IMG/VR virus record: IMGVR_UViG_3300048121_001678
Location: 186,001 to 250,000 of that record
Strand: one strand, 5' to 3'
Length of the DNA stretch: 64,000 nucleotides
The translations under genes were made by a program, and so were the position numbers. The notes below the pieces were generated by a model, which was not told the origin of the DNA, did not search any database, and saw only the letters and a program-made list of their open reading frames with translations. How positions within the stretch are numbered: the first letter of the stretch is position 1; each line of letters begins with the position of its first letter. This document shows positions 1 through 64,000 of this stretch, piece by piece.

Positions 1-2
1 TT

Positions 3-215
3 TTTCCACGTAATGACTATTCACCTGTTTCAGACAAGTATTCAGCAGAGCACCCTGACGCACTTGCGGATGGTGATGATGAAGGTAGAGGTACCGGAGT
101 ATTCTTAGACATCCATAACTTAGGTGGTGGAACAAGTACTGATATCAACGAAAGAAACGATGATATAAAAATTAATAAGTATAACTACAAAAACGGTTAT
201 AAAGTAGAAGAATAA
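3..215 (+). CDS. partial hypothetical protein (3' end; runs off window start)
   Basis: Open frame FPRNDYSPVSDKYSAEHPDALADG...YKVEE* ending in a TAATG overlap with the next gene. Confidence 0.7.
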   Translation, partial: FPRNDYSPVSDKYSAEHPDALADGDDEGRGTGVFLDIHNLGGGTSTDINERNDDIKINKYNYKNGYKVEE

Positions 216-610
216 TGAATTTACAAGATACTCTAAGGTCAGTTCTTTTAGAAGTTGCATCAATGGACGATGTTCAAAATGCAATTAGAAAAAAACAGGT
301 TGTCACTATTTTTTACGATGGTGATGAACCAGGTGGTCGTGGTTTAAGAACCATAGAACCCGTTTGTTTAGGGACCTCAAAATCGGGAAATAGAGTATTA
401 AGAGCGTGGGACATGGAAGGTGCTTCCCACACTGCCAAAATAGGTGAACAACCCTTACCAGGATGGAGACTTTTTAGACTAGATAAGGTTATGACAATTA
501 AACCTACAAATGATTACTTTACATCTCCTAGACCTGGCTATAACTTTAATGGTGATAAGAGTATGACTAACGTCATCATTAACGCACAATTTAATAATAA
601 CGATGAATAA
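215..610 (+). CDS. stand-alone WYL domain protein
   Basis: RTIEPVCLG...LRAWD...WRLFRLDKV matches the WYL fold; no HTH domain. Confidence 0.8.
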   Translation: MNLQDTLRSVLLEVASMDDVQNAIRKKQVVTIFYDGDEPGGRGLRTIEPVCLGTSKSGNRVLRAWDMEGASHTAKIGEQPLPGWRLFRLDKVMTIKPTNDYFTSPRPGYNFNGDKSMTNVIINAQFNNNDE

Positions 611-1181
611 CGACTTAATGCAAAAATTGGCAATGTCTAAAAAAATTATGGACGCCTCTGACAATATTAAACCAGGACAATCAGGTGCCGGATTACCTAT
701 GACTGAAAATGTAAATGCGACATATAACATACCGCCAAATATGATTCAACAATCATCACCACAACAAATGTCTCAACCACAACCAGTGACTGAAGATAGA
801 ATTCAAAACTCTAAATTACCTGATGAAATCAAACAATTAATGATGGAACACCCAATCCAACAACCAGGTTTTGGTGCAGGTGGACCAGTACTTTCTAATG
901 ATATTATTGAAGGTGCTCAGAGATTAATGGGTAATAACCAAAAAAGTTCAGTTAACGAAACAAAAACAACAAATAGTGTTGCTACACCAAACTACGATTC
1001 GGACCTCAAACAAATGATTAGGGATGTTGTACGTGACACAGTAAGAGATGTTGTTAGAGAAGAACTACAAAACTCAGGAATGTTAACTGAGAGTGGTGTG
1101 AAAACAAATGAATCATTACAACTTAAAGTGGGTAAACACGTTTTTGAGGGAAAAGTTACTAAAATTAAAAAAGTAAAATAG
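603..1181 (+). CDS. hypothetical protein (Q/P-rich)
   Basis: Intact 192-aa ORF overlapping the upstream gene; no family recognised. Confidence 0.75.
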   Translation: MNNDLMQKLAMSKKIMDASDNIKPGQSGAGLPMTENVNATYNIPPNMIQQSSPQQMSQPQPVTEDRIQNSKLPDEIKQLMMEHPIQQPGFGAGGPVLSNDIIEGAQRLMGNNQKSSVNETKTTNSVATPNYDSDLKQMIRDVVRDTVRDVVREELQNSGMLTESGVKTNESLQLKVGKHVFEGKVTKIKKVK

Positions 1182-1236
1182 TCACCCCCTTTTCTTATTA
1201 CTATTTTTATCTTATACTTTTTAATAAATTAAAAGT

Positions 1237-2454
1237 ATGTCAAAGATAAAAGTATTAGTTTTACCATCTGACCGTACAGGTGTTGGTAAATTCCGTTCAG
1301 TAGAACCCCATATATTCCTACAACAATCATATCCTGAAGATTTTCATGTCGATATTGACTATGAACCAAAACTCAACGATTTAGAGTATTGGAAGAACTA
1401 TGATATGGTGGTTTATCATCGCTCTATTGGTCGTAATCCGAGCCAATCGATAGAGATTATTAAGATGTTAAATAGTATGGGTATTGTTACCGTAATGGAT
1501 TTAGATGATTATTGGTTACCAACAAAAGACCACCCCGCACATAATATTGTAAAGCAAAATAAGATACATCTTTCGATTATTGAGAATTTAAAAGTTGCAC
1601 AACACGTCACAACAACAACTACAATTTTTGCAAATGAAATTAAAAAATACAATAAAAGTGTTTTTGTACTACCAAATGCAATTAACCCTAAAGAACCTCA
1701 ATTCATGGAGGAAACAAAACCATCAGACAAATTAAGATTTGGATGGTTAGGTGGGTCATCTCACTTGGAGGACCTAAAACTACTTAAAGGCTCATTCAAT
1801 AGATTAAAATCGGACAAAGATAAATTTAGGTTATTTTTATGTGGGTTTGACATTCGTGGAACTGTAACTGAAATTAACCAACAAACGGGAGAACAAAAAC
1901 AAAGACCTATCAAACCACATGAAACTGTGTGGTCTGAGTACGAAAATATATTCACAGAAAGAGGTTCATTAATCACACCTGAACATAAGGAGTTCTTATC
2001 TAAGTATATCCCTAACGAAATATATACAGGAGAGGAAGAGCCGTTTTATACTCGTATATGGACTGAACCTGTTACTTCATACGCAAAAAACTACTCAAAT
2101 TTTGATGTGTCATTGGCACCACTAAAAAATCATATTTTCAACAGAGTTAAATCACAATTAAAAGTAATTGAGGCAGGTTTTTATAAGAAAGCATTAATTG
2201 CGTCTGATTTAGGCCCATACACAATAGATTTGACACATTCACTTAAAAATGGTAACTTTGTTGATGGTAACGCACTTTTGGTAAAAGAAAGTCGTAACCA
2301 CTCAGACTGGTCAAAATGGATGAAAAAATTAATCAATAACCCATCGTGGGCAGAAGATTTAGGTGAAAGACTATATGAGACAGTATCTAAAAGATATGAC
2401 TTAAATATTGTAACAGAAACAAGAGCACAAATTTACAAAGAATTAGCAAAATGA
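1237..2454 (+). CDS. GT-B (GT4-like) glycosyltransferase
   Basis: DLDDYW, FGWLGGSSH, APL...FNRVKSQLKVIEAG...ALIASD...PY motifs. Confidence 0.8.
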   Translation: MSKIKVLVLPSDRTGVGKFRSVEPHIFLQQSYPEDFHVDIDYEPKLNDLEYWKNYDMVVYHRSIGRNPSQSIEIIKMLNSMGIVTVMDLDDYWLPTKDHPAHNIVKQNKIHLSIIENLKVAQHVTTTTTIFANEIKKYNKSVFVLPNAINPKEPQFMEETKPSDKLRFGWLGGSSHLEDLKLLKGSFNRLKSDKDKFRLFLCGFDIRGTVTEINQQTGEQKQRPIKPHETVWSEYENIFTERGSLITPEHKEFLSKYIPNEIYTGEEEPFYTRIWTEPVTSYAKNYSNFDVSLAPLKNHIFNRVKSQLKVIEAGFYKKALIASDLGPYTIDLTHSLKNGNFVDGNALLVKESRNHSDWSKWMKKLINNPSWAEDLGERLYETVSKRYDLNIVTETRAQIYKELAK

Positions 2455-3152
2455 TAAACGTACCAAAAACAAAACTACTATTTTTTGATATTGAAACAGT
2501 AGGTATTGAAGAAGATTTTAAAACACTAAAAAAGAACCGACCAGAACTGGCAAAACTTTTTGAGACCTATAAAGGGTGGATTGTTAAACGTTTTCCCGAA
2601 GAGGAGAATAGTACAATTGACGAGATGTTTTATAATAAATCCGCATTAATACCTGAGTTTGCGAAGATAATCGTAGCATCTTTTTCTTTTTATACACCTA
2701 AAGGTGAAATACACACACAAACATTCTCATCAGATGAGGAGGTTGACGTATTAACAGAAATAAAGGGACTACTAAACAAAGTAAGTAAATTAGACTTTTA
2801 CCTATGTGGTCACAATATTAAAAATTTTGACATCCCAATGATTGGGAAGAGAATGTTAATCAATGGAATTAAACCACCATCATTATTACCTCAGTATGAC
2901 ACAAAACCATGGGATATTAAGGCAGTTGATACTATGGAGTTATGGAAATTTGGTAATAACTACTCTATGGCATCCTTAGAACTTATGTGTGTATCTATGG
3001 GTGTTTCATCACCAAAAGAAGGTGAGGTAACAGGAAACATCGTACATCAAACATATTGGGAAACAGGTGGTTTAGACCCGATTGCAAAATATTGTGATGA
3101 AGATGTAGATGTTCTTGCAAAATTAATAGACAAAATATATAACTTAGTATAA
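2451..3152 (+). CDS. DEDD 3'-5' exonuclease (PolB-exo-like)
   Basis: FFDIET (ExoI), GHNIKNFDIP (ExoII), YCDEDV (ExoIII). Confidence 0.85.
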   Translation: MINVPKTKLLFFDIETVGIEEDFKTLKKNRPELAKLFETYKGWIVKRFPEEENSTIDEMFYNKSALIPEFAKIIVASFSFYTPKGEIHTQTFSSDEEVDVLTEIKGLLNKVSKLDFYLCGHNIKNFDIPMIGKRMLINGIKPPSLLPQYDTKPWDIKAVDTMELWKFGNNYSMASLELMCVSMGVSSPKEGEVTGNIVHQTYWETGGLDPIAKYCDEDVDVLAKLIDKIYNLV

Positions 3153-3748
3153 TGGGAAAAATTAAAGATATGACAGAAGGTCTTAGAATGTTAAAAGACC
3201 TAAAAAAAGGATTAGGGGACATTGATATGAATGACCCTCAAAAAATGTTAGATTCAATGGGATTAAACATGGATGAACTTAATAAATCATTTATTGATGC
3301 GTCGTCACCAAAAACAAAATTAAGATACTCATATAAATCAATTAACAAAGAGCCTGAATATGCTTATGATACCGATTCGGGGTTTGATTTAAGGTCAAAC
3401 ATTAAAGTGACTTTAGGTCCATTAGAGAGAACTATGATACCCACAGGTCTTTATTTTGACATACCTGAAGGATATGAAATACAAGTCAGACCTAAGAGTG
3501 GATTAGCAATTAAAAAAGGACTCTCAATGGTTAATACTCCAGGTACTATCGACCAAGGTTACACTGGTGAGGTTAATGTTATCTTAGTAAATTTAAGTAA
3601 TGAAACACACACTATTGAAGTTGGTGATAAAGTAGGTCAGGCGGTTCTTTGTCCTGTGATGGCCGGTAAGTTTGTTGACTTACAAAGGGTTTTAAATGTG
3701 GAAGAAAAAGATAGAGGTAATAACGGATTCGGTTCAACAGGTAATTAA
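3152..3748 (+). CDS. dut: dUTPase with ~50-aa N-terminal extension
   Basis: SGFDL, QVRPKSGLA, PGTIDQGYTGE, VGQAV, RGNNGFGSTG motifs. Confidence 0.95.
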   Translation: MGKIKDMTEGLRMLKDLKKGLGDIDMNDPQKMLDSMGLNMDELNKSFIDASSPKTKLRYSYKSINKEPEYAYDTDSGFDLRSNIKVTLGPLERTMIPTGLYFDIPEGYEIQVRPKSGLAIKKGLSMVNTPGTIDQGYTGEVNVILVNLSNETHTIEVGDKVGQAVLCPVMAGKFVDLQRVLNVEEKDRGNNGFGSTGN

Positions 3749-3749
3749 T

Positions 3750-4136
3750 ATGAATACAGTAAGCCCAACATTACCTGAAGGAATCAAAAATTATCTAATT
3801 GATATCGATGGAACTATAACCGATGATGTACCCAATGAGGAACCTGAAAGAATGATTACTTGTTTACCCTACGAAGGTTCAATAGAAATGATTAATGAGT
3901 GGTATAAAGATGGTCATATAATTACTTTCTTTACTTCTCGTTCTGAAGAACACAGAAAAGTAACTGAAAAGTGGTTTGAAGAACATGGTTATAACTATCA
4001 TAATTTATTGATGAATAAACCACGTGGAGGAAACTATCACTGGATAGATAACCATATCGTTAGAGCGACTCGTTATAATGGTAAATGGACACAATTAAAA
4101 GATAAAGAAACAACAATACAAGTATTTGACGACTAA
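3750..4136 (+). CDS. HAD-superfamily phosphatase
   Basis: IDIDGTI motif I, FFTSR, KP..G; ATG at 3750 follows the dut stop. Confidence 0.75.
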   Translation: MNTVSPTLPEGIKNYLIDIDGTITDDVPNEEPERMITCLPYEGSIEMINEWYKDGHIITFFTSRSEEHRKVTEKWFEEHGYNYHNLLMNKPRGGNYHWIDNHIVRATRYNGKWTQLKDKETTIQVFDD

Positions 4137-6610
4137 TGATAACAATTGGATATAGTACAAAAAAAATAAACCCTGAGTTTAGAGATTACATCGAAAAATC
4201 ATGTGGTGTAAGAGGTGTTGAAGTAATACCTTTTGAAAATCCAGGCTCCCATTCACTTACCGAAGCATATAATATCATTCTTGAGAAATCAAGTAATGAT
4301 ATTGTTGTTTTATGTCATGATGACATCTACTTCGAGAAAAAGAACTGGGGTAACAAAGTGTTGAAACATTTCAAAAGAAATCCTGATTACGGGATTTTAG
4401 GTGTTGCTGGCTCAACTAAATTACCCACATCCGCCAAATGGTGGGAAGAACCTCGAAGAATGAGAGGTATTGTAAATCATGAGCATGAGGGTAAAAAATG
4501 GACATCTAAATATTCAACAAATTTAGGGAATAGAATTGAAGATGTGGTTTTAGTTGATGGGTTGTTTATGGTTCTTAATAAAAATAACATTAAAAAACCA
4601 TTCAACGAAGAGGTTAAGGGGTTCCATATGTATGACGTGGATTTTTGTTTTAGAAACTATATTGAAGAAGTTAAAATTGGTGTCGTTTACGACATTCGAA
4701 TCACTCATCTATCTATTGGTCAAACTAACGAACAATGGGAAAAAAATAGAGAAGAGTTTGCTGAGAGAAATATTAGGTTATTGCCGGTAAGAATAAAAAA
4801 ACATATGGATATTAATTCACCGATAAAAGTTTTAATATCGTCATTATTTTTTAAAACATTTACAGGTTCTGAAATGTATGTCTATGAATTGGCGAAGGAA
4901 CTTATCAAGTTAAATTGTGACGTAACAGTACTTTCAGATATTGATGGTCCACTATCAAAAATTGCGAATAAATATAAAATTAAAACTTTACCACACCACC
5001 AACCACCTGGTTATATTATGGGGGATGGTGTTATTGGTTTTAACACACCACAAGGATTTCATAAAACAGAAAAGGGAAAATTATATCGAAATGGTAATTA
5101 TGATTTTGATATAATTCATGCACAACACAAACCAATAACTGAAAGATTATTACAACTTTACCCTGACCGCCCTAAAGTATCTACGATACATTCTGAGGTT
5201 ATCTCATTAGAAGACCCGGTGATAGATAACACTATAGTTAAGTATATCACAATTAGACCTGAAATAAGTGATAAAATTATAAACCAAAATGGGGTTGAAC
5301 CTAATAAAGTTGAATTAATCTATAACCCATTAGATAATAATAGATTTAACACAAAAAACACTATAGATAAAAATTATATACTTTTTGTCGGTACAATTGA
5401 TTATTTACGAGAAAATACTATCAAAGATATTTCAGAATACGCAAAATCTCAAAGTAAAGAATTGTGGATTGTAGGTGAAAATAAATCTAATTACCTTTCA
5501 GAGTTAACAAAAGAAAACCACGTTAAACATTTTCCCCCGACACACAAAATAGAAAATTTTGTAAAGGAATGTTCTGAAACTGCGGGTATTTTATTAGGAA
5601 GAACTACAATTGAAAGTTGGATGTGTGGTAAACCTTCTTGGATTTATCAAGTGGACGATAAAGGTAGTATACTATCTAAGGAAAGAACTTTACCCCCATC
5701 AGACATCAATAAGTTTTATTCCTCTGAAGTGGCAAAAAAAATTAAGTCTATATATATCGATTCGTTAAATGAATGGGAAAACCTCTTAGACGAAAAAGAT
5801 AAGTTAAATAATGAAAAAATGATTTTTAATGGTAGAAAAATTAAATCTAACAATGTGACTAATTGGGGAGATTTGGTACCATATAAGATTATTAATTCTT
5901 TGTTTGACCACGACATATCAGAAGAAGATGTATTCAATGTCAGACAACCAAATAAAAACTATTCAGTGTACTCAACTGGTAGTGTGATGCATTTCACAAA
6001 AAAAGACAGCGTAGTATGGGGTACCGGATGTATTAAAGAAAATGCAGTTGGAGAAAAACCAAAAAAAGTTTATGCAGTAAGAGGTCCTTTAACCAGACAG
6101 GAACTCCTTAAAAAAGGAATAGAATGTCCTGAAATATACGGTGACCCAGCACTATTGTACCCAATGATTTATAACCCAACTATCGAAAAGAAATATAAAT
6201 GGGGTATCATACCTCATTACATTGAATTTGAATCAGACGAAGACTTAAAGGTCCTAAAAAACTTGGAAAAACAAGGTTTTAAAATTATTGATATCTGCTC
6301 GGGAGAGAAAGAGTTTATCGACCAATTATTAGAAGTTGAAAATGTAATATCTTCAAGTTTACACGGACTAATAGTTGCGGATACATACGGCATACCGAAT
6401 GCGAGAGTCAATATTTCAAATAAATTAATCGGTGGTAATTTTAAGTTTAAGGACTATTGTTTATCTGTTAGTAGAAAAATTGATTTAGGTTATCAATTAA
6501 ATTGTGAAACCACATTAGACGAAATATCGCAGATACATTTTAACACTTCAATAGTATTTGATAAAGATAAATTAATAAAATCAAATCCTTGGAATGTTAG
6601 AAATATCTAA
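4136..6610 (+). CDS. fusion of GT2-like, GT4-like and polysaccharide pyruvyltransferase domains
   Basis: N-term LCHDD/GFHMYDVDF; middle FTGSEMYVYELAKEL...GRTTIE; C-term NWGD, AVRGPLTR, GDPALL, SSSLHGLIVAD. Confidence 0.8.
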   Translation: MITIGYSTKKINPEFRDYIEKSCGVRGVEVIPFENPGSHSLTEAYNIILEKSSNDIVVLCHDDIYFEKKNWGNKVLKHFKRNPDYGILGVAGSTKLPTSAKWWEEPRRMRGIVNHEHEGKKWTSKYSTNLGNRIEDVVLVDGLFMVLNKNNIKKPFNEEVKGFHMYDVDFCFRNYIEEVKIGVVYDIRITHLSIGQTNEQWEKNREEFAERNIRLLPVRIKKHMDINSPIKVLISSLFFKTFTGSEMYVYELAKELIKLNCDVTVLSDIDGPLSKIANKYKIKTLPHHQPPGYIMGDGVIGFNTPQGFHKTEKGKLYRNGNYDFDIIHAQHKPITERLLQLYPDRPKVSTIHSEVISLEDPVIDNTIVKYITIRPEISDKIINQNGVEPNKVELIYNPLDNNRFNTKNTIDKNYILFVGTIDYLRENTIKDISEYAKSQSKELWIVGENKSNYLSELTKENHVKHFPPTHKIENFVKECSETAGILLGRTTIESWMCGKPSWIYQVDDKGSILSKERTLPPSDINKFYSSEVAKKIKSIYIDSLNEWENLLDEKDKLNNEKMIFNGRKIKSNNVTNWGDLVPYKIINSLFDHDISEEDVFNVRQPNKNYSVYSTGSVMHFTKKDSVVWGTGCIKENAVGEKPKKVYAVRGPLTRQELLKKGIECPEIYGDPALLYPMIYNPTIEKKYKWGIIPHYIEFESDEDLKVLKNLEKQGFKIIDICSGEKEFIDQLLEVENVISSSLHGLIVADTYGIPNARVNISNKLIGGNFKFKDYCLSVSRKIDLGYQLNCETTLDEISQIHFNTSIVFDKDKLIKSNPWNVRNI

Positions 6611-7235
6611 AGTACCCATAGTTTTACATAGTATGGATTCTTATAGCAAGTTTTGGAATAATTGGTTTTTACTATTTAAAAAATTTTGTATTAACCACGG
6701 TCCGATATTTTTCTTATCTGAAGAAAAAGAACCTGACTTTGTTAGTGATGTGACACATATAAAAACAGGTAAAGGTGAATGGGGAGAGAGACTCATATAT
6801 GGGTTATCTAAAATAGATAGCGATTTAGTTATATATATGCAAGAGGACTTTTGGTGTGTCAATGAATTGATTTTAAATGATACTTACATAAAATTATTTA
6901 AAGATTTAAATATGTCTCAGTTACACATAAAGGGTCTACCAGTCGAAGTTAAACGCCACTTATCCCTTACAAATATTGAGGGTAACTTATATAAATTTAA
7001 CCAAGATTCGAATTACACACAAAACCACCAATTTGGTTTATGGAAAAAAAATAAGTTACTTGATAATATTTTACCATACGAGAATCCTTGGGATAATGAA
7101 ATAAATGGCACAAAAAGACTTAACAAAAACCCTCACAATATCTATATTATTAACCATGAGTGGTACACAACAGTATCAAGGAAAGGTCAATTAATGAAGA
7201 GAGGAAAAGAAATAATAAAAAAATATAATTTATGA
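6594..7235 (+). CDS. putative glycosyltransferase-like protein
   Basis: W..RL...L, YMQEDFW and PWDNE motifs; located in the sugar cluster. Confidence 0.5.
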   Translation: MLEISKVPIVLHSMDSYSKFWNNWFLLFKKFCINHGPIFFLSEEKEPDFVSDVTHIKTGKGEWGERLIYGLSKIDSDLVIYMQEDFWCVNELILNDTYIKLFKDLNMSQLHIKGLPVEVKRHLSLTNIEGNLYKFNQDSNYTQNHQFGLWKKNKLLDNILPYENPWDNEINGTKRLNKNPHNIYIINHEWYTTVSRKGQLMKRGKEIIKKYNL

Positions 7236-7798
7236 AACATTTTTATGAGAATTTACATGGCTGGTTTAATAATGGTTATCCAGGTGCGTATGAAAAAATA
7301 TTTACACATTTTAAAACTGAACCAACACATATAGTTGAGTTAGGTGTATGGCAAGGTAAGAGTTCAGCATATTTAGGCGTTGAGTTATTTAATCACGGGT
7401 GGGTTAATGTTAAAGTTGACTTAATAGACCATTTTAATGGTTCTGAAGAACATCAAAACAGTTCGATATGGGATAACTCAAATATATATGATAAAACAGT
7501 TAATAACCTACAACCACTAAAAGGTAAAATTAATTATGAGATAATTAATTTAGATTCTAAAAACGCATCATTAAAATATGAAGATGAAAGCTTAGACTTT
7601 ATTTTTATTGATGCTTCTCATGATTATAAATCTGTTAAAGAGGATATTGAACTATGGTACCCTAAAATTAAAAAAGGTGGTATTATTAGTGGTGACGACT
7701 ACTGCTCCGATTGGAAATCTGTAATACAAGCAGTTGACGAGGCTTTCGGAAAAAGAGTAGTTTTTTTAGAGAATAAACACTGGTGGGTTGAAAAATAA
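7232..7798 (+). CDS. class I SAM methyltransferase (Methyltransf_24-like)
   Basis: VELGVWQGKS, FIFIDASHDY, GGIISGDDY. Confidence 0.85.
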   Translation: MKHFYENLHGWFNNGYPGAYEKIFTHFKTEPTHIVELGVWQGKSSAYLGVELFNHGWVNVKVDLIDHFNGSEEHQNSSIWDNSNIYDKTVNNLQPLKGKINYEIINLDSKNASLKYEDESLDFIFIDASHDYKSVKEDIELWYPKIKKGGIISGDDYCSDWKSVIQAVDEAFGKRVVFLENKHWWVEK

Positions 7799-7806
7799 AA
7801 ACACTT

Positions 7807-8451
7807 ATGTCTAAAGGAGTTTATAGAAATACCGAAGAGTTTGAGGAAAGATTGTCTCACTATACCGGTGCAAAATATGTTGTAACCGTGGATAATATGA
7901 GTAACGGTTTATTTCTATCACTATATTATGAACATTATGTTAATAAGACGATAAAAACCGATACAATAATAATACCCAATAGAACTTATCCATCAGTCCC
8001 ATGCGAAATAATTCATGCAGGTTTAAAGGTTGGTTGGGACATAGTTGATGGTGAAACGATAACGGGGTCATACCAACTAAAAGGTTCGAATATATGGGAC
8101 TCTGCGTTATCTTTCACGTCTGATATGTATAAACCTAACACACATATGTGTATTTCTTTTACAGGTCCATATAAACACTTTAAATTATCGAAAGGTGGTG
8201 CAATATTAACCGACGATTTAAAGGCATATCATTGGTTTAAAAGGGCCAGATATTCTGGTAGACGAGAATGTTCCTATCATGATGATAATTTAGATATGTT
8301 AGGATGGAACTTTTATATGATGCCTGAGTTATCGGCTAGAGGATTATTACTAATGAATCAATTTTATAATATGGACGGGACTAAAAAACAACAAAAAGAT
8401 TTGACGTTACCTTACCCTGATTTATCAAAATTTAAAATATACCAACAATGA
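7807..8451 (+). CDS. short DegT/DnrJ/EryC1/StrS-type sugar aminotransferase
   Basis: FEERL..YTGAKY, TYPSVP, SFTGPYK (PLP Lys), GGAILTDD, GWNFYM. Confidence 0.75.
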   Translation: MSKGVYRNTEEFEERLSHYTGAKYVVTVDNMSNGLFLSLYYEHYVNKTIKTDTIIIPNRTYPSVPCEIIHAGLKVGWDIVDGETITGSYQLKGSNIWDSALSFTSDMYKPNTHMCISFTGPYKHFKLSKGGAILTDDLKAYHWFKRARYSGRRECSYHDDNLDMLGWNFYMMPELSARGLLLMNQFYNMDGTKKQQKDLTLPYPDLSKFKIYQQ

Positions 8452-9035
8452 AAAAGGCATTAATTGGATATGGTGGTCACGCACGTGAGGTTATGGCTCA
8501 AATGGGTACTAAACTAACGTGTTTTGTGGATGATGAATATGTGACAGAATATACTAAACCTATCTCCGAATTTAATCCTTTAGAATATACCCTAATGGTT
8601 GCAATTGCAGATTCTACCGATAGATTTAATATGATACAAAGACTACCTAAAGAAACTAAATTTTTTACATTTATTCATAAAACTTCACAAATTATAGGTG
8701 ATGATGTAATAATTGGTGAAGGTAGTTTTATTGGTGCTAATTCAATACTAACAACTAATATTAAACTAGGGAAACATACGATACTAAATAGAGGTAATCA
8801 CGTAGGTCACGATACTATTATTGGTGATTATTTTAGTGCGATGCCAGGGGCAATAATATCAGGAAATGTAAACATAGGTAATTGTGTTTATATAGGTACA
8901 AACTCATCTGTTAGGGAAAAAATAAATATAACAAGTAATACTATATTAGGTCTTAATTCTGGTGTAGTAAAAGATATAAGTATTGAAGGAACTTATGGGG
9001 GGTGTCCAGTTAAATTATTAAATTATGGAGAGTAA
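8448..9035 (+). CDS. PglD/NeuD-type sugar acetyltransferase
   Basis: GYGGHAREV, hexapeptide repeats, VGHD. Confidence 0.85.
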   Translation: MKKALIGYGGHAREVMAQMGTKLTCFVDDEYVTEYTKPISEFNPLEYTLMVAIADSTDRFNMIQRLPKETKFFTFIHKTSQIIGDDVIIGEGSFIGANSILTTNIKLGKHTILNRGNHVGHDTIIGDYFSAMPGAIISGNVNIGNCVYIGTNSSVREKINITSNTILGLNSGVVKDISIEGTYGGCPVKLLNYGE

Positions 9036-9804
9036 CTACCTTAATCCGTCTTTGACTGATTTAGAAACCGTTAAATTAATTAAAGAAAAAATCGAAAGTA
9101 ATACCCCGTTCGCACTAACAAGATTTGGTGATGGTGAAATATATATATTAAATAGAAATGCTAGTGAACATTTTTTGAAAAAAAACCTAAATGAATGGGG
9201 GTATAATTATCCATCTCAGATTAATGAATTTTATGATGATGCTAATACCATATTAAAAAGGTCAATAGTACTATCGGATGTTATTGGGTTAATGAACCCT
9301 AATTGTGTAATTGCAAAACATATTAATTACAAGAGTAGTGTGTGGTCTTTGAAAAAGGAGGATATTGTATCTTTCGGGGCCGATATATCAAAATTGAAGA
9401 TATGTAATCACATGATTAGTAGAAGTGAAATTATGGGTTCCCTACAAGGATTTAAAAACATAATACAAGGTAAAAGTTTTCATATTATTTCTCGTAATAC
9501 TAATGAAATGAAAAATAGAAAATTAGAAGACCTATTTAATGTGAAAATTACTTATACTCATCACCCTAACAATATTAATTTTAACAATAGAGAGGACTTC
9601 ATTAGTGGATTTAAAGACATAAAAGAGGATATCGTAATTATGGGTGTGGGACTACAAAAAGATTATGGTATAATTTTAAGAGATAATTATGGTAAGATTG
9701 CTTTAGATATGGGAGCCACTATGGATGCGTGGTCAGGTATAATTAGTCGACCGTGGTTTAATAATGGAAACTTACAAGATTACTTAATTCTAAAAAATAA
9801 TTAA
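9025..9804 (+). CDS. GT-D fold (DUF1792-like) glycosyltransferase
   Basis: LTRFGDGE and ALDMGATMDAW motifs. Confidence 0.65.
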   Translation: MESNYLNPSLTDLETVKLIKEKIESNTPFALTRFGDGEIYILNRNASEHFLKKNLNEWGYNYPSQINEFYDDANTILKRSIVLSDVIGLMNPNCVIAKHINYKSSVWSLKKEDIVSFGADISKLKICNHMISRSEIMGSLQGFKNIIQGKSFHIISRNTNEMKNRKLEDLFNVKITYTHHPNNINFNNREDFISGFKDIKEDIVIMGVGLQKDYGIILRDNYGKIALDMGATMDAWSGIISRPWFNNGNLQDYLILKNN

Positions 9805-9807
9805 ATA

Positions 9808-10626
9808 ATGAAAAATGTAGTAGGAATTATTGGAAATGGTTTTGTAGGGGAATCACAGGCGTTTGCCTTTTCACCAACAAACGAGATAAGAATATATGAT
9901 ATTGACTCATTGAGGTCTACACATACGTTAGAGGAGACTCACGAGTCAGACTTTGTATTTGTTTGTGTACCAACACCAATGACTATTGAGGGTAAACAAG
10001 ATTTGACGTTTATAGAAAATGTATTTAAGGATTCTAAGAAAGGTCCAATCTATATTATTAAATCAACTGTTTTGCCTGGTACCACAGAAAAACTGCAAAA
10101 AAAATACCCAAATTTAAACATAATTTTCTCACCTGAGTTCCTAACAGAAAGAACCGCAAAATTGGATATGTTAACTCAGTCGAGAGTAATTTTTGGTGGT
10201 GAAAAACACTTAACTGATAAGGTTGAAGAACTTTTTAGTGGTAGATTCATGAATAGACATTTTATACATACAGACTCTAAAACCGCAGAATTTATAAAGT
10301 ATATGAATAATACATATTTTGCAACTAAGGTATCAATTATGAATGAATACTACAGGTTGGCCGAATTAGTGGGGGTTAATTGGGAAGATGCACTATATGG
10401 TTTTGCATCGGACGGTAGAGTTGGTGATTCACACTTACACGTGCCGGGTCCTGATGGTAAAGTTGGATTTGGCGGTACTTGTTTTCCAAAAGACATCAAT
10501 GCACTTATGAATATGGCAAAAGACGTAGGAGTTAACATGAATGTTTTAGAAGCGGCATGGAAAACAAATTTAGAAGTTAGACCTGAGCAAGACTGGACTA
10601 AGTTAAAAGGTCGTGCGATTTCATAA
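9808..10626 (+). CDS. UDP-glucose/GDP-mannose dehydrogenase family protein (lacks C-terminal domain)
   Basis: GNGFVG, VCVPTP, IKSTVLPG, SPEFL, GFGGTCFPKD. Confidence 0.85.
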   Translation: MKNVVGIIGNGFVGESQAFAFSPTNEIRIYDIDSLRSTHTLEETHESDFVFVCVPTPMTIEGKQDLTFIENVFKDSKKGPIYIIKSTVLPGTTEKLQKKYPNLNIIFSPEFLTERTAKLDMLTQSRVIFGGEKHLTDKVEELFSGRFMNRHFIHTDSKTAEFIKYMNNTYFATKVSIMNEYYRLAELVGVNWEDALYGFASDGRVGDSHLHVPGPDGKVGFGGTCFPKDINALMNMAKDVGVNMNVLEAAWKTNLEVRPEQDWTKLKGRAIS

Positions 10627-10717
10627 TAGTATAAGGGGTTACTTTCATTAGTTTATTACTAATTTAGGTATTAGTTTAGTGTATTAAACACGACCTAAAA
10701 TTATTTTAAATAAGTTA

Positions 10718-11428
10718 ATGGCAACAAAAGGAAAAAAAGTAGATATCACTACTAAAAAATCACGTAAAGAGATAATTCGTGAAATTATTGGAAGAACACC
10801 AAGAAAAAAATTCTTATCTGAAAATCAAAAAGTTTACTACAATCATCTAACAGACAACGAAATAACGATATGTACAGGACCTGCGGGTGTTGGTAAATCA
10901 TATGTTGCTATGAGTGCTGCAGTACAATTACTTCTTGATGAAAACAATTCTTATGAAAAAATAATTATCGTAAGACCAGCTGTCGAAGCAGAAGAAAAAT
11001 TAGGTGCACTGCCTGGTAACTTAGAAGAAAAGTTAGACCCATATATATTTCCATCATATTATTTACTAAATAAAATAGTTGGTAAGAGTGTTAGGGAAAA
11101 ATTAAAAGAATACGATATAATTGAGGTGTTTGCCTTGGCATACATGAGAGGTATGAATATTGATAACTCAATATTAATTTTTGAGGAGGCACAAAATTCA
11201 ACACCATCACAGATGAAGTTATTATTGACAAGAATAGGATTTAATAGTAAATTCTTTATATCGGGTGATATTGAACAAACTGACCGTTATAAAGATAAAA
11301 CACAATCAGGTCTTTATGACGCAATGAATAAGTTTTCAGATTTACCTGAAGTGGGTACTTTTAATTTTGAAAATGAAGATATAATTAGAAACCCAATAAT
11401 TGGTAAAATATTAAAAAAATACGAATGA
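10718..11428 (+). CDS. phoH: PhoH family ATPase
   Basis: GPAGVGKS, RPAVEAEEKLGALPG, AYMRG, EEAQN, LLTRIG, GDIEQTD. Confidence 0.95.
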   Translation: MATKGKKVDITTKKSRKEIIREIIGRTPRKKFLSENQKVYYNHLTDNEITICTGPAGVGKSYVAMSAAVQLLLDENNSYEKIIIVRPAVEAEEKLGALPGNLEEKLDPYIFPSYYLLNKIVGKSVREKLKEYDIIEVFALAYMRGMNIDNSILIFEEAQNSTPSQMKLLLTRIGFNSKFFISGDIEQTDRYKDKTQSGLYDAMNKFSDLPEVGTFNFENEDIIRNPIIGKILKKYE

Positions 11429-12024
11429 AAATTGCATTTGAAATAAATGGTGTTTTAAGGAATACTTTTGGTAAGGCTGAGGAAGTTTATCAAAAATTCT
11501 TTATTGATGATTACATAAAAGGTGAGGATGAAGAAGAGTTTGAATTTAGATTAAATCTCCCAATAACCTCAACGACTCTAAGTCAACATTTTGTTTTCCC
11601 CGATGAGGAGAGACTTATGGAGTTTTTCTATGTGGATTTCCCTATGAATATTTTTGGTCATTCACAGTCAACTGAAACTTCAACATTTCATGACTTAAAT
11701 GACATATACAAAGATTTAAGGGAAAATCATGAGTTAGTAATTATTTCTAATGAAATTGAGAAATCAAAACCAGCAACATTATTTTTTCTATCTAAGTTTG
11801 GATGTATGTTTGAAAAAATATTATTTTATAATCAATATACTGAGAAAGATATATTATCAGATGTTGATATTATAGTATCCACTCAACCACAAATTTTAGA
11901 TTCCGAATACGGTTTTAAAACCATAAAATATAAAACTACATATAATGAAAATACGTCCTCTGATTTTGAGATTGAAACCTTAAAAGGATTTAAAGACTTA
12001 TATGAAAAACTAAATTTAAAATGA
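11425..12024 (+). CDS. hypothetical protein, degenerate HAD/5'(3')-nucleotidase-like
   Basis: KIAFEINGVLR resembles the IGIDIDGVL motif with the Asp residues replaced. Confidence 0.45.
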   Translation: MKIAFEINGVLRNTFGKAEEVYQKFFIDDYIKGEDEEEFEFRLNLPITSTTLSQHFVFPDEERLMEFFYVDFPMNIFGHSQSTETSTFHDLNDIYKDLRENHELVIISNEIEKSKPATLFFLSKFGCMFEKILFYNQYTEKDILSDVDIIVSTQPQILDSEYGFKTIKYKTTYNENTSSDFEIETLKGFKDLYEKLNLK

Positions 12025-12320
12025 TTGAAATTTTAGGACACCTTTATTACATTGATTTATCAGAATTAGAGAATTTTGTAGAATTAGACACACCAAAATC
12101 AGTAGGAAAAGAAGAGGGAAGTAGTGATGAATTAAAGGACTACCAACACTTCTCTATTATTAAGTATGAGGTTATCAAAACAATGATTGAAGTAATACTA
12201 ACAGAAAGAGAAGAACTTGATGATAATTTAGGTATTCACACATCAAGAAATACAAGTATTCCCTTTCGTGTAGCTTTTAATACATTATTAAGACATAATA
12301 TAATTAAATTTATCGACTAA
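12021..12320 (+). CDS. hypothetical protein
   Basis: Translationally coupled (ATGA and TAATG overlaps). Confidence 0.7.
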   Translation: MIEILGHLYYIDLSELENFVELDTPKSVGKEEGSSDELKDYQHFSIIKYEVIKTMIEVILTEREELDDNLGIHTSRNTSIPFRVAFNTLLRHNIIKFID

Positions 12321-13384
12321 TGGACCAAGAAACAATTAAAAAAGTTGAAGTCTCTATAGAAAAATTAAGAGACAAAACATCGAGAATTTACCTTATGGTA
12401 CAAGATACTAAGGGTAACGCAAAAGCCAGTATCAGATACACGTATCAAATGGCTTTAACACTAAAAAATAATGGATTTAACCCCATTATATTACATGAAT
12501 CTAACGACTATACGGGCGTTGGGGCGTGGATGGGAGATGAGTATATGGAAATCACTCATCAATCAATTGAAGGTCAAAACCTTCAAATAACACCTGAAGA
12601 CTTTGTAATTATCCCTGAACTATATGGTCACGTTATGGACCAAATCAAAGATTTACCATGTGGTAAAATTGTTTTGTGTCAAGCGTATGATTACATGTTG
12701 GAAACAGTTCAACCAGGTATGAATTGGTCAAATTATGGTTTTTTAAAGTGTATTACCACTAATGAGACACAAAAAGAATTTATCAGTGGAATTATGAAGA
12801 ATACATCCCTTGATGTCGTTACACCTTTAATACCTGAAATTTTCACTAAGAAGTCAATTCCGGCAAAACCGATTATCTCAATTCACACACGTGACCAAAG
12901 AGACACAATGAAAATCATAAAGTCATTCTACTTAAAATACCCTCAATTTAGATGGATTACTTTCCGTGATATGAGAGGTTTGAATCAGGAAGAATTTGTT
13001 ACTAACCTACAAGAATCATTCGTATCTGTATGGGTGGATGATATTAGTGGTTTAGGGACTTATCCACTTGAAAGTATGGCTTGTGGTACACCAGTAATTG
13101 GTAAAGTACCTAATATGAAACCTGAGTGGATGTTAGACACAAATGGAGTATGGACTTATGAGGTAAATAATATGGTGGATATCATCGCAGAATATACACA
13201 GAATTGGTTAGAAGATAACATATCTGAGAGTCTTTACGAGTCTGGATATGAGACTTCATCAAAATACCAACAAACAGAAGAGTTTGAAACTAACATAGTA
13301 TCTCTGTTTACATCATACTTGAAATCGAGAATGGAGTCATTTCAATCTCAAATTGATAAATTAACAGTAAAAGAAGAAGAATAA
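12320..13384 (+). CDS. GT-B (GT4-like) glycosyltransferase
   Basis: GLGTYPLESMACGTPVIG. Confidence 0.8.
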   Translation: MDQETIKKVEVSIEKLRDKTSRIYLMVQDTKGNAKASIRYTYQMALTLKNNGFNPIILHESNDYTGVGAWMGDEYMEITHQSIEGQNLQITPEDFVIIPELYGHVMDQIKDLPCGKIVLCQAYDYMLETVQPGMNWSNYGFLKCITTNETQKEFISGIMKNTSLDVVTPLIPEIFTKKSIPAKPIISIHTRDQRDTMKIIKSFYLKYPQFRWITFRDMRGLNQEEFVTNLQESFVSVWVDDISGLGTYPLESMACGTPVIGKVPNMKPEWMLDTNGVWTYEVNNMVDIIAEYTQNWLEDNISESLYESGYETSSKYQQTEEFETNIVSLFTSYLKSRMESFQSQIDKLTVKEEE

Positions 13385-13386
13385 TT

Positions 13387-14184
13387 ATGAAAGATATATC
13401 AGTAGTTCTCCCTATTGAGAGCTCAAAACACAAAAATTTTGTAGAGTTGTTTACAAACGCAATTAAATCAATTCAAAATCAATCAGTACCACCAAAAGAG
13501 CTAGTGTTAGTTCATTCTAATGAAGAGTCTTTAGTCGAGTTTTTAACTAACTTCGAATTTAGTGGTTTAACTGTTAATATGGTTGAAAATAAAGGTAACA
13601 CTGATTTTGCATCGCAAATGAATTTAGGTGTAGAAAAATCAGAGTCTGAATGGGTTTCATTTTTAGAATTTGACGATGAGTATGCAACTATATGGTTTAA
13701 AAATGTTCAAACATTTATAGAAGCACATCCAAATGTCGGAGGATTCTTATCGTTAGTTGTTGATGTTGACCACAAAGGTCAATTTGCTGGTTTCACAAAT
13801 GAGGCTACTTTCGCAGCGTCAATGAACACAGAAATTGGTTATTTAACCAATGAAGTCTTACTCGATTATCAAAACTTCCAATCTGCAGGTATGGTAATTA
13901 ATAAAAAAACATATCAGGATATGGGTGGTTTTAAACCGTCTTTTAAACTCACATTCGTATATGAATTCTTATTAAGATTAACATATAACTCGGTTAAAAT
14001 TATGACAATACCTAAAATTGGGTATAAGCACCTTAACATGAGAGAAGGTTCTATATTTTGGAACTATAAAAATGGAGATAATAAAGTTACTGAAGACGAG
14101 ATTAGATTTTGGTTAGACTCGGCAAAAAAAGAGCATTTCTTTACTGAAGATAGAAACATAAAATATGAATCTGAAACTGTTTAA
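13387..14184 (+). CDS. GT2 glycosyltransferase
   Basis: ISVVLP, SIQNQ, NLGV...EWVSFLEFDD, MGGF. Confidence 0.8.
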   Translation: MKDISVVLPIESSKHKNFVELFTNAIKSIQNQSVPPKELVLVHSNEESLVEFLTNFEFSGLTVNMVENKGNTDFASQMNLGVEKSESEWVSFLEFDDEYATIWFKNVQTFIEAHPNVGGFLSLVVDVDHKGQFAGFTNEATFAASMNTEIGYLTNEVLLDYQNFQSAGMVINKKTYQDMGGFKPSFKLTFVYEFLLRLTYNSVKIMTIPKIGYKHLNMREGSIFWNYKNGDNKVTEDEIRFWLDSAKKEHFFTEDRNIKYESETV

Positions 14185-14939
14185 TGTTTTTATCAGGAGA
14201 CACAAACGGTCCGTTACCTACACCAACTAAAAAAAGAGGTAGGAAACCAAAACCGGGTAGTAATTATTTTGATGTGAGAGAAGAGAATGCCGTTAGGATG
14301 TTTCTCACCGCCTCCACAACAACAGAAAAGAATGAGATTTATAATGAATTTTTAAAAGCACCATTAGATAAAATGATTGAGTCTATTATCAGAAGATATA
14401 AACTTTATCGTAAAGGAATGGATTTTAGAGATATACATGTAGATACACATTCTTTTCTAATTACTAAAGTAGATAAATTTAAACCAGCAAAAGGTAAGAA
14501 AGCATATTCTTATTTTGGTACTATTTGTAAAAACTATTTGATGGGTCAAATCATCAAAGACCAAAAAGACCAAAATAGAAAGATATCTTACGAAGACATA
14601 TCATCATCATTAGAAAGTAGACCTGACTTAATATATCATTTAGAACATGATGTTGTTGAACCAAGTCAGGTTATTAAACATTTTTTAAAGGAAATGGAAG
14701 AGTTTATGGATAAAACTAATTTAAATAAAAATGAAGTTAAATTGGGTTATGCGTTAATGGAGTTGTTTGAAAATTATGAAACTATTTTTATTGGTACTGA
14801 TAATAATAAATTTAATAAAAATATCATATTACTCTCATTAAGAGAAATGACGAATTTATCCACTAAAGAAATCAGAACCTCAATGAAGAAATATAAAACA
14901 CTGTATTATAATTTGGTTAAAAAAATCAATAATATATAA
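14184..14939 (+). CDS. phage sigma factor, T4 gp55-like (late transcription)
   Basis: NYF...KM...II..Y...KFKPAKGKKAYSYFGTICKN resembles sigma region 2 of gp55 (F.P.K..NPFAYFT.I). Confidence 0.6.
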   Translation: MFLSGDTNGPLPTPTKKRGRKPKPGSNYFDVREENAVRMFLTASTTTEKNEIYNEFLKAPLDKMIESIIRRYKLYRKGMDFRDIHVDTHSFLITKVDKFKPAKGKKAYSYFGTICKNYLMGQIIKDQKDQNRKISYEDISSSLESRPDLIYHLEHDVVEPSQVIKHFLKEMEEFMDKTNLNKNEVKLGYALMELFENYETIFIGTDNNKFNKNIILLSLREMTNLSTKEIRTSMKKYKTLYYNLVKKINNI

Positions 14940-14954
14940 AATTTAGACCAAAGA

Positions 14955-14961
14955 TATTTAT
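14955..14961 (+). promoter_or_regulatory. late-promoter-like motif TATTTAT
   Basis: Recurrent motif 5-50 nt upstream of structural genes; here inside the palindrome TATTTATAAATA. Confidence 0.55.
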
Positions 14962-14966
14962 AAATA

Positions 14967-15344
14967 ATGGGAAGACCAAAGAAAAAAGAGATTGTACTAA
15001 ATAAAGACTCGGTTTTAAGTCTTATGCAAGAAATCTACAATGAACTTGTGGAACAAAGAAGTACTGCGGTTAGAATACAAAACAAAATGCTTGGAATGTT
15101 AAAAGAACCAAAAGACATGACAGTAATTGGTCCCGTTATAAAAGAACAACAAAAGATTATTAATGACACCATAGAGAAAAAACTATCGTTGTCAAAATTA
15201 CAGTCATCTATTTGGGAAAAATCTCAAAACACATCAGAGGAGTCATTTAATATATCCGATATGGATGACGATGTTCTCTCAGCACTTATTGAAAAGGATT
15301 CTGACACCAGTAAGGGTAATACTGAAGGGTATAAACTAGATTAA
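14967..15344 (+). CDS. hypothetical coiled-coil protein
   Basis: Intact ORF behind a TATTTAT motif. Confidence 0.75.
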   Translation: MGRPKKKEIVLNKDSVLSLMQEIYNELVEQRSTAVRIQNKMLGMLKEPKDMTVIGPVIKEQQKIINDTIEKKLSLSKLQSSIWEKSQNTSEESFNISDMDDDVLSALIEKDSDTSKGNTEGYKLD

Positions 15345-15354
15345 ATTATTCATT

Positions 15355-17298
15355 ATGGGTTTAGATACAGAAAATGATTATAAAAATGCAAAGTCTAAAA
15401 TTAAGTCGTTTCAGACAACTGTTGAAACCAGAAAAAATGAGGCAGAATCTAAAAAAAGTACCAGTTTAGATAATTTTGAAAAATCTAAAGATAAGATGTT
15501 TAGTAACCTCAACGAATGGGGTGACACCGTAGATGGTATAACTGCCGAGAAAAAAAAACAACTACAGTCAAAAGTTAAAACACAATTAGACCAATTAACT
15601 GAGGTTTTTATGATTGCATCATCTAAAGGTGGTGACAGTAAAAGTGTAAATCAACTTTTTGATATATACAGTCAAACAATACTGAATACCAAACTAAGGA
15701 TTCAAGAATTATTCATAAAAGAAACAATAAAGGCTGCCGGTTGTTCCGAAGAACAACAATTTACAGAGGACCCATTATATATTAGAGTACAATCAATTGA
15801 CCTTTATAAAAAGTTATTTGAAGACCCTAATAGTGATGATGGTTCGATACTTTATGAAAAATTCATAACACCCAACGGAACATCACCATACTCGATGAAT
15901 CGCGAGTTATATAATAGATTACAACAAGTAGGTGTGTCATTCTCCAATCAAAATAGTGGTTCGAGTTATATTGGAGCATCAAACAATCAGATTTTTGACA
16001 TTGTATATGTTAATACGGATAATAATGGTAATAATGGTGATTTTTATAAAGTTACCCTTAAAGGTGACACTAGTGGGGTTGGTAGCATTACTCGATTTTT
16101 ACAAGATTACTACAATTCCATCAATATTTTAGATATTGATGAATTAATAACTATATTAATAAATAGGTTAACAAACGCAGTGTCAGTAAATTTAAATGTG
16201 GATTTAGACACAGATAGAGAACAATTAAAAATTGAGAAATTATTACAACGTATATTAGGTCTTTGTTTTGATAACACAAAAGAGATTGACGTATCAGGTA
16301 TCGCCAAATTATCGGTTTCCGATAATATTGATGAAAGTTTTTTTGAGTTAAACAGTACTGATTTACGTAATATTGAAAATCAGTTAGATAATATACAAAA
16401 AGGTGTTACTGAATTTACAGATTGTGACGATGTAAAATTACCAATAAACACCGAAGCAATTATTAACGGTATTAAGAACGTTAGAAATGAAACTACTGAA
16501 ACTAAAAAATTAGAGGCGTTTAAAAGTTTAATAGATGACTTATCAAATGACGAAGAATGGAAGTTATTGGTACCTAATATAAATATAAATGCGTCTGTTA
16601 AGTTTGATTTATTAGGTATAATACCAAAAGGAATACTGGAGTTAATTTTATCACCTAAGAGTTTGTTAGGTGTAATGATAGTATTTAAATCAGTACAAAA
16701 TCAAATTGCCGATAAAATAGACACTTTAGAAGATTTCTTTATTTATTTTAAAAACTTTGTAGTTGAGTTGATGAGTAAAATCGGGGCGATTTTTGTTGAA
16801 GAACTTTTCAATGAAATTAAAAAGAATTTATCTGAATTAGTACAAACTATTCTTATGGAGATTGCAACCGAATCTAAAAATGCACAAGCAAGAATGATAT
16901 TCTCAATAATAAATGCAGTTTTAATAATTCGTGATTTAGTTACAGATTGGAGACAATGTAAAAGTGTTGTTGACGAATTATTACAATTACTAAGTTTGGC
17001 CGGTAGCCAACTTAACTTAGGTTTACCAGCATTTACATTATCTTTATCTAAGTTTTTACCTGGTATGTCGGAGACTAGGTCGTTAGCTAACATAATTGAG
17101 GAGTTACAAAAATCAGGTATACCTACAGGTGATTTACCTGGTGGTGTACCTAATGTAATGAATCAATTTATGAGTTCACAAATTAATGGTCAACATAAAG
17201 AAATGCAAGAAAATGGTAAAACAGAAATCACAATACCCCCATTAGCGGTGGTCGGTGGGACTACATTACCTGTTAAAGCTAGTGGTAAATCTTATTAA
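15355..17298 (+). CDS. hypothetical protein, probable virion/baseplate component
   Basis: 647-aa ORF in the late operon upstream of the spike-like gene. Confidence 0.6.
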   Translation: MGLDTENDYKNAKSKIKSFQTTVETRKNEAESKKSTSLDNFEKSKDKMFSNLNEWGDTVDGITAEKKKQLQSKVKTQLDQLTEVFMIASSKGGDSKSVNQLFDIYSQTILNTKLRIQELFIKETIKAAGCSEEQQFTEDPLYIRVQSIDLYKKLFEDPNSDDGSILYEKFITPNGTSPYSMNRELYNRLQQVGVSFSNQNSGSSYIGASNNQIFDIVYVNTDNNGNNGDFYKVTLKGDTSGVGSITRFLQDYYNSINILDIDELITILINRLTNAVSVNLNVDLDTDREQLKIEKLLQRILGLCFDNTKEIDVSGIAKLSVSDNIDESFFELNSTDLRNIENQLDNIQKGVTEFTDCDDVKLPINTEAIINGIKNVRNETTETKKLEAFKSLIDDLSNDEEWKLLVPNININASVKFDLLGIIPKGILELILSPKSLLGVMIVFKSVQNQIADKIDTLEDFFIYFKNFVVELMSKIGAIFVEELFNEIKKNLSELVQTILMEIATESKNAQARMIFSIINAVLIIRDLVTDWRQCKSVVDELLQLLSLAGSQLNLGLPAFTLSLSKFLPGMSETRSLANIIEELQKSGIPTGDLPGGVPNVMNQFMSSQINGQHKEMQENGKTEITIPPLAVVGGTTLPVKASGKSY

Positions 17299-17299
17299 G

Positions 17300-17497
17300 A
17301 TGGAAGAGGAAAGAATAAAAAATATAATATCTAATTTTAAGAGTAAGAGTAATAACGAGTTAAAAGAAGTTTTAACCGAGTTATCAAAAGATTTTGAAGA
17401 GACTAAAGGTTTGTTGATTAAGTTATCCCACCATTTAGATTCTACAGAAAATTTATATAATAGTATTTTAAAAGAGTATAAAAAAAGAGGTAATTAA
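17300..17497 (+). CDS. small coiled-coil hypothetical protein
   Basis: ATG at 17300 directly after the upstream stop. Confidence 0.65.
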   Translation: MEEERIKNIISNFKSKSNNELKEVLTELSKDFEETKGLLIKLSHHLDSTENLYNSILKEYKKRGN

Positions 17498-17500
17498 GAG

Positions 17501-19060
17501 ATGGCAATACCAGGTAACATAAGTAATGGTTCAAATAACTATTCACCAAAGAATTTTAGACAAATAGTCTATCATGGTACAGTACAAGATACTGACGACC
17601 CCTTTATGTTGGGTAGAATAAGGGTTTATCCTGAAGACCAAAACATTACCGATAAGTTAAATTCTGTTCCTGGTTTTGATGAATCAAAAGATAAATGGAA
17701 AAGAAATGACCCCTTTGTTTTCTTACCTTTAATACCATACTTTATTTATCAAGTACCAAAAAAAGACGAGTATGTTCATGTCATTTACACAAACCCAAAT
17801 GATAAAGATTTAAAAGGACAATTTTACATTCAAGGACCATTTTCATCACCAACAACGATTGAATTTGAAGACTCCAATTCTTCAGAAACTTTTTTAAGTT
17901 CAGGTACAAGAAATAAGAATCTTCCACCAATTAACGATACTAATAATAGTGGTAATACTATTAGTTCTTCAGGTATATATCCAAGACCTATTGATATTGC
18001 AATTTTAAGTAGAAGTAATTCTGACATCATATTAAAAGGCTCTGATGATATCCAAGGGGTGGATGGTGAAATTTTAATAAGAGCGGGTAAACATAATACC
18101 TTTAATAGTAAACAAAAACCCACACCTAAATCTGACAGAGCATTTTTACAGTTAAGTAATTACAAGACATTAGAACGATTTGCAGGAGTAGATACTCGAT
18201 ATTCTATAGTTAATGAAAATACTCAAACTAAAAAGTTAATCGAATACGAGGTATTTAATCCTGAAAATTTATTCAATGCGTTTACAGGTCAAATCATACT
18301 TTATAATCTATTACCAGATGAAATATCGGGTACAACAAGTGCGGATTCTATAAGAAACAACACTGATTTAGATTCTTTTAAACAAATCCAACATATTGAA
18401 CAATTTACAAAGTTAACAAAAAAAGAAGTAGCCGAAAAAGTTAATAAATTCATTAAAAACGTAATGAACGGTAGAATGGAAAATGGACTTTTGATTAATA
18501 ATCAATTTCCATTGTACTATCGTGCCAACATAGAAAATCGAAACGAATCTAGTGTTATATCTCTTAGTCGCTTGAAAAGTATATATATGTTAGTAAAACC
18601 AACAGAGTTTACAGTAAACACTAATGGCTTCGGCTTAGTTTATGATAAAACAGGTAAAACTAATGTTCCCGTTAAAATAAAAAAGAATGATTTTAGACCC
18701 AAAGATATTATAAATCAGGATAATACTGTTAGTGTTATGGGTGCAAACCAACTATATTTCTTATCTCACAATACTACTAACCCATCCAAAAGTAAAATTA
18801 ATTTAAATAATACATTATATGGTATAGACCAAACAAAGTTAGTTGAAGAGATACAGCCTAAGACGTCTTCAGTGGTTAGAGGTGAGGAACTTATGGTACT
18901 TATTGAATTAATTGTTAGATATCTCGCGACTCATGTTCATCCATTCCCTGGTTTACCACCGGTACCTGTTAGTTCTGACGGTACCAATGTTAGTGACTTA
19001 CTAAAAGAACTGTTAGATGCCAGTACAAAAATATTAAATAAGAATATTCGTATAAACTAA
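17501..19060 (+). CDS. baseplate hub/spike protein (gp5/gpV-like OB fold)
   Basis: GTVQDTDDPFMLGRIRV...VPKKDEYV OB-fold signature; C-terminal THVHP HxH motif. Confidence 0.65.
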   Translation: MAIPGNISNGSNNYSPKNFRQIVYHGTVQDTDDPFMLGRIRVYPEDQNITDKLNSVPGFDESKDKWKRNDPFVFLPLIPYFIYQVPKKDEYVHVIYTNPNDKDLKGQFYIQGPFSSPTTIEFEDSNSSETFLSSGTRNKNLPPINDTNNSGNTISSSGIYPRPIDIAILSRSNSDIILKGSDDIQGVDGEILIRAGKHNTFNSKQKPTPKSDRAFLQLSNYKTLERFAGVDTRYSIVNENTQTKKLIEYEVFNPENLFNAFTGQIILYNLLPDEISGTTSADSIRNNTDLDSFKQIQHIEQFTKLTKKEVAEKVNKFIKNVMNGRMENGLLINNQFPLYYRANIENRNESSVISLSRLKSIYMLVKPTEFTVNTNGFGLVYDKTGKTNVPVKIKKNDFRPKDIINQDNTVSVMGANQLYFLSHNTTNPSKSKINLNNTLYGIDQTKLVEEIQPKTSSVVRGEELMVLIELIVRYLATHVHPFPGLPPVPVSSDGTNVSDLLKELLDASTKILNKNIRIN

Positions 19061-19082
19061 GTATTTATAGTAAAAACGAATA

Positions 19083-20552
19083 ATGTCAATTTACAAGTCA
19101 TATTTTAAACGTAACGATACGTTAATTTTTAACTCATATACAAACACAGGTCAAAATCCTGTTGTTGAATTATTTTTTGGTCGAGTAGATAATTTAAATA
19201 CACCAAAAGGTTACTCACGTTTTATATTTGATATAGACTTAGAAGAATTACAAACTAAACTTTCTAACGGTACAATTTCTACAGGATGTACTCCGTCCAT
19301 GACACATACCTTAAGAATGACTAACACGTCTTCTTTTGATAAAGAATTATTAAATTCAACTTGGTCTAATGGTCGAAGAAGAGCAACATCATTCGACTTA
19401 ATATTATTTAGAATACCTAAAGTTTCAGGTTCCACTGGTGATTCCCAAACATGGGATGAGGGTGTAGGTCAAGATTATTACAACACAAAAGACGCACTTG
19501 AAGGCAATAAATCGTTTTCAGATAGACCAGTAAATTGGTACCAAAGAAATACTGTTAAAAATTGGTCAGTAAATGGATTATATGATAATTCAAATACACA
19601 AACAGGTTCAACTATTGGTTTAAATTATTCTGCACTAACTATTGTTGATAGACAACACTTTGAATTTGGTGATGAGGATATTGAGTTTGATATGACTAAT
19701 GAGATTAATGACGTTTTATCCGGTGCAACTACAGGAGTTACAGGGTGGGGAGTTGCATTTGTTCCTGAAGTAGAAAACATAACAGGTATGACTGAGAATT
19801 ATTCTGTTGGGTTTTTCTCTCGTCACACTCAGACCTTTTATGACCCATTCTTAGAGACAAACTATGATGACTTAATACAGGATGATAGATATACATTTTA
19901 TGAAGGTAAAAGTAATAAACTTTATCTTTACGCCTATGCAAATGGTAACCCAATTATTTTAGACAATAATCCTGAAGTGGATATTCTTGATGAAAGTGAT
20001 AATATAATTCAAACATTGACCGCTTGTAGTAGGTCTAATGGTGTTTATGAGGTAACAGTATCTGCAATAACGTCCTCAAATACCCCATGTATGTATTATG
20101 ATAATTGGAGAGAATTGGCATATAATGGTGATACTATTACACCGATAGAGAATGAATTCGTGTTACTTAAAAATGTGGATTATTTTACAATAGGTACTAG
20201 AACTGAAGAACCATCAATTTATGGTTTTGATTTTAATGGTATTCTACAAAATGAAAAAATTCTTAATACAGATATTAGAAAAGTTAATGTGACACTTAAA
20301 AAGGCGTACACCTCTAAGGAAGTTCTAAAACATGTTGACTGTTACTATAGAATATATGTCAAAGAAGGTAACACCGAAGTTCAGGTTCAAGATTGGACAC
20401 AAATTAATAGGACGGCTGACGGGTTTTACTTCGTATTCGACACAACTGATAAGATACCAAATGAATATTTTATAGATATCAAAGTGAACACTGACAGAGA
20501 AGTTAATACTTATAAAAGAGAACTACAATTCCAAATCGTAAACAAAAAATGA
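19083..20552 (+). CDS. probable virion structural protein
   Basis: TATTTAT at 19062-19068; beta-rich, T/N/S-rich composition. Confidence 0.55.
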   Translation: MSIYKSYFKRNDTLIFNSYTNTGQNPVVELFFGRVDNLNTPKGYSRFIFDIDLEELQTKLSNGTISTGCTPSMTHTLRMTNTSSFDKELLNSTWSNGRRRATSFDLILFRIPKVSGSTGDSQTWDEGVGQDYYNTKDALEGNKSFSDRPVNWYQRNTVKNWSVNGLYDNSNTQTGSTIGLNYSALTIVDRQHFEFGDEDIEFDMTNEINDVLSGATTGVTGWGVAFVPEVENITGMTENYSVGFFSRHTQTFYDPFLETNYDDLIQDDRYTFYEGKSNKLYLYAYANGNPIILDNNPEVDILDESDNIIQTLTACSRSNGVYEVTVSAITSSNTPCMYYDNWRELAYNGDTITPIENEFVLLKNVDYFTIGTRTEEPSIYGFDFNGILQNEKILNTDIRKVNVTLKKAYTSKEVLKHVDCYYRIYVKEGNTEVQVQDWTQINRTADGFYFVFDTTDKIPNEYFIDIKVNTDREVNTYKRELQFQIVNKK

Positions 20553-20800
20553 GAAAGATAAGGATAACTGAGGAACAACTTGAACAAATTGTTAAACGAG
20601 TAATAGACGAAAAGAAGAAGTCTAAAAAGAAAAAGAAAAAGAAGAAAGACACTACCCTATGTTCACGTGGTAAAAACGCGGCAAAGGCGAAATATGATGT
20701 TTATCCTTCAGCATATGCTAATGGATATGCCGTTCAAGTATGTAAAGGTAAGATGCCAGGATTGGACGGTAAAAAAAGATGTTCAGGAAAGTATTGTTAA
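20549..20800 (+). CDS. small basic protein (PSAYANG motif, DUF5872-like) with ITEEQL leader
   Basis: AKAKYDVYPSAYANGYAVQVCKG; poly-Lys tract. Confidence 0.65.
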   Translation: MRKIRITEEQLEQIVKRVIDEKKKSKKKKKKKKDTTLCSRGKNAAKAKYDVYPSAYANGYAVQVCKGKMPGLDGKKRCSGKYC

Positions 20801-20816
20801 CTTAAAAAATAAATAC

Positions 20817-20824
20817 TATATTTG
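20817..20824 (+). promoter_or_regulatory. Bacteroidota -7 promoter element TATATTTG
   Basis: TAnnTTTG consensus upstream of a small ORF. Confidence 0.6.
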
Positions 20825-20844
20825 TACTATAAAATTTTAAAATA

Positions 20845-21021
20845 GTGTCATACTCAACAACAACATATCAATTAAAGAAAGGTGATGAAGTCTTAATGGA
20901 GGTAAATGCCAGCTCAGTAGAACGAGCTATGGATTACATTTATTACGAAATGCCTGAGACATATAGTAAAGAATATGTTGTAACACCAAAACCATTAAGT
21001 GTTACCCCATCCTTAAAGTAG
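20845..21021 (+). CDS. small hypothetical protein (58 aa, not in ORF track)
   Basis: GTG-SYSTTTYQLKKGDEVLMEVNASSVERAMDYIYYEMPE...SLK* fills the intergenic gap behind a promoter motif. Confidence 0.55.
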   Translation: MSYSTTTYQLKKGDEVLMEVNASSVERAMDYIYYEMPETYSKEYVVTPKPLSVTPSLK

Positions 21022-21543
21022 AGAATGGATTACCCATTCGTAACCCTTTATACCCCCATAAGATAGATAAGTCATATTTTCTTTTTCATCTTTAGGGTTC
21101 CGACTCTCTGTAATATAAGACTTATCACAAAAAGATTTAATTTTTTCTAATATTTCTCTTGACACATACTGATTCTCCAAAAGTGTCGTGGCGATTCTCA
21201 TATCCACACCTGACTTTTTAATTCTATATAAGTTCTTCTTAACTGATTCTCTGACCACTTTTGGTACCCTAAATTTATTAAAACCCTCATCAACAGTAAT
21301 TTTAAGGTCACCAGTACCTTTAATTACTCTGTGATATACCATCTTAGGGATAATGTATGTTTGTCCCTCTTGCAAGACCTGAGGTAACTCCTCGTCCATC
21401 TGCAACATCCAACCGTCAGATGATTCCACAAATACCTTACGGTCACTTGTGTCTCTATGCCATATTAATTCTTCAGAATCCACATTTTCTGTAAATACTC
21501 TTCTAAATTTATGATTACTAATATTTTTCTGTTTGTATATCAT
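21013..21543 (-). CDS. hypothetical protein with cupin-like N-terminal domain
   Basis: ELIWHRD...YIIPKMVYHRVIKG; TAATG-coupled start. Confidence 0.6.
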   Translation of the reverse strand: MIYKQKNISNHKFRRVFTENVDSEELIWHRDTSDRKVFVESSDGWMLQMDEELPQVLQEGQTYIIPKMVYHRVIKGTGDLKITVDEGFNKFRVPKVVRESVKKNLYRIKKSGVDMRIATTLLENQYVSREILEKIKSFCDKSYITESRNPKDEKENMTYLSYGGIKGYEWVIHSLL

Positions 21544-23183
21544 TACCAAAATCTTCCAGGTACATTTTTACCAAAATCTTTATGTGCTCTACACGCCCAA
21601 TAACCAGCTTTAGTTTTGTCTTTTTTCTTTGCACATTGGTGTCTGGCGGCAAATGACTTACGAGCACCTGGGTCATTCCATTTAGCGGTCATAACAGGAG
21701 AACCATAACTAACCTTTTTAACTTTACCCGTCTTAGGGTTTTTAACGTATACATACCACTTCTTAGAACCACCACTCTTAGGTTTACCTAATTCTACTTT
21801 CTTACCCTTATATTCTGCCTCATTAATCATTGGGAAATCCAAAGGTAGTCTCTCACCTTCGTATATAAAGAACTTACCCAAATCGCTATCCAACAACTCG
21901 TTATCTAATTCATTCTTATAAAGTCCTTTTTCTCTCAACTTTCTTGCTTCATTAATAACATCAAAGTATTTTGGTGAACCGGTCCTGAAAATATTATCAC
22001 TCAAAGGTATGTTATTATCAATATGGTATTTAACATCTTCAGACATTGTTTCAACAGCATTAGTATATGAACGTAATAAAGTCTCAATTAACTTTACCTC
22101 ATCATCTGTCTTTTCAGATGGAATAACAACATCATCAAAATTTTGAAGTTCTTTTGGTGCCAATGGTGGGTCTAATAAGAACCTTTTATTCACCCAATCC
22201 CTTAACTCATTTTCAACAAAAAATTCAGGTACTGGTTCATCATCAGGTCTATCAGATGCTATGTCAGAAATATGGTAAGCAAATTTTAACTTGTTACTCT
22301 CATCCATTAACTTCATTAACCCATCACTAATAAAGAAAATTTTACTAAGTGGGTCAACACCTCCCAAATCACCTTCAGCGATATTAAAAATACTCATTAT
22401 GGTCTTTGACCACCATGATTTATATGTTGGAGTTTCTTTTAATGTTGGTTTTAAAATTTTATTAAATGCTCTCATTCCCGAACCAACCATACCTGCAATT
22501 ACTATTTGAGGTATAAACCACGGTAATAAACGTATAAACGCTTTAAACCCACCTTCACCAATATGTTTGGCTAATCTTTTATTTCTGGCGGCAGACACAA
22601 TACTCTTTAATTGTCCAAAAGTAATTGGACCTTGAGCACTACAGAATTTTTTGGAATCACAAATACTTTTAATTACTTTACTAGAAGGGTTAACCTCTTT
22701 AGTGTCATCTTCAGTGATTTTAGGTGTATTATCATTACCACACTTGTGACACATATATAAATCATCACCACCATCTTCTATCTTCCAATTCCAACCACAA
22801 TTATCACATAAAACACTATCATTCACTATCGATTCTAATATCATATATGTTAATTTATCAATAGATTCTTTTTTATAGTTTTTAACTTTGATTCTAGTTG
22901 GTTTTTGTCCTTTACCCGATTGAGTATCTTTTTTTTCTTTTTCTCTTTTTCTACGACATGCAGAATCTTTTTCTTTTTGTGACATCTTTCCTGCCACACC
23001 GGCACCTCTACATACTGGGTATCCACCCTTATCCGAGTCTTTTCTTCCACAAGGAGGGTGACCTCCACCTTTCTTTTTCTTACAAATATTAACCCACGGA
23101 CCTTTAGGTTGTGATGAACCTTTCTTTTTCTTTTTCTTTCCGAACCAAACCGCTAAATCTTCACTTAGAATATATTTACTCAT
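21543..23183 (-). CDS. modular basic/Cys-rich late protein (Zn ribbon, DUF6321-like C-terminus)
   Basis: CDNC...CHKC; YVYVKNPKTGKVKKVSYG...ARKSFAARHQC...AGYWACR. Confidence 0.7.
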   Translation of the reverse strand: MSKYILSEDLAVWFGKKKKKKGSSQPKGPWVNICKKKKGGGHPPCGRKDSDKGGYPVCRGAGVAGKMSQKEKDSACRRKREKEKKDTQSGKGQKPTRIKVKNYKKESIDKLTYMILESIVNDSVLCDNCGWNWKIEDGGDDLYMCHKCGNDNTPKITEDDTKEVNPSSKVIKSICDSKKFCSAQGPITFGQLKSIVSAARNKRLAKHIGEGGFKAFIRLLPWFIPQIVIAGMVGSGMRAFNKILKPTLKETPTYKSWWSKTIMSIFNIAEGDLGGVDPLSKIFFISDGLMKLMDESNKLKFAYHISDIASDRPDDEPVPEFFVENELRDWVNKRFLLDPPLAPKELQNFDDVVIPSEKTDDEVKLIETLLRSYTNAVETMSEDVKYHIDNNIPLSDNIFRTGSPKYFDVINEARKLREKGLYKNELDNELLDSDLGKFFIYEGERLPLDFPMINEAEYKGKKVELGKPKSGGSKKWYVYVKNPKTGKVKKVSYGSPVMTAKWNDPGARKSFAARHQCAKKKDKTKAGYWACRAHKDFGKNVPGRFW

Positions 23184-23260
23184 AACTTGACTATTGTATA
23201 TTTTCTATTATACATTATATAAATATTACGAAATAGATAAACAAAACAATATTTCTCAAA

Positions 23261-23617
23261 ATGGCAAAAAGTAAAAAAACAACATCACCTACTAATACTG
23301 TAGTAGAAAAACAAACAACAAGTGAACAATTAACTCAAGACACCGACGAAAACGTACAAGAGGGACCTAAACCAATTGGTCAATTGTTTAACACAATTAA
23401 CTACAACAATATGGACGACCTTAACTCGTTTATTGAAAATCTAACACCTGACCAAGGTTTATACATCTTAGTTCAGGCAGCAAGAGCATCACACACTCGA
23501 GGAGCGTTTAATATTGAAGAATCTGAAACGGTCTCTAAGGCTATCAGAACACTGACTTCACCAGCCAGTGAACATCAGGAACCAACAGGTGAACCTGAAG
23601 TCAAAACTGAAGGATGA
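23261..23617 (+). CDS. hypothetical protein
   Basis: Intact ORF followed by a terminator. Confidence 0.7.
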   Translation: MAKSKKTTSPTNTVVEKQTTSEQLTQDTDENVQEGPKPIGQLFNTINYNNMDDLNSFIENLTPDQGLYILVQAARASHTRGAFNIEESETVSKAIRTLTSPASEHQEPTGEPEVKTEG

Positions 23618-23632
23618 TATTAGTTTAGTTGG

Positions 23633-23660
23633 AAAAAAGGGGGTTTAACTCCCTTTTTTT
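23633..23660. terminator. intrinsic terminator (bidirectional type)
   Basis: AAAAAAGGGGGTT-TAACTCCCTTTTTTT hairpin. Confidence 0.75.
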
Positions 23661-23697
23661 ATGCAATAAATTTAAAAATATAGTAATTAATTTATTA

Positions 23698-23883
23698 ATG
23701 GATAGAAATCATATGATTAGTAAAGTTGTCAGTAACGAAATGCTAATTAGAAAGGCAATAACTAAAGGTCATAGACCAAGTGATGGGGATGAGTTTCAAC
23801 CACTTAGAGTTGAAAATGAGATTTTAAGGTGTATGTACTACGGAGAAGACTCTCCACACTGTAGAAGAAAGTATACTAAATAA
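23698..23883 (+). CDS. small hypothetical protein
   Basis: MDRNHMISK...; ATG chosen downstream of the terminator. Confidence 0.55.
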   Translation: MDRNHMISKVVSNEMLIRKAITKGHRPSDGDEFQPLRVENEILRCMYYGEDSPHCRRKYTK

Positions 23884-23910
23884 AAAAAGGGGACCTTTTG
23901 GGTCCCCTTT
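23882..23910. terminator. bidirectional terminator ending the capsid operon
   Basis: AAAAAAAGGGGACC-TTTTG-GGTCCCCTTT. Confidence 0.85.
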
Positions 23911-23930
23911 ATTATTGGTATTAAGATATA

Positions 23931-25661
23931 TTATCTTAAAGAGTTCATATCGAACGTTCTAACACCATCAACTGTAATAACACCATAGAAACGGTTATTA
24001 ACCATTTTCTTAGCGTATCTAGTCATGATACCCTTGATTGGTGTAAAGTTGAATGGGTTATACATAGTTGGTGTCAACTGTAATGGTACATATGGTGCGT
24101 AAACGTACCCTGTATCCAATAAAGAAGAACCTTTATGTCCCATCAATACAGTGTTAGGTGGGAAGTAAGGGTCACGGTAAACTTGATATCTACCTGATAA
24201 CGTACCTACTCTCTCAATACCCATGTTGTATTGGTCTTGGTCTGGTGCCGCATTTGATACGTGGAAGTATTCCAAGTCATCAAAGATTGCTGAAATTTCA
24301 GAAGAAACTACAATCCAGTTAGCACCACCTCTAAGAGTTGATTTGTGAATTTGAGCCGAGATTTGGTTAATTGCAGTAATCAACGTTTGGTTCCAGTCTT
24401 TTTGGTTATAGTTAACTGAACCATTAGATACTCTCTTCCATCCGTTGTAATCCCAACGTAATGACCAAGCTGCACCTTTTCTCAAGTCTCTTAAGATTTC
24501 ACGGTCAATCTCCGCTGCCACTTGCTCAGATAATAAAGCTGTTAATTCAGCTTCAGCATCGATGTTGTGGAACGCAGAAACGTCTTGTGCTAGTTCTGGA
24601 GACCATTGTGCTCTTAATTTTCTTTCTGTTACAGAAACAGTAACTGCTTCAAGGTCGAAAGAAACTTCACCAATTGCATCTTCAAATTCTAACGTTTTGT
24701 AGATTCTGTATGATGCGTCGAATTCAGGTGACGCTGCGTAAGTTGTACCTGAATAACCATCTAAAGAAGATGTACCAATACCAGCTACTACTGATGTATC
24801 TACAGATAAGTAGATAATACCTTCAGCATCACAGATATTGTCATATTTTCCACCAGGGAAGTTAGTTGATGCTTCAGCACCGTACTGAACAATACCTTTA
24901 CCATACTTCTGTGTTACCACATTGAAGTTGAAGTAATTAGCACCTGAATAAACTTCTAATGAAGCCAAGAATTCTTCAGTGTCCATTGCATTACCATCAG
25001 GACCGATTAGTTTACCTGCTCCGTCTCCTGAGAAACCTGACAACGCAACAATTACTGCTCTTGTTTCACCTGTGTAATCAGTTGATGTAGCCTCTACTAA
25101 AGTACTACCATCCCACTTATAGTTTACTAATGCTTTAGTAATTCCACTATACTGTCCTTTTGAATAATCAAATAGTCCAGCTGGGTCAGAATTTGGTGTT
25201 TCTCCTTCATAGAATTGGTCGTACAAGTTCTTTTGACCTGCAGTGTAACCTGTGTCTGTTGAAGAAGGACCTCCTGGTGCTCCGTAAGGTTTATAGTGTT
25301 CGCCATTGATTTGGTTAGCGTTCGCTTCTTGAATTTTAGGTACGAAGTAGAACAATTTACCGATTGGTAAGTTCATTGCTTGTACTGATACAATATCGTT
25401 AGCTAGTAATTTCGAGAATACTCTTCTAACGATAGGAAAGACTACAGTTTCAAATGAACCTGAGTCAGAAGCGTTTGCTGCTTCGTTAATTAAGTGAGAC
25501 GCTTGGTTTTCGTATAATTGTGCTACGTTTTCTCTCAAGTGACCTTTCAAGCCATCTAAGAAACCTAACTTGTCCCATTTGTTGATTGTGTCTTCTTTGA
25601 TAACTTTTAGGTGTTTTAACCCAATGTTACCTACAAGACCTGATTCTAATAATGCTCCCAT
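23931..25661 (-). CDS. major capsid protein (T4 gp23-like)
   Basis: VRRVF..L.ANDIVSVQAM, RKLRAQWSPELAQD, AEIDREI, YAPYVPL, GIMTRYA. Confidence 0.95.
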   Translation of the reverse strand: MGALLESGLVGNIGLKHLKVIKEDTINKWDKLGFLDGLKGHLRENVAQLYENQASHLINEAANASDSGSFETVVFPIVRRVFSKLLANDIVSVQAMNLPIGKLFYFVPKIQEANANQINGEHYKPYGAPGGPSSTDTGYTAGQKNLYDQFYEGETPNSDPAGLFDYSKGQYSGITKALVNYKWDGSTLVEATSTDYTGETRAVIVALSGFSGDGAGKLIGPDGNAMDTEEFLASLEVYSGANYFNFNVVTQKYGKGIVQYGAEASTNFPGGKYDNICDAEGIIYLSVDTSVVAGIGTSSLDGYSGTTYAASPEFDASYRIYKTLEFEDAIGEVSFDLEAVTVSVTERKLRAQWSPELAQDVSAFHNIDAEAELTALLSEQVAAEIDREILRDLRKGAAWSLRWDYNGWKRVSNGSVNYNQKDWNQTLITAINQISAQIHKSTLRGGANWIVVSSEISAIFDDLEYFHVSNAAPDQDQYNMGIERVGTLSGRYQVYRDPYFPPNTVLMGHKGSSLLDTGYVYAPYVPLQLTPTMYNPFNFTPIKGIMTRYAKKMVNNRFYGVITVDGVRTFDMNSLR

Positions 25662-25690
25662 TTTAGTAATTTTTAATTTTAAGTTTTATT

Positions 25691-27067
25691 TTATTTAATT
25701 ATTTTTGACATCAAATCCTTCATTCTCATGAACTGTGGATTCTCATATGTCTTAGACTCTATAAGATTTGAAGATGAACCTTTAACAGGTGTCTTAGATA
25801 CTTTTTCAGACATAGATTCTGAAATTGTATTTGCTGACTTGCCATCGAATTCTTCTTTCAAAGTTTTATATAGTCCTTTTGATTCTTTCAATGTTTCTAC
25901 CGAATCGAATCTTCTGAGGATATTGATTTTTTCTTGCTTAGTGGTAGTGTTTTCTGTAAACAAACGTGTAGCGTAAGCCAAGTTAGAATTGAATACTGCA
26001 ACCTCATTCAACTTCTCTTTAAAGATGTTAAGTGCCTTACGGTACTCTTCATTCTTTTCTCTAAGTTGTTGAATCTCTTTCTTTGTAGACTCGTTATAAC
26101 GAGCTCTATTAGGGATTGAGTGTGGTTTTGGTAAACCTTTAGATTTGTCAGAAGATGCTTTCTGTCCAGCAGCGTGACTTCTCACCATACCTTCAGTAGC
26201 TTCACCTTCTTCCATGTCATCTTCTTCTCTAACTTCAAAATCAGCATCGTCTCTTCTTGCTTTCATAGAATCTAAATCCTTGTCAGCCATTTTACCATGC
26301 TTCATTGCCAATCTTTCGTCTTCACGGTCATCATAACCCTGACCTTCAGCCATTTCCTCTTCTTTATACCCTTCTTCCATATCGTCTTCTTCAGATACTT
26401 CGAGTTCGTAAACAACTTCGTCCATTTCTTCTTCCATGTCACTTTCGTACATTTCTTCTTCCATATCACCTTCAGTCATTTCTTCCTCTTTCTCTTCTGA
26501 TTCCATTTGGATTTTATATTCAACGTCAGCCTCATCATCTTTAAGTGTAACTTCATCACCATCCTGAGAAACGATAATTCCATCTTCTTCACCCATAGCT
26601 TTGAAAACCCTTAAGATTTCGTCGTCTGATGCTCCTGTTAAATCAAGAGGTAAAAGAATTTCCTCTTCACCATCCACTTCCATTTCATCACCAGGTAAGT
26701 CCATATCTAACATATCTTCTACGTCATCCATGTCCATCTCCTCGTCATCCATTTCCATGTCTAATTCAGAATCTTCATCAGAATCCATGTCCATTTCTAT
26801 GTCCATTTCATCTTCTACTTCGTCTTCAATGTCGAGTTCCATTTCTTGTTCAGCCATTTCTGACTCTTTTTCCATTTCTGAACCTTCTTCCATTTCGACT
26901 GCTTCAACCTTCTCTTCCTCAGAGAGTGATTCTTTTACTAATTCACTGATTTCTTCCTTCATAGTAGAAGCAAGTATTCCTTTTGCGTTTTCTGTTACGG
27001 CTTCCTCCAAATTTTTCATTTGTAGTAGTGCCTCTTCAACTAATGATTTTTTAGTTTCGTTTGCCAT
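25691..27067 (-). CDS. prohead scaffold/core protein (highly acidic)
   Basis: Lies between protease and capsid; D/E/M-rich with C-terminal coiled coil; ATG at 27067. Confidence 0.7.
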   Translation of the reverse strand: MANETKKSLVEEALLQMKNLEEAVTENAKGILASTMKEEISELVKESLSEEEKVEAVEMEEGSEMEKESEMAEQEMELDIEDEVEDEMDIEMDMDSDEDSELDMEMDDEEMDMDDVEDMLDMDLPGDEMEVDGEEEILLPLDLTGASDDEILRVFKAMGEEDGIIVSQDGDEVTLKDDEADVEYKIQMESEEKEEEMTEGDMEEEMYESDMEEEMDEVVYELEVSEEDDMEEGYKEEEMAEGQGYDDREDERLAMKHGKMADKDLDSMKARRDDADFEVREEDDMEEGEATEGMVRSHAAGQKASSDKSKGLPKPHSIPNRARYNESTKKEIQQLREKNEEYRKALNIFKEKLNEVAVFNSNLAYATRLFTENTTTKQEKINILRRFDSVETLKESKGLYKTLKEEFDGKSANTISESMSEKVSKTPVKGSSSNLIESKTYENPQFMRMKDLMSKIIK

Positions 27068-27208
27068 TTTTTGTTTTTTGCGCAATTGTTTATTGATTAT
27101 TATCATATAAATATTACCAAAACACAAAAAATATCATTTTTGGAATATATAAGCATAAAAAAATCGGAAGTCACCCTCCGATTCTTTAGTTTTTTGGTTT
27201 GATTTTTG

Positions 27209-27418
27209 TTATTCGTAAACCTCGTCGATTTTACTTTCAGAACATGCAGTGATTCTCCAATCATGTGGAAAACCCTCAAACTTTTTAGTTACTTTAGATT
27301 CCACTTCGGTTACGTTATAACCTTTTACTAGTTTCTCTTCTCTAATTTTTTTAATCTTCCCAGTGTTGTCATCAGGTAGGTCATACTGAATTTTTGCTAC
27401 GAAATATTTTTCATCCAT
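27209..27418 (-). CDS. DUF4494-like protein
   Basis: YFVAKIQY...GKIKKIREEKLV...TEVESKV resembles Bacteroidota DUF4494. Confidence 0.55.
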   Translation of the reverse strand: MDEKYFVAKIQYDLPDDNTGKIKKIREEKLVKGYNVTEVESKVTKKFEGFPHDWRITACSESKIDEVYE

Positions 27419-27432
27419 GTTTTTATATTTTT

Positions 27433-28152
27433 TTAATTATCTAAATAATGAGATAATCTTTTCATTAAGTCAATAGATGCACCCATTCCCCCGTCTAATC
27501 TCGCTTCAGGTTCAGGTCTTTTTTCTTCTTCTAAGTTTTCTTCGTACTTACCTTTATCGTCTTTATTAAGGAATAAGTAAGCACCAGGTGTAGATGGTGA
27601 CGACACCAAATCAAAACATATAAGTTCAAAGTCCTCTTGAACTTCATTTCTTTCACCTTTCTTAGCTAATGAACCGACACCACGTGAAGATACCCCCATA
27701 GTGACACCCTGTCTCATTAAGTTAGCTGCTTGGTCACCAGGACACGACACAACACCTGTTTGATGAAACCCTGGGGATGTGAGTAATTTAATCTTACCCA
27801 TTAATGTATTACCTTCCCACCACATTTCTGTAATTAGGTGTGATACACGGTCCAAATCTATTAATGAAGACTCGGGGTGATTAAGTTCAGATATTGATAA
27901 CCCTTTTTTAATTGCTTCATTATATCTTTCAGCTTCTCTACGTAAAATCTTTTCTGGATAAACACGACCGTTTCTATTTGGTGTGTCGAATTTTTGTAAT
28001 ACCGCATAAAACTCAAATGGTTTAGAGTGGTCTAACTGACCATACGATTCTTTGATTACATCGGCATTACGACTATCATTGGGATTCACATACCCTGCGT
28101 CCCATTCAATCAATATTCCTTTACCTATATCTTGTGGTCCTAAAACTCTCAT
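27433..28152 (-). CDS. prohead maturation protease (T4 gp21-like)
   Basis: NRNGRVYP, ELNHP, VSHLI, GVSSRGVGS, DLVSSPSTPGAY. Confidence 0.92.
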   Translation of the reverse strand: MRVLGPQDIGKGILIEWDAGYVNPNDSRNADVIKESYGQLDHSKPFEFYAVLQKFDTPNRNGRVYPEKILRREAERYNEAIKKGLSISELNHPESSLIDLDRVSHLITEMWWEGNTLMGKIKLLTSPGFHQTGVVSCPGDQAANLMRQGVTMGVSSRGVGSLAKKGERNEVQEDFELICFDLVSSPSTPGAYLFLNKDDKGKYEENLEEEKRPEPEARLDGGMGASIDLMKRLSHYLDN

Positions 28153-28190
28153 ATCATTTAATCTTTATTATAAATACTTAAAAATGGGGA

Positions 28191-28589
28191 TTATTCTATA
28201 ATGACATCATATTCACTTATCACTACTCCAATATATTTGGAATATTTGGTATTCATTACTTCAGCAACTCTGTTATTAATAACAAGTCCTAATGATAAAT
28301 CATCCCCCGAATAAACGTCTTTGATTGCCCAAGTCGATGCGAAACCAGTCACGTCTTGTTCACCATCGTAAGTATATAAAATCTTATCAATCATCACTCT
28401 GGCAGATATATCATTATCCTCCATATCACCTTCTAACATTACATGACTAAAAGTCACTACAGTAAAATCCTCGTTTACCGTGAAATCAGACGGGTCAATA
28501 ATATTGTTAAGGTCATCAATGGCGGTATTACCCTCACTGATGACCTTTCTTAATTTTTGTAGTTGTGATTCTGTAATTTTAATTTTCAC
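28191..28589 (-). CDS. hypothetical late protein with KIKITESQL leader
   Basis: GTG start; TATTTAT on the coding strand at 28607-28613. Confidence 0.65.
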   Translation of the reverse strand: MKIKITESQLQKLRKVISEGNTAIDDLNNIIDPSDFTVNEDFTVVTFSHVMLEGDMEDNDISARVMIDKILYTYDGEQDVTGFASTWAIKDVYSGDDLSLGLVINNRVAEVMNTKYSKYIGVVISEYDVIIE

Positions 28590-28601
28590 GAAAAAAGGTC
28601 T

Positions 28602-29051
28602 TTATGATAAATATTCCTTATTTTTCGTTTTGGTCTTAGATAGTGTAAAATAGTTTGAATTATGTAACTCATCTTTATATATTGACGTAGTTATTTTTTT
28701 AACTCTATCTCGTAAAATAGGTGATTTAAAATCAACATGCTCCTTTAAAAATAAAGTAATTTCTAAGTTCATAAAAGATTTTTTACCAATCTGAATCCCA
28801 CTACTTCGTAAATCTAAATCAACAATGTTGTGTGATTCAAATATTAATGGGTCGACGGTCTCTAATAAGTTATGTTTAATATTTCTATTTAAGTTACCAT
28901 TTATCCTATTCCAATTATCTGATTCTATTTTTGGTTGAATCCACGACTGTATAGTTATGTAGATTGATTTAAGATTATGTGCATCTACAGTACCATAATT
29001 ACATTTAGCATTTTCAAAGATATCTAACTTTGAACTTTTTCCTTTTTTCAT
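28602..29051 (-). CDS. hypothetical protein
   Basis: Intact ORF divergent from rpsU. Confidence 0.75.
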   Translation of the reverse strand: MKKGKSSKLDIFENAKCNYGTVDAHNLKSIYITIQSWIQPKIESDNWNRINGNLNRNIKHNLLETVDPLIFESHNIVDLDLRSSGIQIGKKSFMNLEITLFLKEHVDFKSPILRDRVKKITTSIYKDELHNSNYFTLSKTKTKNKEYLS

Positions 29052-29088
29052 ATATTTCCATATGTCTTATTTGTTTATTGTTAGTAAA

Positions 29089-29148
29089 ATAATAATAAAG
29101 TTTACTCCATTAGTCAAAATTGACATTAAAAAACTATTTATCTATAAT
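29089..29148. promoter_or_regulatory. back-to-back TTGAC-N17-TAxxAT promoters overlapping a TATTTAT motif
   Basis: + strand TTGACA(29120)-N17-TATAAT(29143); - strand TTGACT(29117)-N17-TATTAT; TATTTAT at 29135. Confidence 0.5.
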
Positions 29149-29156
29149 AGGAACAT

Positions 29157-29348
29157 ATGTTAGTAGTAAAAGTAAATAAAAAAGGTGGTATAGAACGTGC
29201 ACTTAAAGAGTACAAAAGAAAGTTCATTAAGACTAAACAACTTAATAAACTTAGAGATGATAGGTATTATGAAAAACCAAGCTCTAAAAAAAGAAAGAAA
29301 TTTCAAAAGGCCAAGTATGTACAAAAAATAAAGGATTCAGAAATCTGA
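29157..29348 (+). CDS. rpsU: ribosomal protein bS21
   Basis: IERALKEYKRK...LR..RYYEKPS..KR; Bacteroidota-type C-terminal KAxY(54). Confidence 0.92.
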   Translation: MLVVKVNKKGGIERALKEYKRKFIKTKQLNKLRDDRYYEKPSSKKRKKFQKAKYVQKIKDSEI

Positions 29349-29361
29349 ACCCTTTATTAAT

Positions 29362-30102
29362 CTATAACCCTTCGTGTAATTGTTTGAGTTTGTATAGTGA
29401 AACTAAATCGTTTTCACTTTCATTAATCTTAGAAATAGTATTATTAACTTTTTCACTTAATTCGTTATCACTATTTTCGTTTAATGTTGATTGAAGCTTA
29501 CCGATAACCGATTCTTTTAATTCAGTCATTTCTTTAGTAATTTCTTCTTTAGTCATTGAAAGTAATCCTTTTAATTCTTCCTTTTCAGTTTCATTAATAT
29601 TATCGTATTCTTTATTGAAGGTATTCGACGCAATTTTCAACATTGTGGATAATGGTAAGTTTACCGATTCTTTGATTACATCTTCAATCTTTGTTTCTGT
29701 AAGTGTGGTTTGAATCTTTAATTTTGATTCGACAACCTGCTCTAACTTAGTTAAAGATTTTTCGTATATAATATTATCGATATCTTTATAACTGTTTTCA
29801 ACAGACTCATCTAATATAGAATTAACCCATTTAGATAACTCTTCGATTTTTTCTTTATTATTTGTAATAATGTCATTTAATTTTTCAAAAGACTCATTTA
29901 AGTATATTATTGCAACTTCTTTAGATAACCCCTTTTGTGTGTTTAATTCATCATAAAGGTAATACGCTTCTGCTAAGTTTTTATCCCCTAATATTTTAGA
30001 TTTAAACCCTGACATATTAGTTTTAAAAGATGACTTTCCGTATGTTGAAATTAATACTCTTTCAATCTTAGATTTTATTTGACCAAATTTATTCATAATC
30101 AT
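29362..30102 (-). CDS. hypothetical head-module protein
   Basis: Between portal and protease; TATTTAT motif at 30111-30117. Confidence 0.7.
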   Translation of the reverse strand: MIMNKFGQIKSKIERVLISTYGKSSFKTNMSGFKSKILGDKNLAEAYYLYDELNTQKGLSKEVAIIYLNESFEKLNDIITNNKEKIEELSKWVNSILDESVENSYKDIDNIIYEKSLTKLEQVVESKLKIQTTLTETKIEDVIKESVNLPLSTMLKIASNTFNKEYDNINETEKEELKGLLSMTKEEITKEMTELKESVIGKLQSTLNENSDNELSEKVNNTISKINESENDLVSLYKLKQLHEGL

Positions 30103-30121
30103 TTTTATTTATAAATATACT

Positions 30122-31996
30122 TTATTTAAGTAAGTTGTTTAATTTTTCTTCCATCTCACCTAATGAATCTCTACCTTTTGATAGGTCAATAGTCTCATCT
30201 TGACCGAACAATGTCGAATCTTCTAAGATTAAATCTAAGTCTTTATTTTTAACAAATGTCTCAGGTGCTAATTCGGGTTCACTACCAGTACCTACTTCAC
30301 CAGCGGGTTCACCACCTAAATCGCCACCTAAATCGCCACCTAAATCGCCACCGAAGTCACTACCCCCACCGAAGTCACCTCCACCACCAAAGTCGTCTCC
30401 TCCTTCAGTATCAGATTCACCTTCAGGTTTAGCATCTTTCTGTCCATATAGTTTGTCAAGGTTATCAAAGATACCTGTATTGACAATAACTTCTTGAGTT
30501 TTTTCTAACTCACCTGCGACCGCCCTTTCGATACGTTGTTGTTGTAGGTCAAGTTTGATTTCCTCATCAGAGAACCCAAGAATATGTTTCTTAGCCCATG
30601 ATGATGAAACAGGAAGGATACCATTACCTGGGTCAGTAGTTGCATCTCTATATAACTGAATCTTCTGTTGCCATTGTTCCACCTTCAACAAGTCCGCTTG
30701 TGACGATGGATTAGTTAAACCTAATGTGAAGTTTTGTAATTCATCTTCAAATCCTAAAATATATAAATGAATTATTGCTATCTTATTTAACTCTTGTACC
30801 ATAGACCTTTGTACTCTATTAATAGTTCGAGCGAAACGAATATCTTGTAGAGCCAAGTTCTTACCTTCACCTGTGACCTCCTCAAAACCTAAGAATGCCT
30901 TTGGTACTCTTAATGCTGTGAGTAATTTCTTTTGAATATACTCTATATCCGCAATTTCTGATAGGTTTGTAGCACCTGGTAAGGTATCTATCGGATTTGG
31001 AGAGTTAGGGTCTCTAACAGGTATAAAATAGTCTTGGTCTACGGCCATTTGGTTCATACGTAGGTCGACATTACCTGTTTGAGGGTCAGCAACTTGGTCA
31101 CGTTTGAACTTATTGGCAACTCTTTGTACATACGGTTCGACATCTTTGTCATCCATATTACCAACAAATACTTTAAACACCCTTCTTTCAGGTGCCCTAG
31201 ATGTTCTATATATTAACATAGCATCTTCAGAGAGAATAAGTTGTTTCCATATTCTTCTGGCTTTTTCCAACATAGAAGTCCCATAAGGAAGTTTACGGTC
31301 ATCACCCAATAATCTAAAGTGGGCAATTTCCCACGTATTGAATTCCATATCCTTAGCCTTCCATTTGAATTTTAACGCATCTTCGTCAGCATCTCCTGTT
31401 GGTTGTTGAATACCATATTGACCAGGTGAGGATTTCATTCCTCTTTCCAATCTTTCGATTTCAATGTTAGGTAATTGTTGTCCACCCACAATACCTTTTT
31501 CAGGGTCCAATTTCAAGTATACAAAGTTATCACCGTACTTAGCGGTGTTTCTTGTCCACATCGGTAAGTTAGTGTCTATATCTAATCTATTATTAAATAA
31601 ATCTGTTAGTACCGATTTAATTCTTTTACTCTCGGAAAAAACTTGTAATATGTAACCGTCTTCGTTAGCTGTTGTTGATTCCTCAGCGTATATATCAAGA
31701 GCCGCAGAAATTTCAGGTGTGAACTCCATACTCTCATAATCGTAAAACGCTGCCAGTCTTGTTGGTTCATAATATACCGCCTGAGTATATAAGTTATTTT
31801 CAACTTTTTGCCATTGTTGACCTAAGTATAGTGTTTGTTGTGCTTCAAGTTTTTCTCTATCATACTCCTCCTTATCACGTGTTTTTAATAATTCTTTCTT
31901 ATCAAAATTGTAAACAGGTGGCTGTTGGTCCAATGTTGAATCGGGACCAAATACTTTGGTTAATCTCTGCCAAACAGTAAAGTTATTTTCTGCCAT
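30122..31996 (-). CDS. portal protein (T4 gp20-like)
   Basis: EDAMLIYRTSRAPERRVF, DYFIP, IDTLPG, DIEYIQKKL..ALRVP. Confidence 0.93.
   Translation of the reverse strand: MAENNFTVWQRLTKVFGPDSTLDQQPPVYNFDKKELLKTRDKEEYDREKLEAQQTLYLGQQWQKVENNLYTQAVYYEPTRLAAFYDYESMEFTPEISAALDIYAEESTTANEDGYILQVFSESKRIKSVLTDLFNNRLDIDTNLPMWTRNTAKYGDNFVYLKLDPEKGIVGGQQLPNIEIERLERGMKSSPGQYGIQQPTGDADEDALKFKWKAKDMEFNTWEIAHFRLLGDDRKLPYGTSMLEKARRIWKQLILSEDAMLIYRTSRAPERRVFKVFVGNMDDKDVEPYVQRVANKFKRDQVADPQTGNVDLRMNQMAVDQDYFIPVRDPNSPNPIDTLPGATNLSEIADIEYIQKKLLTALRVPKAFLGFEEVTGEGKNLALQDIRFARTINRVQRSMVQELNKIAIIHLYILGFEDELQNFTLGLTNPSSQADLLKVEQWQQKIQLYRDATTDPGNGILPVSSSWAKKHILGFSDEEIKLDLQQQRIERAVAGELEKTQEVIVNTGIFDNLDKLYGQKDAKPEGESDTEGGDDFGGGGDFGGGSDFGGDLGGDLGGDLGGEPAGEVGTGSEPELAPETFVKNKDLDLILEDSTLFGQDETIDLSKGRDSLGEMEEKLNNLLK
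30312..30347. repeat. 12-bp tandem repeat x3 (GGDL) in the portal C-terminus
   Basis: CCACCTAAATCG x3 followed by degenerate GGDF copies. Confidence 0.85.
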
Positions 31997-32045
31997 TTTG
32001 TTTTTTTATATAAATAGTAGTAATATTCTACAATAATTCAATCTT

Positions 32046-33821
32046 TTATCTTCTACTTCCGAATAACCATAAATAGTTTTCATAATCACTTTTCGTTGCG
32101 TTACCTGTACGACCATTTCTATAGGGGTCATTTGGTAATGCCGACAGAGAAGGATTATAATTATCTACAGGGTTAGTTACCGGTGTTTCTTGCACATACC
32201 AACTATCAACCATTGCTTTAGTTTGTTCAGTCACTTTCTCTAAAGAAGTAAATGAATTTTCACCTACATATATCGCCATGGCCATTGCCATAATCAAATC
32301 ATCATGTTGTCCTTTTATGTGGTCAGGTCTACCGTTAACATAAACAAACGTATTTAATTCATTTAAAAGTCTTGTTGAACGAACCTTATAATCATGTCTT
32401 AAAGATTCCTCAAAGGAGGCAACAATTTGTACACGTTTACTATTGAAATTTAAACCAGGTATCTTTTCCATAGCCTTAGGGTTGTATTTCCATTTGTCCG
32501 CAGCATTCACACCTTCTACATATAAGTTTTGATACCCCATCTCTTGGAGTTTTCGGGACGTTGATACTCCCATACCTCCCGTAATATCAATAACCACAAA
32601 CGCATTATACATAGTTGCCCATTTAAATGCGATTTCAGCTGCAACATCAGGTGGTATTTTCCCTAAATACTCTAAAACTTGCTCCCTTTCATCAAAATCA
32701 ATAATACAAAACGTTGTGAAATCCTCACTGTCACCACGAGAAACGTCTATACCCATTATGTACTTATGATTAGCAATAGGTTCTTTCCATTGCCATAGTG
32801 AACCACCCATAAACTTATTCTCTGGCGGCATAATATGGTTTTCTTTTAACTTTTCAATAGTTTCATTAGGAATTACATTGTCACCTGAACCTAAAAAGTT
32901 ACACTCAAGCTCCTGAGAAATTTTTCTACGGTCAAACTTAAGTTTTTTAGCCATAGACTCAAACCAGCTGGAGTATGGTTTATATCCCTTATCAAAATGA
33001 TTTTTAATTTCTTCAAAATCTCTTTGTCTAGGGTCTATATGTGTATAATCAATAATAATTTCACTATCGTTATAGTCATCACGATTTAACATATAGTGTA
33101 TAATGTCCTTACACTTTATTAATTGTAAGTTTTTGGCGTATCTAGGGTCTTTATACCAATACATGTCGGTAATCTTAAAGTCATTCATCCCCCTTAATGC
33201 TTGGTCATAAATCGCATAATATATACGGTCAAAACCGTTAGGTGTTGATATTACGATTACTTTACCACCAGTAGATAGTGAAGCCATACATGCAGACCAA
33301 AAGTCATCATCGGCCTCAATAAACGCAGCTTCATCAAAAATAAGAATAGTAGGGGTATACCCACGCAGAGCATCTTTAGAAGTTGCAACCGCTTTAACCT
33401 CACATCCATTATTTAACTTAAAGTGTCTTTGTGAATTTTTTTCATTTGAAAATTTAACCCCTAACCAATCAGGCCATTGGTCAACAAAAGAACGTATCTT
33501 ATTTGCAAATTCCATAGACGTATCTAATTTATTTGCAATGATTAGTATCTTTTCTGGTTTACTCTTTTTAGCAGTAACTAATTTTTTAGACGACCAAGCT
33601 GCGGTAACTGTTGATACACCTGCTTGACGATATTTGATTGCGATATTTTCTTCAAAATTATCATAATCAAAAATTAACTTGTCTTGGTCAGGAAAAAGTT
33701 CGAGTGGTACGTAACGAGATTGTGTGTTGTCGTATGTTTGTAAGTATGTCTTTAATGCATATGACGTATCCTTAACTATTTTCGCGTATTCTACTAATGC
33801 TTTTTCTCTCGTTAAACCCAT
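32046..33821 (-). CDS. terminase large subunit (T4 gp17-like)
   Basis: KYRQAGVST, ILIFDEAAF, ISTPNG, QELEC.F.GS, GIDVSRG, HDDLIMA. Confidence 0.93.
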   Translation of the reverse strand: MGLTREKALVEYAKIVKDTSYALKTYLQTYDNTQSRYVPLELFPDQDKLIFDYDNFEENIAIKYRQAGVSTVTAAWSSKKLVTAKKSKPEKILIIANKLDTSMEFANKIRSFVDQWPDWLGVKFSNEKNSQRHFKLNNGCEVKAVATSKDALRGYTPTILIFDEAAFIEADDDFWSACMASLSTGGKVIVISTPNGFDRIYYAIYDQALRGMNDFKITDMYWYKDPRYAKNLQLIKCKDIIHYMLNRDDYNDSEIIIDYTHIDPRQRDFEEIKNHFDKGYKPYSSWFESMAKKLKFDRRKISQELECNFLGSGDNVIPNETIEKLKENHIMPPENKFMGGSLWQWKEPIANHKYIMGIDVSRGDSEDFTTFCIIDFDEREQVLEYLGKIPPDVAAEIAFKWATMYNAFVVIDITGGMGVSTSRKLQEMGYQNLYVEGVNAADKWKYNPKAMEKIPGLNFNSKRVQIVASFEESLRHDYKVRSTRLLNELNTFVYVNGRPDHIKGQHDDLIMAMAMAIYVGENSFTSLEKVTEQTKAMVDSWYVQETPVTNPVDNYNPSLSALPNDPYRNGRTGNATKSDYENYLWLFGSRR

Positions 33822-33840
33822 AATACATGATTTAGATTTT

Positions 33841-35124
33841 TTATGTTAAATCGATTCCAAGACCACCTAAAAAATCTCTAAACTCATCATCGTCTTCCTC
33901 ATCGTTTTCAATATCACCTAATGCATCTTCTAAATCATATTGACGTAATTCTTCAGTGATTTCATCAACCATTCTCTTAACTATCTTTTCACCTTTTTCT
34001 GAATTTGTCAAAATTTCTCTTGCAACTTCAAAGAACTCTTCAGTCGATAGTGCAGAAAAACGAGAAAATAAGTAATTCTGTATTTCTCTCATATCATCAG
34101 CAAATAAGTCTTCAGGGTAAGATTCGACAAATCTTTCCCAAATAACTGGACCTAACCTTAAATCCCAAATTTCGTATGGTAATGTGTCTTGAGAACCCAT
34201 AACCATTTCAGCAGCTTTAGGGTCATCAGGTAATCCCTGAGTACCTAATACTTCATAAACCCCTTTAATTAACTCATGTATTAATACAGGAAAGAAAAGT
34301 CCCTTGGCTTTGATTGTTGGTGGGTCAGTAGTTTCATCAACTTCTTCAGAACCTTGAACACCCTCACCTGAACCAGCCATCATTTGTGCCATTTGGTCAG
34401 GTACTATCCAATACATTAAATCAGCAATAGACATTAGTACACCATAAAGATTCAAAAGTTGTGGGTCTAAACGGTCCAATTCTTCACGAACTAAACTAAA
34501 CATATAATGACCCTTCTTTGATGCCCCCTGAATAAGAGAATTAATAAAACGTCTTTTTGCCTTTTCCATGTCAAACTTATCCATAGCATCCATGAATGCT
34601 TCAATATCGTCTTCCATGTCGTCAGAGTTTTCATCACCGAACATCTTCATAATATCTTCCTCATCAGGTTCTTCTGATGAAGGTCTCATCTTAGAAGTAT
34701 CAATCTGACCCATACCTGATAATAGCTCTACGTCGAATTGGAATGCATCGTCAGGAAGTGCCATTTCTTTCTTGACTAAGTCAATCGCTAAGTTTTCAAG
34801 ATACTCCTCGTTATCATTCTCAATAGATTTTACTTGTTGTACTGCTCGTTGCAACATCATTTGTAATTCCATAAGGGAGTTTTGATTAGAGATGTCAGTA
34901 ATACCAGTATAACGTTTAACTTTATCAACGACATCTTTAAACCTTTTTGATGCTAATAATTCTTCAAATGTAGAAACAACACCATCACCATCAATATCAA
35001 TATCTAAAGCAGGATTATCTGAAAGAGGTGTTTCACGACCCTGTATCTTCGCTTCAATATCTTGAGCCATTCTTTCTGGCCTGTTACCATAATCAATCGG
35101 TGCCTCTTTAATCTTCTTTTTCAT
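33841..35124 (-). CDS. hypothetical head-module protein
   Basis: 427-aa ORF; contains LIHELIKG. Confidence 0.7.
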   Translation of the reverse strand: MKKKIKEAPIDYGNRPERMAQDIEAKIQGRETPLSDNPALDIDIDGDGVVSTFEELLASKRFKDVVDKVKRYTGITDISNQNSLMELQMMLQRAVQQVKSIENDNEEYLENLAIDLVKKEMALPDDAFQFDVELLSGMGQIDTSKMRPSSEEPDEEDIMKMFGDENSDDMEDDIEAFMDAMDKFDMEKAKRRFINSLIQGASKKGHYMFSLVREELDRLDPQLLNLYGVLMSIADLMYWIVPDQMAQMMAGSGEGVQGSEEVDETTDPPTIKAKGLFFPVLIHELIKGVYEVLGTQGLPDDPKAAEMVMGSQDTLPYEIWDLRLGPVIWERFVESYPEDLFADDMREIQNYLFSRFSALSTEEFFEVAREILTNSEKGEKIVKRMVDEITEELRQYDLEDALGDIENDEEDDDEFRDFLGGLGIDLT

Positions 35125-36385
35125 CTCTAAATTTTATATTTAATGTGTTAAACTTTAAAAAGCTAGGTAATTCTTTTTTTCCTGCTTTAGGTGCTGGTTT
35201 GTGTTTTGGTTTGTAAGGTGTTTTTCTGTCTGGTTTTTCTTTAGTACCAGGTTTAACCCTTGTAGGTGCAGTCTTTGTGTCACCTGCTTTAGGGGCTGGT
35301 TTGTGTTTTGGTTTGTAAGGTGTCTTTCTTTCAGGTTTAGTTCTTGTAGGTGTCTTCACAGGAGCCTCCTTAGTACCAGGTGACTGTTCAGTTAAATTTA
35401 ATAAATCTTTTTTACTCATTCTCTTTGGTACGTATTTCTTAACCAAAGATACAATAGATTCTTCAATTTGTCTAATCTGTTCTTCCTTACTTTCTTTTTT
35501 AACACAATTAGGTACTTTCTTACCGAACATTGTTTTCATACCTTTCTTTTCGTAACCTTTCCAACACTTAGTCCCTTCATTGGTTTCTACTTTTTCAGGT
35601 AGCTTACTGAAATCTTTAGTGTCATCGGCAAACTCATCGGCCCTCTTACACCATTCAGATTTAGGACCCTCTTCCTCACACTTCACAAAGAAGTATTTTT
35701 GTTGTGATTTTGATTTAAATTCTTCATCAACTTCCTCACCCATCTCTGAACGATTATTATCGGAGTCATCATCCATACCATCAGGAGCCATATCATCTTC
35801 ATCATGTGGAGTTTCTTGACCTGTTAATTTTTTCATTGCTAAATCACCTAAAGCATTAGACGATGTTATGTTTTCATCTATTTCCCCATCATCAGATGCG
35901 GGTTCAAACATTTTCACTAACATGTTAAAATCATCTCTAAAGTAACTTCTTAAATAAGCTCTTTTACCATGTACTAATAGACTATCTCTATCTGTTTGGT
36001 ACTCTTCCCAATCATCCCAATAAAAATCAACCGCATCTTCAACGGCACTTTCAAGTTCAGGACTAAAAGGGCTTGGCATTTTTTCAGGCTCACCTAATTG
36101 TTTGTGAATTGATTGATTAAAAAAATGTTGGTCAGAACTACCCCACTCATTTAATTCCTCTTCAGAATCTTCTTCACCTACTAAGTCTATAGTCTTTTTA
36201 ATATCCTTCTGTAATTCGGCATTAACTTGTCTTAATTTTTGTACGCCAGCGACTTTATCAGTTAAACTTTCTTGTTCCCCAATTACTGCGTTATATAATG
36301 TATTGATTTGAGTTTCATTTAACATTTTTAATGACTCAAACTTAATACCTTTATTTAATAAACTTGAAATTTTTTTATTGTTCAT
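35108..36385 (-). CDS. modular late protein with CWKGY module and basic Pro/Lys repeats
   Basis: CWKGYEKKGMKTMFGKKVPNCVK; TPYKPKHKPAPKAG x2. Confidence 0.7.
   Translation of the reverse strand: MNNKKISSLLNKGIKFESLKMLNETQINTLYNAVIGEQESLTDKVAGVQKLRQVNAELQKDIKKTIDLVGEEDSEEELNEWGSSDQHFFNQSIHKQLGEPEKMPSPFSPELESAVEDAVDFYWDDWEEYQTDRDSLLVHGKRAYLRSYFRDDFNMLVKMFEPASDDGEIDENITSSNALGDLAMKKLTGQETPHDEDDMAPDGMDDDSDNNRSEMGEEVDEEFKSKSQQKYFFVKCEEEGPKSEWCKRADEFADDTKDFSKLPEKVETNEGTKCWKGYEKKGMKTMFGKKVPNCVKKESKEEQIRQIEESIVSLVKKYVPKRMSKKDLLNLTEQSPGTKEAPVKTPTRTKPERKTPYKPKHKPAPKAGDTKTAPTRVKPGTKEKPDRKTPYKPKHKPAPKAGKKELPSFLKFNTLNIKFRDEKED
35181..35323. repeat. 41-bp direct repeat (35181-35221, 35283-35323)
   Basis: CCTGCTTTAGG(T/G)GCTGGTTTGTGTTTTGGTTTGTAAGGTGT occurs twice. 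Confidence 0.85.
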
Positions 36386-36785
36386 GATTTATAATATTTT
36401 TTTCATATGTTAATATGATATCTCTTTCATATATCTTATCTTCCACTTCTTTAACAGTATCACCATATCTAAATACTAAACGAGTGAATTTATCTTCTGT
36501 TATGGCTGTAGTTTCACTATCTTCCCACGCTAAGGATATTACACCTTCCACCGCATCATAAACAGAGAAAAAATCTGAATTTTGGATTAAGTTTAACTCA
36601 ATACCTGAATTTCTTAATACTCCAACCTTCTTTATAAAATGAATAAGGGGTGGAGTTGGGTCACCACTAGCAGGTTCTTTATCCCAATCTTCACCCCATA
36701 CATCGTCAACGTCACTAAAAATAAACTCGTAAATATTATCCCCTTTAAAGTTGGGACCAAGTTCGTTAACGTATACTAAATTCAT
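36375..36785 (-). CDS. hypothetical protein
   Basis: Coupled ORF in the late operon. Confidence 0.75.
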   Translation of the reverse strand: MNLVYVNELGPNFKGDNIYEFIFSDVDDVWGEDWDKEPASGDPTPPLIHFIKKVGVLRNSGIELNLIQNSDFFSVYDAVEGVISLAWEDSETTAITEDKFTRLVFRYGDTVKEVEDKIYERDIILTYEKNIINHEQ

Positions 36786-37984
36786 AATAACTCACCCTTT
36801 TGAGAGACTTTAATCTGTTGACCGTCGTTCTCAAATACTAAGTTACCTTTGTTTGTCTTTCCTAAAAACTTAATTGTTTTGTTTTCTTTTAACAAAAAGT
36901 TTGCCGTCAATTCTTGCTCTACTGTTTCACACATTGACTTCATTTCTTTTCTTACCGTTACTTTTTGAATTTTTTCAGTAATAAAATTTTTGATATTTTT
37001 TGATTCAGTCAATGTTTTCTCTTCGTCACTAATTACGAAGTACTTTGATAATACTTTGTCGATTTTAGATTCTGCAAAGATTTCATCCATTACTTTCTCA
37101 CCTACTTCAGCCGATTCTTCCATTGGTTCTTCCATGTCCATATCTAAGTCCATGTCTAAGTCTAGTTCGTCACCCGCATCCACATCTAAGTCAGCCTCAT
37201 CGTCTACACCGTAGTCAATTTCGTCATCCTCAAAATTTTCTAAAATATCTTCTTTATCTTCTTCAGTTAACTTTTCTAAATCAACCGCTGAGATAATTGA
37301 GTTCAACACATATTTAATATCTTCAGAACTTAAACCATCTTGTTGGTCTATAGTTCTTAATTTTTGACCTAACTTACCTGTTAGTTTTTGAATTTCTTTG
37401 ATTGAGATTTCCTCTTCATCTGCAGGTGATTCAGCGTCTAAGTCTAAATCCATATCTAACTCTTCTTCACCACCTTCATCGTCCGTACCTAAGTCCATGT
37501 CTAAATCCATGTCTAAATCCATTTCTTCTTCACCACCTTCAGAACCCATGTCTAAATCTAAATCCATTTCTGGTTCCATTACAGGTTCTTCAACTTCAGG
37601 TTTAGGTGTTTTTAGTACAAACTTTTTTTCTTGTTCACCAAATAAATTTAAACCTTCATCATTTTCATGAAGTATATTCATTTCCTTAATAATCAAATTT
37701 AGTTTCTTCAGTGCCTTAGAATATGAAGAATGGTATCTTCTATTTTCTGCCGGCTCGTCATAAGTCATTTCAGATTCATTTAAACCTGATTTAATAATAT
37801 ACCCATTTTTTTCATGAATAATACTATAATATTTACCATCTGCTAATTGTCTAGTATAATCAACAGTTTCATTAACATTCATATCAGAACGCTCAGTATC
37901 GTTATAACGTGCAATTTCCATGATGCGTCTTAACTTTTCATCACCTTGTAATTTTTCACTTCCGATAGGTTTTAAATCTCCCAT
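36782..37984 (-). CDS. acidic hypothetical head-associated protein
   Basis: DLDMDLD low-complexity tracts similar to those of the scaffold. Confidence 0.7.
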   Translation of the reverse strand: MGDLKPIGSEKLQGDEKLRRIMEIARYNDTERSDMNVNETVDYTRQLADGKYYSIIHEKNGYIIKSGLNESEMTYDEPAENRRYHSSYSKALKKLNLIIKEMNILHENDEGLNLFGEQEKKFVLKTPKPEVEEPVMEPEMDLDLDMGSEGGEEEMDLDMDLDMDLGTDDEGGEEELDMDLDLDAESPADEEEISIKEIQKLTGKLGQKLRTIDQQDGLSSEDIKYVLNSIISAVDLEKLTEEDKEDILENFEDDEIDYGVDDEADLDVDAGDELDLDMDLDMDMEEPMEESAEVGEKVMDEIFAESKIDKVLSKYFVISDEEKTLTESKNIKNFITEKIQKVTVRKEMKSMCETVEQELTANFLLKENKTIKFLGKTNKGNLVFENDGQQIKVSQKGELL

Positions 37985-38009
37985 TTTATATTATTTTTCT
38001 TTTTTTAGT

Positions 38010-38156
38010 TTAATTATTAACTCCGTTTCCACCAAGTTTAACGGTACTACATTGTACTACCTCTGTTCCATCGGCTTTACTATAAACCGCATGAACGGTT
38101 TCAGTCGAACCTGAGAAAGCTTTATATTCCGTTGCCGGGTTACATCCTTGTCCCAT
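38010..38156 (-). CDS. small hypothetical protein (48 aa, not in ORF track)
   Basis: MGQGCNPATEYKAFSGSTETVHAVYSKADGTEVVQCSTVKLGGNGVNN*; TATTTAT at 38171-38177. Confidence 0.65.
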   Translation of the reverse strand: MGQGCNPATEYKAFSGSTETVHAVYSKADGTEVVQCSTVKLGGNGVNN

Positions 38157-38222
38157 AATAGTTTTTATATATAAATATACCGTAATAAAGGATTTGACAT
38201 TATTTCCTATATTTAGGTAGTT

Positions 38223-38972
38223 TTATAACTCGTTTTCTTGTTCCAACGATAGATTTTTGTCTACTAATTCATTGGTGAAGTCGAATAATTTTTGAATATA
38301 ACCATTACGTCTTAAAAATTTAAATACTAAGTTTTCGTAAGAGTATTCACCTTCTTTTTCCAAACCACAACTTCTATATTTTTTTAACCTTTCTTTTACT
38401 TTATCTATTATTTCTAACGCAGTATTTAAATCCTCATCTTTGGCATTACTAATAACTGTATCAATAATTTCCATCCATTGATTTGCCTTTTCAGTTAATT
38501 TTTTCTCATCGATAGACACACTTTCCTTAGTTGGTTCATTAATCCACTCATCATATAATACGGAGTATACTCCTGTTGAGAAATGTGGTTCTGATGAGTC
38601 CTGAACGTATAATTCCGCTTCATAACCTTTGACGAGAATATCGTGGGTGGAGTTAAATAACGTCTTTTTTAATTTAAATAATTCTTTATATAAATTTTTT
38701 TGTTCACCAGACTCGGTAAAGTCATATAGTATGTGTAAATCAATATCTGAGAATTCAGACCAATTATAATTGGACAGTGAACCTGTCATTGTAATATCAG
38801 AGACAAATATATCCAAACCTAAAAATTCTATGAATTCATTTGATATTTTTAGTAAGGTATCTCTAATTTCAGGTTTCATGGCGTATGAACCGCTACCGTC
38901 ATCATCCCATATTTTAGGATTTAATTCGTCCTGTATATAAAAACTTGAAATTATTTTATCTACCATCTCCAT
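38223..38972 (-). CDS. Pol-beta superfamily nucleotidyltransferase
   Basis: TGSLSNYNWSEFSDIDLH (GS...DxD) with a third acidic residue in ELYVQD. Confidence 0.75.
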   Translation of the reverse strand: MEMVDKIISSFYIQDELNPKIWDDDGSGSYAMKPEIRDTLLKISNEFIEFLGLDIFVSDITMTGSLSNYNWSEFSDIDLHILYDFTESGEQKNLYKELFKLKKTLFNSTHDILVKGYEAELYVQDSSEPHFSTGVYSVLYDEWINEPTKESVSIDEKKLTEKANQWMEIIDTVISNAKDEDLNTALEIIDKVKERLKKYRSCGLEKEGEYSYENLVFKFLRRNGYIQKLFDFTNELVDKNLSLEQENEL

Positions 38973-38994
38973 AAGTTATAAATAGAGTGAAGTT

Positions 38995-39243
38995 TTACTT
39001 TGTAAGTTTTTCGTATTTAAACTTCTTAGATATCTCAGTATTAAAATATCTACCCTGTGATTCTGATAGTCTAAATTTAGTGTAAACTTTGTGTGGTACG
39101 TCTTCGTACTTATACTCTGTACCGTTTTTAAAGGTAACGGTTAAGGTCTTTTCTTCTAAATGATAAACGGTTTTACTAAGATTGGAAGAATTAATCTCAT
39201 TGATGATTTGTTTACCTACGATTTTTTCACTTTTGATTGCCAT
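38995..39243 (-). CDS. KTSC domain protein
   Basis: SSNL..VY...LTVTFKNG..Y.YEDVP......SESQGRYFN. Confidence 0.85.
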   Translation of the reverse strand: MAIKSEKIVGKQIINEINSSNLSKTVYHLEEKTLTVTFKNGTEYKYEDVPHKVYTKFRLSESQGRYFNTEISKKFKYEKLTK

Positions 39244-39244
39244 A

Positions 39245-39541
39245 TTATAAAGGATATTTTTCTTCTAATTTAGACAATTTTCTTGAAATGTAACTATCGA
39301 AGTTATCTTCCATTTCATCACTCCACATTCCGTATTTCTTTAGTTCGTTCCTTGAGTTTTGTATTTTATTGATAAGTTTGTCTCTTAACATAAAAACCTC
39401 AACGGGTGCTTTTGAAATACTGGTTAAATCCTCCTCTTTAAATCCTGCGTCACTAAGAGAACATCTCAACTGAGCAAATGTGGATTCTATAGATTCCATA
39501 TCACCAAACTTTGTTATATATTCTAACCACGGTTCTCTCAT
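39245..39541 (-). CDS. hypothetical protein
   Basis: ATG at 39541 just behind TATTTAT (39546-39552). Confidence 0.65.
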   Translation of the reverse strand: MREPWLEYITKFGDMESIESTFAQLRCSLSDAGFKEEDLTSISKAPVEVFMLRDKLINKIQNSRNELKKYGMWSDEMEDNFDSYISRKLSKLEEKYPL

Positions 39542-39586
39542 ACCAATAAATATAAAAAAACCCCGATTTCTCAGGGTTTTTAACAT

Positions 39587-39940
39587 TTACGACTCTAATT
39601 TTTTAATTTCGTCTCTTATTTTAATTGAACTTTCAAAGTCTTCCTTATCAATTGACTCTTGAAGTTTTAATTTCAACTCCCTGATTTTTTCTCCGTTCTT
39701 CTCGATAGATTTAATTTTATCTCGAAACTCAACAGCCGATTCAAAATCTTGTTTTTCAACCGCATCCTGAAGTTTATTGTTAAGAATTGTTAGTTCATCA
39801 TTTGTTTGATTATCACCATTAAGGGAATATGTGAAATAAACCTGATTAGGACCTACTTTATAATAAGTTGGTTTTTGATTGTCAAATAAAGATTCGAACT
39901 CTCTTAAAAATTGGTCAAACATACTTTTTTTGTTAAACAT
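39587..39940 (-). CDS. tandem UvrB/UvrC (UVR) motif protein
   Basis: LQDAVEKQDFESAVEFRDKIK and LQESIDKEDFESSIKIRDEIK. Confidence 0.85.
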   Translation of the reverse strand: MFNKKSMFDQFLREFESLFDNQKPTYYKVGPNQVYFTYSLNGDNQTNDELTILNNKLQDAVEKQDFESAVEFRDKIKSIEKNGEKIRELKLKLQESIDKEDFESSIKIRDEIKKLES

Positions 39941-40020
39941 AGTGTTAAATTTAAAAATTTTATTATCTTTGTGTTTAAATAAGTAAAAAACGTACCATTT
40001 CAAAAAAACTGATTATACAA

Positions 40021-40033
40021 TGACATAATGTCA
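40021..40033. promoter_or_regulatory. palindromic operator/enhancer-like site TGACA-N3-TGTCA
   Basis: Perfect inverted repeat between the divergent UVR and clpC genes; extra TGACA at 40052. Confidence 0.5.
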
Positions 40034-40130
40034 GTTAAATTAAATAAAACCTGACAATTTTAGTATTCATGTTTTTTGTAAGGTAAAATGTCTTATATTT
40101 GTAGTAACATAAAAAAACAAAAAATAGATT

Positions 40131-42146
40131 ATGATAGAATCAGTTGACCCGAACGATAGTTCAAAAGGAAAGAAAGATAGATTACCTAAGTCTGGTACAC
40201 CAGTATTAGACAACTTTTCACGTGATTTAATTAAACATGCAGAACAAGGTAAGTTAGACCCTGTTGTTGGTCGTGACCGTGAAATTGAGCGTATTGCACA
40301 AATCCTCTCTCGTAGAAAGAAAAATAACCCTATTATCATTGGTGAACCAGGTTGTGGTAAGACAGCAATCATTGAGGGATTGGCCATGAAAATATATGAA
40401 GGTGATTGTCCTCGTAATTTATCAGATAAACGTATCGTGTCCTTAGATATGACATCAATCGTTGCAGGTACAAAGTATCGTGGACAATTTGAGGAACGTC
40501 TAAAGGTAATCTTAGATGAGTTATACGATAATCCAGATATCATTGTATTCATTGATGAAATACATACTATCATCGGAGCCGGTAACTCATCAGGTTCCTT
40601 AGATGCCTCAAATATCTTTAAACCGGCACTTGCACGTGGTGAACTACAATGTGTTGGTGCAACTACACTCGATGAGTATCGTGAAAATATTGAAAAAGAT
40701 GGAGCGTTAGAACGTCGTTTTCAGAAGGTTATGGTTGATGGGGCATCACCTGAAGAAACAATGATTATCTTACAGAATCTTAAATCACGTTACGAATCAC
40801 ATCATAAGGTATCTTACTCAGATGACTCTTTAGAAGCGTGTGTGTACTTAGCTGACCGTTACATTACTGACAGAGCATTTCCAGATAAAGCAATCGATAT
40901 TTTAGATGAGGTTGGTGCTCGTAGTCAAATCTCCGTGAAATTACCTGAAGAAATTGAAAAACTTAAAGACGAGGCAAATGTCATTAAATTGGAGAAAATC
41001 GATGTAGTTAAAGCACAGGACTATGAGAAAGCAGCACACCTTAGAGATAAGGAAAAGAAAATCCTTAAAGAATTGGATAAAGTTAAAATTGAGTTTGAAA
41101 ATAAGCAAGATGAGGAACGTAAACCAATTACTGAAGATATGGTATATGAAGTTGTCGCAAATATGACTAAAATACCTGTATCTAAACTTAATCAAAACGA
41201 AATGGAAGGATTGTTAGATTTAGAAAACAACCTTAATCAAACGGTAATTGGTCAAGAACCTGCAGTTAAGAAGATTTCTAAAGCAATACGTAGAAACCGT
41301 GTCGGTATTAAAGACCCAAGTCGCCCAATCGGTTCATTCATCTTCTTAGGTTCCACAGGTGTAGGTAAAACACACTTAGCTAAAAAATTGGCAAAAGAAA
41401 TTTTTGGAGATGAAGAGGCACTGATTAGAGTAGATATGTCTGAATACCAAGAAAAGTATACGATGTCACGTCTTATTGGTTCCCCTCCAGGTTATGTAGG
41501 TCATCAAGAAGGTGGACAACTAACTGAGAAAGTTAAAAATAAACCATATTCAGTAGTACTGTTTGATGAGATTGAAAAGGCAAATAAAGACATCTTCTCA
41601 CTTCTATTACAAGTTTTAGATGACGGTCACCTAACCGATAGTTTCGGTCGTAAAATCAACTTCAAAAACTGTTTAATTATTATGACATCAAACTTAGGTG
41701 TTAAGAAACTACAGGATTTCGGTGCAGGTGTTGGGTTTGACACAACTGCAAGAATTAGTGGTGACGAGGACCTTAAAAAGGCTCTTTTACAAAAAGAACT
41801 TAAGAATCACTTCACACCTGAATTCTTAAATCGATTAGATGAAGTAATTGTGTTCAACCCACTAAAAGAAAACGAAGTACGTCAGATTGTAGATATTGAG
41901 TTATCAAAACTAAATCAACGTTTAGAGAGGCTTGGGTATCACATTAACTTTACTGATGAAATTAAAACCATGTTAGGTGAAGTAGGTTATGATGAGAAAT
42001 ATGGGGCAAGACCAATCAAAAGAGCTATCCAAGAAAAGATTGAGGATTACATCTCTGAGGAAGTACTACGTCAAAATATCAAAATCGGACGTAACTACGA
42101 ACTTAAGTTTGTAGATGAAGAAGTGAAAATTGAGGAGGGGGGTTAA
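40131..42146 (+). CDS. clpC: ClpC-type AAA+ unfoldase lacking the N-domain
   Basis: GEPGCGKT/FIDEIH, UVR-like M-domain, GSTGVGKT/LFDEIEKA, GVGF ClpP-docking loop; TATATTTG at 40094. Confidence 0.9.
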   Translation: MIESVDPNDSSKGKKDRLPKSGTPVLDNFSRDLIKHAEQGKLDPVVGRDREIERIAQILSRRKKNNPIIIGEPGCGKTAIIEGLAMKIYEGDCPRNLSDKRIVSLDMTSIVAGTKYRGQFEERLKVILDELYDNPDIIVFIDEIHTIIGAGNSSGSLDASNIFKPALARGELQCVGATTLDEYRENIEKDGALERRFQKVMVDGASPEETMIILQNLKSRYESHHKVSYSDDSLEACVYLADRYITDRAFPDKAIDILDEVGARSQISVKLPEEIEKLKDEANVIKLEKIDVVKAQDYEKAAHLRDKEKKILKELDKVKIEFENKQDEERKPITEDMVYEVVANMTKIPVSKLNQNEMEGLLDLENNLNQTVIGQEPAVKKISKAIRRNRVGIKDPSRPIGSFIFLGSTGVGKTHLAKKLAKEIFGDEEALIRVDMSEYQEKYTMSRLIGSPPGYVGHQEGGQLTEKVKNKPYSVVLFDEIEKANKDIFSLLLQVLDDGHLTDSFGRKINFKNCLIIMTSNLGVKKLQDFGAGVGFDTTARISGDEDLKKALLQKELKNHFTPEFLNRLDEVIVFNPLKENEVRQIVDIELSKLNQRLERLGYHINFTDEIKTMLGEVGYDEKYGARPIKRAIQEKIEDYISEEVLRQNIKIGRNYELKFVDEEVKIEEGG

Positions 42147-42162
42147 ATAAAACCCCTTCCTA

Positions 42163-42194
42163 TTTGGAAAAACAAAATATAGTTATTATATTTG
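42163..42194 (+). promoter_or_regulatory. Bacteroidota-type promoter
   Basis: TTTG-N20-TATATTTG. Confidence 0.75.
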
Positions 42195-42211
42195 TATCAA
42201 ATAATTAAGAA

Positions 42212-43291
42212 ATGGAAAATAAAACAGTAGAAAGATTTAAAGAACTCTTATCCGTACCTTCAAAAACATACGAAGAGGACCAAATGGTAGAATACATATC
42301 ATCGGTACTAGATAGTATTGAGGGAGTCGAGTACTACACTGATGAGATGAATAACATCTACGCAACAAAACGACAAAGTGGATTTCGTGGTAAATTTCCA
42401 ATGTTTGTTGCTCATACTGACACTGTCCATAACTTAGTACCCGAAATCATTGTTGAGGAAAAAACACTTCCCAAACCACCAACATTTGGACGAACTTTTG
42501 ATGAAACTCAATACGACGTTCTAAAGGCCTATACCCCTGATGGTAACCCAACAGGTATTGGCGGTGACGATAAGTGTGGTATCTTCATTTGTTTGGAACT
42601 ACTACGAACACTATCAAATGTAAAAGTAGGACTATTCGTTTCTGAAGAAACGGGGTGTCACGGTTCAAGTAAATGTGATGTAAAATTCCTCAACGATGTA
42701 GGGTATATTGTACAATACGACGCACCCGGTAACCATCTTATTACTGAGTTATGTTCGGGTATCCGCCTATTTGAGGAAAAAGGGGATTTTATTAACCGAG
42801 CACTACCTGTAATTGAGAGAACCATGGAAACAAATATGGAATTACAATCTCACCCATACACTGACGTTTCACAACTGAAGAAAAAGAGTGATGTATCCTG
42901 TATTAATATTTCTTGTGGGTATTACGAGATGCACAGCTCAAATGAGTTTATCGTATTGGATGATGTAGATAAATCCATCAGAACAGGGATTAACTTAGTC
43001 AACGAGTTCGGATACGAAAAGCAAGAATACGCCTACGAACCACCAGTATACTCTTATGGGGGTTTGTTTAATCTTGATGATGTAGAAAATGACTTAGATG
43101 ATTGGGACGAATCCCTGTTAGATGGATTAAGTGACACTTTCGATTTAGAAGATAATGTGGTTGAGTTCGAATTTGGTGGAATAACTATTCAGAGCAAACA
43201 TACAGATGACACCATTTATATGGATGAATCTGACTCGGTAAAACTCTATGAACTTATCAGAGAAAATCTACTACTCAAAGGGGTCGAATAA
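42212..43291 (+). CDS. M20/M28 family Zn metallopeptidase
   Basis: AHTDTVH, GGDDKCG, EETGCHGS, QYD, YYEMH. Confidence 0.8.
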   Translation: MENKTVERFKELLSVPSKTYEEDQMVEYISSVLDSIEGVEYYTDEMNNIYATKRQSGFRGKFPMFVAHTDTVHNLVPEIIVEEKTLPKPPTFGRTFDETQYDVLKAYTPDGNPTGIGGDDKCGIFICLELLRTLSNVKVGLFVSEETGCHGSSKCDVKFLNDVGYIVQYDAPGNHLITELCSGIRLFEEKGDFINRALPVIERTMETNMELQSHPYTDVSQLKKKSDVSCINISCGYYEMHSSNEFIVLDDVDKSIRTGINLVNEFGYEKQEYAYEPPVYSYGGLFNLDDVENDLDDWDESLLDGLSDTFDLEDNVVEFEFGGITIQSKHTDDTIYMDESDSVKLYELIRENLLLKGVE

Positions 43292-45127
43292 CTGGTAGTT
43301 ACTCATCATTGACAAAAGAGAGGAAAGTTTCGACTTTCCTTTTTTTGTTTCAAAAGAATCTGTTTCAGGGTTATACCTATTAAGTGTGAACATAACCTTA
43401 TTAGTTTCAGGGTCTACACGGTCAACCTTAACATTTATATTATCCGTAGTTGGTATCTTTCTATATTTTCCGAAGTCACCGAATTTTTCTTTGACTTGTC
43501 CAATTATTTCTAAGTTTTTGTCAAAATCTAAAAAGAACTCGGCGTCATTTAATTTTTCCCACTCCTTTTCAAGTATAAAATCCAAATCACTATCAAACAT
43601 AGTCCTAAATGATTTATCATCAAAATGACCGTACACTAAATCAGTTGGGTAGTCAATAGGGAACGATACATTATTTGAAACGACTTCTTTTAACATATCA
43701 GATAAGTTTAAATCAGTAAGGTATTCACTGGATTCATATAATTTTATTAAATCAGATAAGTCGATATTGTACTCATAAAAACAATTTGAGCTGTCTTTAC
43801 TTTCAAAGCCAATGTCAGAAAGTAAGTCACATAAAAGACTACTAAACTCCTCCTGTGCGGCAATTATCATACCTTCGTTCATTGCCATAGAATAGGTTTC
43901 CCCTAGTGAATCCATAAATGAATCATCTAAATTATCAGACATAAATTTTGATATTTTCTTATCATCACCATCTTCTATGATATATTTTCCATTTTCATCC
44001 TTTATTAATTTGGAAATTTCAGGATTATAAACCTCAATGATTTCTTTTAAGATTGATAACTGTTCGTTGTTAAAGTAATTTAATACGTATCCATCACTGA
44101 AGTCTTCATCAAAATTATATGAATCATAAAGGTCTAATTCAGAACCATAAGGTGGGTCAATAACTGTACCAATGAAACTTAAATCATTTTCATCAACATC
44201 CTCTTCAAATAAATTTAAAAAGTCATAAATACCATCAAATTTAATATTAACATCATAATTATCATCACCTGATTTTTTTATTCCACCTAAATGGGGACTT
44301 TGTATTCTTCCTCTCACGTGGTCAATTTTACCTTCTAATATACCTTTTAGTGTTTCGTAATGTTTGTTTCCCTTAACCAATTTTCTAATTTCTTCTTGAA
44401 TCGGTGAAAACCTATCTAATAATACATCAACACTTCTAATACCGTCTCTTTGGTCATATACTTCCGTTTTACCGTCGTTTCTAACTAATAATGCCATCTT
44501 ACCCCATGTTGAGTCATTCGATTTCTTATCGATTATGTAATATAGGTTTCCTTCATCGGAGTATTTGTCAAAATATCTAGTGTCTCCTTTACTGGTGGTA
44601 CACCATTTTGTGTTTCGACCATAATAACATGATGCCCCGTGAGTGTATGGTTGAACAATTAAAAATCTATTGTCTTCATATATCCTATCAGACTCGTTTT
44701 TGGCTCCCCTTTCTTTTTCTTTTTGAACATTTCTTAAATATACTGCGTTTAAAACCGCTTGAAGTCCCCAAATAGAATCGTATTTATTAATATCTTTAGG
44801 ACCATTCAGAATCTTATTACCGTTTACCAATGATGAAGTAGTTTCGGCATATGTGATATCTTCAGGTGTGATGGATGATGACAACTTATGGAACTTTTCA
44901 ATAAGTTCAATGAAAAGATTTACATTGTCGGCAATTGAATATGTTAGTGGGTTTCCCAAACCAATCATTTGTTTAATCATCCACTCAGAGTATTTTTTTG
45001 TTGGTGATGGGTCACCATCAATAAGTTTTTCTAGTAACTCAACCGCATCGACAAATGTTTCAGTATCTTTGTACTTATCAATTAAGGTTTCTTTCTTACC
45101 CTCAAGTAAAATGTTGATGAATTTCAT
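43271..45127 (-). CDS. large hypothetical late protein (ASCYYG..TKWCT domain)
   Basis: 618-aa ORF with INILLE leader and TATTTAT at 45141-45147. Confidence 0.7.
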   Translation of the reverse strand: MKFINILLEGKKETLIDKYKDTETFVDAVELLEKLIDGDPSPTKKYSEWMIKQMIGLGNPLTYSIADNVNLFIELIEKFHKLSSSITPEDITYAETTSSLVNGNKILNGPKDINKYDSIWGLQAVLNAVYLRNVQKEKERGAKNESDRIYEDNRFLIVQPYTHGASCYYGRNTKWCTTSKGDTRYFDKYSDEGNLYYIIDKKSNDSTWGKMALLVRNDGKTEVYDQRDGIRSVDVLLDRFSPIQEEIRKLVKGNKHYETLKGILEGKIDHVRGRIQSPHLGGIKKSGDDNYDVNIKFDGIYDFLNLFEEDVDENDLSFIGTVIDPPYGSELDLYDSYNFDEDFSDGYVLNYFNNEQLSILKEIIEVYNPEISKLIKDENGKYIIEDGDDKKISKFMSDNLDDSFMDSLGETYSMAMNEGMIIAAQEEFSSLLCDLLSDIGFESKDSSNCFYEYNIDLSDLIKLYESSEYLTDLNLSDMLKEVVSNNVSFPIDYPTDLVYGHFDDKSFRTMFDSDLDFILEKEWEKLNDAEFFLDFDKNLEIIGQVKEKFGDFGKYRKIPTTDNINVKVDRVDPETNKVMFTLNRYNPETDSFETKKGKSKLSSLLSMMSNYQLFDPFE

Positions 45128-45132
45128 AAAAA

Positions 45133-45189
45133 CTTTTACTATAAATACTTGATAGTTTGGATAATTAACAAATAAGCCTTATATTTGAA
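45133..45189. promoter_or_regulatory. bidirectional late/early promoter cassette, copy 1
   Basis: Minus-strand TATTTAT plus plus-strand TTTG-N20-TATATTTG; closely similar to 46608-46664. Confidence 0.75.
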
Positions 45190-45191
45190 CT

Positions 45192-45428
45192 ATGAAAGAA
45201 ATTAAATTTATAAAAGACATAATGAAGAATCTATTTTTACCTCTGTTAGTATTGTTACTAATTGTTTCTTGTAGTACTAAAAATAACTCGACTATTAATG
45301 AATCAAACATTAACGATACTACTAACCAAACCATCATTTTAGTTAATGATACTCCAAGAGTAGTAATTGATACCGTGGCGGTACTTAATGATGACGGGAC
45401 CGTTGAATATTTTTACACTTACAAATAG
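45192..45428 (+). CDS. small lipoprotein
   Basis: MKNLFLPLLVLLLIVS-C lipobox. Confidence 0.7.
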   Translation: MKEIKFIKDIMKNLFLPLLVLLLIVSCSTKNNSTINESNINDTTNQTIILVNDTPRVVIDTVAVLNDDGTVEYFYTYK

Positions 45429-45437
45429 AAATACAAT

Positions 45438-46598
45438 CTATTTCCCTAATTTGTAATTACCCTGATTAGTTTTTTTGGTTGCTCTTCCACCTCCACTTGC
45501 CTTTCCGTAATTAACACCATTTATGTGACCATCCAAACCTCTACCTATTGGTAAATAAGTTTTTGGTTTAACTTGACTTATAAATGATTCAGACTTTTCA
45601 GGGTAATTCTCATCCAAATATATTTTAATACGTTTTTTATATTCATCTACAAGATAGTTAACAATATCATTATTAAATTTTTTATATATATCTTGATAAT
45701 AGTTTTCATTATGTCTTTTTGATTGTAAATCTGTATTTTTTAGTTTTGGTAATTTAGACAAATATGATTGAATAGGTTGAGTATCAATATTACCTAATTT
45801 ATTTGTATCATAATCTTTGTCTGCAAAATTTTTGTCTAAAGATTTAATCAAATTAACAATAATATCTGATATTTGTTTACTATTTTTACCTATGTATTTT
45901 TTGTGCAAATCATCCTTACTCTTAAAACTAGGGTAGTTAGATTTAGAATTAGTAATTATAAAAGAAGCGATATATCTGGCAATGCCGTTAAATGTTATTT
46001 GAGTATTGTTAATTTTAGACGGGTTCCAACTAACCATTCTACTTTCTCTTTTTTCACTAGACATACTAATAACCACCCTGTTTGGCATTTTTACTGTCGT
46101 ATCTGTTTTCATTGCTCTTGCCAGTGCTAGCAATCCATTTTGACAACCAATTATTCTTGTGACTCTATAGAAGATTTTATCACCGTCTTTAATATTATCA
46201 TCTTTATAAAATATGTCAGCATTAATACTTCCAGATTTATTTAGTTTGTAAATTTTACTATCACCCACACGTTTACCTTTTGAGTTTACTGGTGTAACAT
46301 AAAATTGAATAAAATCACCTAATTTAGCATCAGAAGGAGTTGATAATTCAGTAAATAAAGATAAATCTTTTGTTCCCACAAATGTTTTTCTTGCATTTGC
46401 CCATCCTCTCAATTCCCAAAAATTTTTGTAATTACTTTCATTGGCTTTTAATCCGTATTGTGTTAGTACCTTTGGATTAACTATTCTTTCAGGACTAGTA
46501 CTACCTTTAATAGTTTCAAACCCACTTTGTTCATTTAAAATATTTCTCACAATTTTCTGAATATCAGATTCAGTTAAACGTATAATTTTCTTTGCCAT
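45438..46598 (-). CDS. hypothetical basic late protein with IIRLTESDI leader
   Basis: 386-aa ORF; TATTTAT at 46616-46622. Confidence 0.7.
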   Translation of the reverse strand: MAKKIIRLTESDIQKIVRNILNEQSGFETIKGSTSPERIVNPKVLTQYGLKANESNYKNFWELRGWANARKTFVGTKDLSLFTELSTPSDAKLGDFIQFYVTPVNSKGKRVGDSKIYKLNKSGSINADIFYKDDNIKDGDKIFYRVTRIIGCQNGLLALARAMKTDTTVKMPNRVVISMSSEKRESRMVSWNPSKINNTQITFNGIARYIASFIITNSKSNYPSFKSKDDLHKKYIGKNSKQISDIIVNLIKSLDKNFADKDYDTNKLGNIDTQPIQSYLSKLPKLKNTDLQSKRHNENYYQDIYKKFNNDIVNYLVDEYKKRIKIYLDENYPEKSESFISQVKPKTYLPIGRGLDGHINGVNYGKASGGGRATKKTNQGNYKLGK

Positions 46599-46607
46599 GT
46601 TTAAAAT

Positions 46608-46664
46608 CTTTTACTATAAATACTTGACACTTTGGATTATTGATAAATTATACGTATATTTGAA
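46608..46664. promoter_or_regulatory. bidirectional late/early promoter cassette, copy 2
   Basis: CTTTTACTATAAATACTTGA-nnn-TTTGGAT-N17-TATATTTGAA shared with 45133-45189. Confidence 0.75.
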
Positions 46665-46683
46665 TTATAAGCAAATAAACAAT

Positions 46684-47271
46684 ATGAAAAAATTAATCAC
46701 CTCACTTCTGATTTTACTGACATTATCTGTAAACGCCCAATATGATTTAAATTCACACCCACTATTCTCTGATGTATGGAGAATGGAGCAAATTGAATAT
46801 TTTGGTCAACTTACTAATTATTTACTTCCTAAGGACACCACAAAGTCATTTGGTTTTAAAACAAAACATATAGGACCCGCAATTGACCTTGTAAAGGTAA
46901 AGTCGTACCTCGCACAATCATATAAAGAATTTAGAAGTGATTACGGATTATATACACCTGTAGAAGATAAAAAGATGTCTAAACAATGTGAGGTATATTC
47001 AAAGACATTAATTAATAAGGAGGTGTTAAAACATAGTAACTATAAGAATAAGTATTCAGAATGTTTAGGTAATATAAGTTATATGACATTATCACATTTA
47101 GACACTAATAATATAGATATTAACAAAGTTATTGCCGACTGTTTTTTCGATTTGTTTGTTGGTTGTCCCGCACATATGTCAATACTACTAAATGAAAATA
47201 TTTCATCAGTAGGTTTTGGTTTTTCCGAAGAGGCAGGTGGTTTAGTTGTTTGTTTTAGAAGTAAGAAATAA
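46684..47271 (+). CDS. secreted protein with CAP/SCP-like domain
   Basis: Signal peptide MKKLITSLLILLTLSVNA-Q; LKHS...SEC...CPAHMSILLN...VGFG. Confidence 0.6.
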   Translation: MKKLITSLLILLTLSVNAQYDLNSHPLFSDVWRMEQIEYFGQLTNYLLPKDTTKSFGFKTKHIGPAIDLVKVKSYLAQSYKEFRSDYGLYTPVEDKKMSKQCEVYSKTLINKEVLKHSNYKNKYSECLGNISYMTLSHLDTNNIDINKVIADCFFDLFVGCPAHMSILLNENISSVGFGFSEEAGGLVVCFRSKK

Positions 47272-47299
47272 AAAAAGGAGGGAAAACCCTCCTTTTTTT
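47271..47299. terminator. bidirectional terminator
   Basis: AAAAAAGGAGGG-AAAA-CCCTCCTTTTTTT. Confidence 0.85.
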
Positions 47300-47305
47300 A
47301 TTAGT

Positions 47306-48373
47306 TTAATCAAATGCTGGACAAAGTGTTTGACTTGGTCTACGTCGTTTAGATTTGTTTTTGGATTTTTTAATCCATGTATATAATGGTATTTTAATAG
47401 ATATACCTTTAGTTCTTCTCTGGAATGTAACTTTATATAGTTTGGTTGTCAGTGTTTCTTCACCCCCGTCTTTCCCTGGTGATGGAGGTTTATTTAGAAC
47501 AACCTGAATATCAACATTTAAATATTTATAAGGTTCATATTTAGACTTATCAGAGCCTTTTTTCCATTCAGGTCCTGATGTTCCATCACCATTTTGACCT
47601 TTATAGTTTTGAGTGATTACCGTATTTGAATCAGTTATAACACCTAAGGAGTTTAATTGAGATTCTATATATTTTAATGCACTATCATTCCTTAATTTAG
47701 ATAACTCCTTAAACGTATATGTTTTACCGTCAGGAGATTGAGTATTAGGTATTCTCGATGCCGAAGTATCAACATTTAAATTTTTTAAGTACATTTTAGG
47801 TTTACCCTCTAAGCTCTTCATTGATTCTAATTGAGTTTTAATTGGGTCAATAACATCTTTTTTAAATTGCTCTTTAAAATATGGTGTAGTTTCATAGTAA
47901 TTATCGACAAAGAAATCTGAAGAAGGTGAATTATTCGCTGGAAAAACTACTGGTAACGAAGGATACACTTTAGGTTCTCCAGGTACTTTTTCAGTTCTTT
48001 CACCCGCATTACTACAGTACACTCTATTCCATTTATTTTCCGGATAAGTTTCGTTGAATGACTCAACCGTTGCCACCGCTAAATCTATTTGATTTTTCTT
48101 AATTTCTTCCCACTTAGTTCGACTTGTTTTTGTCATCAGAGAAACCATTACATTCGCCTCAGGTCCGTTAACAAACTCTTCCCATTGTTCTTCTGAAAGT
48201 TCTGGTTGTACATTACCTTGTTTTAATGTTTTTTTATCTTTAGTTTTGGATTTAATAATTTGAACACGCTTAGTTCCCACACGTCTCAATTGTTCATTAT
48301 ACTCTTGTTCTTCAAGTACCTTTCTAACCATATTCTCCAAATCAGATTCAGATATTTTTACTACTTTCCTCAT
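47306..48373 (-). CDS. hypothetical late protein with VKISESDL leader, possibly OmpA-C-like domain
   Basis: ATG at 48373; VDTSASRIPN...LSKLRNDSALKYI. Confidence 0.6.
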   Translation of the reverse strand: MRKVVKISESDLENMVRKVLEEQEYNEQLRRVGTKRVQIIKSKTKDKKTLKQGNVQPELSEEQWEEFVNGPEANVMVSLMTKTSRTKWEEIKKNQIDLAVATVESFNETYPENKWNRVYCSNAGERTEKVPGEPKVYPSLPVVFPANNSPSSDFFVDNYYETTPYFKEQFKKDVIDPIKTQLESMKSLEGKPKMYLKNLNVDTSASRIPNTQSPDGKTYTFKELSKLRNDSALKYIESQLNSLGVITDSNTVITQNYKGQNGDGTSGPEWKKGSDKSKYEPYKYLNVDIQVVLNKPPSPGKDGGEETLTTKLYKVTFQRRTKGISIKIPLYTWIKKSKNKSKRRRPSQTLCPAFD

Positions 48374-48401
48374 AATGCTACGTTTTATTAATGATAAATA
48401 G

Positions 48402-48458
48402 TTTGTTATTAGAAAAAAAGTATTTATATTTGTACTCAGAAACAAAAGTTCTTTGAAA
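48402..48458 (+). promoter_or_regulatory. tmRNA promoter plus boxA-like element
   Basis: TTTG-N19-TATATTTG followed by GTTCTTTGAAA. Confidence 0.7.
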
Positions 48459-48462
48459 TTAT

Positions 48463-48852
48463 GGGGGTGAATGGAATTGATTGGCAGGGTCAGTTGCACG
48501 GGGCACGTAGTGAGATGTTATCTATCACTTTAATCTATGATGGCAATTTTGTAATCGGCGAAACTTTCGCAAAACTTCAGGCAGTAGGTCTCCTACGTAC
48601 TGAAGAAGTAGCTGTAGCGTAAGACGTTAACAGTGAATCGGGTCGGTCAGGACATGTACCTATGAACAGAAGTCCGTTGTTGTGGTGGAAAAACGATTAA
48701 ACCCTAAATTGAGTCGTACATCTATTGGTGATAGAGGATGTAAAAATTCAATCACATATTTCGGAACATTGTGAACTAATGTTGACCTAAACGTGTAGTC
48801 CTTTGTAGGTGGACTGAACAAGACGCGGGTTCGAATCCCGCCACCTCCACCA
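48463..48852 (+). ncRNA. ssrA: tmRNA
   Basis: 5' GGGGGTG pairs with CACCTCC-ACCA 3' (G3.U wobble); T-arm GCGGGTTCGAATCCCGC; internal tag ORF 48557-48622. Confidence 0.93.
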
Positions 48853-48859
48853 AAGCTAA

Positions 48860-48894
48860 GGTCCAATAGAGTTTATCTATTGGACTTTTTTTTT
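48860..48894 (+). terminator. terminator after tmRNA
   Basis: GTCCAATAGA-GTTTA-TCTATTGGAC followed by a T run. Confidence 0.8.
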
Positions 48895-48925
48895 ATAAAC
48901 TATATGTTATTACAAAACAAAACTT

Positions 48926-49183
48926 ATGAAATTACCTATAATTAAAAAGATTGTAGAATCAGGTGAATTTGATGAGGATTACTTAGATGAGACAATTGAA
49001 GTTCTTCTTTGTATTTCAGAATCAAGAGGACTTAAAGATGAGGAAATGGATGTCATCGGTGAACTTATCTCAAATATCTCAGGAGCCCAAGAGGTGATGA
49101 AAGATATAAAAGACGGTACATCACAACGTGATGCACTGAACGGTTTCATGAAACGAGTTACTAATAGTGTAACGTTTAATTAA
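48926..49183 (+). CDS. Bacteroidota conserved protein (DUF6952-like)
   Basis: MKLPIIK...DED..ETIE.L...LKDEEMDVIGELISN..GA.EV...ALNGFMKRV. Confidence 0.6.
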   Translation: MKLPIIKKIVESGEFDEDYLDETIEVLLCISESRGLKDEEMDVIGELISNISGAQEVMKDIKDGTSQRDALNGFMKRVTNSVTFN

Positions 49184-49440
49184 ATCTTTAACCATGTGTA
49201 TCCACCAATACCATCGTCAAGTAATTTATAGGCGTCACCAGTATAGTCATCAGGTATCACCGCCGATTCTAAACCGGTAAGATTTACTAATTCAAAACCA
49301 TCGGAGGTTCCCCATCCTTCTTGTGAACCTGAGAATTCATTTGCGGACACTGATATTAATTCTGTTTCGGTGATACTAATAACACCTGTAGTGGTCACAA
49401 ATCTCACAACTTTTGATGTTGAATTTCTACAAACGTACAT
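49180..49440 (-). CDS. hypothetical late protein
   Basis: TATTTAT at 49470-49476; IPDDYTGDAYK.L.DG..W resembles small tail-accessory proteins. Confidence 0.55.
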   Translation of the reverse strand: MYVCRNSTSKVVRFVTTTGVISITETELISVSANEFSGSQEGWGTSDGFELVNLTGLESAVIPDDYTGDAYKLLDDGIGGYTWLKI

Positions 49441-49580
49441 AATTTATATTTTTTTGTTTTTATTTAACAATAAATAGATATTACTCTTGATTATTCCAAT
49501 AATAATGTTGTGGGTTTATAAAATTTGCAGTATATTTGTATTGTTAATAAGGACATAAACCACGAAAAAAAAGAAAAAAC

Positions 49581-50330
49581 ATGACAGTAACAGGAATCAA
49601 CATCACAGAAAAAGTAAGAGACTACAAAGGAAACAATTCATTCATCAAGAACCTGAAGCCAGGTCTTTCAAAGTACGGGAGACTAACTCCTAAGCAATTC
49701 GCAGCTGCTGAGAAAATCATCTTAAACGAAGTACGTAGTTCTGAAGTGAAGGTTGAGGACCTACCACAATCTATTCAAGATATCGTAAACTACGGTGGTG
49801 AGTTGAAGTTCGTAAAAGACATTCAGTCTAAATATAACAAATATCGTCGTCTTACTGAGAAGCAAGTATCTGCAGCGACTAAAGCAATCAGCCGTGAAAA
49901 AGCTAAAAAGTCACAGAAAGAAATCAATGTTGACATCGTTGGTAACACTATCAAACTTGGACGTAACATCGCTTTGGATATCAAAGACACATACAACTTA
50001 GAGTTCCAACCAATCTTAGTTGACGTTACTAAAGTCATGACAGTATCTGAAAAGGCAGTGAAGATAGAGGCTAAACTAACAAAAGAAAACGGTGGTATCT
50101 GTCGTTGTTGTGGTAGAACACTTACTGATGATATGTCTAAAATGACAGGTATCGGTCCTGTATGTTCACGTAACGTGGGGGTTAAACACCCGACATCTCG
50201 AGAAGACCTACCTAAGTACCAACAGATGATTTCTGACAAAATCGACGAAATAGGAACATTTGAGTTCTGGATTCCAAAAAGAGGAATCGTCGAGTGGAAC
50301 GGTCACGGAGCAGTATTATTAAAGCTCTAA
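49581..50330 (+). CDS. DUF6011-like Zn-finger protein
   Basis: CRCCGRTLTD..S...GIGPVC; duplicated F...I...Y..LT.KQ motif; TATATTTG at 49531. Confidence 0.7.
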   Translation: MTVTGINITEKVRDYKGNNSFIKNLKPGLSKYGRLTPKQFAAAEKIILNEVRSSEVKVEDLPQSIQDIVNYGGELKFVKDIQSKYNKYRRLTEKQVSAATKAISREKAKKSQKEINVDIVGNTIKLGRNIALDIKDTYNLEFQPILVDVTKVMTVSEKAVKIEAKLTKENGGICRCCGRTLTDDMSKMTGIGPVCSRNVGVKHPTSREDLPKYQQMISDKIDEIGTFEFWIPKRGIVEWNGHGAVLLKL

Positions 50331-50337
50331 TATTAAC

Positions 50338-50365
50338 GGAGGGGGAAACCCCTCCTTTTTTTTTT
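50338..50365 (+). terminator. intrinsic terminator
   Basis: GGAGGGG-GAAA-CCCCTCC followed by a T run. Confidence 0.85.
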
Positions 50366-50444
50366 ATTGTTTTTTTAATAGATGGGCCGAGTTAACCTAC
50401 TAAGGTACTATTAAAAATTTTAAATTCCTAATAAAATTTTACTT

Positions 50445-51209
50445 TTATAACCCCTTATCTCTTTTAATGTCATCATCGGTTGGTTCGGTTAATGAGTTAC
50501 CCAAATCCTGAAATCTAGACTGACCTGTATAATCAATTTTAGTTGCAATTGCAGAAATATTAGAAATAAACATCTCTCTTATATCTGAACGGGGGTGAGA
50601 GGAAATTACTGATGATAAAAATTCATCACTAACAATTACATTCTTTTTAAGTTTTGGTAAGTGCTGTTCAACTAATTTTTCAATACCGGCTCTTTTAATA
50701 ATGTAAGTATGTGTGTTATAAAATGCAGATGGTCTAATAAAGTGTTTCTTACCAATCCTTTTACTATCAATTAGTTTTTTAAAAATTCTGTGTAATGAAT
50801 TGTGTGACATTAAGCAAAGGTCCCATTCGTAGTCATCCATTTCGTCGAATATTGACCAATCTATTGGTATACGAGGGATAAAATCATCTTCTAAAATCAT
50901 AATAGTATTGTAACCATTCTTATGAGCGTCCTCCCAACACCGAGTATGTGAAATCATTCCACCCGCTTCACCATATGTTGTCGGTCTATTCCAAAAATCA
51001 TACTTAATTTTACTCTCAGGTAGTTCCCATCCTTTATACAGGGTATATTCATCACCTTCCTCTTTAATTAACCTTTTTCCCACATAACCCTCAAACACTT
51101 CAACATCACAACCAAATGGTAATGGTAACATCTCAGCTCTCTGAAGTAACTCCTCAATATATTCTTTTCTGTGGTCAATAGAAATAATGTAGACTTTATC
51201 GATATACAT
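50445..51209 (-). CDS. GT25-family glycosyltransferase
   Basis: VYIISI..R, GEAGGMISH..W, MILEDDF, THTYII. Confidence 0.8.
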   Translation of the reverse strand: MYIDKVYIISIDHRKEYIEELLQRAEMLPLPFGCDVEVFEGYVGKRLIKEEGDEYTLYKGWELPESKIKYDFWNRPTTYGEAGGMISHTRCWEDAHKNGYNTIMILEDDFIPRIPIDWSIFDEMDDYEWDLCLMSHNSLHRIFKKLIDSKRIGKKHFIRPSAFYNTHTYIIKRAGIEKLVEQHLPKLKKNVIVSDEFLSSVISSHPRSDIREMFISNISAIATKIDYTGQSRFQDLGNSLTEPTDDDIKRDKGL

Positions 51210-51297
51210 AAATTACTTTTTTAATTAAAAATAGTATTTGTTATAAAATAATAAACCCACCTAAGAGGTGGGTTCACTATGTGTCGTATTTAGTGTC

Positions 51298-52179
51298 TTA
51301 TAAGGACATTAACATGTCCAATAACTCTTGTTGTGGGAACATATCCACTTTATCTTTACGGGTGTTTGTGTGTGTCCACAAACCTTTAACCTTACCGTAG
51401 TATGCGTCCTCATTCCATTCGAATGCATCTGCACCTTTATCTTTAATCAATGATGGTAATCCTGCTCTAATATCAATACCGTCTCTATCACCAATCCATA
51501 ATATCCACTTTCTTAACGCTTCAATTTGTTCGTCAGAATAACGATGCCACGTTTTGTGACCTCTAAATTCTTTATCAAGTGTAACTATTTGTGACTCAGC
51601 AACAGATGTTCCAGCATATGTTTTACCATTCTTAATCCATCCAAAGTTACAAACCTCAATGGCAACTGAGTTAACGTGCATCTTTTGTGAACCATTTTTA
51701 CCTAAGTGCCAACCGTAATTACCTTCAGGGAAAGCTTGTACCATTACACCGTCATATGTGTCATCATTACCCTTTACTGATTGACCACCCAGTACAAATT
51801 CCGTGGCAACTGCACCTCTACTGTCTCTACCCCACGAATCAATACATTTATAAGGATTATTCCAACCTGCAGTGTGGTGTAAAAATAACCATTCAGGTTT
51901 AATTGGACCTTCTTTATATTCACCCTTAGGTAAAAAATGTTGGTTTATCATCAAACCATTATCAGTGGTATAAGACTGTTCAGAATTATCTGTAGTTGCT
52001 AGACCCATTGCGTCCCAAGTTTTTGGACCTACTATCCCGTCAGAAACCAAACCATTATCCATTTGCCATTTTTTAACAGTTAACTCTGTACCTTTACCAA
52101 AAATACCATCGGTAGTTATATTGAAGAATTCTTGTAGAGTTTTCACTTCTTTACCTCTTGAACCTATTTTTAAAATCAT
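51298..52179 (-). CDS. endolysin: PG-binding domain plus amidase_2
   Basis: GSRGKEVK.LQ...DGIFGKGT...DGIVGPKTW; LHHTAG, IEVCN, WTH...DK.D. Confidence 0.85.
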   Translation of the reverse strand: MILKIGSRGKEVKTLQEFFNITTDGIFGKGTELTVKKWQMDNGLVSDGIVGPKTWDAMGLATTDNSEQSYTTDNGLMINQHFLPKGEYKEGPIKPEWLFLHHTAGWNNPYKCIDSWGRDSRGAVATEFVLGGQSVKGNDDTYDGVMVQAFPEGNYGWHLGKNGSQKMHVNSVAIEVCNFGWIKNGKTYAGTSVAESQIVTLDKEFRGHKTWHRYSDEQIEALRKWILWIGDRDGIDIRAGLPSLIKDKGADAFEWNEDAYYGKVKGLWTHTNTRKDKVDMFPQQELLDMLMSL

Positions 52180-52271
52180 ATTATATTATTTAAAAGTTTA
52201 TTTACCATAAATATATCTTTGATTATGAAATTTATTATCTTTACCGTTATATGGTTATCAAATTAAATTAA

Positions 52272-52763
52272 ATGAATGTAGTATTAGTCCTAAACTCAGA
52301 CTTTACACCACACAACGTAACAACATTACGAAGAGGTTTTGTATTAGTGGAAAAAGGTAAAGCTGAGATATTGAAAAAAGGTGATGATATAATAACAACA
52401 TCAGGTAACTTTGTTAGACCCTTAGTTATTCGATTAGTTAATTATGTTAGATATCGAGCAAGGAACTTAGGTGTGAACCGTAAACGACTATTTAAAAGAG
52501 ATAGATACCAATGTGGTTATTGTGGTTCTAAAAATAATTTAACAATCGACCATATAATTCCTAAATCCAGAGGGGGGTTAAATACTTGGGATAATTTGGT
52601 GACATCATGTTTTAGATGTAATAGTATTAAGGATAATAAAACACCTTCAGAAGCGGGAATGAGATTAAGGATTAAACCTTATACACCCACATTATTCTCA
52701 CGTGTTATCGACGATACTGTTGAGTCAATATGGGAATCATTTAAAAAAGAAGTGTTTAAATAA
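52272..52763 (+). CDS. HNH endonuclease (McrA-like)
   Basis: RD.YQCGYCG..LTIDHIIPKSRGG...W.NLVTSC..CN..K. Confidence 0.9.
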   Translation: MNVVLVLNSDFTPHNVTTLRRGFVLVEKGKAEILKKGDDIITTSGNFVRPLVIRLVNYVRYRARNLGVNRKRLFKRDRYQCGYCGSKNNLTIDHIIPKSRGGLNTWDNLVTSCFRCNSIKDNKTPSEAGMRLRIKPYTPTLFSRVIDDTVESIWESFKKEVFK

Positions 52764-52788
52764 AAAAAGGTGTTCTCACGAACACCTT
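52762..52788. terminator. terminator of the minus-strand late operon
   Basis: A7-GGTGTTC-TCAC-GAACACC. Confidence 0.75.
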
Positions 52789-52823
52789 CCTTAGATAAAC
52801 TCACCTCCTTTCCTTTGGTTTGT

Positions 52824-53411
52824 TTATGATACGATATTATCTCTAATATCCATCATCTTTCGTTCCATGTTTGAGTTTATATCTCCCATTAAAGGACTCA
52901 ACATGTCTACAAACATATCTTCTAATTCTTTTTCATTATTTGGGTCTTGAGCCAACTTAGCAACTTTACTTTTCATAAATTCAGGTAATGTTTCTAAATA
53001 ACCAAGTGAGAAATCTTCACTATAAACTTTAGCTAGTTTCGATGCTAAAAATCTTGGTTCAGTAAACAACTTAGTTACATCGTCAACATCAGTTTCACCA
53101 ATCGCCTTCTCAATTACCTTTTGTTCAAAATCACCAATATTTAATTTACTCATTAAAAACTCACTCAACTTACTCTTCACTGTTTCCATAAATTGTGGTC
53201 CGTCATCTTGAAACATTTGATTCAAAACTGAAATAAGATTTTCATTAATAAGTTTAGTGTCGAACTTCTGAGTTCTCATATATTTTATTTCAGACACCAA
53301 TTTAGGGAATGTCTTAGTATTACTTAATCTTCTATTAATAATTGAAGACTCGGTAATTCTCTTTTCTCTTTTTTCTTCTATTTCTAAAAGATGTTTTTTA
53401 AGGTTTTTCAT
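52824..53411 (-). CDS. hypothetical late protein
   Basis: Helical; contains HLLE/RITE/LINE motifs. Confidence 0.7.
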   Translation of the reverse strand: MKNLKKHLLEIEEKREKRITESSIINRRLSNTKTFPKLVSEIKYMRTQKFDTKLINENLISVLNQMFQDDGPQFMETVKSKLSEFLMSKLNIGDFEQKVIEKAIGETDVDDVTKLFTEPRFLASKLAKVYSEDFSLGYLETLPEFMKSKVAKLAQDPNNEKELEDMFVDMLSPLMGDINSNMERKMMDIRDNIVS

Positions 53412-53412
53412 A

Positions 53413-54804
53413 TTATTTTTTTAACGATATTACGTCATTATCAGTACCAACGGTTTGATTATTATAGTTAATCATAAATAGTCCTGAATTAGGGTCTTGT
53501 GCCCATTTATTACTACCTATCTCATTTAACTTATCACCTATCTTTGAGAAATCTAATCTTCCTCCGAAATCGTGTTGTCTTCTACATCTATATACTTGTT
53601 TAGCAGCACTTCTTCTTTCTTCGTCAGACATATCGAAATCACCTATTTTACCGATTTCATAATATTGCTCAATCATTTCTTTACATTGTTTTTTAGTAAT
53701 TGATTGTAACTCAGATAGTTCTTTAATTGATTTAGTTCTATTACCAACACTAATACCGTCTCTCTTTAGTTTATACATTTTAAACTCTTTAAATGGTTCA
53801 AAATCTTCTGAATATTTTGACTTAACATCCATCTCCTGATACATATCAGGGTTAATAGGTCTTAATACCGCATAACCCTCATTGTTCAAACTTTTAATTA
53901 TTCTTTTTTGACGGGCAGTAAAATGCTTACTAACTAAATCAGTTACTGAGTCGATACCCTCGGATGATGCCTTTTTATAGATGTCATTTAATAATTTATT
54001 ATTTTCCACACCTAACTCTTCCTCAGGTCTCTTTTCATCTGTCTTAACAGCCGGTTTATCATCTGTCTTAATAGATGTCTTAATAGAGTCTTTATCAGGA
54101 CCACTTACGGGTTCACTGACATTTGGTAATCTATTATAACTAACTACCGCGTTATTCTTACCACCTGGACCACCAACTAGTTTAAAGCCCCCACTATTAT
54201 CATATTGTATATATACTTGTTCAGGTTTTGTTGAGTAACCCTGTTCTAATAGTACTTTTTCCAAACCTTTAGCCTCAACAATATCGTATGATAACTTATA
54301 AACGTTATCAGGGGTATATTCCACATAAAACGGATATATTCCCCTATCCCTAACCATATAATCAATTAAATAATTAATAAATGTATCATCTACCTTTGAC
54401 ATATCAAGGTCCTTTAATTCATCACCTAATTCTCTTTTTAAACGACCTAATGTTCTTGATTTTACAATTTCACGGTCAGTATCTTTAAGTTTATTTAAAA
54501 GATTATTTTTTTCCCTATCAAAAACACCAAAAATATCAAACATCTCAGACATTCTCTGTGAAAGCTTAACCTCTTTTGAGTCGTCAGGTGTAGGTGTTGG
54601 AGTTCTTGTTGGTGTAGGTGTTGATGGGTCAGGTGTTTGCTGAGGGTCAACTTCTTTTGCTTTATACATTTGGAATCCATTGACAGTGATAATATCGTGA
54701 GTGGTTGATGAATAATTATTAGGCCTCTCTAAAGACCATCCATCAGACTCTGCAGACGTAACGCTATTATACTGTTGTTCTAAAATTATACTTAATCCTT
54801 TCAT
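53413..54804 (-). CDS. hypothetical late protein with Pro/Thr linker
   Basis: IILEQ leader, TPTPTRTPTPTP, internal VLLEQ. Confidence 0.7.
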   Translation of the reverse strand: MKGLSIILEQQYNSVTSAESDGWSLERPNNYSSTTHDIITVNGFQMYKAKEVDPQQTPDPSTPTPTRTPTPTPDDSKEVKLSQRMSEMFDIFGVFDREKNNLLNKLKDTDREIVKSRTLGRLKRELGDELKDLDMSKVDDTFINYLIDYMVRDRGIYPFYVEYTPDNVYKLSYDIVEAKGLEKVLLEQGYSTKPEQVYIQYDNSGGFKLVGGPGGKNNAVVSYNRLPNVSEPVSGPDKDSIKTSIKTDDKPAVKTDEKRPEEELGVENNKLLNDIYKKASSEGIDSVTDLVSKHFTARQKRIIKSLNNEGYAVLRPINPDMYQEMDVKSKYSEDFEPFKEFKMYKLKRDGISVGNRTKSIKELSELQSITKKQCKEMIEQYYEIGKIGDFDMSDEERRSAAKQVYRCRRQHDFGGRLDFSKIGDKLNEIGSNKWAQDPNSGLFMINYNNQTVGTDNDVISLKK

Positions 54805-54811
54805 ATTATAC

Positions 54812-55981
54812 CTATTGTTCTTTTGATGTTATTTTTCCTTTTTCCAAAGTTACACTATAATCCTGTGGTCCTCTAACTTGGGCATTTTTACCATCCTGAC
54901 TTATGTAAATTTTAAACTCATTATTAAATGTAGGTTCATCAATAGGATACATATTTATCAGATGTTCTCTCACATTTGATTGTGTCAATTCACCAATTTC
55001 TCCTGTTGCGTTTGAAAACATATCTTTAATCCATGCAATATCACCCCAATTATTGAACCTTGCCAATGTTGAATACCATAATAACGCACCCAGAGAAGGT
55101 CCAAGACTAAATCCACTAATAACGGTGAGTAGTTTTTTCCACATGGGTAGTTTTGACCACCATGATGGATTGATTTCATTAACTCTTTTAAGTTCGGTCA
55201 ATATATCTGGGTCAATTCTTCTAGAAGAAGAAATTGCGTCTGACATTAATTTATTATATTCAGTATCTGAAATATCTTTTAGGAATGAACCTTTTTTTCT
55301 CGCATTTTTGATGAATTCTTTGAACGCTTTTTCATTTCTTGCAACCATTTCTTTTGTTGTTTTAGAAACAGCATCAGTAGGTATATTATCAACAACACTT
55401 GCACTCTTCAATAGGTCATCGACCGCATTATCTAAATTAGAAATAACGTTTTTATTTATAAAGTCACTATATTTTGAATCAAATTCAGACTTGAAGTCCC
55501 TAACTAATTTTGACTTAATTTCATCAGCACCTTCTAAGTATGGTAATTCATCTAATTTATCTGAATAATATTTTATAATCTTATTACGTTGGTCCATAGT
55601 GATTTGACCCATGCTATCAACTTTTGCAAATATTTTTGAACCAATCTCATCGAAATTAGAACCAAAAAACTTACCTGATTTCATAAACTTAACTAAGTCA
55701 TCCACATTATCAATTGTTGATTTTGATAATATTTCTAATACATCGTCAGAAAGGTTATCAATTCCATCTGTATCAATTCTTCTGATGACATCATCTATTT
55801 GATTATCTGTTAAGTTGAATAACTTAGTTAATGGGTCCAACAAATCATCTGATGTTTTTAGTACTTTCTTTACTAAAGGTTTTGGTAACGGTATTGGTTG
55901 TTCAACTAATAATTTACTCGATAAACCCATAATTTCATGGATTCGATTAATATCTTCATTAATTATTTTTTTATTTTTCAT
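54812..55981 (-). CDS. hypothetical late protein with C-terminal hydrophobic segment
   Basis: IINEDINRIHEIMG leader; LLTVISGFSLGPSLGALLW. Confidence 0.7.
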   Translation of the reverse strand: MKNKKIINEDINRIHEIMGLSSKLLVEQPIPLPKPLVKKVLKTSDDLLDPLTKLFNLTDNQIDDVIRRIDTDGIDNLSDDVLEILSKSTIDNVDDLVKFMKSGKFFGSNFDEIGSKIFAKVDSMGQITMDQRNKIIKYYSDKLDELPYLEGADEIKSKLVRDFKSEFDSKYSDFINKNVISNLDNAVDDLLKSASVVDNIPTDAVSKTTKEMVARNEKAFKEFIKNARKKGSFLKDISDTEYNKLMSDAISSSRRIDPDILTELKRVNEINPSWWSKLPMWKKLLTVISGFSLGPSLGALLWYSTLARFNNWGDIAWIKDMFSNATGEIGELTQSNVREHLINMYPIDEPTFNNEFKIYISQDGKNAQVRGPQDYSVTLEKGKITSKEQ

Positions 55982-56028
55982 ATAATTTCTTTAATTACTA
56001 ATAATAAATAGTTTTATTTATTATAAAT

Positions 56029-57270
56029 TTATAAGTTTGCTAGTTCACTATCCATATTACTTAATACTTTATTAATATATTCAACTTTTTCTTCGTCCGT
56101 GGTTTCAATCACCTTTCCAATCGAAATTTGTACACTTTCCTTAATTTCTGTTGATTCATTAACCATTTGAGATAATAAATCTTTTTGAAACTTTTCTTTT
56201 TCTTTTTCAGATAGTTTAACGTATTCTTCAGGTAACTCAACTCTTCTGTAATCCAATCCTTTAATTTCGACACCTAAAATTTTACCAATTTGCATAAAAG
56301 TGAGGAGTCCACCTCCTAACGCAGCTACTCTCCAAGTTGCTCTCCATGGGAGTAGACCAACTTTAGTAAAATATAATAACGCACCTATTAATTTCTTACC
56401 CGTATATTTTGACAAAGATTTTGAAATTAAACTACTTAGTTTCGAATATGCTTGGACATTTTTACCTATCCAATCAGCATTCTTTTCAAGTTCCATACTA
56501 AGCTTTCTTTCCATTGGTGATAAATCTAAACCCTTTGATACTTTATTTAAAAAGGTTTTAAGTGCACCAGATGTGAACTTTTTTACAAAAGGAATTTTAT
56601 TCAATAACATACCACCAGGTATAACTGCAAACGCAGCACCAATACCTGCCGATTCATAATCCTTCTCTTTAACATATAATGCGATATCCGCAGCTTCTAA
56701 AACACCGGCAATAGCAAGACCACCGATTCCACCTGTTGCCACAGTAACGATAAGTGCACCTATAGGTAATACCCAATGCCAAAAATCTTCAGGTAATGGA
56801 GGTGATGTTTGACGCTCTTCCCAATCTTCTAAATCTGATTTATAAACCTTCATTAATAGACCCTTACCTTTAATACCTTTACAAGATGTCCTATATTGGG
56901 AACAACTACATATTTTATTATCCTTACAAAGTCTTTTTAATCGTGGAGATGTGTACGTTACAAAGTAATCTAATTTATTCATCATCACCTTCTTGTCATA
57001 TGATGACATATTTGATGAGTATACAATGTCTTGGTGAGATGGAGGACTAGGTTTATTTTTACCTGTGTAGTTTAACATTAATCCAGGTGGTATTGACTTT
57101 CCATCAGGCATCAAACCTAAATACTGAGGGTCAACTCTAGTGTTATCTGACTGCATAGTCCTATCAGGAATATTAAACTGCTGTTCCTGAATATTCTCAT
57201 TAAGGGTTTTAGACGAATCGTAATTCATCTTTAATAATATATCTTTTAATATTTGTTCATTATCTACCAT
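56029..57270 (-). CDS. hypothetical late membrane-inserting protein
   Basis: G/A-rich hydrophobic hairpin WVLPIGALIVTVATGGIGGLAIAG...AGIGAAFAVIPGG. Confidence 0.65.
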   Translation of the reverse strand: MVDNEQILKDILLKMNYDSSKTLNENIQEQQFNIPDRTMQSDNTRVDPQYLGLMPDGKSIPPGLMLNYTGKNKPSPPSHQDIVYSSNMSSYDKKVMMNKLDYFVTYTSPRLKRLCKDNKICSCSQYRTSCKGIKGKGLLMKVYKSDLEDWEERQTSPPLPEDFWHWVLPIGALIVTVATGGIGGLAIAGVLEAADIALYVKEKDYESAGIGAAFAVIPGGMLLNKIPFVKKFTSGALKTFLNKVSKGLDLSPMERKLSMELEKNADWIGKNVQAYSKLSSLISKSLSKYTGKKLIGALLYFTKVGLLPWRATWRVAALGGGLLTFMQIGKILGVEIKGLDYRRVELPEEYVKLSEKEKEKFQKDLLSQMVNESTEIKESVQISIGKVIETTDEEKVEYINKVLSNMDSELANL

Positions 57271-57557
57271 AATGGGTTTCCTTTGCCTCTATTTATTCCT
57301 GAGTCCCATTTAGACGTACCGTCAATTGGATTGGCTTTACCTCTTGTTAATCCTGTTTCCCATGTTGTCATTGATGGTCCTGATGGTGCTGGTTCTCCAT
57401 CATCTTGCTCATCAATTTCACCTTCAGTTTCATCATCAGGATAACAATCACATCCATCGTCATAACCTTCAGGACCTTTATACATTGGACTATTAGGTTC
57501 TTCATCGATACCCATGACTTCCTTAATACGTGAAATATCTTCTTTTAATAACCCCAT
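57264..57557 (-). CDS. small late protein with W..G..RGK.NP repeat
   Basis: WETGLTRGKANPI and WDSGINRGKGNPL; LLKEDISRIKEVMG leader. Confidence 0.7.
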   Translation of the reverse strand: MGLLKEDISRIKEVMGIDEEPNSPMYKGPEGYDDGCDCYPDDETEGEIDEQDDGEPAPSGPSMTTWETGLTRGKANPIDGTSKWDSGINRGKGNPLW

Positions 57558-57617
57558 TAGGAAACATTTCTATATAAATAGTTAGTTTTATTAAAAAATA
57601 GTTTGTATATTCGTTTT

Positions 57618-57875
57618 ATGAAGAACAAATATAACATTAATGAATCGGTTTATGATTGCAAAACTAAAGAAGTGAAAACCATTAAGGATTTTGAATTTTT
57701 TGAATCTATGGTTTTATATTACTTTGATGGAGGTGGGGCATCTCCAGAGTCAAAATTATTATCACCAATTTTCATGGAGTTTATGAATGTCGTAAACACG
57801 TCAATGGAAGAAAAAGAAAAAGAAATTGATAACGTATTAAAAAATATAACTAACGAACTAAACGAATTAGTCTAA
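57618..57875 (+). CDS. hypothetical protein
   Basis: ATG at 57618; TAATG-coupled to the lipoprotein gene. Confidence 0.6.
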   Translation: MKNKYNINESVYDCKTKEVKTIKDFEFFESMVLYYFDGGGASPESKLLSPIFMEFMNVVNTSMEEKEKEIDNVLKNITNELNELV

Positions 57876-58381
57876 TGAAGAAATTACTATATCTATTACC
57901 CTTATTATTATTTGGTTGCGAAAAGTCGTACCCTACTTATCCAAACTTAGATGGGGAGTACGTAATTGACCACGTAATTGTATTAACTGAAGACCAAGTA
58001 TACGGATGGAGAGAGGACACTGTGTACCATTATGGTAGTTTTAATCTATTTGAACCTCAAACACCGTTGGATACATTCTTAGTAGGTGTAACACGTTTTA
58101 AGGTAACCGACAATAATAGAACGTTCTATTGGAATAAAGACACCACAGTATTTGGTAATCCGTGGTCGTCAAGGGCGGAATGTACGGTACGTCAAGATAT
58201 TTTATCAGGTCAATGGGATGTAATGTCAGTTCATTTCTTTAACACTAACACGGTAAGTAGGGTATATGAAATATCATATGTGGGCATTGATGAGTTTTCT
58301 GTGTGGCAAACACAATACCCCTACAAGGCGGAAGGACCACAACATAAAATAAGGTACCACTTCAAAGAAGTAGGACCATAA
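57875..58381 (+). CDS. lipoprotein
   Basis: MKKLLYLLPLLLFG-C lipobox; LDGEY beta-barrel-like start. Confidence 0.75.
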   Translation: MKKLLYLLPLLLFGCEKSYPTYPNLDGEYVIDHVIVLTEDQVYGWREDTVYHYGSFNLFEPQTPLDTFLVGVTRFKVTDNNRTFYWNKDTTVFGNPWSSRAECTVRQDILSGQWDVMSVHFFNTNTVSRVYEISYVGIDEFSVWQTQYPYKAEGPQHKIRYHFKEVGP

Positions 58382-58382
58382 T

Positions 58383-58406
58383 AAAAGGAGGTGAAAACCT
58401 CCTTTT
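58383..58406. terminator. bidirectional terminator
   Basis: AAAAGGAGGT-GAAA-ACCTCCTTTT. Confidence 0.85.
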
Positions 58407-58857
58407 ATTTTTTTAACATTTGTTGTATTGTTTCGATATTTTGAATGAACTTCTCAGGATTATCTTTAACCCATTGTTTTACACTTTCAGGTAGGTGAGA
58501 TTTCTCCACTTCCTCCATCATCACTATTTTCATCGTTTTTCCCTGACTCTCCGACTCCACCATAACGTCACCAAAAGCACCGTATAACTTTCTTCTTAAT
58601 GTTGGTACTCCACTTTCAAAGGTTATATTGTAACCATTTTTTTTAGCCCATTGGCTTAATTGTTTCGTATCAAGAATATTATTTTTTTTAAAGGGGAAGT
58701 TTTTAATTAACCTTTCAGGGTCACCTTTAACACCAAATATCTTTAAAGATGGACTAACAACTACGGTAATACTATTCTCATCAAAACCAAAAAATGTTGG
58801 TTTCGACAATTTAATTCTACCAAGTAGTTTAACCAATAAATCATTTATATTGTCCAT
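58405..58857 (-). CDS. hypothetical protein
   Basis: ATG at 58857 behind TATTTAT (58862-58868). Confidence 0.65.
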   Translation of the reverse strand: MDNINDLLVKLLGRIKLSKPTFFGFDENSITVVVSPSLKIFGVKGDPERLIKNFPFKKNNILDTKQLSQWAKKNGYNITFESGVPTLRRKLYGAFGDVMVESESQGKTMKIVMMEEVEKSHLPESVKQWVKDNPEKFIQNIETIQQMLKK

Positions 58858-58871
58858 ACTAATAAATATCA

Positions 58872-59177
58872 TTAAAGATATTCTTCACCAGGTAAATTTC
58901 CTTCAACTAAATAATATTCGTTAATAAAAGACAATAATTCATCCTCATCTATATAAAACTCATCCTCATCGTAATCTACTCCCCATTCATCATCTTCAAA
59001 ATCATCTGAAAACTCACCAAAGTCTATAGAGTCATCATAACCATACTCTTTAAGTTTTTCATATTCTATTGTATCTGTTCTCATTTTATCATAATCATCT
59101 CCAAGACATTTGAACTCAACTCTAATGACGTTAGACTCTTTACTTATAAAATGTGATATTATTTCAACTATTTCCAT
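58872..59177 (-). CDS. acidic hypothetical protein
   Basis: Intact 101-aa ORF. Confidence 0.7.
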   Translation of the reverse strand: MEIVEIISHFISKESNVIRVEFKCLGDDYDKMRTDTIEYEKLKEYGYDDSIDFGEFSDDFEDDEWGVDYDEDEFYIDEDELLSFINEYYLVEGNLPGEEYL

Positions 59178-59225
59178 TTCTATTTTCTAAAATTTGTTTT
59201 ATCCTTTATATAAAATATATCAAAA

Positions 59226-59543
59226 ATGAATAAAAACCAATTAATTATTGAAGACTATGATATTTTCGATACTGAATTATCTGTATATTTCTCAGTTAAT
59301 CAAGAGTTAGACGTTAGAGAAGGTATAATAGATATCGATGAATTAGATACATGGCTTGAAAGTATGGGACATTATGAGATGTCTGAAGATTGTTGGGATT
59401 ATGCTACTGAATCACATTACACCAAAGATTGGACTATAGATTTTTATGAATATAAATCAGAGTTTTTAAGTGTCGACGACATAGTTGAGTTTACACATGA
59501 TTATTATAAAGATAAAGCATTACCAAATTTTGTGGAAGAATGA
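59226..59543 (+). CDS. acidic hypothetical protein
   Basis: Intact ORF, ATGA-coupled to rmlC. Confidence 0.7.
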   Translation: MNKNQLIIEDYDIFDTELSVYFSVNQELDVREGIIDIDELDTWLESMGHYEMSEDCWDYATESHYTKDWTIDFYEYKSEFLSVDDIVEFTHDYYKDKALPNFVEE

Positions 59544-60178
59544 AAATACTATCAACGTCATTAGATAACGTATATTTAATTGAAGAATCCGTACATAAAG
59601 ATAATCGAGGATATTTTATGGAGACTTGGAATGAAATGGGATACTCATCAAAGAATCTTATTAATGATTTATCCGTCGAATGGGCAGTAAAAGATGATGG
59701 GACAATGAATTCAACCTATTTTGTACAGGACAACCTATCCGTATCACATAAGGGTGTTTTTAGAGGACTTCATTACCAAACTGACATAAACGGACAAGCA
59801 AAACTAGTGAGGGTCCTGAAGGGGTCTGTAGTGGACTTTGTGGTGGATTTACGTGAGATGTCAGACACCTATGGTAAGTTCGAGTATTTCGAATTAAATG
59901 ATACGAATAATCTATCATTATTTGTACCACCGTACTATGCACATGGTTTCTTATCACTGAAAGACGATACTATATTCACATATAAATGTGGTAATTACTA
60001 TAATAAAAATTCAGAAGGTAGTATTGTTTATTCTGACCCAATCATTAGACACGTAAATGACTATAGTCAAACAATAAAAGACGTAATTGATTTCTATCAC
60101 CCTTGTGAAAGTGAAGATGATTTATTACTTTCGTATAAAGATAAACACGCACCTAAATTCTTAAAACGTAAATATTAA
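59540..60178 (+). CDS. rmlC: dTDP-4-dehydrorhamnose 3,5-epimerase
   Basis: DNRGYFME, FVQDNLS.S.KGVFRGLHYQ, QAKLVRV, VDLR, AHGF. Confidence 0.92.
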   Translation: MKILSTSLDNVYLIEESVHKDNRGYFMETWNEMGYSSKNLINDLSVEWAVKDDGTMNSTYFVQDNLSVSHKGVFRGLHYQTDINGQAKLVRVLKGSVVDFVVDLREMSDTYGKFEYFELNDTNNLSLFVPPYYAHGFLSLKDDTIFTYKCGNYYNKNSEGSIVYSDPIIRHVNDYSQTIKDVIDFYHPCESEDDLLLSYKDKHAPKFLKRKY

Positions 60179-60179
60179 T

Positions 60180-60371
60180 ATGGAAATTATTAAAAACATG
60201 GAAGCCCTGAATAAGGCAAGGAACATTGTACATTCTTGTGACACGTACAAACAACTAGATGTTGCTCAAAGATTCTGTGAGTTATATTATGAAGTCTTTA
60301 ATGACCGAGTAAATTACGAACGACTACTTCGCGACATTACAATTCGTAGAACTGAATTGACTATGGAATAA
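60180..60371 (+). CDS. small hypothetical protein
   Basis: Intact ORF ending before a terminator. Confidence 0.65.
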   Translation: MEIIKNMEALNKARNIVHSCDTYKQLDVAQRFCELYYEVFNDRVNYERLLRDITIRRTELTME

Positions 60372-60372
60372 T

Positions 60373-60406
60373 AAAAAACCCCTCGATTGAGGGGTTTTCT
60401 TTTTTT
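60373..60406. terminator. bidirectional terminator
   Basis: AAAAAACCCCTC-GATT-GAGGGGTTTT. Confidence 0.85.
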
Positions 60407-60942
60407 TAGTTAAATTTATTAAACCGATTAAAGTTCTCTAAGATTGTATCTCTTTCGGTTTTGAATGCTTCGTGGAGGTCCTCATCGATTTCCTCATACA
60501 TTCCACATTGTTCTGAACATTCACCTTCTCTCATTTCTGAACCACATTGTTCACACATTTCTTTTTCGTCTAACTTGTGGTCGTGACCTTCACACTCACA
60601 ATCTTCAACAGGACTATCACATGAAGGACAAGTTTCACCTTCACCCATAACCATCTCACCATCCTCAGGACCGTCAGATACAAAGTCATAAGCCGGTTCA
60701 ACATTAGAAACGTCCATATCAGGAGCATCAATAACTGCTTGTTCCTGTAGGTTGTTATCGTACACCTTAACTTCACCAGTATTAGTAATCTGAAGACCGT
60801 TTTTATCCTGTGCCAAATCCTCAACCGTCAACGGTGTTTGATTTGATGGAACATTCCCAGTGGCGTAACCATCATAGAAACTTCTATGTGTATTGAGGAT
60901 AGATGCTCTTTCCTCGTCTGATATCATTGAATAACCTCTCAT
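60406..60942 (-). CDS. acidic late protein with CxxC modules
   Basis: ISDEERASIL leader; CPSC...CEC and CEQCG...EGECSEQCG. Confidence 0.7.
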   Translation of the reverse strand: MRGYSMISDEERASILNTHRSFYDGYATGNVPSNQTPLTVEDLAQDKNGLQITNTGEVKVYDNNLQEQAVIDAPDMDVSNVEPAYDFVSDGPEDGEMVMGEGETCPSCDSPVEDCECEGHDHKLDEKEMCEQCGSEMREGECSEQCGMYEEIDEDLHEAFKTERDTILENFNRFNKFN

Positions 60943-61013
60943 AATTGTATTTTTATTATAAATAGTATTTGAAAGTGAAATATCTTTTTATTATCTTTAC
61001 AAAAAAGATTTAT

Positions 61014-61286
61014 ATGGAAATAGTAGATATTGATTTGGATAACATACATGAAATGGCTGAAGGGGCGATAATCTTAGATGGTTTAGATAATGCGATAATA
61101 GGGATAACTGAAGAGTTCGGTATGGAACCCAGAATCCTTTACTCGGTTAATAAGATTTTAGATATATTATCTAACGATGGTATGACTAATCGTGAAGAAG
61201 CGTTAGAGTATTATTATTACAATATAGTTGGGGGTTATTTTGGGGAGAGAAACCCAATCTTTTTGTCTGACCATTTGGTATATTAA
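61014..61286 (+). CDS. conserved phage hypothetical protein
   Basis: DGLDNAIIG...YS..KI...L...EEALEY..YNI.G.Y.GE.NPIF. Confidence 0.7.
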   Translation: MEIVDIDLDNIHEMAEGAIILDGLDNAIIGITEEFGMEPRILYSVNKILDILSNDGMTNREEALEYYYYNIVGGYFGERNPIFLSDHLVY

Positions 61287-61328
61287 AACATAACCGTTAT
61301 ATTTGTTTAACATTAAAAAATAAAATAT

Positions 61329-61715
61329 ATGCCATACATAAATCCATATGAGTTACCAACACAATACAAAGAACACAAAGAACTCGGACGATTGATTCGT
61401 AAACAAAGATTCAATGTGACTGAGTATGATAATGCTACTAATTTGGATTTTCGTATAACATATATCAAAATGTCTGATTACTACAGAGACATAGAAGTGA
61501 ATGTAAAGGTTTCAGGAACTCTATATCAATGGGGATACTGGGGACGACAGACAAATTCAGGAGGTAGACGCATTACTGGAATGGTAAATCCACGTAGTCG
61601 TAATAGCGACATCCGTTCTGCAATCCAAAAAGAAATTCGTGACTTTTTTAAGTTATTTGGGGTTGAGAAATATCGTGTTAATATAAAGAAAGTTACAGTA
61701 GCAGAGTCTATTTAA
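61329..61715 (+). CDS. hypothetical protein
   Basis: TTTG(61274)-N20-TATATTTG(61298) upstream. Confidence 0.7.
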   Translation: MPYINPYELPTQYKEHKELGRLIRKQRFNVTEYDNATNLDFRITYIKMSDYYRDIEVNVKVSGTLYQWGYWGRQTNSGGRRITGMVNPRSRNSDIRSAIQKEIRDFFKLFGVEKYRVNIKKVTVAESI

Positions 61716-61716
61716 T

Positions 61717-62307
61717 CTACTTCATCATAATGAAGGCTCGAAGAGCTTGTTTGGCTAATAACTTAACCTCACGGTTCATGTTTTCCAAACTTGGCTCTTT
61801 ACCCTTTCGTTCTAAGGATTCGATAGATAGACGAATCATTGCATGTTTGGCGTCATCCGCAGCATCATATAACTCCACATACTTATCCTCATCATAATTT
61901 TCATATTGATTAAACTGAATATAACGTCTAAGATAATCTGAACCTGAATAAATAAAGTGGGTAGATTCCAACATATTCATTACACCTGACATTCTTAATT
62001 TCTCGAAGAAGTCATACAAGATTTTGTTCTCACGACCCAATACATCTGAAACCGCTTGCCATTCAGTCCAATGGTGATTACCACCTTCATTTAGTCTTTC
62101 ACCCTCATCTAACAACCATAAATCCTCAGCAGATACAATTGAAAGGTTGCGACCATTTTCCCAATCAACAGATATTAATAGGTCATCTTTTTCAAATGGG
62201 TCTTCCTGAACTCTGGTGACAACACCTTTAGTACCTGGTGTCATACCTTGTTCGTCTTTCATATAGACCAACACTATTTTATCACCTTCTTTAACTTTAG
62301 GATTCAT
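61717..62307 (-). CDS. DUF4314-like plus DUF5049-like fusion
   Basis: GDKIVLVYM.D...PGTKGVV...V.WENG..L; LRMSGVMNM. Confidence 0.55.
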   Translation of the reverse strand: MNPKVKEGDKIVLVYMKDEQGMTPGTKGVVTRVQEDPFEKDDLLISVDWENGRNLSIVSAEDLWLLDEGERLNEGGNHHWTEWQAVSDVLGRENKILYDFFEKLRMSGVMNMLESTHFIYSGSDYLRRYIQFNQYENYDEDKYVELYDAADDAKHAMIRLSIESLERKGKEPSLENMNREVKLLAKQALRAFIMMK

Positions 62308-62367
62308 AATAATTTATTGTTTTAGTATAAATACTATTAATTATATATTTATTCTAAAAGAGTTTAC

Positions 62368-63042
62368 ATGCAATACATAATAACAGAAGAACAACATCAA
62401 TTAATCCTTACAGAAGGTTTTAAAGATGCTGTAGAAAATCGTTTAAAAAATGCGTACAACTTTACTAAAGATATCATAGCTAAAACTAAAGAACAATTTG
62501 GTAATAGTTTTAGATTTGCACTTACATATGGTGCCGGTATCGGAGCATTGGCACCCGCAATTGATGAATACTTAAGAGGTTCATTTAGTGGATTAGACGA
62601 CTCCCAAATTGCAAGTCTTATAATGTCAGCAATCTCTATAGTGTTTTTCAATACTAAGGATTATTTGGACATATATAAAAAAATGAAAAAAGATGGTCTT
62701 ATAGATGAATTAGGGTCAGCAGTATCATTCACTGAAAAATTAAAGTCTCGCGTATCAAAAATTTTAGACGTTTTAGGTATCGCCACTTATCAAGCATTGG
62801 ATGTCGTTTCATTTTCGTTCTTATTACCTATTTTACCAGCAATTATTAAAATGTTAAGTGACACAGATTTAGATATGGTGGCACTTAAAGGTTTACTTAA
62901 TTCTTCGTTTATTACTGTAAGTGCAATAACCCTTCAAAAGATTATCGGGAAATTAAGCGAAAAAATTTCACCCAAAAACTCTTCTGATGATGTAAGTGAA
63001 CCTGAGGGTGAATTCCAATCTCCTGAGTCAGATATTGTTTAA
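62368..63042 (+). CDS. late membrane protein with IITEEQ leader
   Basis: TATTTAT at 62346-62352; several hydrophobic helices. Confidence 0.65.
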   Translation: MQYIITEEQHQLILTEGFKDAVENRLKNAYNFTKDIIAKTKEQFGNSFRFALTYGAGIGALAPAIDEYLRGSFSGLDDSQIASLIMSAISIVFFNTKDYLDIYKKMKKDGLIDELGSAVSFTEKLKSRVSKILDVLGIATYQALDVVSFSFLLPILPAIIKMLSDTDLDMVALKGLLNSSFITVSAITLQKIIGKLSEKISPKNSSDDVSEPEGEFQSPESDIV

Positions 63043-63238
63043 GAGATTCTTGAGCTTCCTCTAAAGTGTTGTTTTGTTGGTATTTATGTGGGATTTTACC
63101 TGTCTTATATTTCTTTCTTAAAACGTAAGATATATCCCTTTTCTTAATTAGGAAAAGTCTATTACCTTTACTATCCGATGATTCTTCAATTCTAAATTGT
63201 TTAAGGATAAATTCTGGAAATTCATTAAATGATACCAT
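62942..63238 (-). CDS. hypothetical protein
   Basis: Follows the SAP-like gene; 3' end overlaps a convergent gene. Confidence 0.5.
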   Translation of the reverse strand: MVSFNEFPEFILKQFRIEESSDSKGNRLFLIKKRDISYVLRKKYKTGKIPHKYQQNNTLEEAQESLKQYLTQEIGIHPQVHLHHQKSFWVKFFRLISR

Positions 63239-63239
63239 A

Positions 63240-63563
63240 TTAAATAAATTCGAAATCTTTTCTTACTTCATAGTAATGTACACCCATTGAGTAATAAAGT
63301 AGTTTTACCTTACCTTTGTCTCTCTCCTTACCAACTTGTACCCTTTTATCGTGTTCATCTAACTTGAGTCCAATAATTTTATACCCATGACTAGCCAAAC
63401 TTGATGGGTGTGAGTGTACAACTATCACATCAGGTTTTGTATGGTCAACTATACTTTTAATAATTTGAGTTTTCGTACCACCATATTTTAACCCATATGA
63501 TTTTGCCAGTATTTTTAACTCCTGTAGTGACTTACCCTTTAAATCTTCCTTATTTACTTCCAT
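63240..63563 (-). CDS. SAP/HeH-motif protein
   Basis: LKGKSLQELKILAKSYGLKYGGTKTQIIKSI. Confidence 0.6.
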   Translation of the reverse strand: MEVNKEDLKGKSLQELKILAKSYGLKYGGTKTQIIKSIVDHTKPDVIVVHSHPSSLASHGYKIIGLKLDEHDKRVQVGKERDKGKVKLLYYSMGVHYYEVRKDFEFI

Positions 63564-63895
63564 AATAACTGAATTAATACGACACAAAGACATAATGATA
63601 GTGAAACAGCATTCTTCATAGTTAACGTCTCACCTAAAATAACATAACTTAAAAATAACATCACTAATATCCCTAAACTAAATTGTAGTAGTCTCGCACT
63701 CCAAGCAGTTCCCATTGATGAATATGCAAATCGTGCCCCATAAATAAATAAGTAAGATAAGGGTACACCTAAAAATACCGCATTAAACCAAACATTCTCT
63801 TTAAACCATGGATATTTAACCTGAGCAAATTGCTGAAACCACGCACCGACCTGTGCGATTAAAAGTAATGATATTGCAAGTAATGTCTCTTTCAT
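63554..63895 (-). CDS. 4-TM small membrane protein (DMT/SMR-like)
   Basis: Four hydrophobic helices and LGETLT motif; minus-strand TATATTTG at 63901-63908. Confidence 0.6.
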   Translation of the reverse strand: MKETLLAISLLLIAQVGAWFQQFAQVKYPWFKENVWFNAVFLGVPLSYLFIYGARFAYSSMGTAWSARLLQFSLGILVMLFLSYVILGETLTMKNAVSLSLCLCVVLIQLLWK

Positions 63896-63934
63896 TACTA
63901 CAAATATATAAAAATAAAAAGAAACATCAAAACT

Positions 63935-64000
63935 TTAGTCTGATGTTTCCCCATACATTAACTCTTGTAAGTCTTCTAAATACTCATTATCGTAGTCCCA
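63935..64000 (-). CDS. partial hypothetical protein (3' end)
   Basis: WDYDNEYLEDLQELMYGETSD* running in from the window end. Confidence 0.5.
   Translation of the reverse strand, partial: WDYDNEYLEDLQELMYGETSD

What the first reader, a model, noticed from the sequence alone, without database searches (positions are those of the whole stretch)
39587..43291. Phage proteostasis module: tandem-UVR protein, N-domain-less ClpC and metallopeptidase
Seen: ClpC starts directly at the linker before AAA-1 (no Clp-N repeats) yet keeps the UVR-type M-domain and the VGF ClpP-docking loop. The divergent gene is little more than two UVR coiled coils. An M20/M28 peptidase follows clpC. No clpP is in the window. 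Known: ClpC N-domains recruit adaptors and substrates, M-domain head-to-head contacts set the resting state, and UVR-containing partners (e.g. McsA) contact ClpC. Inference: an unfoldase insulated from host adaptors and switched by its own UVR adaptor, which redirects host ClpP toward chosen targets such as defence proteins.
Basis: partly seen in the sequence, partly recalled or inferred. Interest (0 to 1): 0.7.

Follow-up and report, generated by a model that had tools for sequence, protein, structure and literature searches.

The report
Jumbo-phage ClpC–ClpP protease with UVR partner
A 297-kb marine phage that probably infects Bacteroidota carries its own protein-degrading machine: a ClpC unfoldase that naturally lacks its regulatory N-domain, its own ClpP elsewhere in the genome, a small two-UVR-motif partner candidate and an aminopeptidase-like enzyme; the genes are real, conserved and transcribed, but how they work together is still inferred.

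Summary
Window 39587-43291 encodes a 117-aa tandem-UVR protein (-), a 671-aa ClpC lacking Clp_N but keeping both ATPase modules, pore loops, the UVR-type M-domain (tip Tyr298) and the GVGF ClpP loop (+), and an MH-clan metallopeptidase (+).

The N-less form is not a truncation. All about 80 close phage relatives start at the same MIES… N-terminus, and more distant jumbo and huge phages are N-less too.

The interpretation needs one correction. The genome (297 kb, 99% complete) has its own bona fide clpP about 50 kb from clpC, outside the window, and it is transcribed. In one distant relative the N-less clpC stop overlaps the clpP start.

Within the clade, 16 of 16 ClpP+ records carry the UVR protein and 4 of 4 ClpP- records lack it. 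These give only two independent contrasts. In other relatives an Hsp20 sits in the UVR slot.

Published work shows that ΔN-ClpC self-inhibits through M-domain head-to-head contacts. A UVR "capper" is therefore plausible but untested; complex prediction gave no answer. Nothing supports defence proteins as targets.

A conserved phage tmRNA lies 6 kb downstream. I rate this a new variant of a known kind, interest about 0.6.

The parts
39587..39940 (-). Tandem-UVR protein gene. It encodes 117 aa from the ATG at 39940, and the stop is included. The product has an N-terminal Phe-rich helix, a beta-hairpin and three helices carrying two UVR motifs (QDFESAVEFRD, EDFESSIKIRD).
   Evidence: Pfam UVR x2, E = 4e-15. 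The family alignment is A1. 493 metagenomic relatives were found. The AF2 model shows helices at 45-62, 66-98 and 102-116 with pLDDT about 80. RNA contigs span 39614-39949 at depth about 100.
39556..39581 (-). Terminator-like hairpin directly after the UVR gene's stop codon. It suggests a monocistronic transcript.
   Evidence: Pattern scan. RNA contigs stop at about 39614-39617.
39941..40130 (.). Divergent intergenic region between the UVR gene and clpC. It carries a Bacteroidota-type -7 element, TTATATTTG, at 40093-40101, 30 nt before the clpC ATG.
   Evidence: Sequence and motif hits. RNA depth is about 0 over 40005-40165, and a clpC contig starts at 40132.
40131..42146 (+). ClpC-like double-ring AAA+ unfoldase without the Clp_N domain (671 aa). 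D1 Walker A is GEPGCGKT. The M-domain spans about 262-335 with tip Tyr298. D2 Walker A is GSTGVGKT. The ClpP-docking loop is G533-V-G-F536.
   Evidence: No Clp_N in the genome. It is the only AAA_2 protein in the genome. RNA contigs cover it.
42163..42194 (+). Promoter-like site TTTG-N20-TATATTTG in front of the peptidase gene.
   Evidence: RNA contigs for the peptidase start at 42214-42225.
42212..43291 (+). MH-clan (M20/M42-like) di-metal exopeptidase-like protein of 359 aa. The catalytic domain spans about 1-270. An acidic linker and a small C-terminal domain follow; the short (about 275 aa) homologues in relatives lack both.
   Evidence: RNA contigs span 42214-43320.
48463..48852 (+). Phage tmRNA gene. 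It is an associated element, not proven to be part of the module. It encodes a 21-aa tag, GETFAKLQAVGLLRTEEVAVA. The same TTATATTTG element lies at 48424-48432.
   Evidence: ARAGORN. Rfam RF00023 at 82.5 bits, E = 1.8e-30. It is present 2.5-8 kb downstream of clpC in all 12 related records tested. The tag frame is conserved.

Best explanation
The locus is the unfoldase side of a phage-encoded ClpC-ClpP protease in a marine jumbo phage that probably infects Bacteroidota.

Shown:
- The ClpC is a complete, conserved, transcribed double-ring AAA+ unfoldase that naturally lacks the N-domain.
- The same genome encodes a canonical, transcribed ClpP. This ClpC is the only Clp-type ATPase in the genome.
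- In a distant relative the N-less clpC and clpP form an overlapping operon.

Inferred:
- ClpC docks on phage ClpP through its GVGF loops and feeds it substrates recognised by the pore, because the adaptor-docking N-domain is missing.
- Engineered S. aureus ΔN-ClpC binds ClpP but locks itself into inactive head-to-head ring dimers and rods through the M-domain tip aromatic. It becomes constitutively active when that contact is broken. On that basis, the divergently transcribed tandem-UVR protein most likely binds the UVR-type M-domain tip (Tyr298). That would keep or switch the phage ClpC-ClpP into the active single-hexamer form. Its N-terminal Phe-rich segment may also hold substrates.
- The neighbouring MH-clan exopeptidase then trims ClpP's peptide products to amino acids.
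- The likeliest overall role is bulk or quality-control proteolysis and amino-acid recycling during a very large phage's replication. It may be fed in part by the phage's own tmRNA tag. A defence-specific weapon is less likely.
For: ClpC anatomy and conservation:
- N-less ClpC is conserved in 80 of 80 close loci, and again in the huge phages LR756502, LR745206 and LR756508.
- It also occurs on 248-254-kb phage-like contigs that sit in MAGs beside full-length host ClpC.

ClpP:
- The genome's own ClpP scores PF00574 E = 2e-57 and PDB ClpP 1.6e-46.
- It scores 235 bits against the NCBIfam ClpP model but only 71 bits against the head-maturation protease model.
- A separate head-maturation protease exists in the window.
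- ClpC is the only AAA_2 protein in the genome.
- One relative has a clpC-clpP operon with overlapping stop and start. In another, clpP lies 1.2 kb from clpC.

Transcription:
- Gene-shaped metatranscriptome contigs cover the UVR gene, clpC, the peptidase and clpP. The flanks are silent.

UVR link:
- The two genes form a divergent pair.
- UVR motifs occur only in this protein and in the ClpC M-domain.
- 16 of 16 ClpP+ in-clade records have the UVR protein and 4 of 4 ClpP- records lack it.
- In G039 the UVR gene has moved away from clpC but is retained.
- The same slot holds an Hsp20 chaperone in other relatives.

Published mechanism:
- Jenne et al. 2025 (PMC12583610).

Peptidase:
- Invariant candidate ligands and a PepT/TET-like fold.
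Against: - No direct evidence shows that the UVR protein binds ClpC. The complex prediction gave no answer.
- The UVR-ClpP co-occurrence rests on only two phylogenetically independent contrasts (sign test p = 0.5).
- More distant ClpP+ phages with N-less ClpC have no UVR protein. The UVR protein therefore cannot be generally required.
- The whole region is syntenic across the clade, so adjacency partly reflects common descent.
- clpP lies about 50 kb from clpC in this genome.
- The substrates are unknown.
- The module sits next to the head and packaging genes, which leaves room for a morphogenetic role.
Confidence: 0.55

Rival explanations
1. The N-less ClpC is a host-takeover or counter-defence device. 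Its private UVR adaptor selects specific host proteins, such as defence proteins, and feeds them to the host's ClpP.
For: - ClpP-less relatives, including a 322-kb record rated 100% complete, keep the G(V/I)GF ClpP loop. They would have to use host ClpP if they degrade at all.
- Loss of the N-domain removes the known docking site for host adaptors. This rests on established ClpC biology and on PMC12583610.
- There is a precedent for phage manipulation of ClpCP: SPO1 Gp53 (PMC6873191, listed).
Against: - This phage, and 16 of 16 UVR-bearing relatives with enough sequence, carry their own ClpP. The UVR protein is therefore found with phage ClpP, not in the phages that would depend on host ClpP.
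- No defence-related neighbour or target signal was found.
- The UVR protein's N-terminal part is short and variable, and in this phage it lacks the beta insert that relatives have.
Confidence: 0.2
2. The ClpC acts mainly as a stand-alone chaperone or unfoldase for virion morphogenesis. It could, for example, handle the acidic scaffold-like or internal proteins encoded next door. The UVR or Hsp20 protein would act as a holdase, and ClpP and the peptidase would be unrelated.
For: - The module lies 4-6 kb from terminase, portal, head protease and major capsid genes, and beside highly acidic low-complexity proteins.
- Iyer et al. 2021 suggested such roles for phage Clp ATPases.
- Four relatives have ClpC without ClpP.
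- An Hsp20 holdase occupies the partner slot in some relatives.
Against: - The ClpP-docking loop is strictly conserved in about 80 homologues.
- There is a clpC-clpP operon in a relative.
- Pure chaperone Hsp100s (ClpB, ClpL) lack this loop (established knowledge).
Confidence: 0.12
3. The tandem-UVR protein is not a ClpC factor at all. It is a generic coiled-coil protein that happens to sit there, or it targets host UvrB/UvrC or the host ClpC M-domain.
For: - UVR motifs mediate UvrB-UvrC contacts (established knowledge).
- NCBIfam gives weak hits to the UvrB and UvrC C-terminal motifs.
- Adjacency is confounded by clade-wide synteny.
- No complex was predicted, which is not evidence either way.
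Against: - The slot is specifically exchanged between the UVR protein and an Hsp20 chaperone at least 6 times on the ClpC tree.
- The protein is retained with ClpP in 16 of 16 records, even when relocated.
- The genome has no other UVR-motif protein apart from ClpC.
Confidence: 0.13

Closest known systems
ClpC of Firmicutes (B. subtilis / S. aureus ClpC-ClpP with MecA, McsB)
   Same: About 55% identity over both AAA+ modules, the UVR-type M-domain and the ClpP loop. The M-tip aromatic is kept: Tyr298 at the position of Phe436.
   Different: It has no N-terminal Clp_N domain, so MecA-, pArg- or ClpS-type docking is not possible. It is encoded by a phage. Its candidate partner is a tandem-UVR protein, not MecA or McsB.
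Engineered ΔN-ClpC of S. aureus (Jenne et al. 2025, PMC12583610)
   Same: The same architecture: linker, D1, M-domain, D2. The engineered protein loses the resting state, binds ClpP and forms M-domain-dependent ring dimers and rods. ΔN-F436A is constitutively active and degrades an ssrA-tagged substrate.
   Different: The engineered protein is a laboratory truncation. Here the form is natural, conserved across hundreds of phage contigs and accompanied by candidate partner genes. Its assembly behaviour has not been tested.
McsA (protein-arginine kinase activator) and chloroplast ClpF, the known UVR-motif proteins of Clp systems
   Same: Each is a small protein with a UVR motif, encoded or acting alongside ClpC.
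   Different: This protein has no zinc-finger or Cys residues and no McsB partner. It scores 42.6 bits against the 210-bit McsA cut-off. It has two UVR motifs in tandem, and no YccV domain (ClpF comparison from memory).
Clp genes already catalogued in jumbo phages (Iyer et al. 2021, PMC7824862; 'moraphages', Perez-Hernandez et al. 2025, PMC12619734)
   Same: Phage ClpP, ClpA/ClpX-like ATPases and ClpS are listed. In aquatic jumbo phages of 200-307 kb predicted to infect Bacteroidota, a ClpA-like ATPase and a 'putative peptidase' are core orthologous groups, and some genomes have Hsp20.
   Different: Those papers give one-line catalogue entries. They do not mention the missing N-domain, the UVR partner, the UVR/Hsp20 slot, the ClpP co-occurrence or a tmRNA ('tmRNA' occurs 0 times in PMC12619734).
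M42 TET aminopeptidases / M20B peptidase T
   Same: The fold matches at Foldseek probability 1.00, and the H-x-D … D … E-E … D … H ligand pattern is present.
   Different: Identity is only 12-16%. It has no full PDZ-like (M42) or lid (M20) domain. It has an extra acidic C-terminal extension. Its oligomeric state is unknown.

Membership tests
ClpC (class I Hsp100/Clp ATPase) | Two AAA+ modules with Walker A/B and pore loops | tested here: met
   Pfam AAA, AAA_lid_9 and AAA_2 (E = 1e-65). Residue-level alignment to 6em8. The motifs are invariant in about 80 homologues.
ClpC (class I Hsp100/Clp ATPase) | Short coiled-coil M-domain with a UVR-like motif and a tip aromatic | tested here: met
   UVR hit at 287-312. 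QDY298EKAAHLRD aligns to S. aureus QEF436ENAANLRD.
ClpC (class I Hsp100/Clp ATPase) | ClpP-docking (I/V/L)-G-F loop in D2 | tested here: met
   F530-GAGVGF-536, conserved as G(V/I)GF in all close homologues.
ClpC (class I Hsp100/Clp ATPase) | N-terminal double Clp_N repeat domain | tested here: not met
   No PF02861 in the protein or anywhere in the genome. The alignment starts at residue 151 of S. aureus ClpC.
ClpC (class I Hsp100/Clp ATPase) | ATP-dependent substrate delivery to ClpP | not testable with these tools
   The only evidence is genomic: a ClpP in the same genome and an operon in a relative.
ClpP (peptidase S14), gene outside the window | Full-length S14 fold with a Ser-His-Asp triad, distinct from ClpP-like prohead proteases | tested here: met
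   PF00574 positions 5-181 of 182, E = 2e-57. The motifs AAS123MG, LH148Q and RD197L are invariant. It scores 235 bits against NCBIfam ClpP versus 71 bits against the head-maturation model. A separate head protease lies at window 27433-28152.
McsA | N-terminal CxxC zinc fingers plus a C-terminal UVR domain, scoring above the family cut-off | tested here: not met
   Only the UVR part matches (profile positions 139-171 of 182), at 42.6 bits against a 210-bit cut-off. The 117-aa sequence contains no Cys.
Hsp20 / alpha-crystallin (for the UVR protein) | Alpha-crystallin domain | tested here: not met
   None of the 18 family members gives an HSP20 hit. hhalign of A1 against the slot Hsp20s (A3) gives probability 3.5%.
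MH-clan metallopeptidase (M20/M28/M42) | Co-catalytic metal ligands H, D, E, D/E, H plus a catalytic Glu | tested here: met
   H68, D119, E145/E146, D170 and H241 are invariant in 17 homologues. They align to the PepT motifs GADDKAG, GEESG and EEIH.
MH-clan metallopeptidase (M20/M28/M42) | Family-specific second domain (M20 lid/dimerisation domain or M42 PDZ-like domain) | tested here: inconclusive
   The model shows only a short two-strand insert at 80-107. TM-scores of 0.45-0.57 do not separate M20B from M42. Pfam M42 is just above its cut-off.
tmRNA (RF00023) | Full-length covariance-model match above the gathering score, with a tag reading frame | tested here: met
   82.5 bits against a 47-bit gathering score, model positions 1-374. 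The ARAGORN tag is conserved in 12 relatives.

The most novel reading that the evidence does not exclude
The tandem-UVR protein is a new class of Hsp100 regulator: an M-domain decoy. By capping the Tyr298 tips it would stop a naturally N-less ClpC from polymerising with ClpP into inactive head-to-head rods, and so license a phage-private protease. An Hsp20 would be an interchangeable alternative partner in sister phages. The phage tmRNA's unusually long, conserved tag (…K-L-x3-G-L-x-R-T-E-E-V-A-V-A) would serve as a private degron, read directly by the N-less pore.
Probability: 0.25. Interest if true: 0.8.

Novelty: new variant of a known kind. Interest (0 to 1): 0.6.

Why it matters
ClpC regulation is a current drug-target problem. 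The N-domain and the M-domain together hold the enzyme in a resting state, and a 2025 study showed what happens when the N-domain is removed artificially.

Here nature has made the same deletion in a large, globally distributed group of marine and aquatic jumbo phages. It has paired the N-less ClpC with a phage ClpP and a small protein made almost entirely of the motif that forms the M-domain tip.

If that protein does control M-domain contacts, it would be a compact, genetically encoded switch for Hsp100 proteases. It would also show how a phage runs its own proteolysis independently of host adaptors.

Even without that, the data show that these phages carry a multi-part protein-turnover kit: unfoldase, peptidase barrel, exopeptidase, tmRNA and sometimes an sHSP. 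That kit bears on how very large phages manage protein quality and amino-acid supply in nutrient-poor water.

Tried and rejected
1. Complex prediction of ClpC with the UVR protein gave a score of 0.06 and the verdict 'no answer'. I do not use it as evidence in either direction.
2. A frameshifted or separate N-domain is rejected. There is no Clp_N in the genome, and only 190 bp of intergenic DNA lie upstream of clpC.
3. ClpP as the prohead protease is rejected. A dedicated head-maturation protease is present, and the ClpP scores as cellular-type.
4. I tested whether the UVR protein is a remodelled Hsp20, because their N-termini look alike by eye. Profile-profile comparison gave no support (probability 0.9-3.5%). 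I keep only the positional equivalence.
5. The statistical test of UVR-ClpP linkage found only 2 independent contrasts (p = 0.5), so the linkage is reported as suggestive only.
6. The sigma-70 promoter scan found fewer sites than the shuffles. The Bacteroidota-type motif TTTG-N17-21-TAnnTTTG is enriched instead, 13 sites against 3.6 expected.
7. I tried to confirm 'moraphage' membership through class-II LysRS (PF00152). It is absent, so membership is left open. Their 'Lys-tRNA ligase' orthologous group may in fact be the KTSC protein next to this module (my inference).
8. No SmpB is encoded, so the phage tmRNA would depend on host SmpB.
9. DNA-level searches of isolated phages found only ClpC-derived matches and no close cultured relative.


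Full report
**What the window is.** The window is G000:C1:186001-250000 of a 297,164-bp IMG/VR virus record that CheckV rates 99% complete. GC content is about 32%. It carries a major head protein (23931-25661, -), a head-maturation protease (27433-28152, -), a portal (30122-31996, -) and a large terminase (32046-33821, -). It is therefore a tailed jumbo phage. Near-identical DNA occurs in many seawater, marine and estuary metagenomes.

**Checking the observation.**
- **UVR gene.** The ORF is 39587-40003 (-). Its real start is the ATG at 39940, because every homologue begins 'MF…' there. The product is 117 aa with two Pfam UVR motifs (E = 4e-15). An AlphaFold model built on an 18-sequence alignment gives an N-terminal helix, a beta-hairpin and three helices at 45-62, 66-98 and 102-116. 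pLDDT is about 80 in the helical part and 68 overall.
- **ClpC.** The gene is 40131-42146 (+), 671 aa. From residue 15 it aligns to residue 151 of S. aureus ClpC (E = 1.6e-228), which is directly after that protein's N-domain. Both Walker A/B pairs, the KYRG and GYVG pore loops, the M-domain (QDY298EKAAHLRD against S. aureus QEF436ENAANLRD) and the ClpP loop (GAGVGF, 531-536) are present.
- **No hidden N-domain.** No Clp_N domain exists anywhere in the genome. Only 190 bp separate clpC from the divergent gene.
- **Peptidase.** The gene is 42212-43291 (+). It scores above the Pfam M42 cut-off and matches phrog_4191 'peptidase' at 6e-37. H68, D70, D119, E145, E146, D170 and H241 are invariant in 17 homologues. 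A confident model (pLDDT 84.8) matches peptidase T (M20B) and TET (M42) aminopeptidases at Foldseek probability 1.00.

**The N-less ClpC is a conserved natural form.**
- A scan of IMG/VR found 428 related stretches. The best 80 (70-100% identity) all start with the same MIES(V/M)D… N-terminus and are 670-690 aa long. Every catalytic motif is invariant or near-invariant.
- The 484-642-kb huge phages LR756502, LR745206 and LR756508 also have N-less ClpC of 657-707 aa.
- Jumbo-phage-sized contigs of 248 and 254 kb, binned into Flavobacteriaceae and Bacteroidetes MAGs, have it too. In those MAGs, and in two further Bacteroidota MAGs, it occurs beside a full-length (848-858 aa) host ClpC.
- Among the 150 best 50%-identity representatives of 1.8 billion proteins, nearly all are at least 800 aa and have the N-domain. 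Only about eight are N-less.

**The key correction: the phage has its own ClpP.**
- A ClpP gene lies at G000:C1:275727-276386, about 50 kb from clpC and outside the window (PF00574 E = 2e-57).
- It is a full-length cellular-type ClpP with Ser-His-Asp. Its best PDB hit is at 1.6e-46. It scores 235 bits against the NCBIfam ClpP model and only 71 bits against the head-maturation model.
- ClpC is the only AAA_2-type ATPase in the genome, so it is the only phage-encoded candidate partner for that ClpP.
- In a more distant relative (G040) the N-less clpC stop codon overlaps the clpP start. In another (G046) clpP lies 1.2 kb downstream of clpC.
- 'Redirecting host ClpP' is therefore not the best reading for this phage.
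- Four relatives with adequate coverage lack ClpP, one of them a 322-kb record rated 100% complete. They still keep the G(V/I)GF loop. Use of host ClpP remains plausible for those.

**Host.**
- The ClpP has the Bacteroidota-type N-terminal extension, and its best NCBIfam model is NF011091.
- A pattern scan of 185,579 species genomes returned only Bacteroidota ClpPs at 44-51% identity, apart from one Flexilinea contig. The 59-84% hits were on MAG or single-cell contigs, mostly binned as Bacteroidota and some phage-like.
- The Bacteroidota promoter pattern TTTG-N17-21-TAnnTTTG is enriched in the window: 13 sites against 3.6 expected, and 0 of 100 shuffles reach 13.
- The element TTATATTTG sits 20-40 nt upstream of clpC, the peptidase gene and the tmRNA gene.
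- A 2025 paper describes aquatic jumbo phages of 200-307 kb predicted to infect Flavobacteriia. Their core genes include a ClpA-like ATPase and a 'putative peptidase', and some encode Hsp20 (PMC12619734). This is probably the same or a neighbouring lineage, but I could not confirm membership.

**Transcription.** Contigs from four marine or estuary metatranscriptomes cover the genes in gene-shaped blocks.

| Stretch | Contig coverage | Depth |
|---|---|---|
| UVR gene | 39614-39949 | about 100 in two runs |
| clpC | 40132-42090, in pieces | 3-28 |
| peptidase | 42214-43320 | 8-90 |
| clpP | L001:1415-2021 | up to about 45 |
| intergenic | 40005-40165 | at or near zero |
| neighbouring gene | 43386-43868 | at or near zero |
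| clpP flank | L001:1-1300 | near zero; one 8-deep contig at 376-583 in X16 |

- The silent stretches argue against DNA carry-over.
- The boundaries fit separate transcription units: a terminator-like hairpin follows the UVR gene, and the peptidase has its own promoter-like site.
- Contig depths are a poor measure of expression, so I do not rank the genes by depth.

**The UVR protein and its slot.**
- The family has 493 metagenomic cluster representatives. Most are about 145 aa, and JGI auto-names them 'McsA' or 'UvrB' on the motif alone.
- In the 80 close loci, the position divergent from clpC holds the tandem-UVR protein in 58. It holds an Hsp20 small heat-shock protein of 121-128 aa in 10. 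In 12 it holds neither (nothing, or an unrelated small ORF).
- A distant relative also has Hsp20 in that slot (Pfam E = 6e-19).
- The slot state changes at least 6 times on the ClpC tree.
- This genome has no Hsp20. The eight UVR-bearing records tested also lack one.
- The two protein families are not detectably homologous.
- A chaperone-type holdase alternating with the UVR protein beside clpC supports the idea that the slot encodes a ClpC co-factor. That is an inference.

**Co-occurrence with ClpP.**
- Among in-clade records (ClpC at least 66% identical) with enough sequence, 16 of 16 ClpP+ records carry the UVR protein. In one of them the UVR gene has moved 48 kb from clpC and lies 12.5 kb from clpP.
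- 4 of 4 ClpP- records lack the UVR protein.
- Only two contrasts are phylogenetically independent (p = 0.5).
- More distant ClpP+ phages have no UVR protein.
- The link is therefore suggestive, not established.

**Mechanism.**
- Jenne et al. 2025 (PMC12583610) worked with S. aureus ClpC.
  - Deleting the N-domain destabilises the resting state and lets ClpC bind ClpP.
  - The hexamers then pair head-to-head through the M-domain tip (Phe436) and polymerise with ClpP into rods that cannot degrade substrates.
- The phage ClpC is a natural ΔN-ClpC with the tip aromatic retained (Tyr298, conserved as Tyr or Phe).
- A small protein made of two copies of the same motif, each with the equivalent Phe (QDFESAV…, EDFESSI…), is an obvious candidate to occupy those tips. 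It could either activate or regulate the enzyme.
- This step is inferred. The one structure-based test I could run returned 'no answer'.
- The exopeptidase next door would plausibly finish ClpP's peptide products (inference from the fold).

**tmRNA.**
- A full-length tmRNA gene lies at 48463-48852 (ARAGORN; Rfam 82.5 bits, E = 1.8e-30).
- It is present 2.5-8 kb downstream of clpC in all 12 relatives tested, ClpP+ and ClpP- alike.
- Its 21-22-aa tag frame is conserved: G(E/N)(T/V)xxK(L/M)xxxGLx(R/K)(T/Q)… ending in VAVA, VYAA, VSVA, ISVA or VTVA.
- No SmpB is encoded.
- ssrA-type tags are read by the Hsp100 pore rather than the N-domain (PMC12583610). A functional tie to the N-less ClpC is therefore attractive but untested.

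**Verdict.**
It is right about an adaptor-blind ClpC with a likely private UVR partner. It is wrong about dependence on host ClpP in this phage. It is unsupported on defence targets.
- Phage Clp components have been catalogued before. The natural N-less architecture, the tandem-UVR/Hsp20 partner slot, its tie to phage ClpP and the linked tmRNA appear not to have been described in the papers I could search.
- I rate it a new variant of a known kind, with interest 0.6.

Noticed in passing
window 48463-48852 (+): Phage-encoded tmRNA (Rfam 82.5 bits) with a long, conserved 21-aa tag, GETFAKLQAVGLLRTEEVAVA. It is present near clpC in all 12 relatives tested. No SmpB gene is in the genome. tmRNAs in huge phages are known, but this tag and its linkage to ClpC are not described in the papers I searched.
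   Followed up: partly
outside the window: L001:2756-3334 (-) = G000:C1 about 277105-277683: A 193-aa bacteriorhodopsin-like protein (Pfam PF01036, E = 3.7e-14) lies 0.7 kb from clpP. It has RYLDWTFTVP…Q (a D-T-Q pattern) and a helix-G Lys (DLTAKLG). A rhodopsin in a tailed phage genome is unusual. One metatranscriptome contig covers part of it. A thioredoxin gene lies at L001:344-640 (-).
   Followed up: partly
L227:1765-5380 (G046:C1:63265-66880): In a distant relative, the N-less clpC is interrupted at the D2 Walker A motif (GVGK|C…SHN|T) by an intein-like insert of about 1.6 kb. The reading frame is broken inside the insert. A thymidylate-synthase gene and clpP follow.
   Followed up: no
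L226:2491-5183 (G040:C1:78490-81182): In another distant jumbo phage, the N-less clpC and clpP form an operon in which the clpC stop overlaps the clpP start.
   Followed up: yes
window 38995-39243 (-) and 38223-38972 (-): A KTSC-domain protein (82 aa, Pfam E = 4e-18) and a nucleotidyltransferase-fold protein (phrog_36119) are conserved just upstream of the UVR/ClpC pair in nearly all relatives. The function of this pair is unknown. The 'Lysine-tRNA ligase' core group reported for moraphages may be this KTSC protein.
   Followed up: no
window 35108-36385 (-) and 36782-37984 (-): Two highly acidic, low-complexity proteins lie between the terminase and the ClpC module. One has D/E-rich (DLDM)n repeats and one has a KP-rich repeated C-terminus. 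They may be scaffold or internal head proteins.
   Followed up: no
window 40093, 42186, 45179, 48424, 61297 (+): The element TTATATTTG (Bacteroidota -7 type, TAnnTTTG) recurs 20-40 nt upstream of clpC, the peptidase gene, a small ORF, the tmRNA gene and another ORF. The count is 7 sites against 3.1 expected, and 4 of 100 shuffles reach 7. This may mark a shared promoter class.
   Followed up: partly
window 43271-45127 (-): A 618-aa protein of unknown function (weak phrog_17056 and phrog_28193 hits at residues 134-209) is conserved downstream of the peptidase and overlaps its 3' end by 21 nt. It is essentially silent in the metatranscriptomes that cover its neighbours.
   Followed up: no

Follow-up and report, generated by a model that had tools for sequence, protein, structure and literature searches.

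Several described systems resemble parts of the locus analysed here. Promoter-early stem-loops (PeSLs) are short conserved promoter elements that recur in a hyperplastic part of T4-superfamily genomes, on either side of variable accessory genes, and serve as sites of homologous exchange (PMC2839356, Arbiol et al. 2010; PMC4122927, Comeau et al. 2014). The T4 internal proteins (IPI, IPII, IPIII and Alt) are otherwise unrelated, late and mostly basic proteins with a short conserved N-terminal leader that ends in h-x-E and is cut by gp21, and their locus is polymorphic among relatives (PMC3012670, PMC9026906). The leader targets these otherwise diverse proteins to the capsid (PMC3012670), and gp21 cleaves after L/I-X-E (PMC9026906). 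T4 Spackle (gp61.3) is an early periplasmic protein that neutralises the virion-borne gp5 tail lysozyme of an incoming relative (PMC7677548, PMC7650644). Polymorphic toxin-immunity pairs, such as phage MuF toxins (PMC5576092) and periplasm-acting, TseH-type T6SS wall effectors, join a constant N-terminal part, which serves delivery, to a C-terminal part that varies, next to a co-varying small partner exported to the effector's compartment.

The window, a stretch of 64,000 nt, belongs to a 297,164-bp genome, which is that of a large marine phage of the T4 superfamily; a gp23-like capsid protein and a gp21-like protease are signs of this kinship. Between P618 and the tmRNA lies a hyperplastic, fast-changing island holding one or two convergent two-gene modules. 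A module is a late-promoter gene for a leader protein and, tail to tail with it, a gene for an exported protein (CAP-like or a lipoprotein) with a host-type promoter, and every module boundary carries one common two-way promoter cassette of ~57-67 nt. The window has two modules in a row, hence the 'duplication' seen there. The features are as follows.

43271..45127, minus strand: P618, late-promoter gene flanking the island
45127..45193, both directions: cassette 1, P618 late promoter back to back with Lipo78 host-type promoter (late half 45133-45152, in plus-strand letters; -33 TTTGG at 45156; -7 TATATTTG at 45180-45187)
45192..45428, plus strand: Lipo78, small lipoprotein, convergent partner of P386
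45438..46598, minus strand: P386, late gene, leader MAKKIIRLTESDIQKIVRNILNEQ
46602..46668, both directions: cassette 2, P386 late promoter back to back with CAP196 host-type promoter (late half 46608-46627; -33 at 46631; -7 at 46655-46662)
46684..47271, plus strand: CAP196, signal peptide and divergent CAP/SCP-like domain, convergent partner of P356
47267..47302, both directions: terminator hairpin between CAP196 and P356, 16-bp stem with A/T runs on either side
47306..48373, minus strand: P356, late gene, leader MRKVVKISESDLENMVRKVLEEQEYNEQ, wall-binding-type fold
48376..48462, both directions: cassette 3, of a separate type, diverged P356 late box overlapping the tmRNA host-type promoter (48402-48432)
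48463..48852, plus strand: phage tmRNA, the island's fixed border on the right
48858-48888: tmRNA terminator

The tmRNA noted to the right of P356 was confirmed by ARAGORN and by a full-length Rfam match (RF00023, 82.5 bits), and it is present in relatives too. The phage endolysin (PG_binding_1+Amidase_2) is encoded 3 kb from the island, at 51298-52179.

The preliminary description had reported a duplicated promoter element pairing a leftward late promoter with a rightward host-type promoter, and both parts of this claim held. Cassettes 1 and 2 form a 67-nt repeat (45127-45193 and 46602-46668, 84% identical) with an exact 20-nt core, CTTTTACTATAAATACTTGA, at 45133-45152 and 46608-46627. A third site for this 20-mer, with 3 mismatches, lies on the minus strand at 19057-19076; in the shuffle control 0.04 matches were expected and none of 100 shuffles reached 3. 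On the leftward gene's strand, the late motif reads AAGTATTTATA[AG]TAAAA, 8-16 nt 5' of the ATG (9 nt for P618). It has about 20 sites genome-wide, and the genes behind it include those for the portal, prohead protease, tail sheath and neck/adaptor protein, as well as an endolysin-like gene. The rightward half, TTTGG-N19-TATATTTG, is of the Bacteroidota -33/-7 type, a pattern matched 13 times in the window versus 3.6 expected. Across all 297,164 bp of the genome, the combined late and host-type pattern is present at just two sites. Spacer identity between the two cassettes is 0.67 (unrelated promoters of that type, 0.28-0.61), and within the window their similarity mostly amounts to two near-consensus promoters at a fixed distance. 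Across about 20 related marine phage contigs, the same element is kept at every module boundary with unrelated genes in between; orthologues of cassette 1 are 73-100% identical, the left 29 nt averaging 95%.

The relatives examined share the island layout, and 20 modules tabulated from 17 of them comprise about 13 types of leader protein and 12 of partner; each of the ~13 unrelated module types consists of one leader protein and one exported protein. Comparison with three relatives (L010, L028 and L044) placed 4 of 6 recombination breakpoints at element edges or where the leader codons end. The L044 flanks are 93-97% identical to the window around a replaced segment (45187..48305), the 97% identity ending at 45187, within cassette 1. 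L010 has a block in common with the window (46669..44345), in which its adjacent copies of P386 and Lipo78 are 86-91% identical, versus 49% for P618. The block common to L028 (48921..46600) is 95% identical in a 70-77% background, with P356 and CAP196 at 93-97% (CAP196 97%). The L010 and L028 blocks each have one end at cassette 2 (46669 and 46600). Recombination in cassettes and leader codons adds, removes and replaces modules, and related genomes swap these repeated units.

Whether the partner of a leader protein is its divergent or its convergent neighbour had been left undecided, with co-variation across related genomes suggested as a check. Convergent pairs moved together in L010 and L028, and relatives have repeatedly separated the divergent pairs flanking a cassette. 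What is inherited as a unit is therefore two convergent genes (P386 and Lipo78; P356 and CAP196) rather than two divergent ones with a cassette in common. Partner similarity accompanied leader-protein similarity in 12 of 12 module pairs, with 0 the other way, and co-inheritance inside the island is partly a by-product of cassette recombination.

With breakpoints at the cassettes and the element kept across relatives, the cassette resembles PeSL regulatory cassettes; both act as exchange points, through which genes carry their own regulation along. Unlike PeSLs, the present cassette is two-way, its strands bearing a late promoter and a host-type promoter of the Bacteroidota -33/-7 consensus, respectively. 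It lacks a stem-loop, the terminator lying mid-module, and it is found at one island only, with 2 copies in the genome versus about 50. It bounds convergent gene pairs rather than single ORFans, and the leader codons provide a second exchange point.

Globally, the gene pairing is real and widespread. A tail-to-tail signal-peptide gene, often CAP-like, was found behind 30 of 40 distinct P356-family genes in IMG/VR versus 5 of 131 control ORFs (p 8e-20). In these other phages, 16 of 32 partners but only 1 of 32 P356-family genes had a host-type promoter, and the convergent gaps were usually -14 to +58 nt. The small rightward proteins are exported, as had been stated: Lipo78 has the lipobox LIVSC, and the CAP196 signal peptide ends in VNA-Q. 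CAP196 matches phrog_16914 and, below the cut-off of 21.1 bits, Pfam CAP (E 0.0019, 19.5 bits); partners at the same position in relatives matched CAP in 4 of 9 cases (best 9.6e-7), as did 11 of 33 in a second set (best 3.7e-12). RNA-library contigs cover CAP196 and P356, but they are undirected and may be DNA.

By its motif, the N-terminal leader of P356, with h-x-E-Q at its end, is compatible with cleavage of the T4 gp21 type. Within the first 70 aa, h-x-E-Q was present in 82 of 99 P356-family members versus 15 of 99 in a control stretch, and in 7 members of the family, for which 125 representatives were assembled, a Sec signal peptide replaces this leader. An 83-aa leader protein adjoining the head genes is poly-Lys. 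Residues ~133-293 of P356 are predicted to adopt an OmpA/MotB-like wall-binding fold (AF2 pLDDT 89.2): the top Foldseek matches were all OmpA/MotB (probability up to 0.99), and the top 23 in a VIA structure comparison were all OmpA-like (Z 8.8). Pfam OmpA was weakly matched by 4 of 110 family members. One of the two canonical wall-binding residues is kept in P356, the Arg of LSxxR; the C-terminal Cys is conserved (CPxF) and the mature part is basic. Cellular relatives carry Sec signals.

P386 also has a basic mature part. It is an orphan type for which only close homologues were found, with no match in GenBank phages, a probability of 2% against the P356 family by hhalign and an ESM model of pLDDT 0.43. 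Lipo78, which may truly start at the second ATG at 45222 (68 aa), has no Pfam or PHROG family, and neither it nor P386 has a recognisable fold. Llp of phage T5, a lipoprotein that acts in superinfection exclusion (10.1101/2022.06.28.497910), blocks the receptor FhuA and is paired with the receptor-binding protein gene. Lipo78 is likewise a small lipoprotein from an early promoter of a lytic phage, but, unlike Llp, it showed no link to any receptor.

P618 lies outside the modules. All large leftward proteins had been described as leader-bearing, which is true of P386 and P356, with their common processing-type leader, but not of P618, from which this leader is absent. P618 is acidic (117 D+E versus 73 K+R) and has a mosaic identity profile, with ~230 conserved N-terminal residues, a hypervariable part (residues ~265-595) and ~20 conserved residues at the end; its gene overlaps an M42 peptidase gene tail to tail at the 3' end. 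It matches PHROGs 17056 and 28193 but no Pfam family, its AF2 model (pLDDT 86.8) gave no fold match, and 464 homologues of its N-terminal part were found. It is weakly similar to proteins of jumbo phages, among them PA5oct EST35_0205, which ESI-MS/MS identified as structural.

As the best explanation, we tentatively consider it possible that the leader proteins are head-packed, envelope-acting effectors matched by early exported neutralisers, resulting in kin-specific superinfection exclusion. Of the effector/immunity interpretation proposed initially, the promoters, the P386 and P356 leaders, the exported partners, the swapping and the convergent pairing stand, and P618 drops out as a member. 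The leader would be a capsid-targeting propeptide, cut after h-x-E by the gp21-type prohead protease, from which we infer that the head carries these proteins and delivers them at infection. Their wall-binding or wall-cutting domains (OmpA/MotB-like, or the PG_binding_1+TseH-like domains in effector position in L036) would act in the envelope of the infected cell. The exported partner, made early in an already infected cell, would meet and neutralise the matching protein of a later relative, and the resulting arms race would drive co-variation of both genes.

By analogy, exclusion of the T4 Spackle-gp5 kind is plausible, the proposed mechanism being the same and inhibition hypothetical here. 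Spackle and gp5, however, are neither adjacent nor a polymorphic pair, gp5 is a tail-spike enzyme and not a leader-tagged head protein, and a CAP-fold protein is of another kind. The toxin-immunity architecture recurs in the constant delivery part, the variable remainder, the adjacent, co-varying exported partner and the TseH-like domain of L036. Here, however, the partner is convergent and separately timed rather than co-transcribed, most 'effectors' have a binding fold without known toxic activity (toxicity and immunity being putative), and the carrier is a lytic T4-like phage, not a temperate phage or a secretion system. Several observations argue against exclusion: the OmpA-like fold binds and is not obviously harmful, with only the Arg retained; T4 head proteins travel with the DNA to the cytoplasm, not the periplasm; P386 and Lipo78 lack a recognisable fold; a different phage group has a 110-aa leader protein with a PG_binding_1-like motif but no exported protein encoded beside it; the CAP gene in L036-type genomes is divergent from the P356-family gene, not convergent; and cassette-mediated exchange alone predicts co-inheritance within the island.

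Alternatively, the early exported protein and the late wall-binding leader protein could co-operate in one envelope process, for example lysis timing or completion, wall remodelling or progeny tethering, which we consider unlikely. Endolysins lack signal peptides, and the late protein could similarly reach the wall via holin lesions. The endolysin-type modules in leader proteins of relatives (PG_binding_1+TseH-like; PG_binding_1-like motif), the endolysin 3 kb away and the endolysin-like gene behind a late motif are consistent with this, whereas a conserved leader with a protease-type end is not an endolysin feature, and a housekeeping lysis role would not be expected in more than 10 unrelated types or in an optional one or two copies. 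It is quite unlikely that the cassettes are simply PeSL-like promoters and recombination joints between independent accessory genes with non-interacting products. The breakpoints at the cassettes, in-window spacer similarity barely exceeding that of unrelated promoters and the PeSL precedent (PMC2839356) agree with such an arrangement, and the single complex prediction, for P356 and CAP196, brought neither an answer nor support. It does not account for the uniform make-up of the ~13 unrelated module types, nor for the tail-to-tail signal-peptide gene kept by P356-family genes in phages without the island (30/40 versus 5/131).

Highly unlikely, in our view, is that the leader proteins, as counterparts of T4 internal proteins (IPI*-like), are packed into the virion and injected as cytoplasmic blockers of host defence, with the exported proteins being separate host-takeover or receptor-masking genes like T5 Llp. 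Hypervariable, leader-tagged, basic late proteins encoded in one genome with a gp21-family protease do fit the internal-protein locus (PMC3012670, PMC9026906). The present leaders, however, are longer (about 22-28 aa) and of other sequence, with packaging and cleavage inferred; the proteins are large (174-518 aa), with wall-binding or wall-cutting domains rather than cytoplasmic anti-restriction folds; the wall-binding fold is of a periplasmic kind, and cellular relatives carry Sec signals; and the tight, widespread pairing with an exported partner would be left unexplained. Finally, a transcriptional switch, in which early antisense transcription silences the late gene and late transcription then stops the early one, is compatible with any other reading and suggested by the 9-nt gap without a terminator between Lipo78 and P386 and the short gaps in other phages, but very improbable given the strong two-way terminator within the P356/CAP196 module, the similar hairpin between the two genes of the L044 module and the protein make-up of the modules, which it does not explain.

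Cassette 3 had been taken for a third, diverged copy of the same element. It does separate a leader protein from the tmRNA, but it is another element with a conservation of its own, kept at this position in L003, L004, L008, L010 and L012; an insertion of 3-4 nt disrupts its late box. The similar arrangement reported near 57574 was also found, with leader-type proteins on its left and a lipoprotein (57875-58381) on its right.

The island between P618 and the tmRNA gene carries two modules, each a leader-protein gene and an exported-protein gene that face each other, set apart by a repeated two-way promoter element. The features, with the two border genes, are:

43271-45127 (-), P618, gene with a leftward late motif
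45127-45193, cassette 1, two-way promoter repeat
45192-45428 (+), Lipo78, small exported protein
45438-46598 (-), P386, leader protein behind a leftward late motif
46602-46668, cassette 2, two-way promoter repeat
46684-47271 (+), CAP196, small exported protein
47306-48373 (-), P356, leader protein behind a diverged leftward late motif
48463-48852 (+), tmRNA

The back-to-back element claimed in the preliminary description is present: its 20-mer has exact matches at 45133 and 46608 (0.04 matches expected from shuffles), and the full repeat spans 67 nt with 84% identity between the copies. The directions claimed for it, a late motif leftward and a host-type promoter rightward, are likewise borne out by motif classes and positions. 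The left half of the repeat, taken on the leftward gene's strand, is AAGTATTTATA[AG]TAAAA and lies 8–16 nt upstream of the ATG; going left, the late box can also be given as TATTTATA[AG]T. The genome holds ∼20 late-motif sites, and the nameable genes behind them (portal, prohead protease, tail sheath, a neck/adaptor protein and an endolysin-like protein) include no replication gene, which makes 'late promoter' a fair label. T4's TATAAATA is contained in the reverse complement of the motif. A T4-style TATAAATA firing rightward is nonetheless ruled out by the constant distance of the box to the leftward ATG, which sets its direction, and was also rejected because antisense firing would result in one-directional late operons. 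The right half (TTTGG-N19-TATATTTG) matches the Bacteroidota host −33/−7 consensus, found at 13 sites in the window versus 3.6 expected, and the same host-type promoter precedes the ClpB-like gene, the M42 peptidase gene and the tmRNA.

Combined, the late and host-type halves occur only twice in the whole genome, both times in the island. Within the window, the likeness of the cassettes is little more than that of two consensus promoters at constant spacing (spacer identity 0.67 versus 0.28–0.61 for unrelated promoters); it is their conduct in relatives that makes the cassette a unit. There, it is present at every boundary between an exported gene and the next late gene, 73–100% identical overall, and its left 29 nt are 95% identical on average. 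No hairpin was found within 45127-45193 or 46602-46668, and one is located at 47267-47302, between both genes of the CAP196/P356 module. A supposed third copy at the tmRNA proved to be a conserved element joining the last leader-protein gene to the tmRNA, distinct from cassettes 1 and 2. The late-type promoter motif is present at P386 and diverged at P356.

P618-bearing contigs number 464, and ∼20 related contigs were reached via P618 homologues. In these, conserved flanks (ClpB-M42-P618 on one side; the tmRNA, DUF6952 and DUF6011 genes on the other) enclose one or two modules of constant layout, with a leader-protein gene (158–518 aa) on the P618 strand and a signal-peptide or lipobox gene (68–198 aa) tail to tail with it. 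Among the mature parts, ∼13 unrelated leader-protein types and ∼12 unrelated partner types can be told apart. Identity among relatives is 15–25% for the genes between cassettes (background ∼20%) and 50–99% for the flanks. Compared with the related locus L010, the window shows an 83% block that begins at the right edge of cassette 2 (46669), takes in P386, Lipo78 and cassette 1, and reaches ∼260 codons into P618, the rest of which is ∼30% identical. Compared with L028, which lacks the P386/Lipo78 module, a 95% block (tmRNA, P356, CAP196 and cassette 2; background identity 70–77%) stops at the left edge of cassette 2 (46600). In L044, the flanks are 97% and 93–97% identical, and a single different module (leader protein of 174 aa, hairpin, exported protein of 141 aa) takes the place of window 45187..48305, a stretch bounded by the −7 box of cassette 1 and the last leader codon of P356. 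The block ends at 46669, 46600 and 45187 thus fall in cassettes and the fourth, 48305, at the end of the leader codons; exchange between relatives takes place at the cassettes.

The same exchange logic applies to the promoter-early stem-loop (PeSL) cassettes of T4-type phages (PMC2839356, PMC4122927). Like these, the present element is repeated in a hyperplastic region beside variable genes (two copies, both in the island), holds the ends of replacements (46669, 46600 and 45187) and has, by motif, a host-sigma early promoter (TTTGG-N19-TATATTTG); unlike them, it is two-way and has no stem-loop terminator inside. The regulatory-cassette part extends the PeSL idea, in a two-way form, from coliphages to marine phages with Bacteroidota-type promoters. 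It illustrates, concretely and testably, how a fast-evolving locus can stay functional in large lytic phages, with the site of regulation and the site of recombination in one short element.

The contig itself (single, 297,164 bp, G+C 34%), of which the window forms positions 186001-250000, was found in seawater metagenomes only. A DNA search of the island region and a tblastn search with P386 and P356 against GenBank phages returned no matches. The same strain is present, in pieces, in DNA runs X5 and X6, whose contigs showed no variant joints; likewise, no mini-circle joints were seen among the contigs examined. In the RNA-library contigs X15 and X16, coverage of CAP196, P356 and the tmRNA exceeds that of P618 and P386, though both are undirected and shallow and could stem from DNA.

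Whether the exported protein belongs with its divergent or its convergent neighbour had been left undecided, and P618 had been placed inside one of the units. We followed whether specific pairs co-vary and swap together. The convergent pairs do: Lipo78 is kept with P386 in L010 (91% and 86%; adjoining P618 49%) and CAP196 with P356 in L028 (97% and 93%), and the divergent pairs P618/Lipo78 and P386/CAP196 are not kept elsewhere. Among module pairs with similar partners, the leader proteins were also similar in 12 out of 12; the reverse was never seen. The preliminary model, borne out in part, is sharpened by this evidence: the partner is the convergent neighbour, not the divergent one, and P618 lies outside the modules.

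Since co-inheritance in the island could be expected in part from the geometry of cassette exchange alone, we examined the pairing outside it. A degenerate DNA pattern for the P356-family motif GxNGDG[TS]SGP found 70 loci in IMG/VR, and the family HMM confirmed 68 members; 42 of these were distinct and full length, and 40 had a readable downstream neighbour. Behind 30 of the 40 lay a tail-to-tail signal-peptide gene (gaps −14 to +58 nt), as opposed to 5 of 131 other ORFs of ≥300 aa in the same loci (p = 8e-20); the remaining family members mostly had an exported neighbour that was otherwise oriented or overlooked by our crude detector. Because of this excess, we ascribe the pairing to the families: it is a property of both, not of this island. 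The partners in other phages passed Pfam CAP in 11 of 33 cases (best 3.7e-12), and CAP196 itself scores 19.5 bits (cut-off 21.1, E 0.0019). By a strict pattern, the host-type promoter was present at 16 of 32 partners versus 1 of 32 P356-family genes. The genes upstream of the latter in other phages were mostly phrog_36119 (unknown function), and their PHROGs gave no hint of a structural operon. A single complex-prediction run of P356(29-355) with CAP196(20-195) scored 0.00, which weighs neither for nor against binding.

At least 125 clusters make up the P356 family. In the model of P356 (pLDDT 89), residues ∼133-293 adopt an OmpA/MotB-like wall-binding fold, with a VIA Z of 8.8, ∼120 residues aligned across whole target domains and OmpA/MotB-like proteins as all of the top 23 matches. 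Foldseek gave probabilities of up to 0.99 for this class, Atlas look-alikes lean toward OmpA (0.81), and BFVD returned one 'OmpA-like' entry and otherwise only uncharacterised proteins from uncultured phages. No Pfam model matched P356, and Pfam OmpA gave weak matches, below cut-off, in 4 of 110 relatives. Of the canonical wall-binding pair of OmpA-like domains, as we assign the residues, the Arg is kept (R228, invariant in LSxxR) and the Asp is not (Ser in the SxSRxRN block). The family also has a CPxF motif at its extreme C-terminus (alignments A4/A5; window 47306-47320), whose nearly invariant Cys suggests a disulfide or other covalent link, and such a link would fit an oxidising (periplasmic) site of action.

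Seven P356-family members carry a Sec signal peptide; one signal-peptide-bearing cellular relative (P0084) lies on a 4.7-kb contig with uninformative context. Among the other 99, 82 have an N-terminal helix ending in h-x-E-Q (median position of the Glu, 24), versus 15 of 99 in a control stretch. The module leader is common to P386, P356, three small proteins of the genome and all module proteins of the relatives, and the mature parts behind it are ∼20% identical. The preliminary description had given a leader to all the large leftward proteins, which holds for P386 and P356 and fails for P618. The phage belongs to the T4 superfamily: its gp23-like major head protein has Rhodothermus phage RM378, T4-like cyanophages and Flavobacterium phage immuto as nearest named relatives, and the same genome encodes a T4-type portal, a large terminase and a gp21-family prohead protease (phrog_207, E 8.9e-44). 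Its promoters are, by motif match, of the Bacteroidota kind. In T4, gp21 cleaves after L/I-X-E (PMC9026906). The capsid-targeting sequence of T4 is a leader of this sort, carried by diverse proteins, and T4 internal proteins likewise share a conserved leader, ending in a gp21-family site, on otherwise unrelated sequences; here, the counterparts are the leader motif and the gp21-type protease, both recognised from sequence. Given h-x-E-Q, this protease, the late promoters, the basic mature parts and a poly-Lys leader protein, the leader is best read as a head-targeting propeptide, and it may serve to predict head-packaged proteins in uncultured T4-like phages. The poly-Lys protein, of 83 aa, adjoins the head-gene block (window 20549-20800, +); it has the same leader, then a lysine run and a YPSAYANGYA motif, and is a candidate for a small internal protein of the head.

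Both P386 and Lipo78 are orphans. The leader of P386 (residues 1-40) found no more than three close homologues in a 5.8-billion protein set, where a 25-aa motif cannot reach significance, and no look-alikes of P386 were found in the Atlas. A hidden membership of P386 in the P356 family was ruled out (hhalign probability 2%). Relatives also have other wall-related domains behind the leader. The clearest effector-like module of the set is on a 311-kb contig (L036:3235-4913), where a 355-aa leader protein with PG_binding_1 and a TseH-like domain (T6SS wall hydrolase), the latter seen in this module only, is tail to tail with a 204-aa Peptidase_C92-family lipoprotein. A counter-example to universal pairing comes from a different, smaller phage group (L019-L024, ∼4001-4330): a 110-aa protein with the same leader and a PG_binding_1-like motif is located among nucleotide-metabolism-type genes and has no exported neighbour. 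A similar layout of a late operon and a lipoprotein operon, reported near 57574 of the window, was also found:

56029-57557 (-), two late proteins with other leader styles (MGLLKEDISRIKEVMGI...; ...LKMNYDSSKTLNENIQEQ)
57875-58381 (+), lipoprotein (MKKLLYLLPLLLFGC) in an operon divergent from those late proteins

The leader styles of these two late proteins recur in the P356 family of other phages.

Together with the architecture, the motif-based promoter classes, the exchange points, the pairing and the fold, these comparative data invite an attractive and testable hypothesis of function. The leader would carry the late protein into the head and then be cleaved off, and on the next infection the protein would reach the cell envelope; the exported partner, expressed early by means of the host-type promoter, would neutralise the matching protein brought in by a superinfecting relative. 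If the two genes are timed separately, this would explain why they face each other and do not form an operon. Spackle of T4 neutralises gp5 (PMC7677548), and the likeness to Spackle (gp61.3) proposed here is one of mechanism only. An adjacent, co-varying partner is shared with effector-immunity pairs (12/12), although this is in part expected from cassette exchange. Chief among the alternatives are a pair that co-operates in lysis or in the envelope, accessory genes that merely travel together, and injected anti-defence proteins. Only tentatively, as a possibility we would not bet on, do we extend kin exclusion to a widespread polymorphic two-gene system of marine T4-like Bacteroidota phages, in which a head-packaged, protease-processed wall-targeting protein has an early, exported counterpart, CAP-like or a lipoprotein, that disarms the copy of later-arriving kin, the two-way late/early cassettes and leader codons being the joints for trading modules. 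If true, this would be phage-against-phage effector-immunity with built-in shuffling. An exclusion system would mean that competition between kin phages shapes marine phage genomes as toxin-immunity systems shape bacterial ones, and would provide a first function for CAP-domain proteins in bacteria and phages. A leader-tagged OmpA-like protein with an exported CAP-like protein is a gene pair common in ocean viromes that has no assigned role.

P618, which has no module leader, is acidic and mosaic, and bears a distant similarity to a PA5oct protein that mass spectrometry detected in virions. Foldseek PDB and VIA wide searches with the P618 model gave no fold match (best Z 7.0, on short helical stretches only). 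In P618, the last ∼20 residues are conserved despite the preceding 330 being hypervariable, and its gene overlaps that of the M42 peptidase (+) tail to tail by 21 nt (window 43271-43291). A 534-aa paralogue of its N-terminal domain (genome 22303-23907, -; locus L049), with the same PHROGs as P618 (17056 and 28193), shares its late promoter, a paralogy that recalls the row of paralogous structural proteins in PA5oct. The tmRNA is full length (Rfam 82.5 bits) with its own host-type promoter and stands in a row with a ClpB/ClpC-like AAA+ protein (40131-42146) and the M42 peptidase (42212-43291), each also behind a host-type promoter; the three look like a proteostasis set. In L003, L004, L008 and L038, a thioredoxin and an AhpC-type peroxiredoxin are added beside the tmRNA, and in L009 (1122-1526) the tmRNA has beside it an ORF that begins in LAGLIDADG-like fashion (MNWNYISGFFDADGYI), a possible homing endonuclease that would add to the plasticity of the island. 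Three kb from the island lies the phage endolysin gene (window 51298-52179, -; PG_binding_1 and Amidase_2 in the relatives' gene tables), adjoined by a glycosyltransferase family 25 gene.

What the first reader, a model, noticed from the sequence alone, without database searches (positions are those of the whole stretch)
48463..48852. Phage tmRNA with an unusually long, non-canonical degradation tag
Seen: the tag frame 48557-48622 reads (A)GETFAKLQAVGLLRTEEVAVA*, 21 codons. The gene has a host-type promoter, a boxA-like leader and an encoded CCA. Known: Bacteroidota tags are short (GExxYALAA-like), and the C-terminal LAA is the ClpX degron. Here the host-like GE start is kept, but the end is VAVA with a long insert. 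Inference: rescued peptides are routed differently, either to the phage's own ClpC system about 6 kb away or away from host ClpXP. This could counter ribosome-stalling defences such as tRNA/mRNA nucleases. The resume codon is inferred.
Basis: partly seen in the sequence, partly recalled or inferred. Interest (0 to 1): 0.65.

Follow-up and report, generated by a model that had tools for sequence, protein, structure and literature searches.

The report
Jumbo-phage tmRNA with long conserved tag
An uncultured 297-kb phage, probably of freshwater Flavobacteriales, carries its own ribosome-rescue RNA (tmRNA) whose peptide tag is twice as long as its hosts' tags and is conserved across the phage clade; it is a new example of a known but functionally unstudied class of phage genes.

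Summary
Window 48463-48852 (+) is a full-length one-piece tmRNA, called by both ARAGORN and Rfam RF00023 (82.5 bits). It lies in a 297-kb IMG/VR jumbo-phage genome. The resume codon is GGC 48557-48559. This is fixed by the Rfam alignment, by the U(-5)/A(-4) frame-setting motif, and by 20 distinct relatives that all keep exactly 21 codons in this frame.

The tag core LQAVGL[LIV]RTEEV changes only synonymously or conservatively, so the tag is almost certainly translated. The same codons also form a conserved hairpin. In 57 Flavobacteriales genomes read, the tags are 8-10 codons long and end in [LM]AA. The phage tag is therefore long and non-canonical for its host group.

It is not unprecedented. 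Mycobacteriophage Bxz1 has 25 codons, and a second Flavobacteriales-phage lineage has 35. The VAVA end is a minority variant; relatives end in YAA or TVA. Promoter (TAnnTTTG) and leader (TTCTTTGA) are host ssrA-type.

The phage does encode an N-domain-less ClpC with a VGF loop, and a ClpP. However, the 35-codon lineage has neither. Routing to the phage's own Clp system remains untested and is somewhat disfavoured. Verdict: a real, new member of a known kind, of moderate interest.

The parts
48402..48405 (+). -33-like TTTG element of a Bacteroidota-type promoter
   Evidence: Read. It lies 19 nt before the TAnnTTTG element. The consensus is taken from my own knowledge of Bacteroides/Flavobacterium promoters. 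Function is inferred.
48425..48432 (+). -7 TAnnTTTG promoter element (TATATTTG)
   Evidence: Present 27-38 nt upstream of the mature 5' end in 18 of 22 distinct phage relatives. Present within 50 nt upstream of 20 of 33 host ssrA genes.
48448..48462 (+). Conserved 5' leader GTTCTTTGAAATTAT, presumably removed by RNase P
   Evidence: GTT(C/A)TTTGA is kept in all 22 distinct relatives. TTCTTT lies within 24 nt upstream of 20 of 33 Flavobacteriales ssrA genes, against 1 in a control window and 1.4 in shuffles.
48463..48852 (+). tmRNA (ssrA) gene, one-piece, 390 nt
   Evidence: ARAGORN. Rfam RF00023 at 82.5 bits, full length. Homologues found in 12 of 44 TerL-related contigs and 29 IMG/VR contigs.
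48463..48469 (+). Acceptor stem 5' strand GGGGGUG, including G3 of the G3:U70 alanine identity pair
   Evidence: Pairs with 48842-48848. The GGGGGUG form is shared by both phage lineages, whereas hosts have GGGGYYG.
48552..48556 (+). Frame-setting upstream sequence UAAUC (U-5, A-4)
   Evidence: A at -4 in all 19 distinct upstream sequences listed, and U at -5 in all but the CAAAC type. This corresponds to E. coli U85/A86 (PMC2481249).
48557..48622 (+). Tag reading frame: resume codon GGC, 21 sense codons, TAA stop
   Evidence: Length is invariant in 20 distinct variants. Variable sites by codon position are 5/4/14. The other two frames carry stops in 9 and 12 of the 12 relatives.
48575..48605 (+). 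Hairpin inside the tag ORF (codons 7-17): outer stem CUUCAG/CUGAAG, inner stem GUAGG/CCUAC
   Evidence: All 20 variants fold it (-9.9 to -14.2 kcal/mol, z -1.8 to -4.7). The outer-stem codons are invariant even at synonymous sites. The inner stem is kept in alternative registers.
48611..48634 (+). Helix 5, with the stop codon at the loop
   Evidence: One pair covaries UA<->CG between the TVA/AVA-type and YAA-type relatives.
48825..48841 (+). T-arm of the tRNA-like domain
   Evidence: Rfam alignment with posterior probability at the maximum. The stem-loop is also listed.
48842..48852 (+). Acceptor 3' strand CACCUCC, discriminator A and encoded CCA
   Evidence: CCA is not encoded in the L083/L085-type relatives.
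48858..48897 (+). Intrinsic terminator-like hairpin plus T-run
   Evidence: 13 pairs, 3 terminator-like sites found against 0.4 expected.
40131..42146 (+). ClpC-like double-AAA+ unfoldase without the N-terminal domain, with a VGF loop.
   Evidence: phrog_4871 at 813 bits. AAA_2, AAA_lid_9 and ClpB_D2-small domains. Aligns to S. aureus ClpC residues 151-792 at 763 bits. Lies 5-7 kb upstream of the tmRNA in the 14 relatives whose locus reached far enough upstream for a ClpC match.
48926..49183 (+). DUF6952 gene directly downstream. Used as a host clue, not part of the tmRNA.
   Evidence: PF22264 at 87.7 bits. Homologues at 52-77% identity, mostly in Crocinitomicaceae and Cryomorphaceae MAGs. Present beside the tmRNA in only some relatives. 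Not beside ssrA in hosts.

Best explanation
This is a functional, phage-maintained one-piece tmRNA. It descends from a Flavobacteriales GENNYALAA-type ssrA gene and is inherited vertically in a widespread clade of uncultured jumbo phages.

Proposed mechanism (the steps below are inferred from established tmRNA biology, not shown here):
- It is transcribed from a host-type TTTG/TAnnTTTG promoter.
- It is trimmed at a host-type ssrA leader.
- It is charged with alanine through its G3:U70 pair.
- It is delivered to stalled ribosomes by host SmpB, since the phage has no smpB.
- Translation resumes at GGC 48557 and adds Ala plus 21 residues.

The role is most likely to keep, or raise, ribosome-rescue capacity during a long jumbo-phage infection.

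Compared with host tags, the tag has gained about 12 codons. These codons carry two constraints at once: a conserved peptide core, LQAVGL[LIV]RTEEV, and an RNA hairpin within the coding region. The small hydrophobic C-terminus ([YTA][AV]A) most likely still marks products for an AAA+ protease. The conserved core most likely acts as a second recognition handle for an adaptor or protease. Which protease reads the tag is not known.
For: Shown:
- Full-length tmRNA called by two methods.
- It sits among phage capsid, portal and terminase genes in a 99%-complete virus record.
- Homologues occupy the same synteny in related contigs.
- All 20 distinct variants keep exactly 21 codons.
- In the 12 relatives found without reference to the tag, variable sites by codon position are 5/4/14. 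Eight codons change only synonymously, and core codons 7-18 change only synonymously or L/I/V.
- A(-4) is conserved, which sets the frame.
- Helix 5 covaries.
- The ORF hairpin folds in every variant.
- The promoter and leader motifs match host ssrA genes.
- There is no SmpB in the phage.
- The three candidate host-group genomes tested (two Crocinitomicaceae and Lishizhenia) have ClpX.
- No close copy was found in the 401 Bacteroidia genomes searched.

Inferred: the G3:U70 pair and the T-arm are intact, from which alanine charging is inferred.
Against: - There is no expression or tagging data.
- The host is inferred only from one neighbouring gene and from promoter and leader motifs.
- The nucleotide invariance of codons 7-8 and 15-16 could come from RNA structure alone, so part of the apparent peptide conservation is confounded with structure.
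- 17 of the 29 pattern-found contigs were selected with a pattern that fixes part of the core. Only the 12 relatives found with RF00023 are unbiased.
- Whether the tag is a degron at all is untested.
Confidence: 0.6

Rival explanations
1. The long tag is a private degron that routes rescued peptides to the phage's own ClpC-ClpP, or away from host ClpXP.
For: - The phage encodes a ClpC homologue with a VGF ClpP-docking loop.
- It encodes a ClpP with Ser/His/Asp motifs.
- ClpC lies 5-7 kb upstream of the tmRNA in the 14 relatives whose locus reached far enough upstream for a ClpC match.
- The host [LM]AA end is lost in the window's variant.
- There is a precedent for a tag co-evolving with a different protease: Mesoplasma mf-SsrA and Lon (PMC9382460).
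Against: - A second phage lineage has a 35-codon tag sharing the ...LLR[NT]E(E)V..A end, yet its 100%-complete genome has neither ClpC nor ClpP.
- Conserved synteny within one collinear clade is not independent evidence.
- 18 of the 42 contigs end in YAA, which keeps the AA-COOH end that ClpX reads.
- The ClpC lacks the N-domain that known adaptors use.
- No binding test was possible.
Confidence: 0.18
2. The tag is not a degradation signal. The RNA serves mainly to release ribosomes, or to compete with host tmRNA or SmpB. The long tag is then neutral, stabilising, or has another peptide function.
For: - The last three residues vary (AVA, TVA, YAA), unlike the invariant host [LM]AA.
- Ribosome release, not tagging, is the essential tmRNA activity in model bacteria (my own knowledge).
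- A TLD-only phage tmRNA that may titrate SmpB is on record for phage DS6A (PMC4131195).
Against: - Strong purifying selection on the peptide core and on the exact length argues that the peptide matters.
- All variants keep a small or hydrophobic C-terminus ending in Ala, as degrons of this class do.
Confidence: 0.12
3. The conserved element is primarily an RNA structure, for example one that protects the long coding region from nucleases or serves as a protein-binding hairpin. On this view the peptide conservation is a by-product.
For: - The outer-stem codons (CUU CAG ... ACU GAA) are invariant even at synonymous sites.
- The hairpin folds in all 20 variants, with z scores down to -4.7.
- The inner stem is kept by alternative registers.
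Against: - Loop and inner-stem codons 9-14 change freely at third positions while the amino acids stay the same.
- Codons 1-6 and 18-21 lie outside the hairpin yet keep frame and length.
- Structure alone does not explain the 5/4/14 bias by codon position.
Confidence: 0.1

Closest known systems
One-piece tmRNA (ssrA, RF00023) of Flavobacteriales hosts
   Same: Shared features are the overall architecture, the Gly resume codon with a GE start, the UAAxx upstream motif, the TAnnTTTG promoter, the TTCTTTGA leader, and the G3:U70 pair.
   Different: - Only about 42-45% nucleotide identity.
- Lower Rfam score: 72-99 bits against 110-181.
- Acceptor GGGGGUG instead of GGGGYYG.
- Tag of 21 codons instead of 8-10.
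- No [LM]AA end in the window's variant.
- An extra hairpin inside the ORF.
tmRNAs of cultured phages: mycobacteriophage Bxz1 group and Bacillus phage G (tmRNA Website; PMC4131195)
   Same: These are full-length tmRNAs in large lytic phages without smpB reported beside them. Their tags differ from the hosts': Bxz1 has 25 codons ending ALV, and phage G has 13 codons ending QVA.
   Different: - The host phylum and phage clade are different, and there is no sequence relationship.
- Here the tag's conservation across about 20 variants, its dual coding and structural constraint, and its host-type leader are documented.
- The function is untested in all of these phages.
Mesoplasma/Mycoplasma long ssrA tag read by Lon (PMC9382460)
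   Same: It is a longer tag with a non-LAA end that co-evolved with a protease other than ClpXP. This provides a working model for how a divergent tag can switch protease.
   Different: There the cell lacks ClpXP. Here the three candidate host-group genomes tested have ClpX, and the reader of the tag is unknown.
Two-piece tmRNA of pelagimyophages and OM43 phage Melnitz (PMC9004378)
   Same: It is a complete phage-borne ssrA in aquatic myophages. The proposed roles are maintaining the translation machinery or tagging proteins. About 2.3% of phage genomes carry a tmRNA.
   Different: That tmRNA is permuted, two-piece and riboswitch-linked. The one here is one-piece, with its own promoter and terminator.

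Membership tests
tmRNA (RF00023) | tRNA-like domain: acceptor stem formed by the 5' and 3' ends, plus a T-arm | tested here: met
   The Rfam alignment covers model positions 1-374. Acceptor and T-arm columns have the highest posterior probability.
tmRNA (RF00023) | G3:U70 alanine identity pair and a 3' CCA | tested here: met
   G48465 pairs with U48846, and ACCA lies at 48849-48852. Actual charging is not testable here.
tmRNA (RF00023) | Internal ORF without a start codon, entered at a resume codon placed after PK1 and preceded by U-5/A-4 | tested here: met
   The model's resume codon aligns to GGC 48557-48559. U48552 and A48553 are present. A-4 is kept in all variants. Its role is described in PMC2481249.
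tmRNA (RF00023) | Stop codon in or at the loop of helix 5 | tested here: met
   Helix 5 spans 48611-48634 with UAA at 48620-48622. The helix covaries.
tmRNA (RF00023) | Pseudoknots PK2-PK4 between helix 5 and the TLD | tested here: inconclusive
   This region aligns with low posterior probability and with non-canonical pairs flagged. It was not modelled further.
tmRNA (RF00023) | Partner protein SmpB available | tested here: not met
   PF01668 was not found in the 99%-complete phage genome. Use of host SmpB is inferred, and host smpB was not searched for.
ClpX-type ssrA degron | C-terminal L/M-A-A-COOH | tested here: not met
   The window's tag ends A-V-A. Relatives end T-V-A or Y-A-A. The hosts read end [LM]AA in 57 of 57.
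ClpC (class I AAA+ unfoldase of a ClpCP protease); applies to the gene at 40131-42146 | Two AAA+ modules with a short middle domain and the D2-small domain | tested here: met
   Pfam hits are AAA, AAA_lid_9, AAA_2 and ClpB_D2-small, plus a weak UVR hit. It scores 763 bits against S. aureus ClpC.
ClpC (class I AAA+ unfoldase of a ClpCP protease); applies to the gene at 40131-42146 | N-terminal Clp_N domain that receives adaptors and phospho-arginine substrates | tested here: not met
   The protein starts at the position equivalent to residue ~151 of ClpC. There is no Clp_N hit.
ClpC (class I AAA+ unfoldase of a ClpCP protease); applies to the gene at 40131-42146 | ClpP-docking (I/V/L)GF loop in D2 | tested here: met
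   G-V-G-F-D sits at the position aligned to the A-G-F loop of S. aureus ClpC. Docking itself was not tested.

The most novel reading that the evidence does not exclude
Phages of Flavobacteriales carry a phage-specific tmRNA family. It is marked by the GGGGGUG acceptor and by 21-35-codon tags sharing an ...LLR[TN]E(E)V..A end. Under this reading the conserved tag core is a recognition handle for a fate set by the phage. In this clade that fate would be its own N-domain-less ClpC-ClpP. The result would be an orthogonal tagging-and-proteolysis circuit that handles ribosomes stalled by host nuclease defences.
Probability: 0.15. Interest if true: 0.75.

Novelty: new member of a known kind. Interest (0 to 1): 0.4.

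Why it matters
Phage-encoded tmRNAs have been catalogued for twenty years, yet in the literature I could search none has a tested function. This clade offers an unusually clean comparative case for four reasons. It has many natural variants. The tag peptide is demonstrably under selection. The host-type expression signals point to the host group. The same genome carries a complete ClpC-ClpP. Together these make one question directly testable with purified components and a Flavobacterium model: does a phage tmRNA re-address rescued proteins to a different protease?

Tried and rejected
- blastn of the tmRNA against 50,697 phage records gave no match.
- The neighbour gene at 47306-48373 was used as a probe for related loci and gave no relatives. 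My first coordinates for that gene were out of frame.
- TerL has no cultured relative above 30% identity.
- I tested whether DUF6952 and ssrA were captured together from a host. This is rejected, because there is no tmRNA beside DUF6952 in 61 host loci.
- I considered a prophage attP remnant of host ssrA. This is rejected, because the gene is full length, has its own promoter and terminator, and no close copy was found in the 401 Bacteroidia genomes searched.
- I considered an alternative resume codon. ARAGORN picks GCA (codon 5) in four relatives. That codon is in the same frame. It is rejected in favour of GGC because of the A-4 spacing, the Rfam alignment and the conservation of codons 1-4.
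- RNAalifold on the tag region recovered only the invariant outer stem, because the inner stem shifts register. Folding each sequence separately was needed.
- No other copy of the tag motif exists in the phage proteome.
- Searches for papers on the function of phage-encoded tmRNA found nothing specific.
- Complex prediction was not attempted, because the tag (22 residues) is below the 30-residue minimum.
- The large protein searches were not needed.
- No alternative genetic code was used.

Full report
**1. The observation**

ARAGORN finds a single tmRNA in the window, at 48463-48852 (+), with a 21-codon tag ending VAVA. Rfam RF00023 matches the same coordinates over the whole model (82.5 bits, gathering score 47). 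It places the model's resume codon on GGC 48557-48559, at the consensus distance after PK1.

Read directly from the sequence:
- The acceptor stem GGGGGUG/CACCUCC contains the G3:U70 pair.
- ACCA is encoded at 48849-48852.
- The stop codon TAA is at 48620-48622.

A 13-bp hairpin with a T-run follows at 48858-48897.

**2. Context**

The window is bases 186001-250000 of a 297,164-bp IMG/VR virus record, estimated 99% complete, with 34% G+C. It holds the major head protein (23931-25661), the portal (30122-31996) and the large terminase (32046-33821).

The terminase has 286 relatives in IMG/VR at 80-100% identity among the best 80. It has none above 30% identity among 50,697 deposited phage genomes. 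This is therefore a widespread, uncultured jumbo-phage clade.

The genome has five tRNAs and this one tmRNA, and no smpB.

**3. Relatives of the tmRNA and the reading frame**

RF00023 finds a tmRNA in 12 of 44 terminase-related contigs, 11 of them above the gathering score, wherever the contig reaches far enough. A pattern scan for the tag core finds 29 IMG/VR contigs. Together they give about 20 distinct versions.

All versions have exactly 21 sense codons in the same frame: G[EDN][TV][FIL][AEDN][KN]LQAVGL[LIV]RTEEV[YTA][AV]A.

The 12 relatives found with RF00023 form the unbiased set, because they were found without reference to the tag. In that set:
- Variable sites by codon position are 5, 4 and 14.
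- Eight codons vary only synonymously.
- Codons 7-18 show only synonymous or L/I/V changes.
- The other two frames contain stops in 9 and in 12 of the 12.
- By comparison, 224 of 402 alignment columns vary across the whole RNA.

Upstream of GGC, the A at -4 is kept in every variant and the U at -5 in all but one type. This is the U85/A86 element that sets the frame in E. coli (PMC2481249).

ARAGORN's alternative choice in four relatives is GCA, codon 5. It is in the same frame and would still give a 17-codon tag.

**4. A second constraint in the same codons**

Codons 7-17 (48575-48605) fold into a hairpin.
- Its outer stem, CUUCAG/CUGAAG, is invariant even at synonymous sites.
- Its inner stem is kept through alternative registers. 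These use different synonymous codons for Val10 and Arg14, and L/I/V at position 13.
- All 20 variants fold it, at -9.9 to -14.2 kcal/mol.

Helix 5 (48611-48634) carries the stop codon at its loop. It covaries UA<->CG between the TVA/AVA and YAA types.

The roughly 12 extra codons relative to host tags are therefore both a conserved peptide and a conserved RNA structure.

**5. Hosts**

The gene directly downstream (DUF6952, 48926-49183) has homologues at 52-77% identity, almost all in Flavobacteriales MAGs. They are mostly Crocinitomicaceae and Cryomorphaceae from lakes and rivers. None of those host loci has a tmRNA next to it.

In 151 Flavobacteriales genomes, 137 have RF00023 at 84-181 bits. 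I read 57 of these tags. Every one has 8-10 codons and ends [LM]AA, for example GENNYALAA, DNTSYALAA and GNNNYALAA.

The phage and host RNAs share only about 42-45% identity. In 401 Bacteroidia genomes searched, only two 29-nt T-arm matches turned up.

The expression signals, however, are host-type:
- TAnnTTTG lies 27-38 nt upstream in 18 of 22 phage versions, and within 50 nt upstream of 20 of 33 host genes.
- The phage leader GTTCTTTGAAA has its counterpart in hosts. TTCTTT lies within 24 nt upstream of the mature 5' end in 20 of 33 host ssrA genes, against 1 in a control window and 1.4 expected from shuffles.

The 'boxA-like leader' is therefore better described as a Flavobacteriales ssrA leader motif. 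Host ssrA genes carrying exactly TTCTTTGAAATAT have GENNYALAA tags. This fits the phage's GE(T) start.

**6. Is a long tag unusual?**

For the host group, yes. For phage tmRNAs, no.
- The Bxz1 tmRNA encodes 25 codons ending ALV.
- Bacillus phage G encodes 13 codons ending QVA. Both have been listed on the tmRNA Website since at least 2014 (PMC4131195).
- One low-scoring 'Flavobacteriales' tmRNA (83.9 bits, 360 nt) lies on a 4.9-kb contig with an endolysin and a holin. That contig is also an IMG/VR viral contig. Its tag has 35 codons and ends ...SLLRNEVLAAA.

That last tmRNA shares with the window's RNA both the LLR[TN]E(E)V..A motif and the GGGGGUG acceptor. Nine further IMG/VR contigs carry it.

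**7. The ClpC hypothesis**

Points in its favour:
- The gene at 40131-42146 aligns with S. aureus ClpC residues 151-792 (763 bits). It lacks the N-domain and has a VGF tripeptide at the ClpP-docking loop.
- A ClpP with Ser, His and Asp motifs lies at genome 275727-276386, outside the window.
- ClpC lies 5-7 kb upstream of the tmRNA in the 14 relatives whose locus reached far enough upstream for a ClpC match.

Points against it:
- That linkage is what vertical inheritance of a collinear genome predicts.
- The independent 35-codon lineage has neither ClpC nor ClpP in a 165,861-bp record rated 100% complete.
- The C-terminal three residues vary (TVA 22, YAA 18, AVA 2 contigs), while the internal core does not.
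- The three candidate host-group genomes tested have ClpX.

I therefore hold the private-degron model at about 0.18. I prefer the general reading: a phage-kept rescue RNA, with a tag whose core is a recognition element of unknown partner.

**8. Limits**

- The host assignment is indirect.
- Part of the peptide conservation is confounded with RNA structure.
- PK2-PK4 were not modelled.

Noticed in passing
Same phage genome, outside the window: L002:2753-3334 (-), about genome 277102-277683: A 193-aa ORF matches Pfam Bac_rhodopsin (PF01036, 53 bits, cut-off 24.6). It shows an RYLDW..TVP helix-C-like motif and a D..AK motif near the C-terminus. It is a short microbial-rhodopsin-like gene in a bacteriophage, one gene past the phage ClpP.
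   Followed up: partly
L243:3815-4174 (-), which is IMGVR_UViG_3300034064_000979, and loci L251-L260: A second phage tmRNA lineage: 360 nt, lying directly after a tRNA, with a 35-codon tag ending ...LLRNEVLAAA. It is nearly identical in 10 IMG/VR contigs. The same contig is also binned in a Flavobacteriales MAG. Its complete 166-kb genome lacks ClpC and ClpP.
   Followed up: yes
window 40131-42146 and L002:1378-2037: The phage encodes a ClpC lacking the adaptor-binding N-domain but keeping the VGF loop. It also encodes a separate ClpP about 41 kb away, beyond the window's end. This may be a complete phage ClpCP protease with unknown substrates.
   Followed up: partly
L219, L222, L223 and L233, the ~70 nt upstream of the tmRNA: In four relatives the TAnnTTTG promoter is replaced by a different conserved block (gctcccttaatagttaagg...cagggggcgaaagtgattt). 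It has no Rfam match. The nature of this block is unknown.
   Followed up: partly
Genome ends (G000 1-206 and 296959-297164): The first and last ~206 bases repeat each other, with at least one mismatch, although the record is classed 'linear'. This suggests a terminal repeat or a circularly closed assembly.
   Followed up: no
window 48926-49183: The DUF6952 gene, otherwise a Flavobacteriales chromosomal gene lying 3.4 kb from a tRNA-Leu(tag), sits beside the tmRNA in only some relatives. It looks like a recent host-derived insertion.
   Followed up: partly
L096 (JALQTD010000002.1, a 43.5-kb contig of a Flavobacteriales MAG): This is the best DUF6952 match (77%). It stands well above the other host hits (about 52-65%). 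The contig may itself be a related phage contig binned into a MAG.
   Followed up: no
window 52272-52763 and 49581-50330: An HNH endonuclease and a DUF6011 protein are conserved just downstream of the tmRNA in most relatives.
   Followed up: no
L085, L091, L093 and several host loci: ARAGORN missed or mis-framed tmRNA tags that Rfam detects. It made no call for 3 of the phage relatives, and gave wrong ORFs for host loci L158 and L199. Tag surveys that rely on ARAGORN alone will under-report such tags.
   Followed up: yes
L248 (LR756508.1, 92434-92880) and L250: The nearest deposited genome by terminase is a 484-kb uncultured huge phage. It also has a tmRNA (72 bits) and a second partial hit (58 bits). 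ARAGORN's tag call there (8 codons ending SW) looks unreliable.
   Followed up: no
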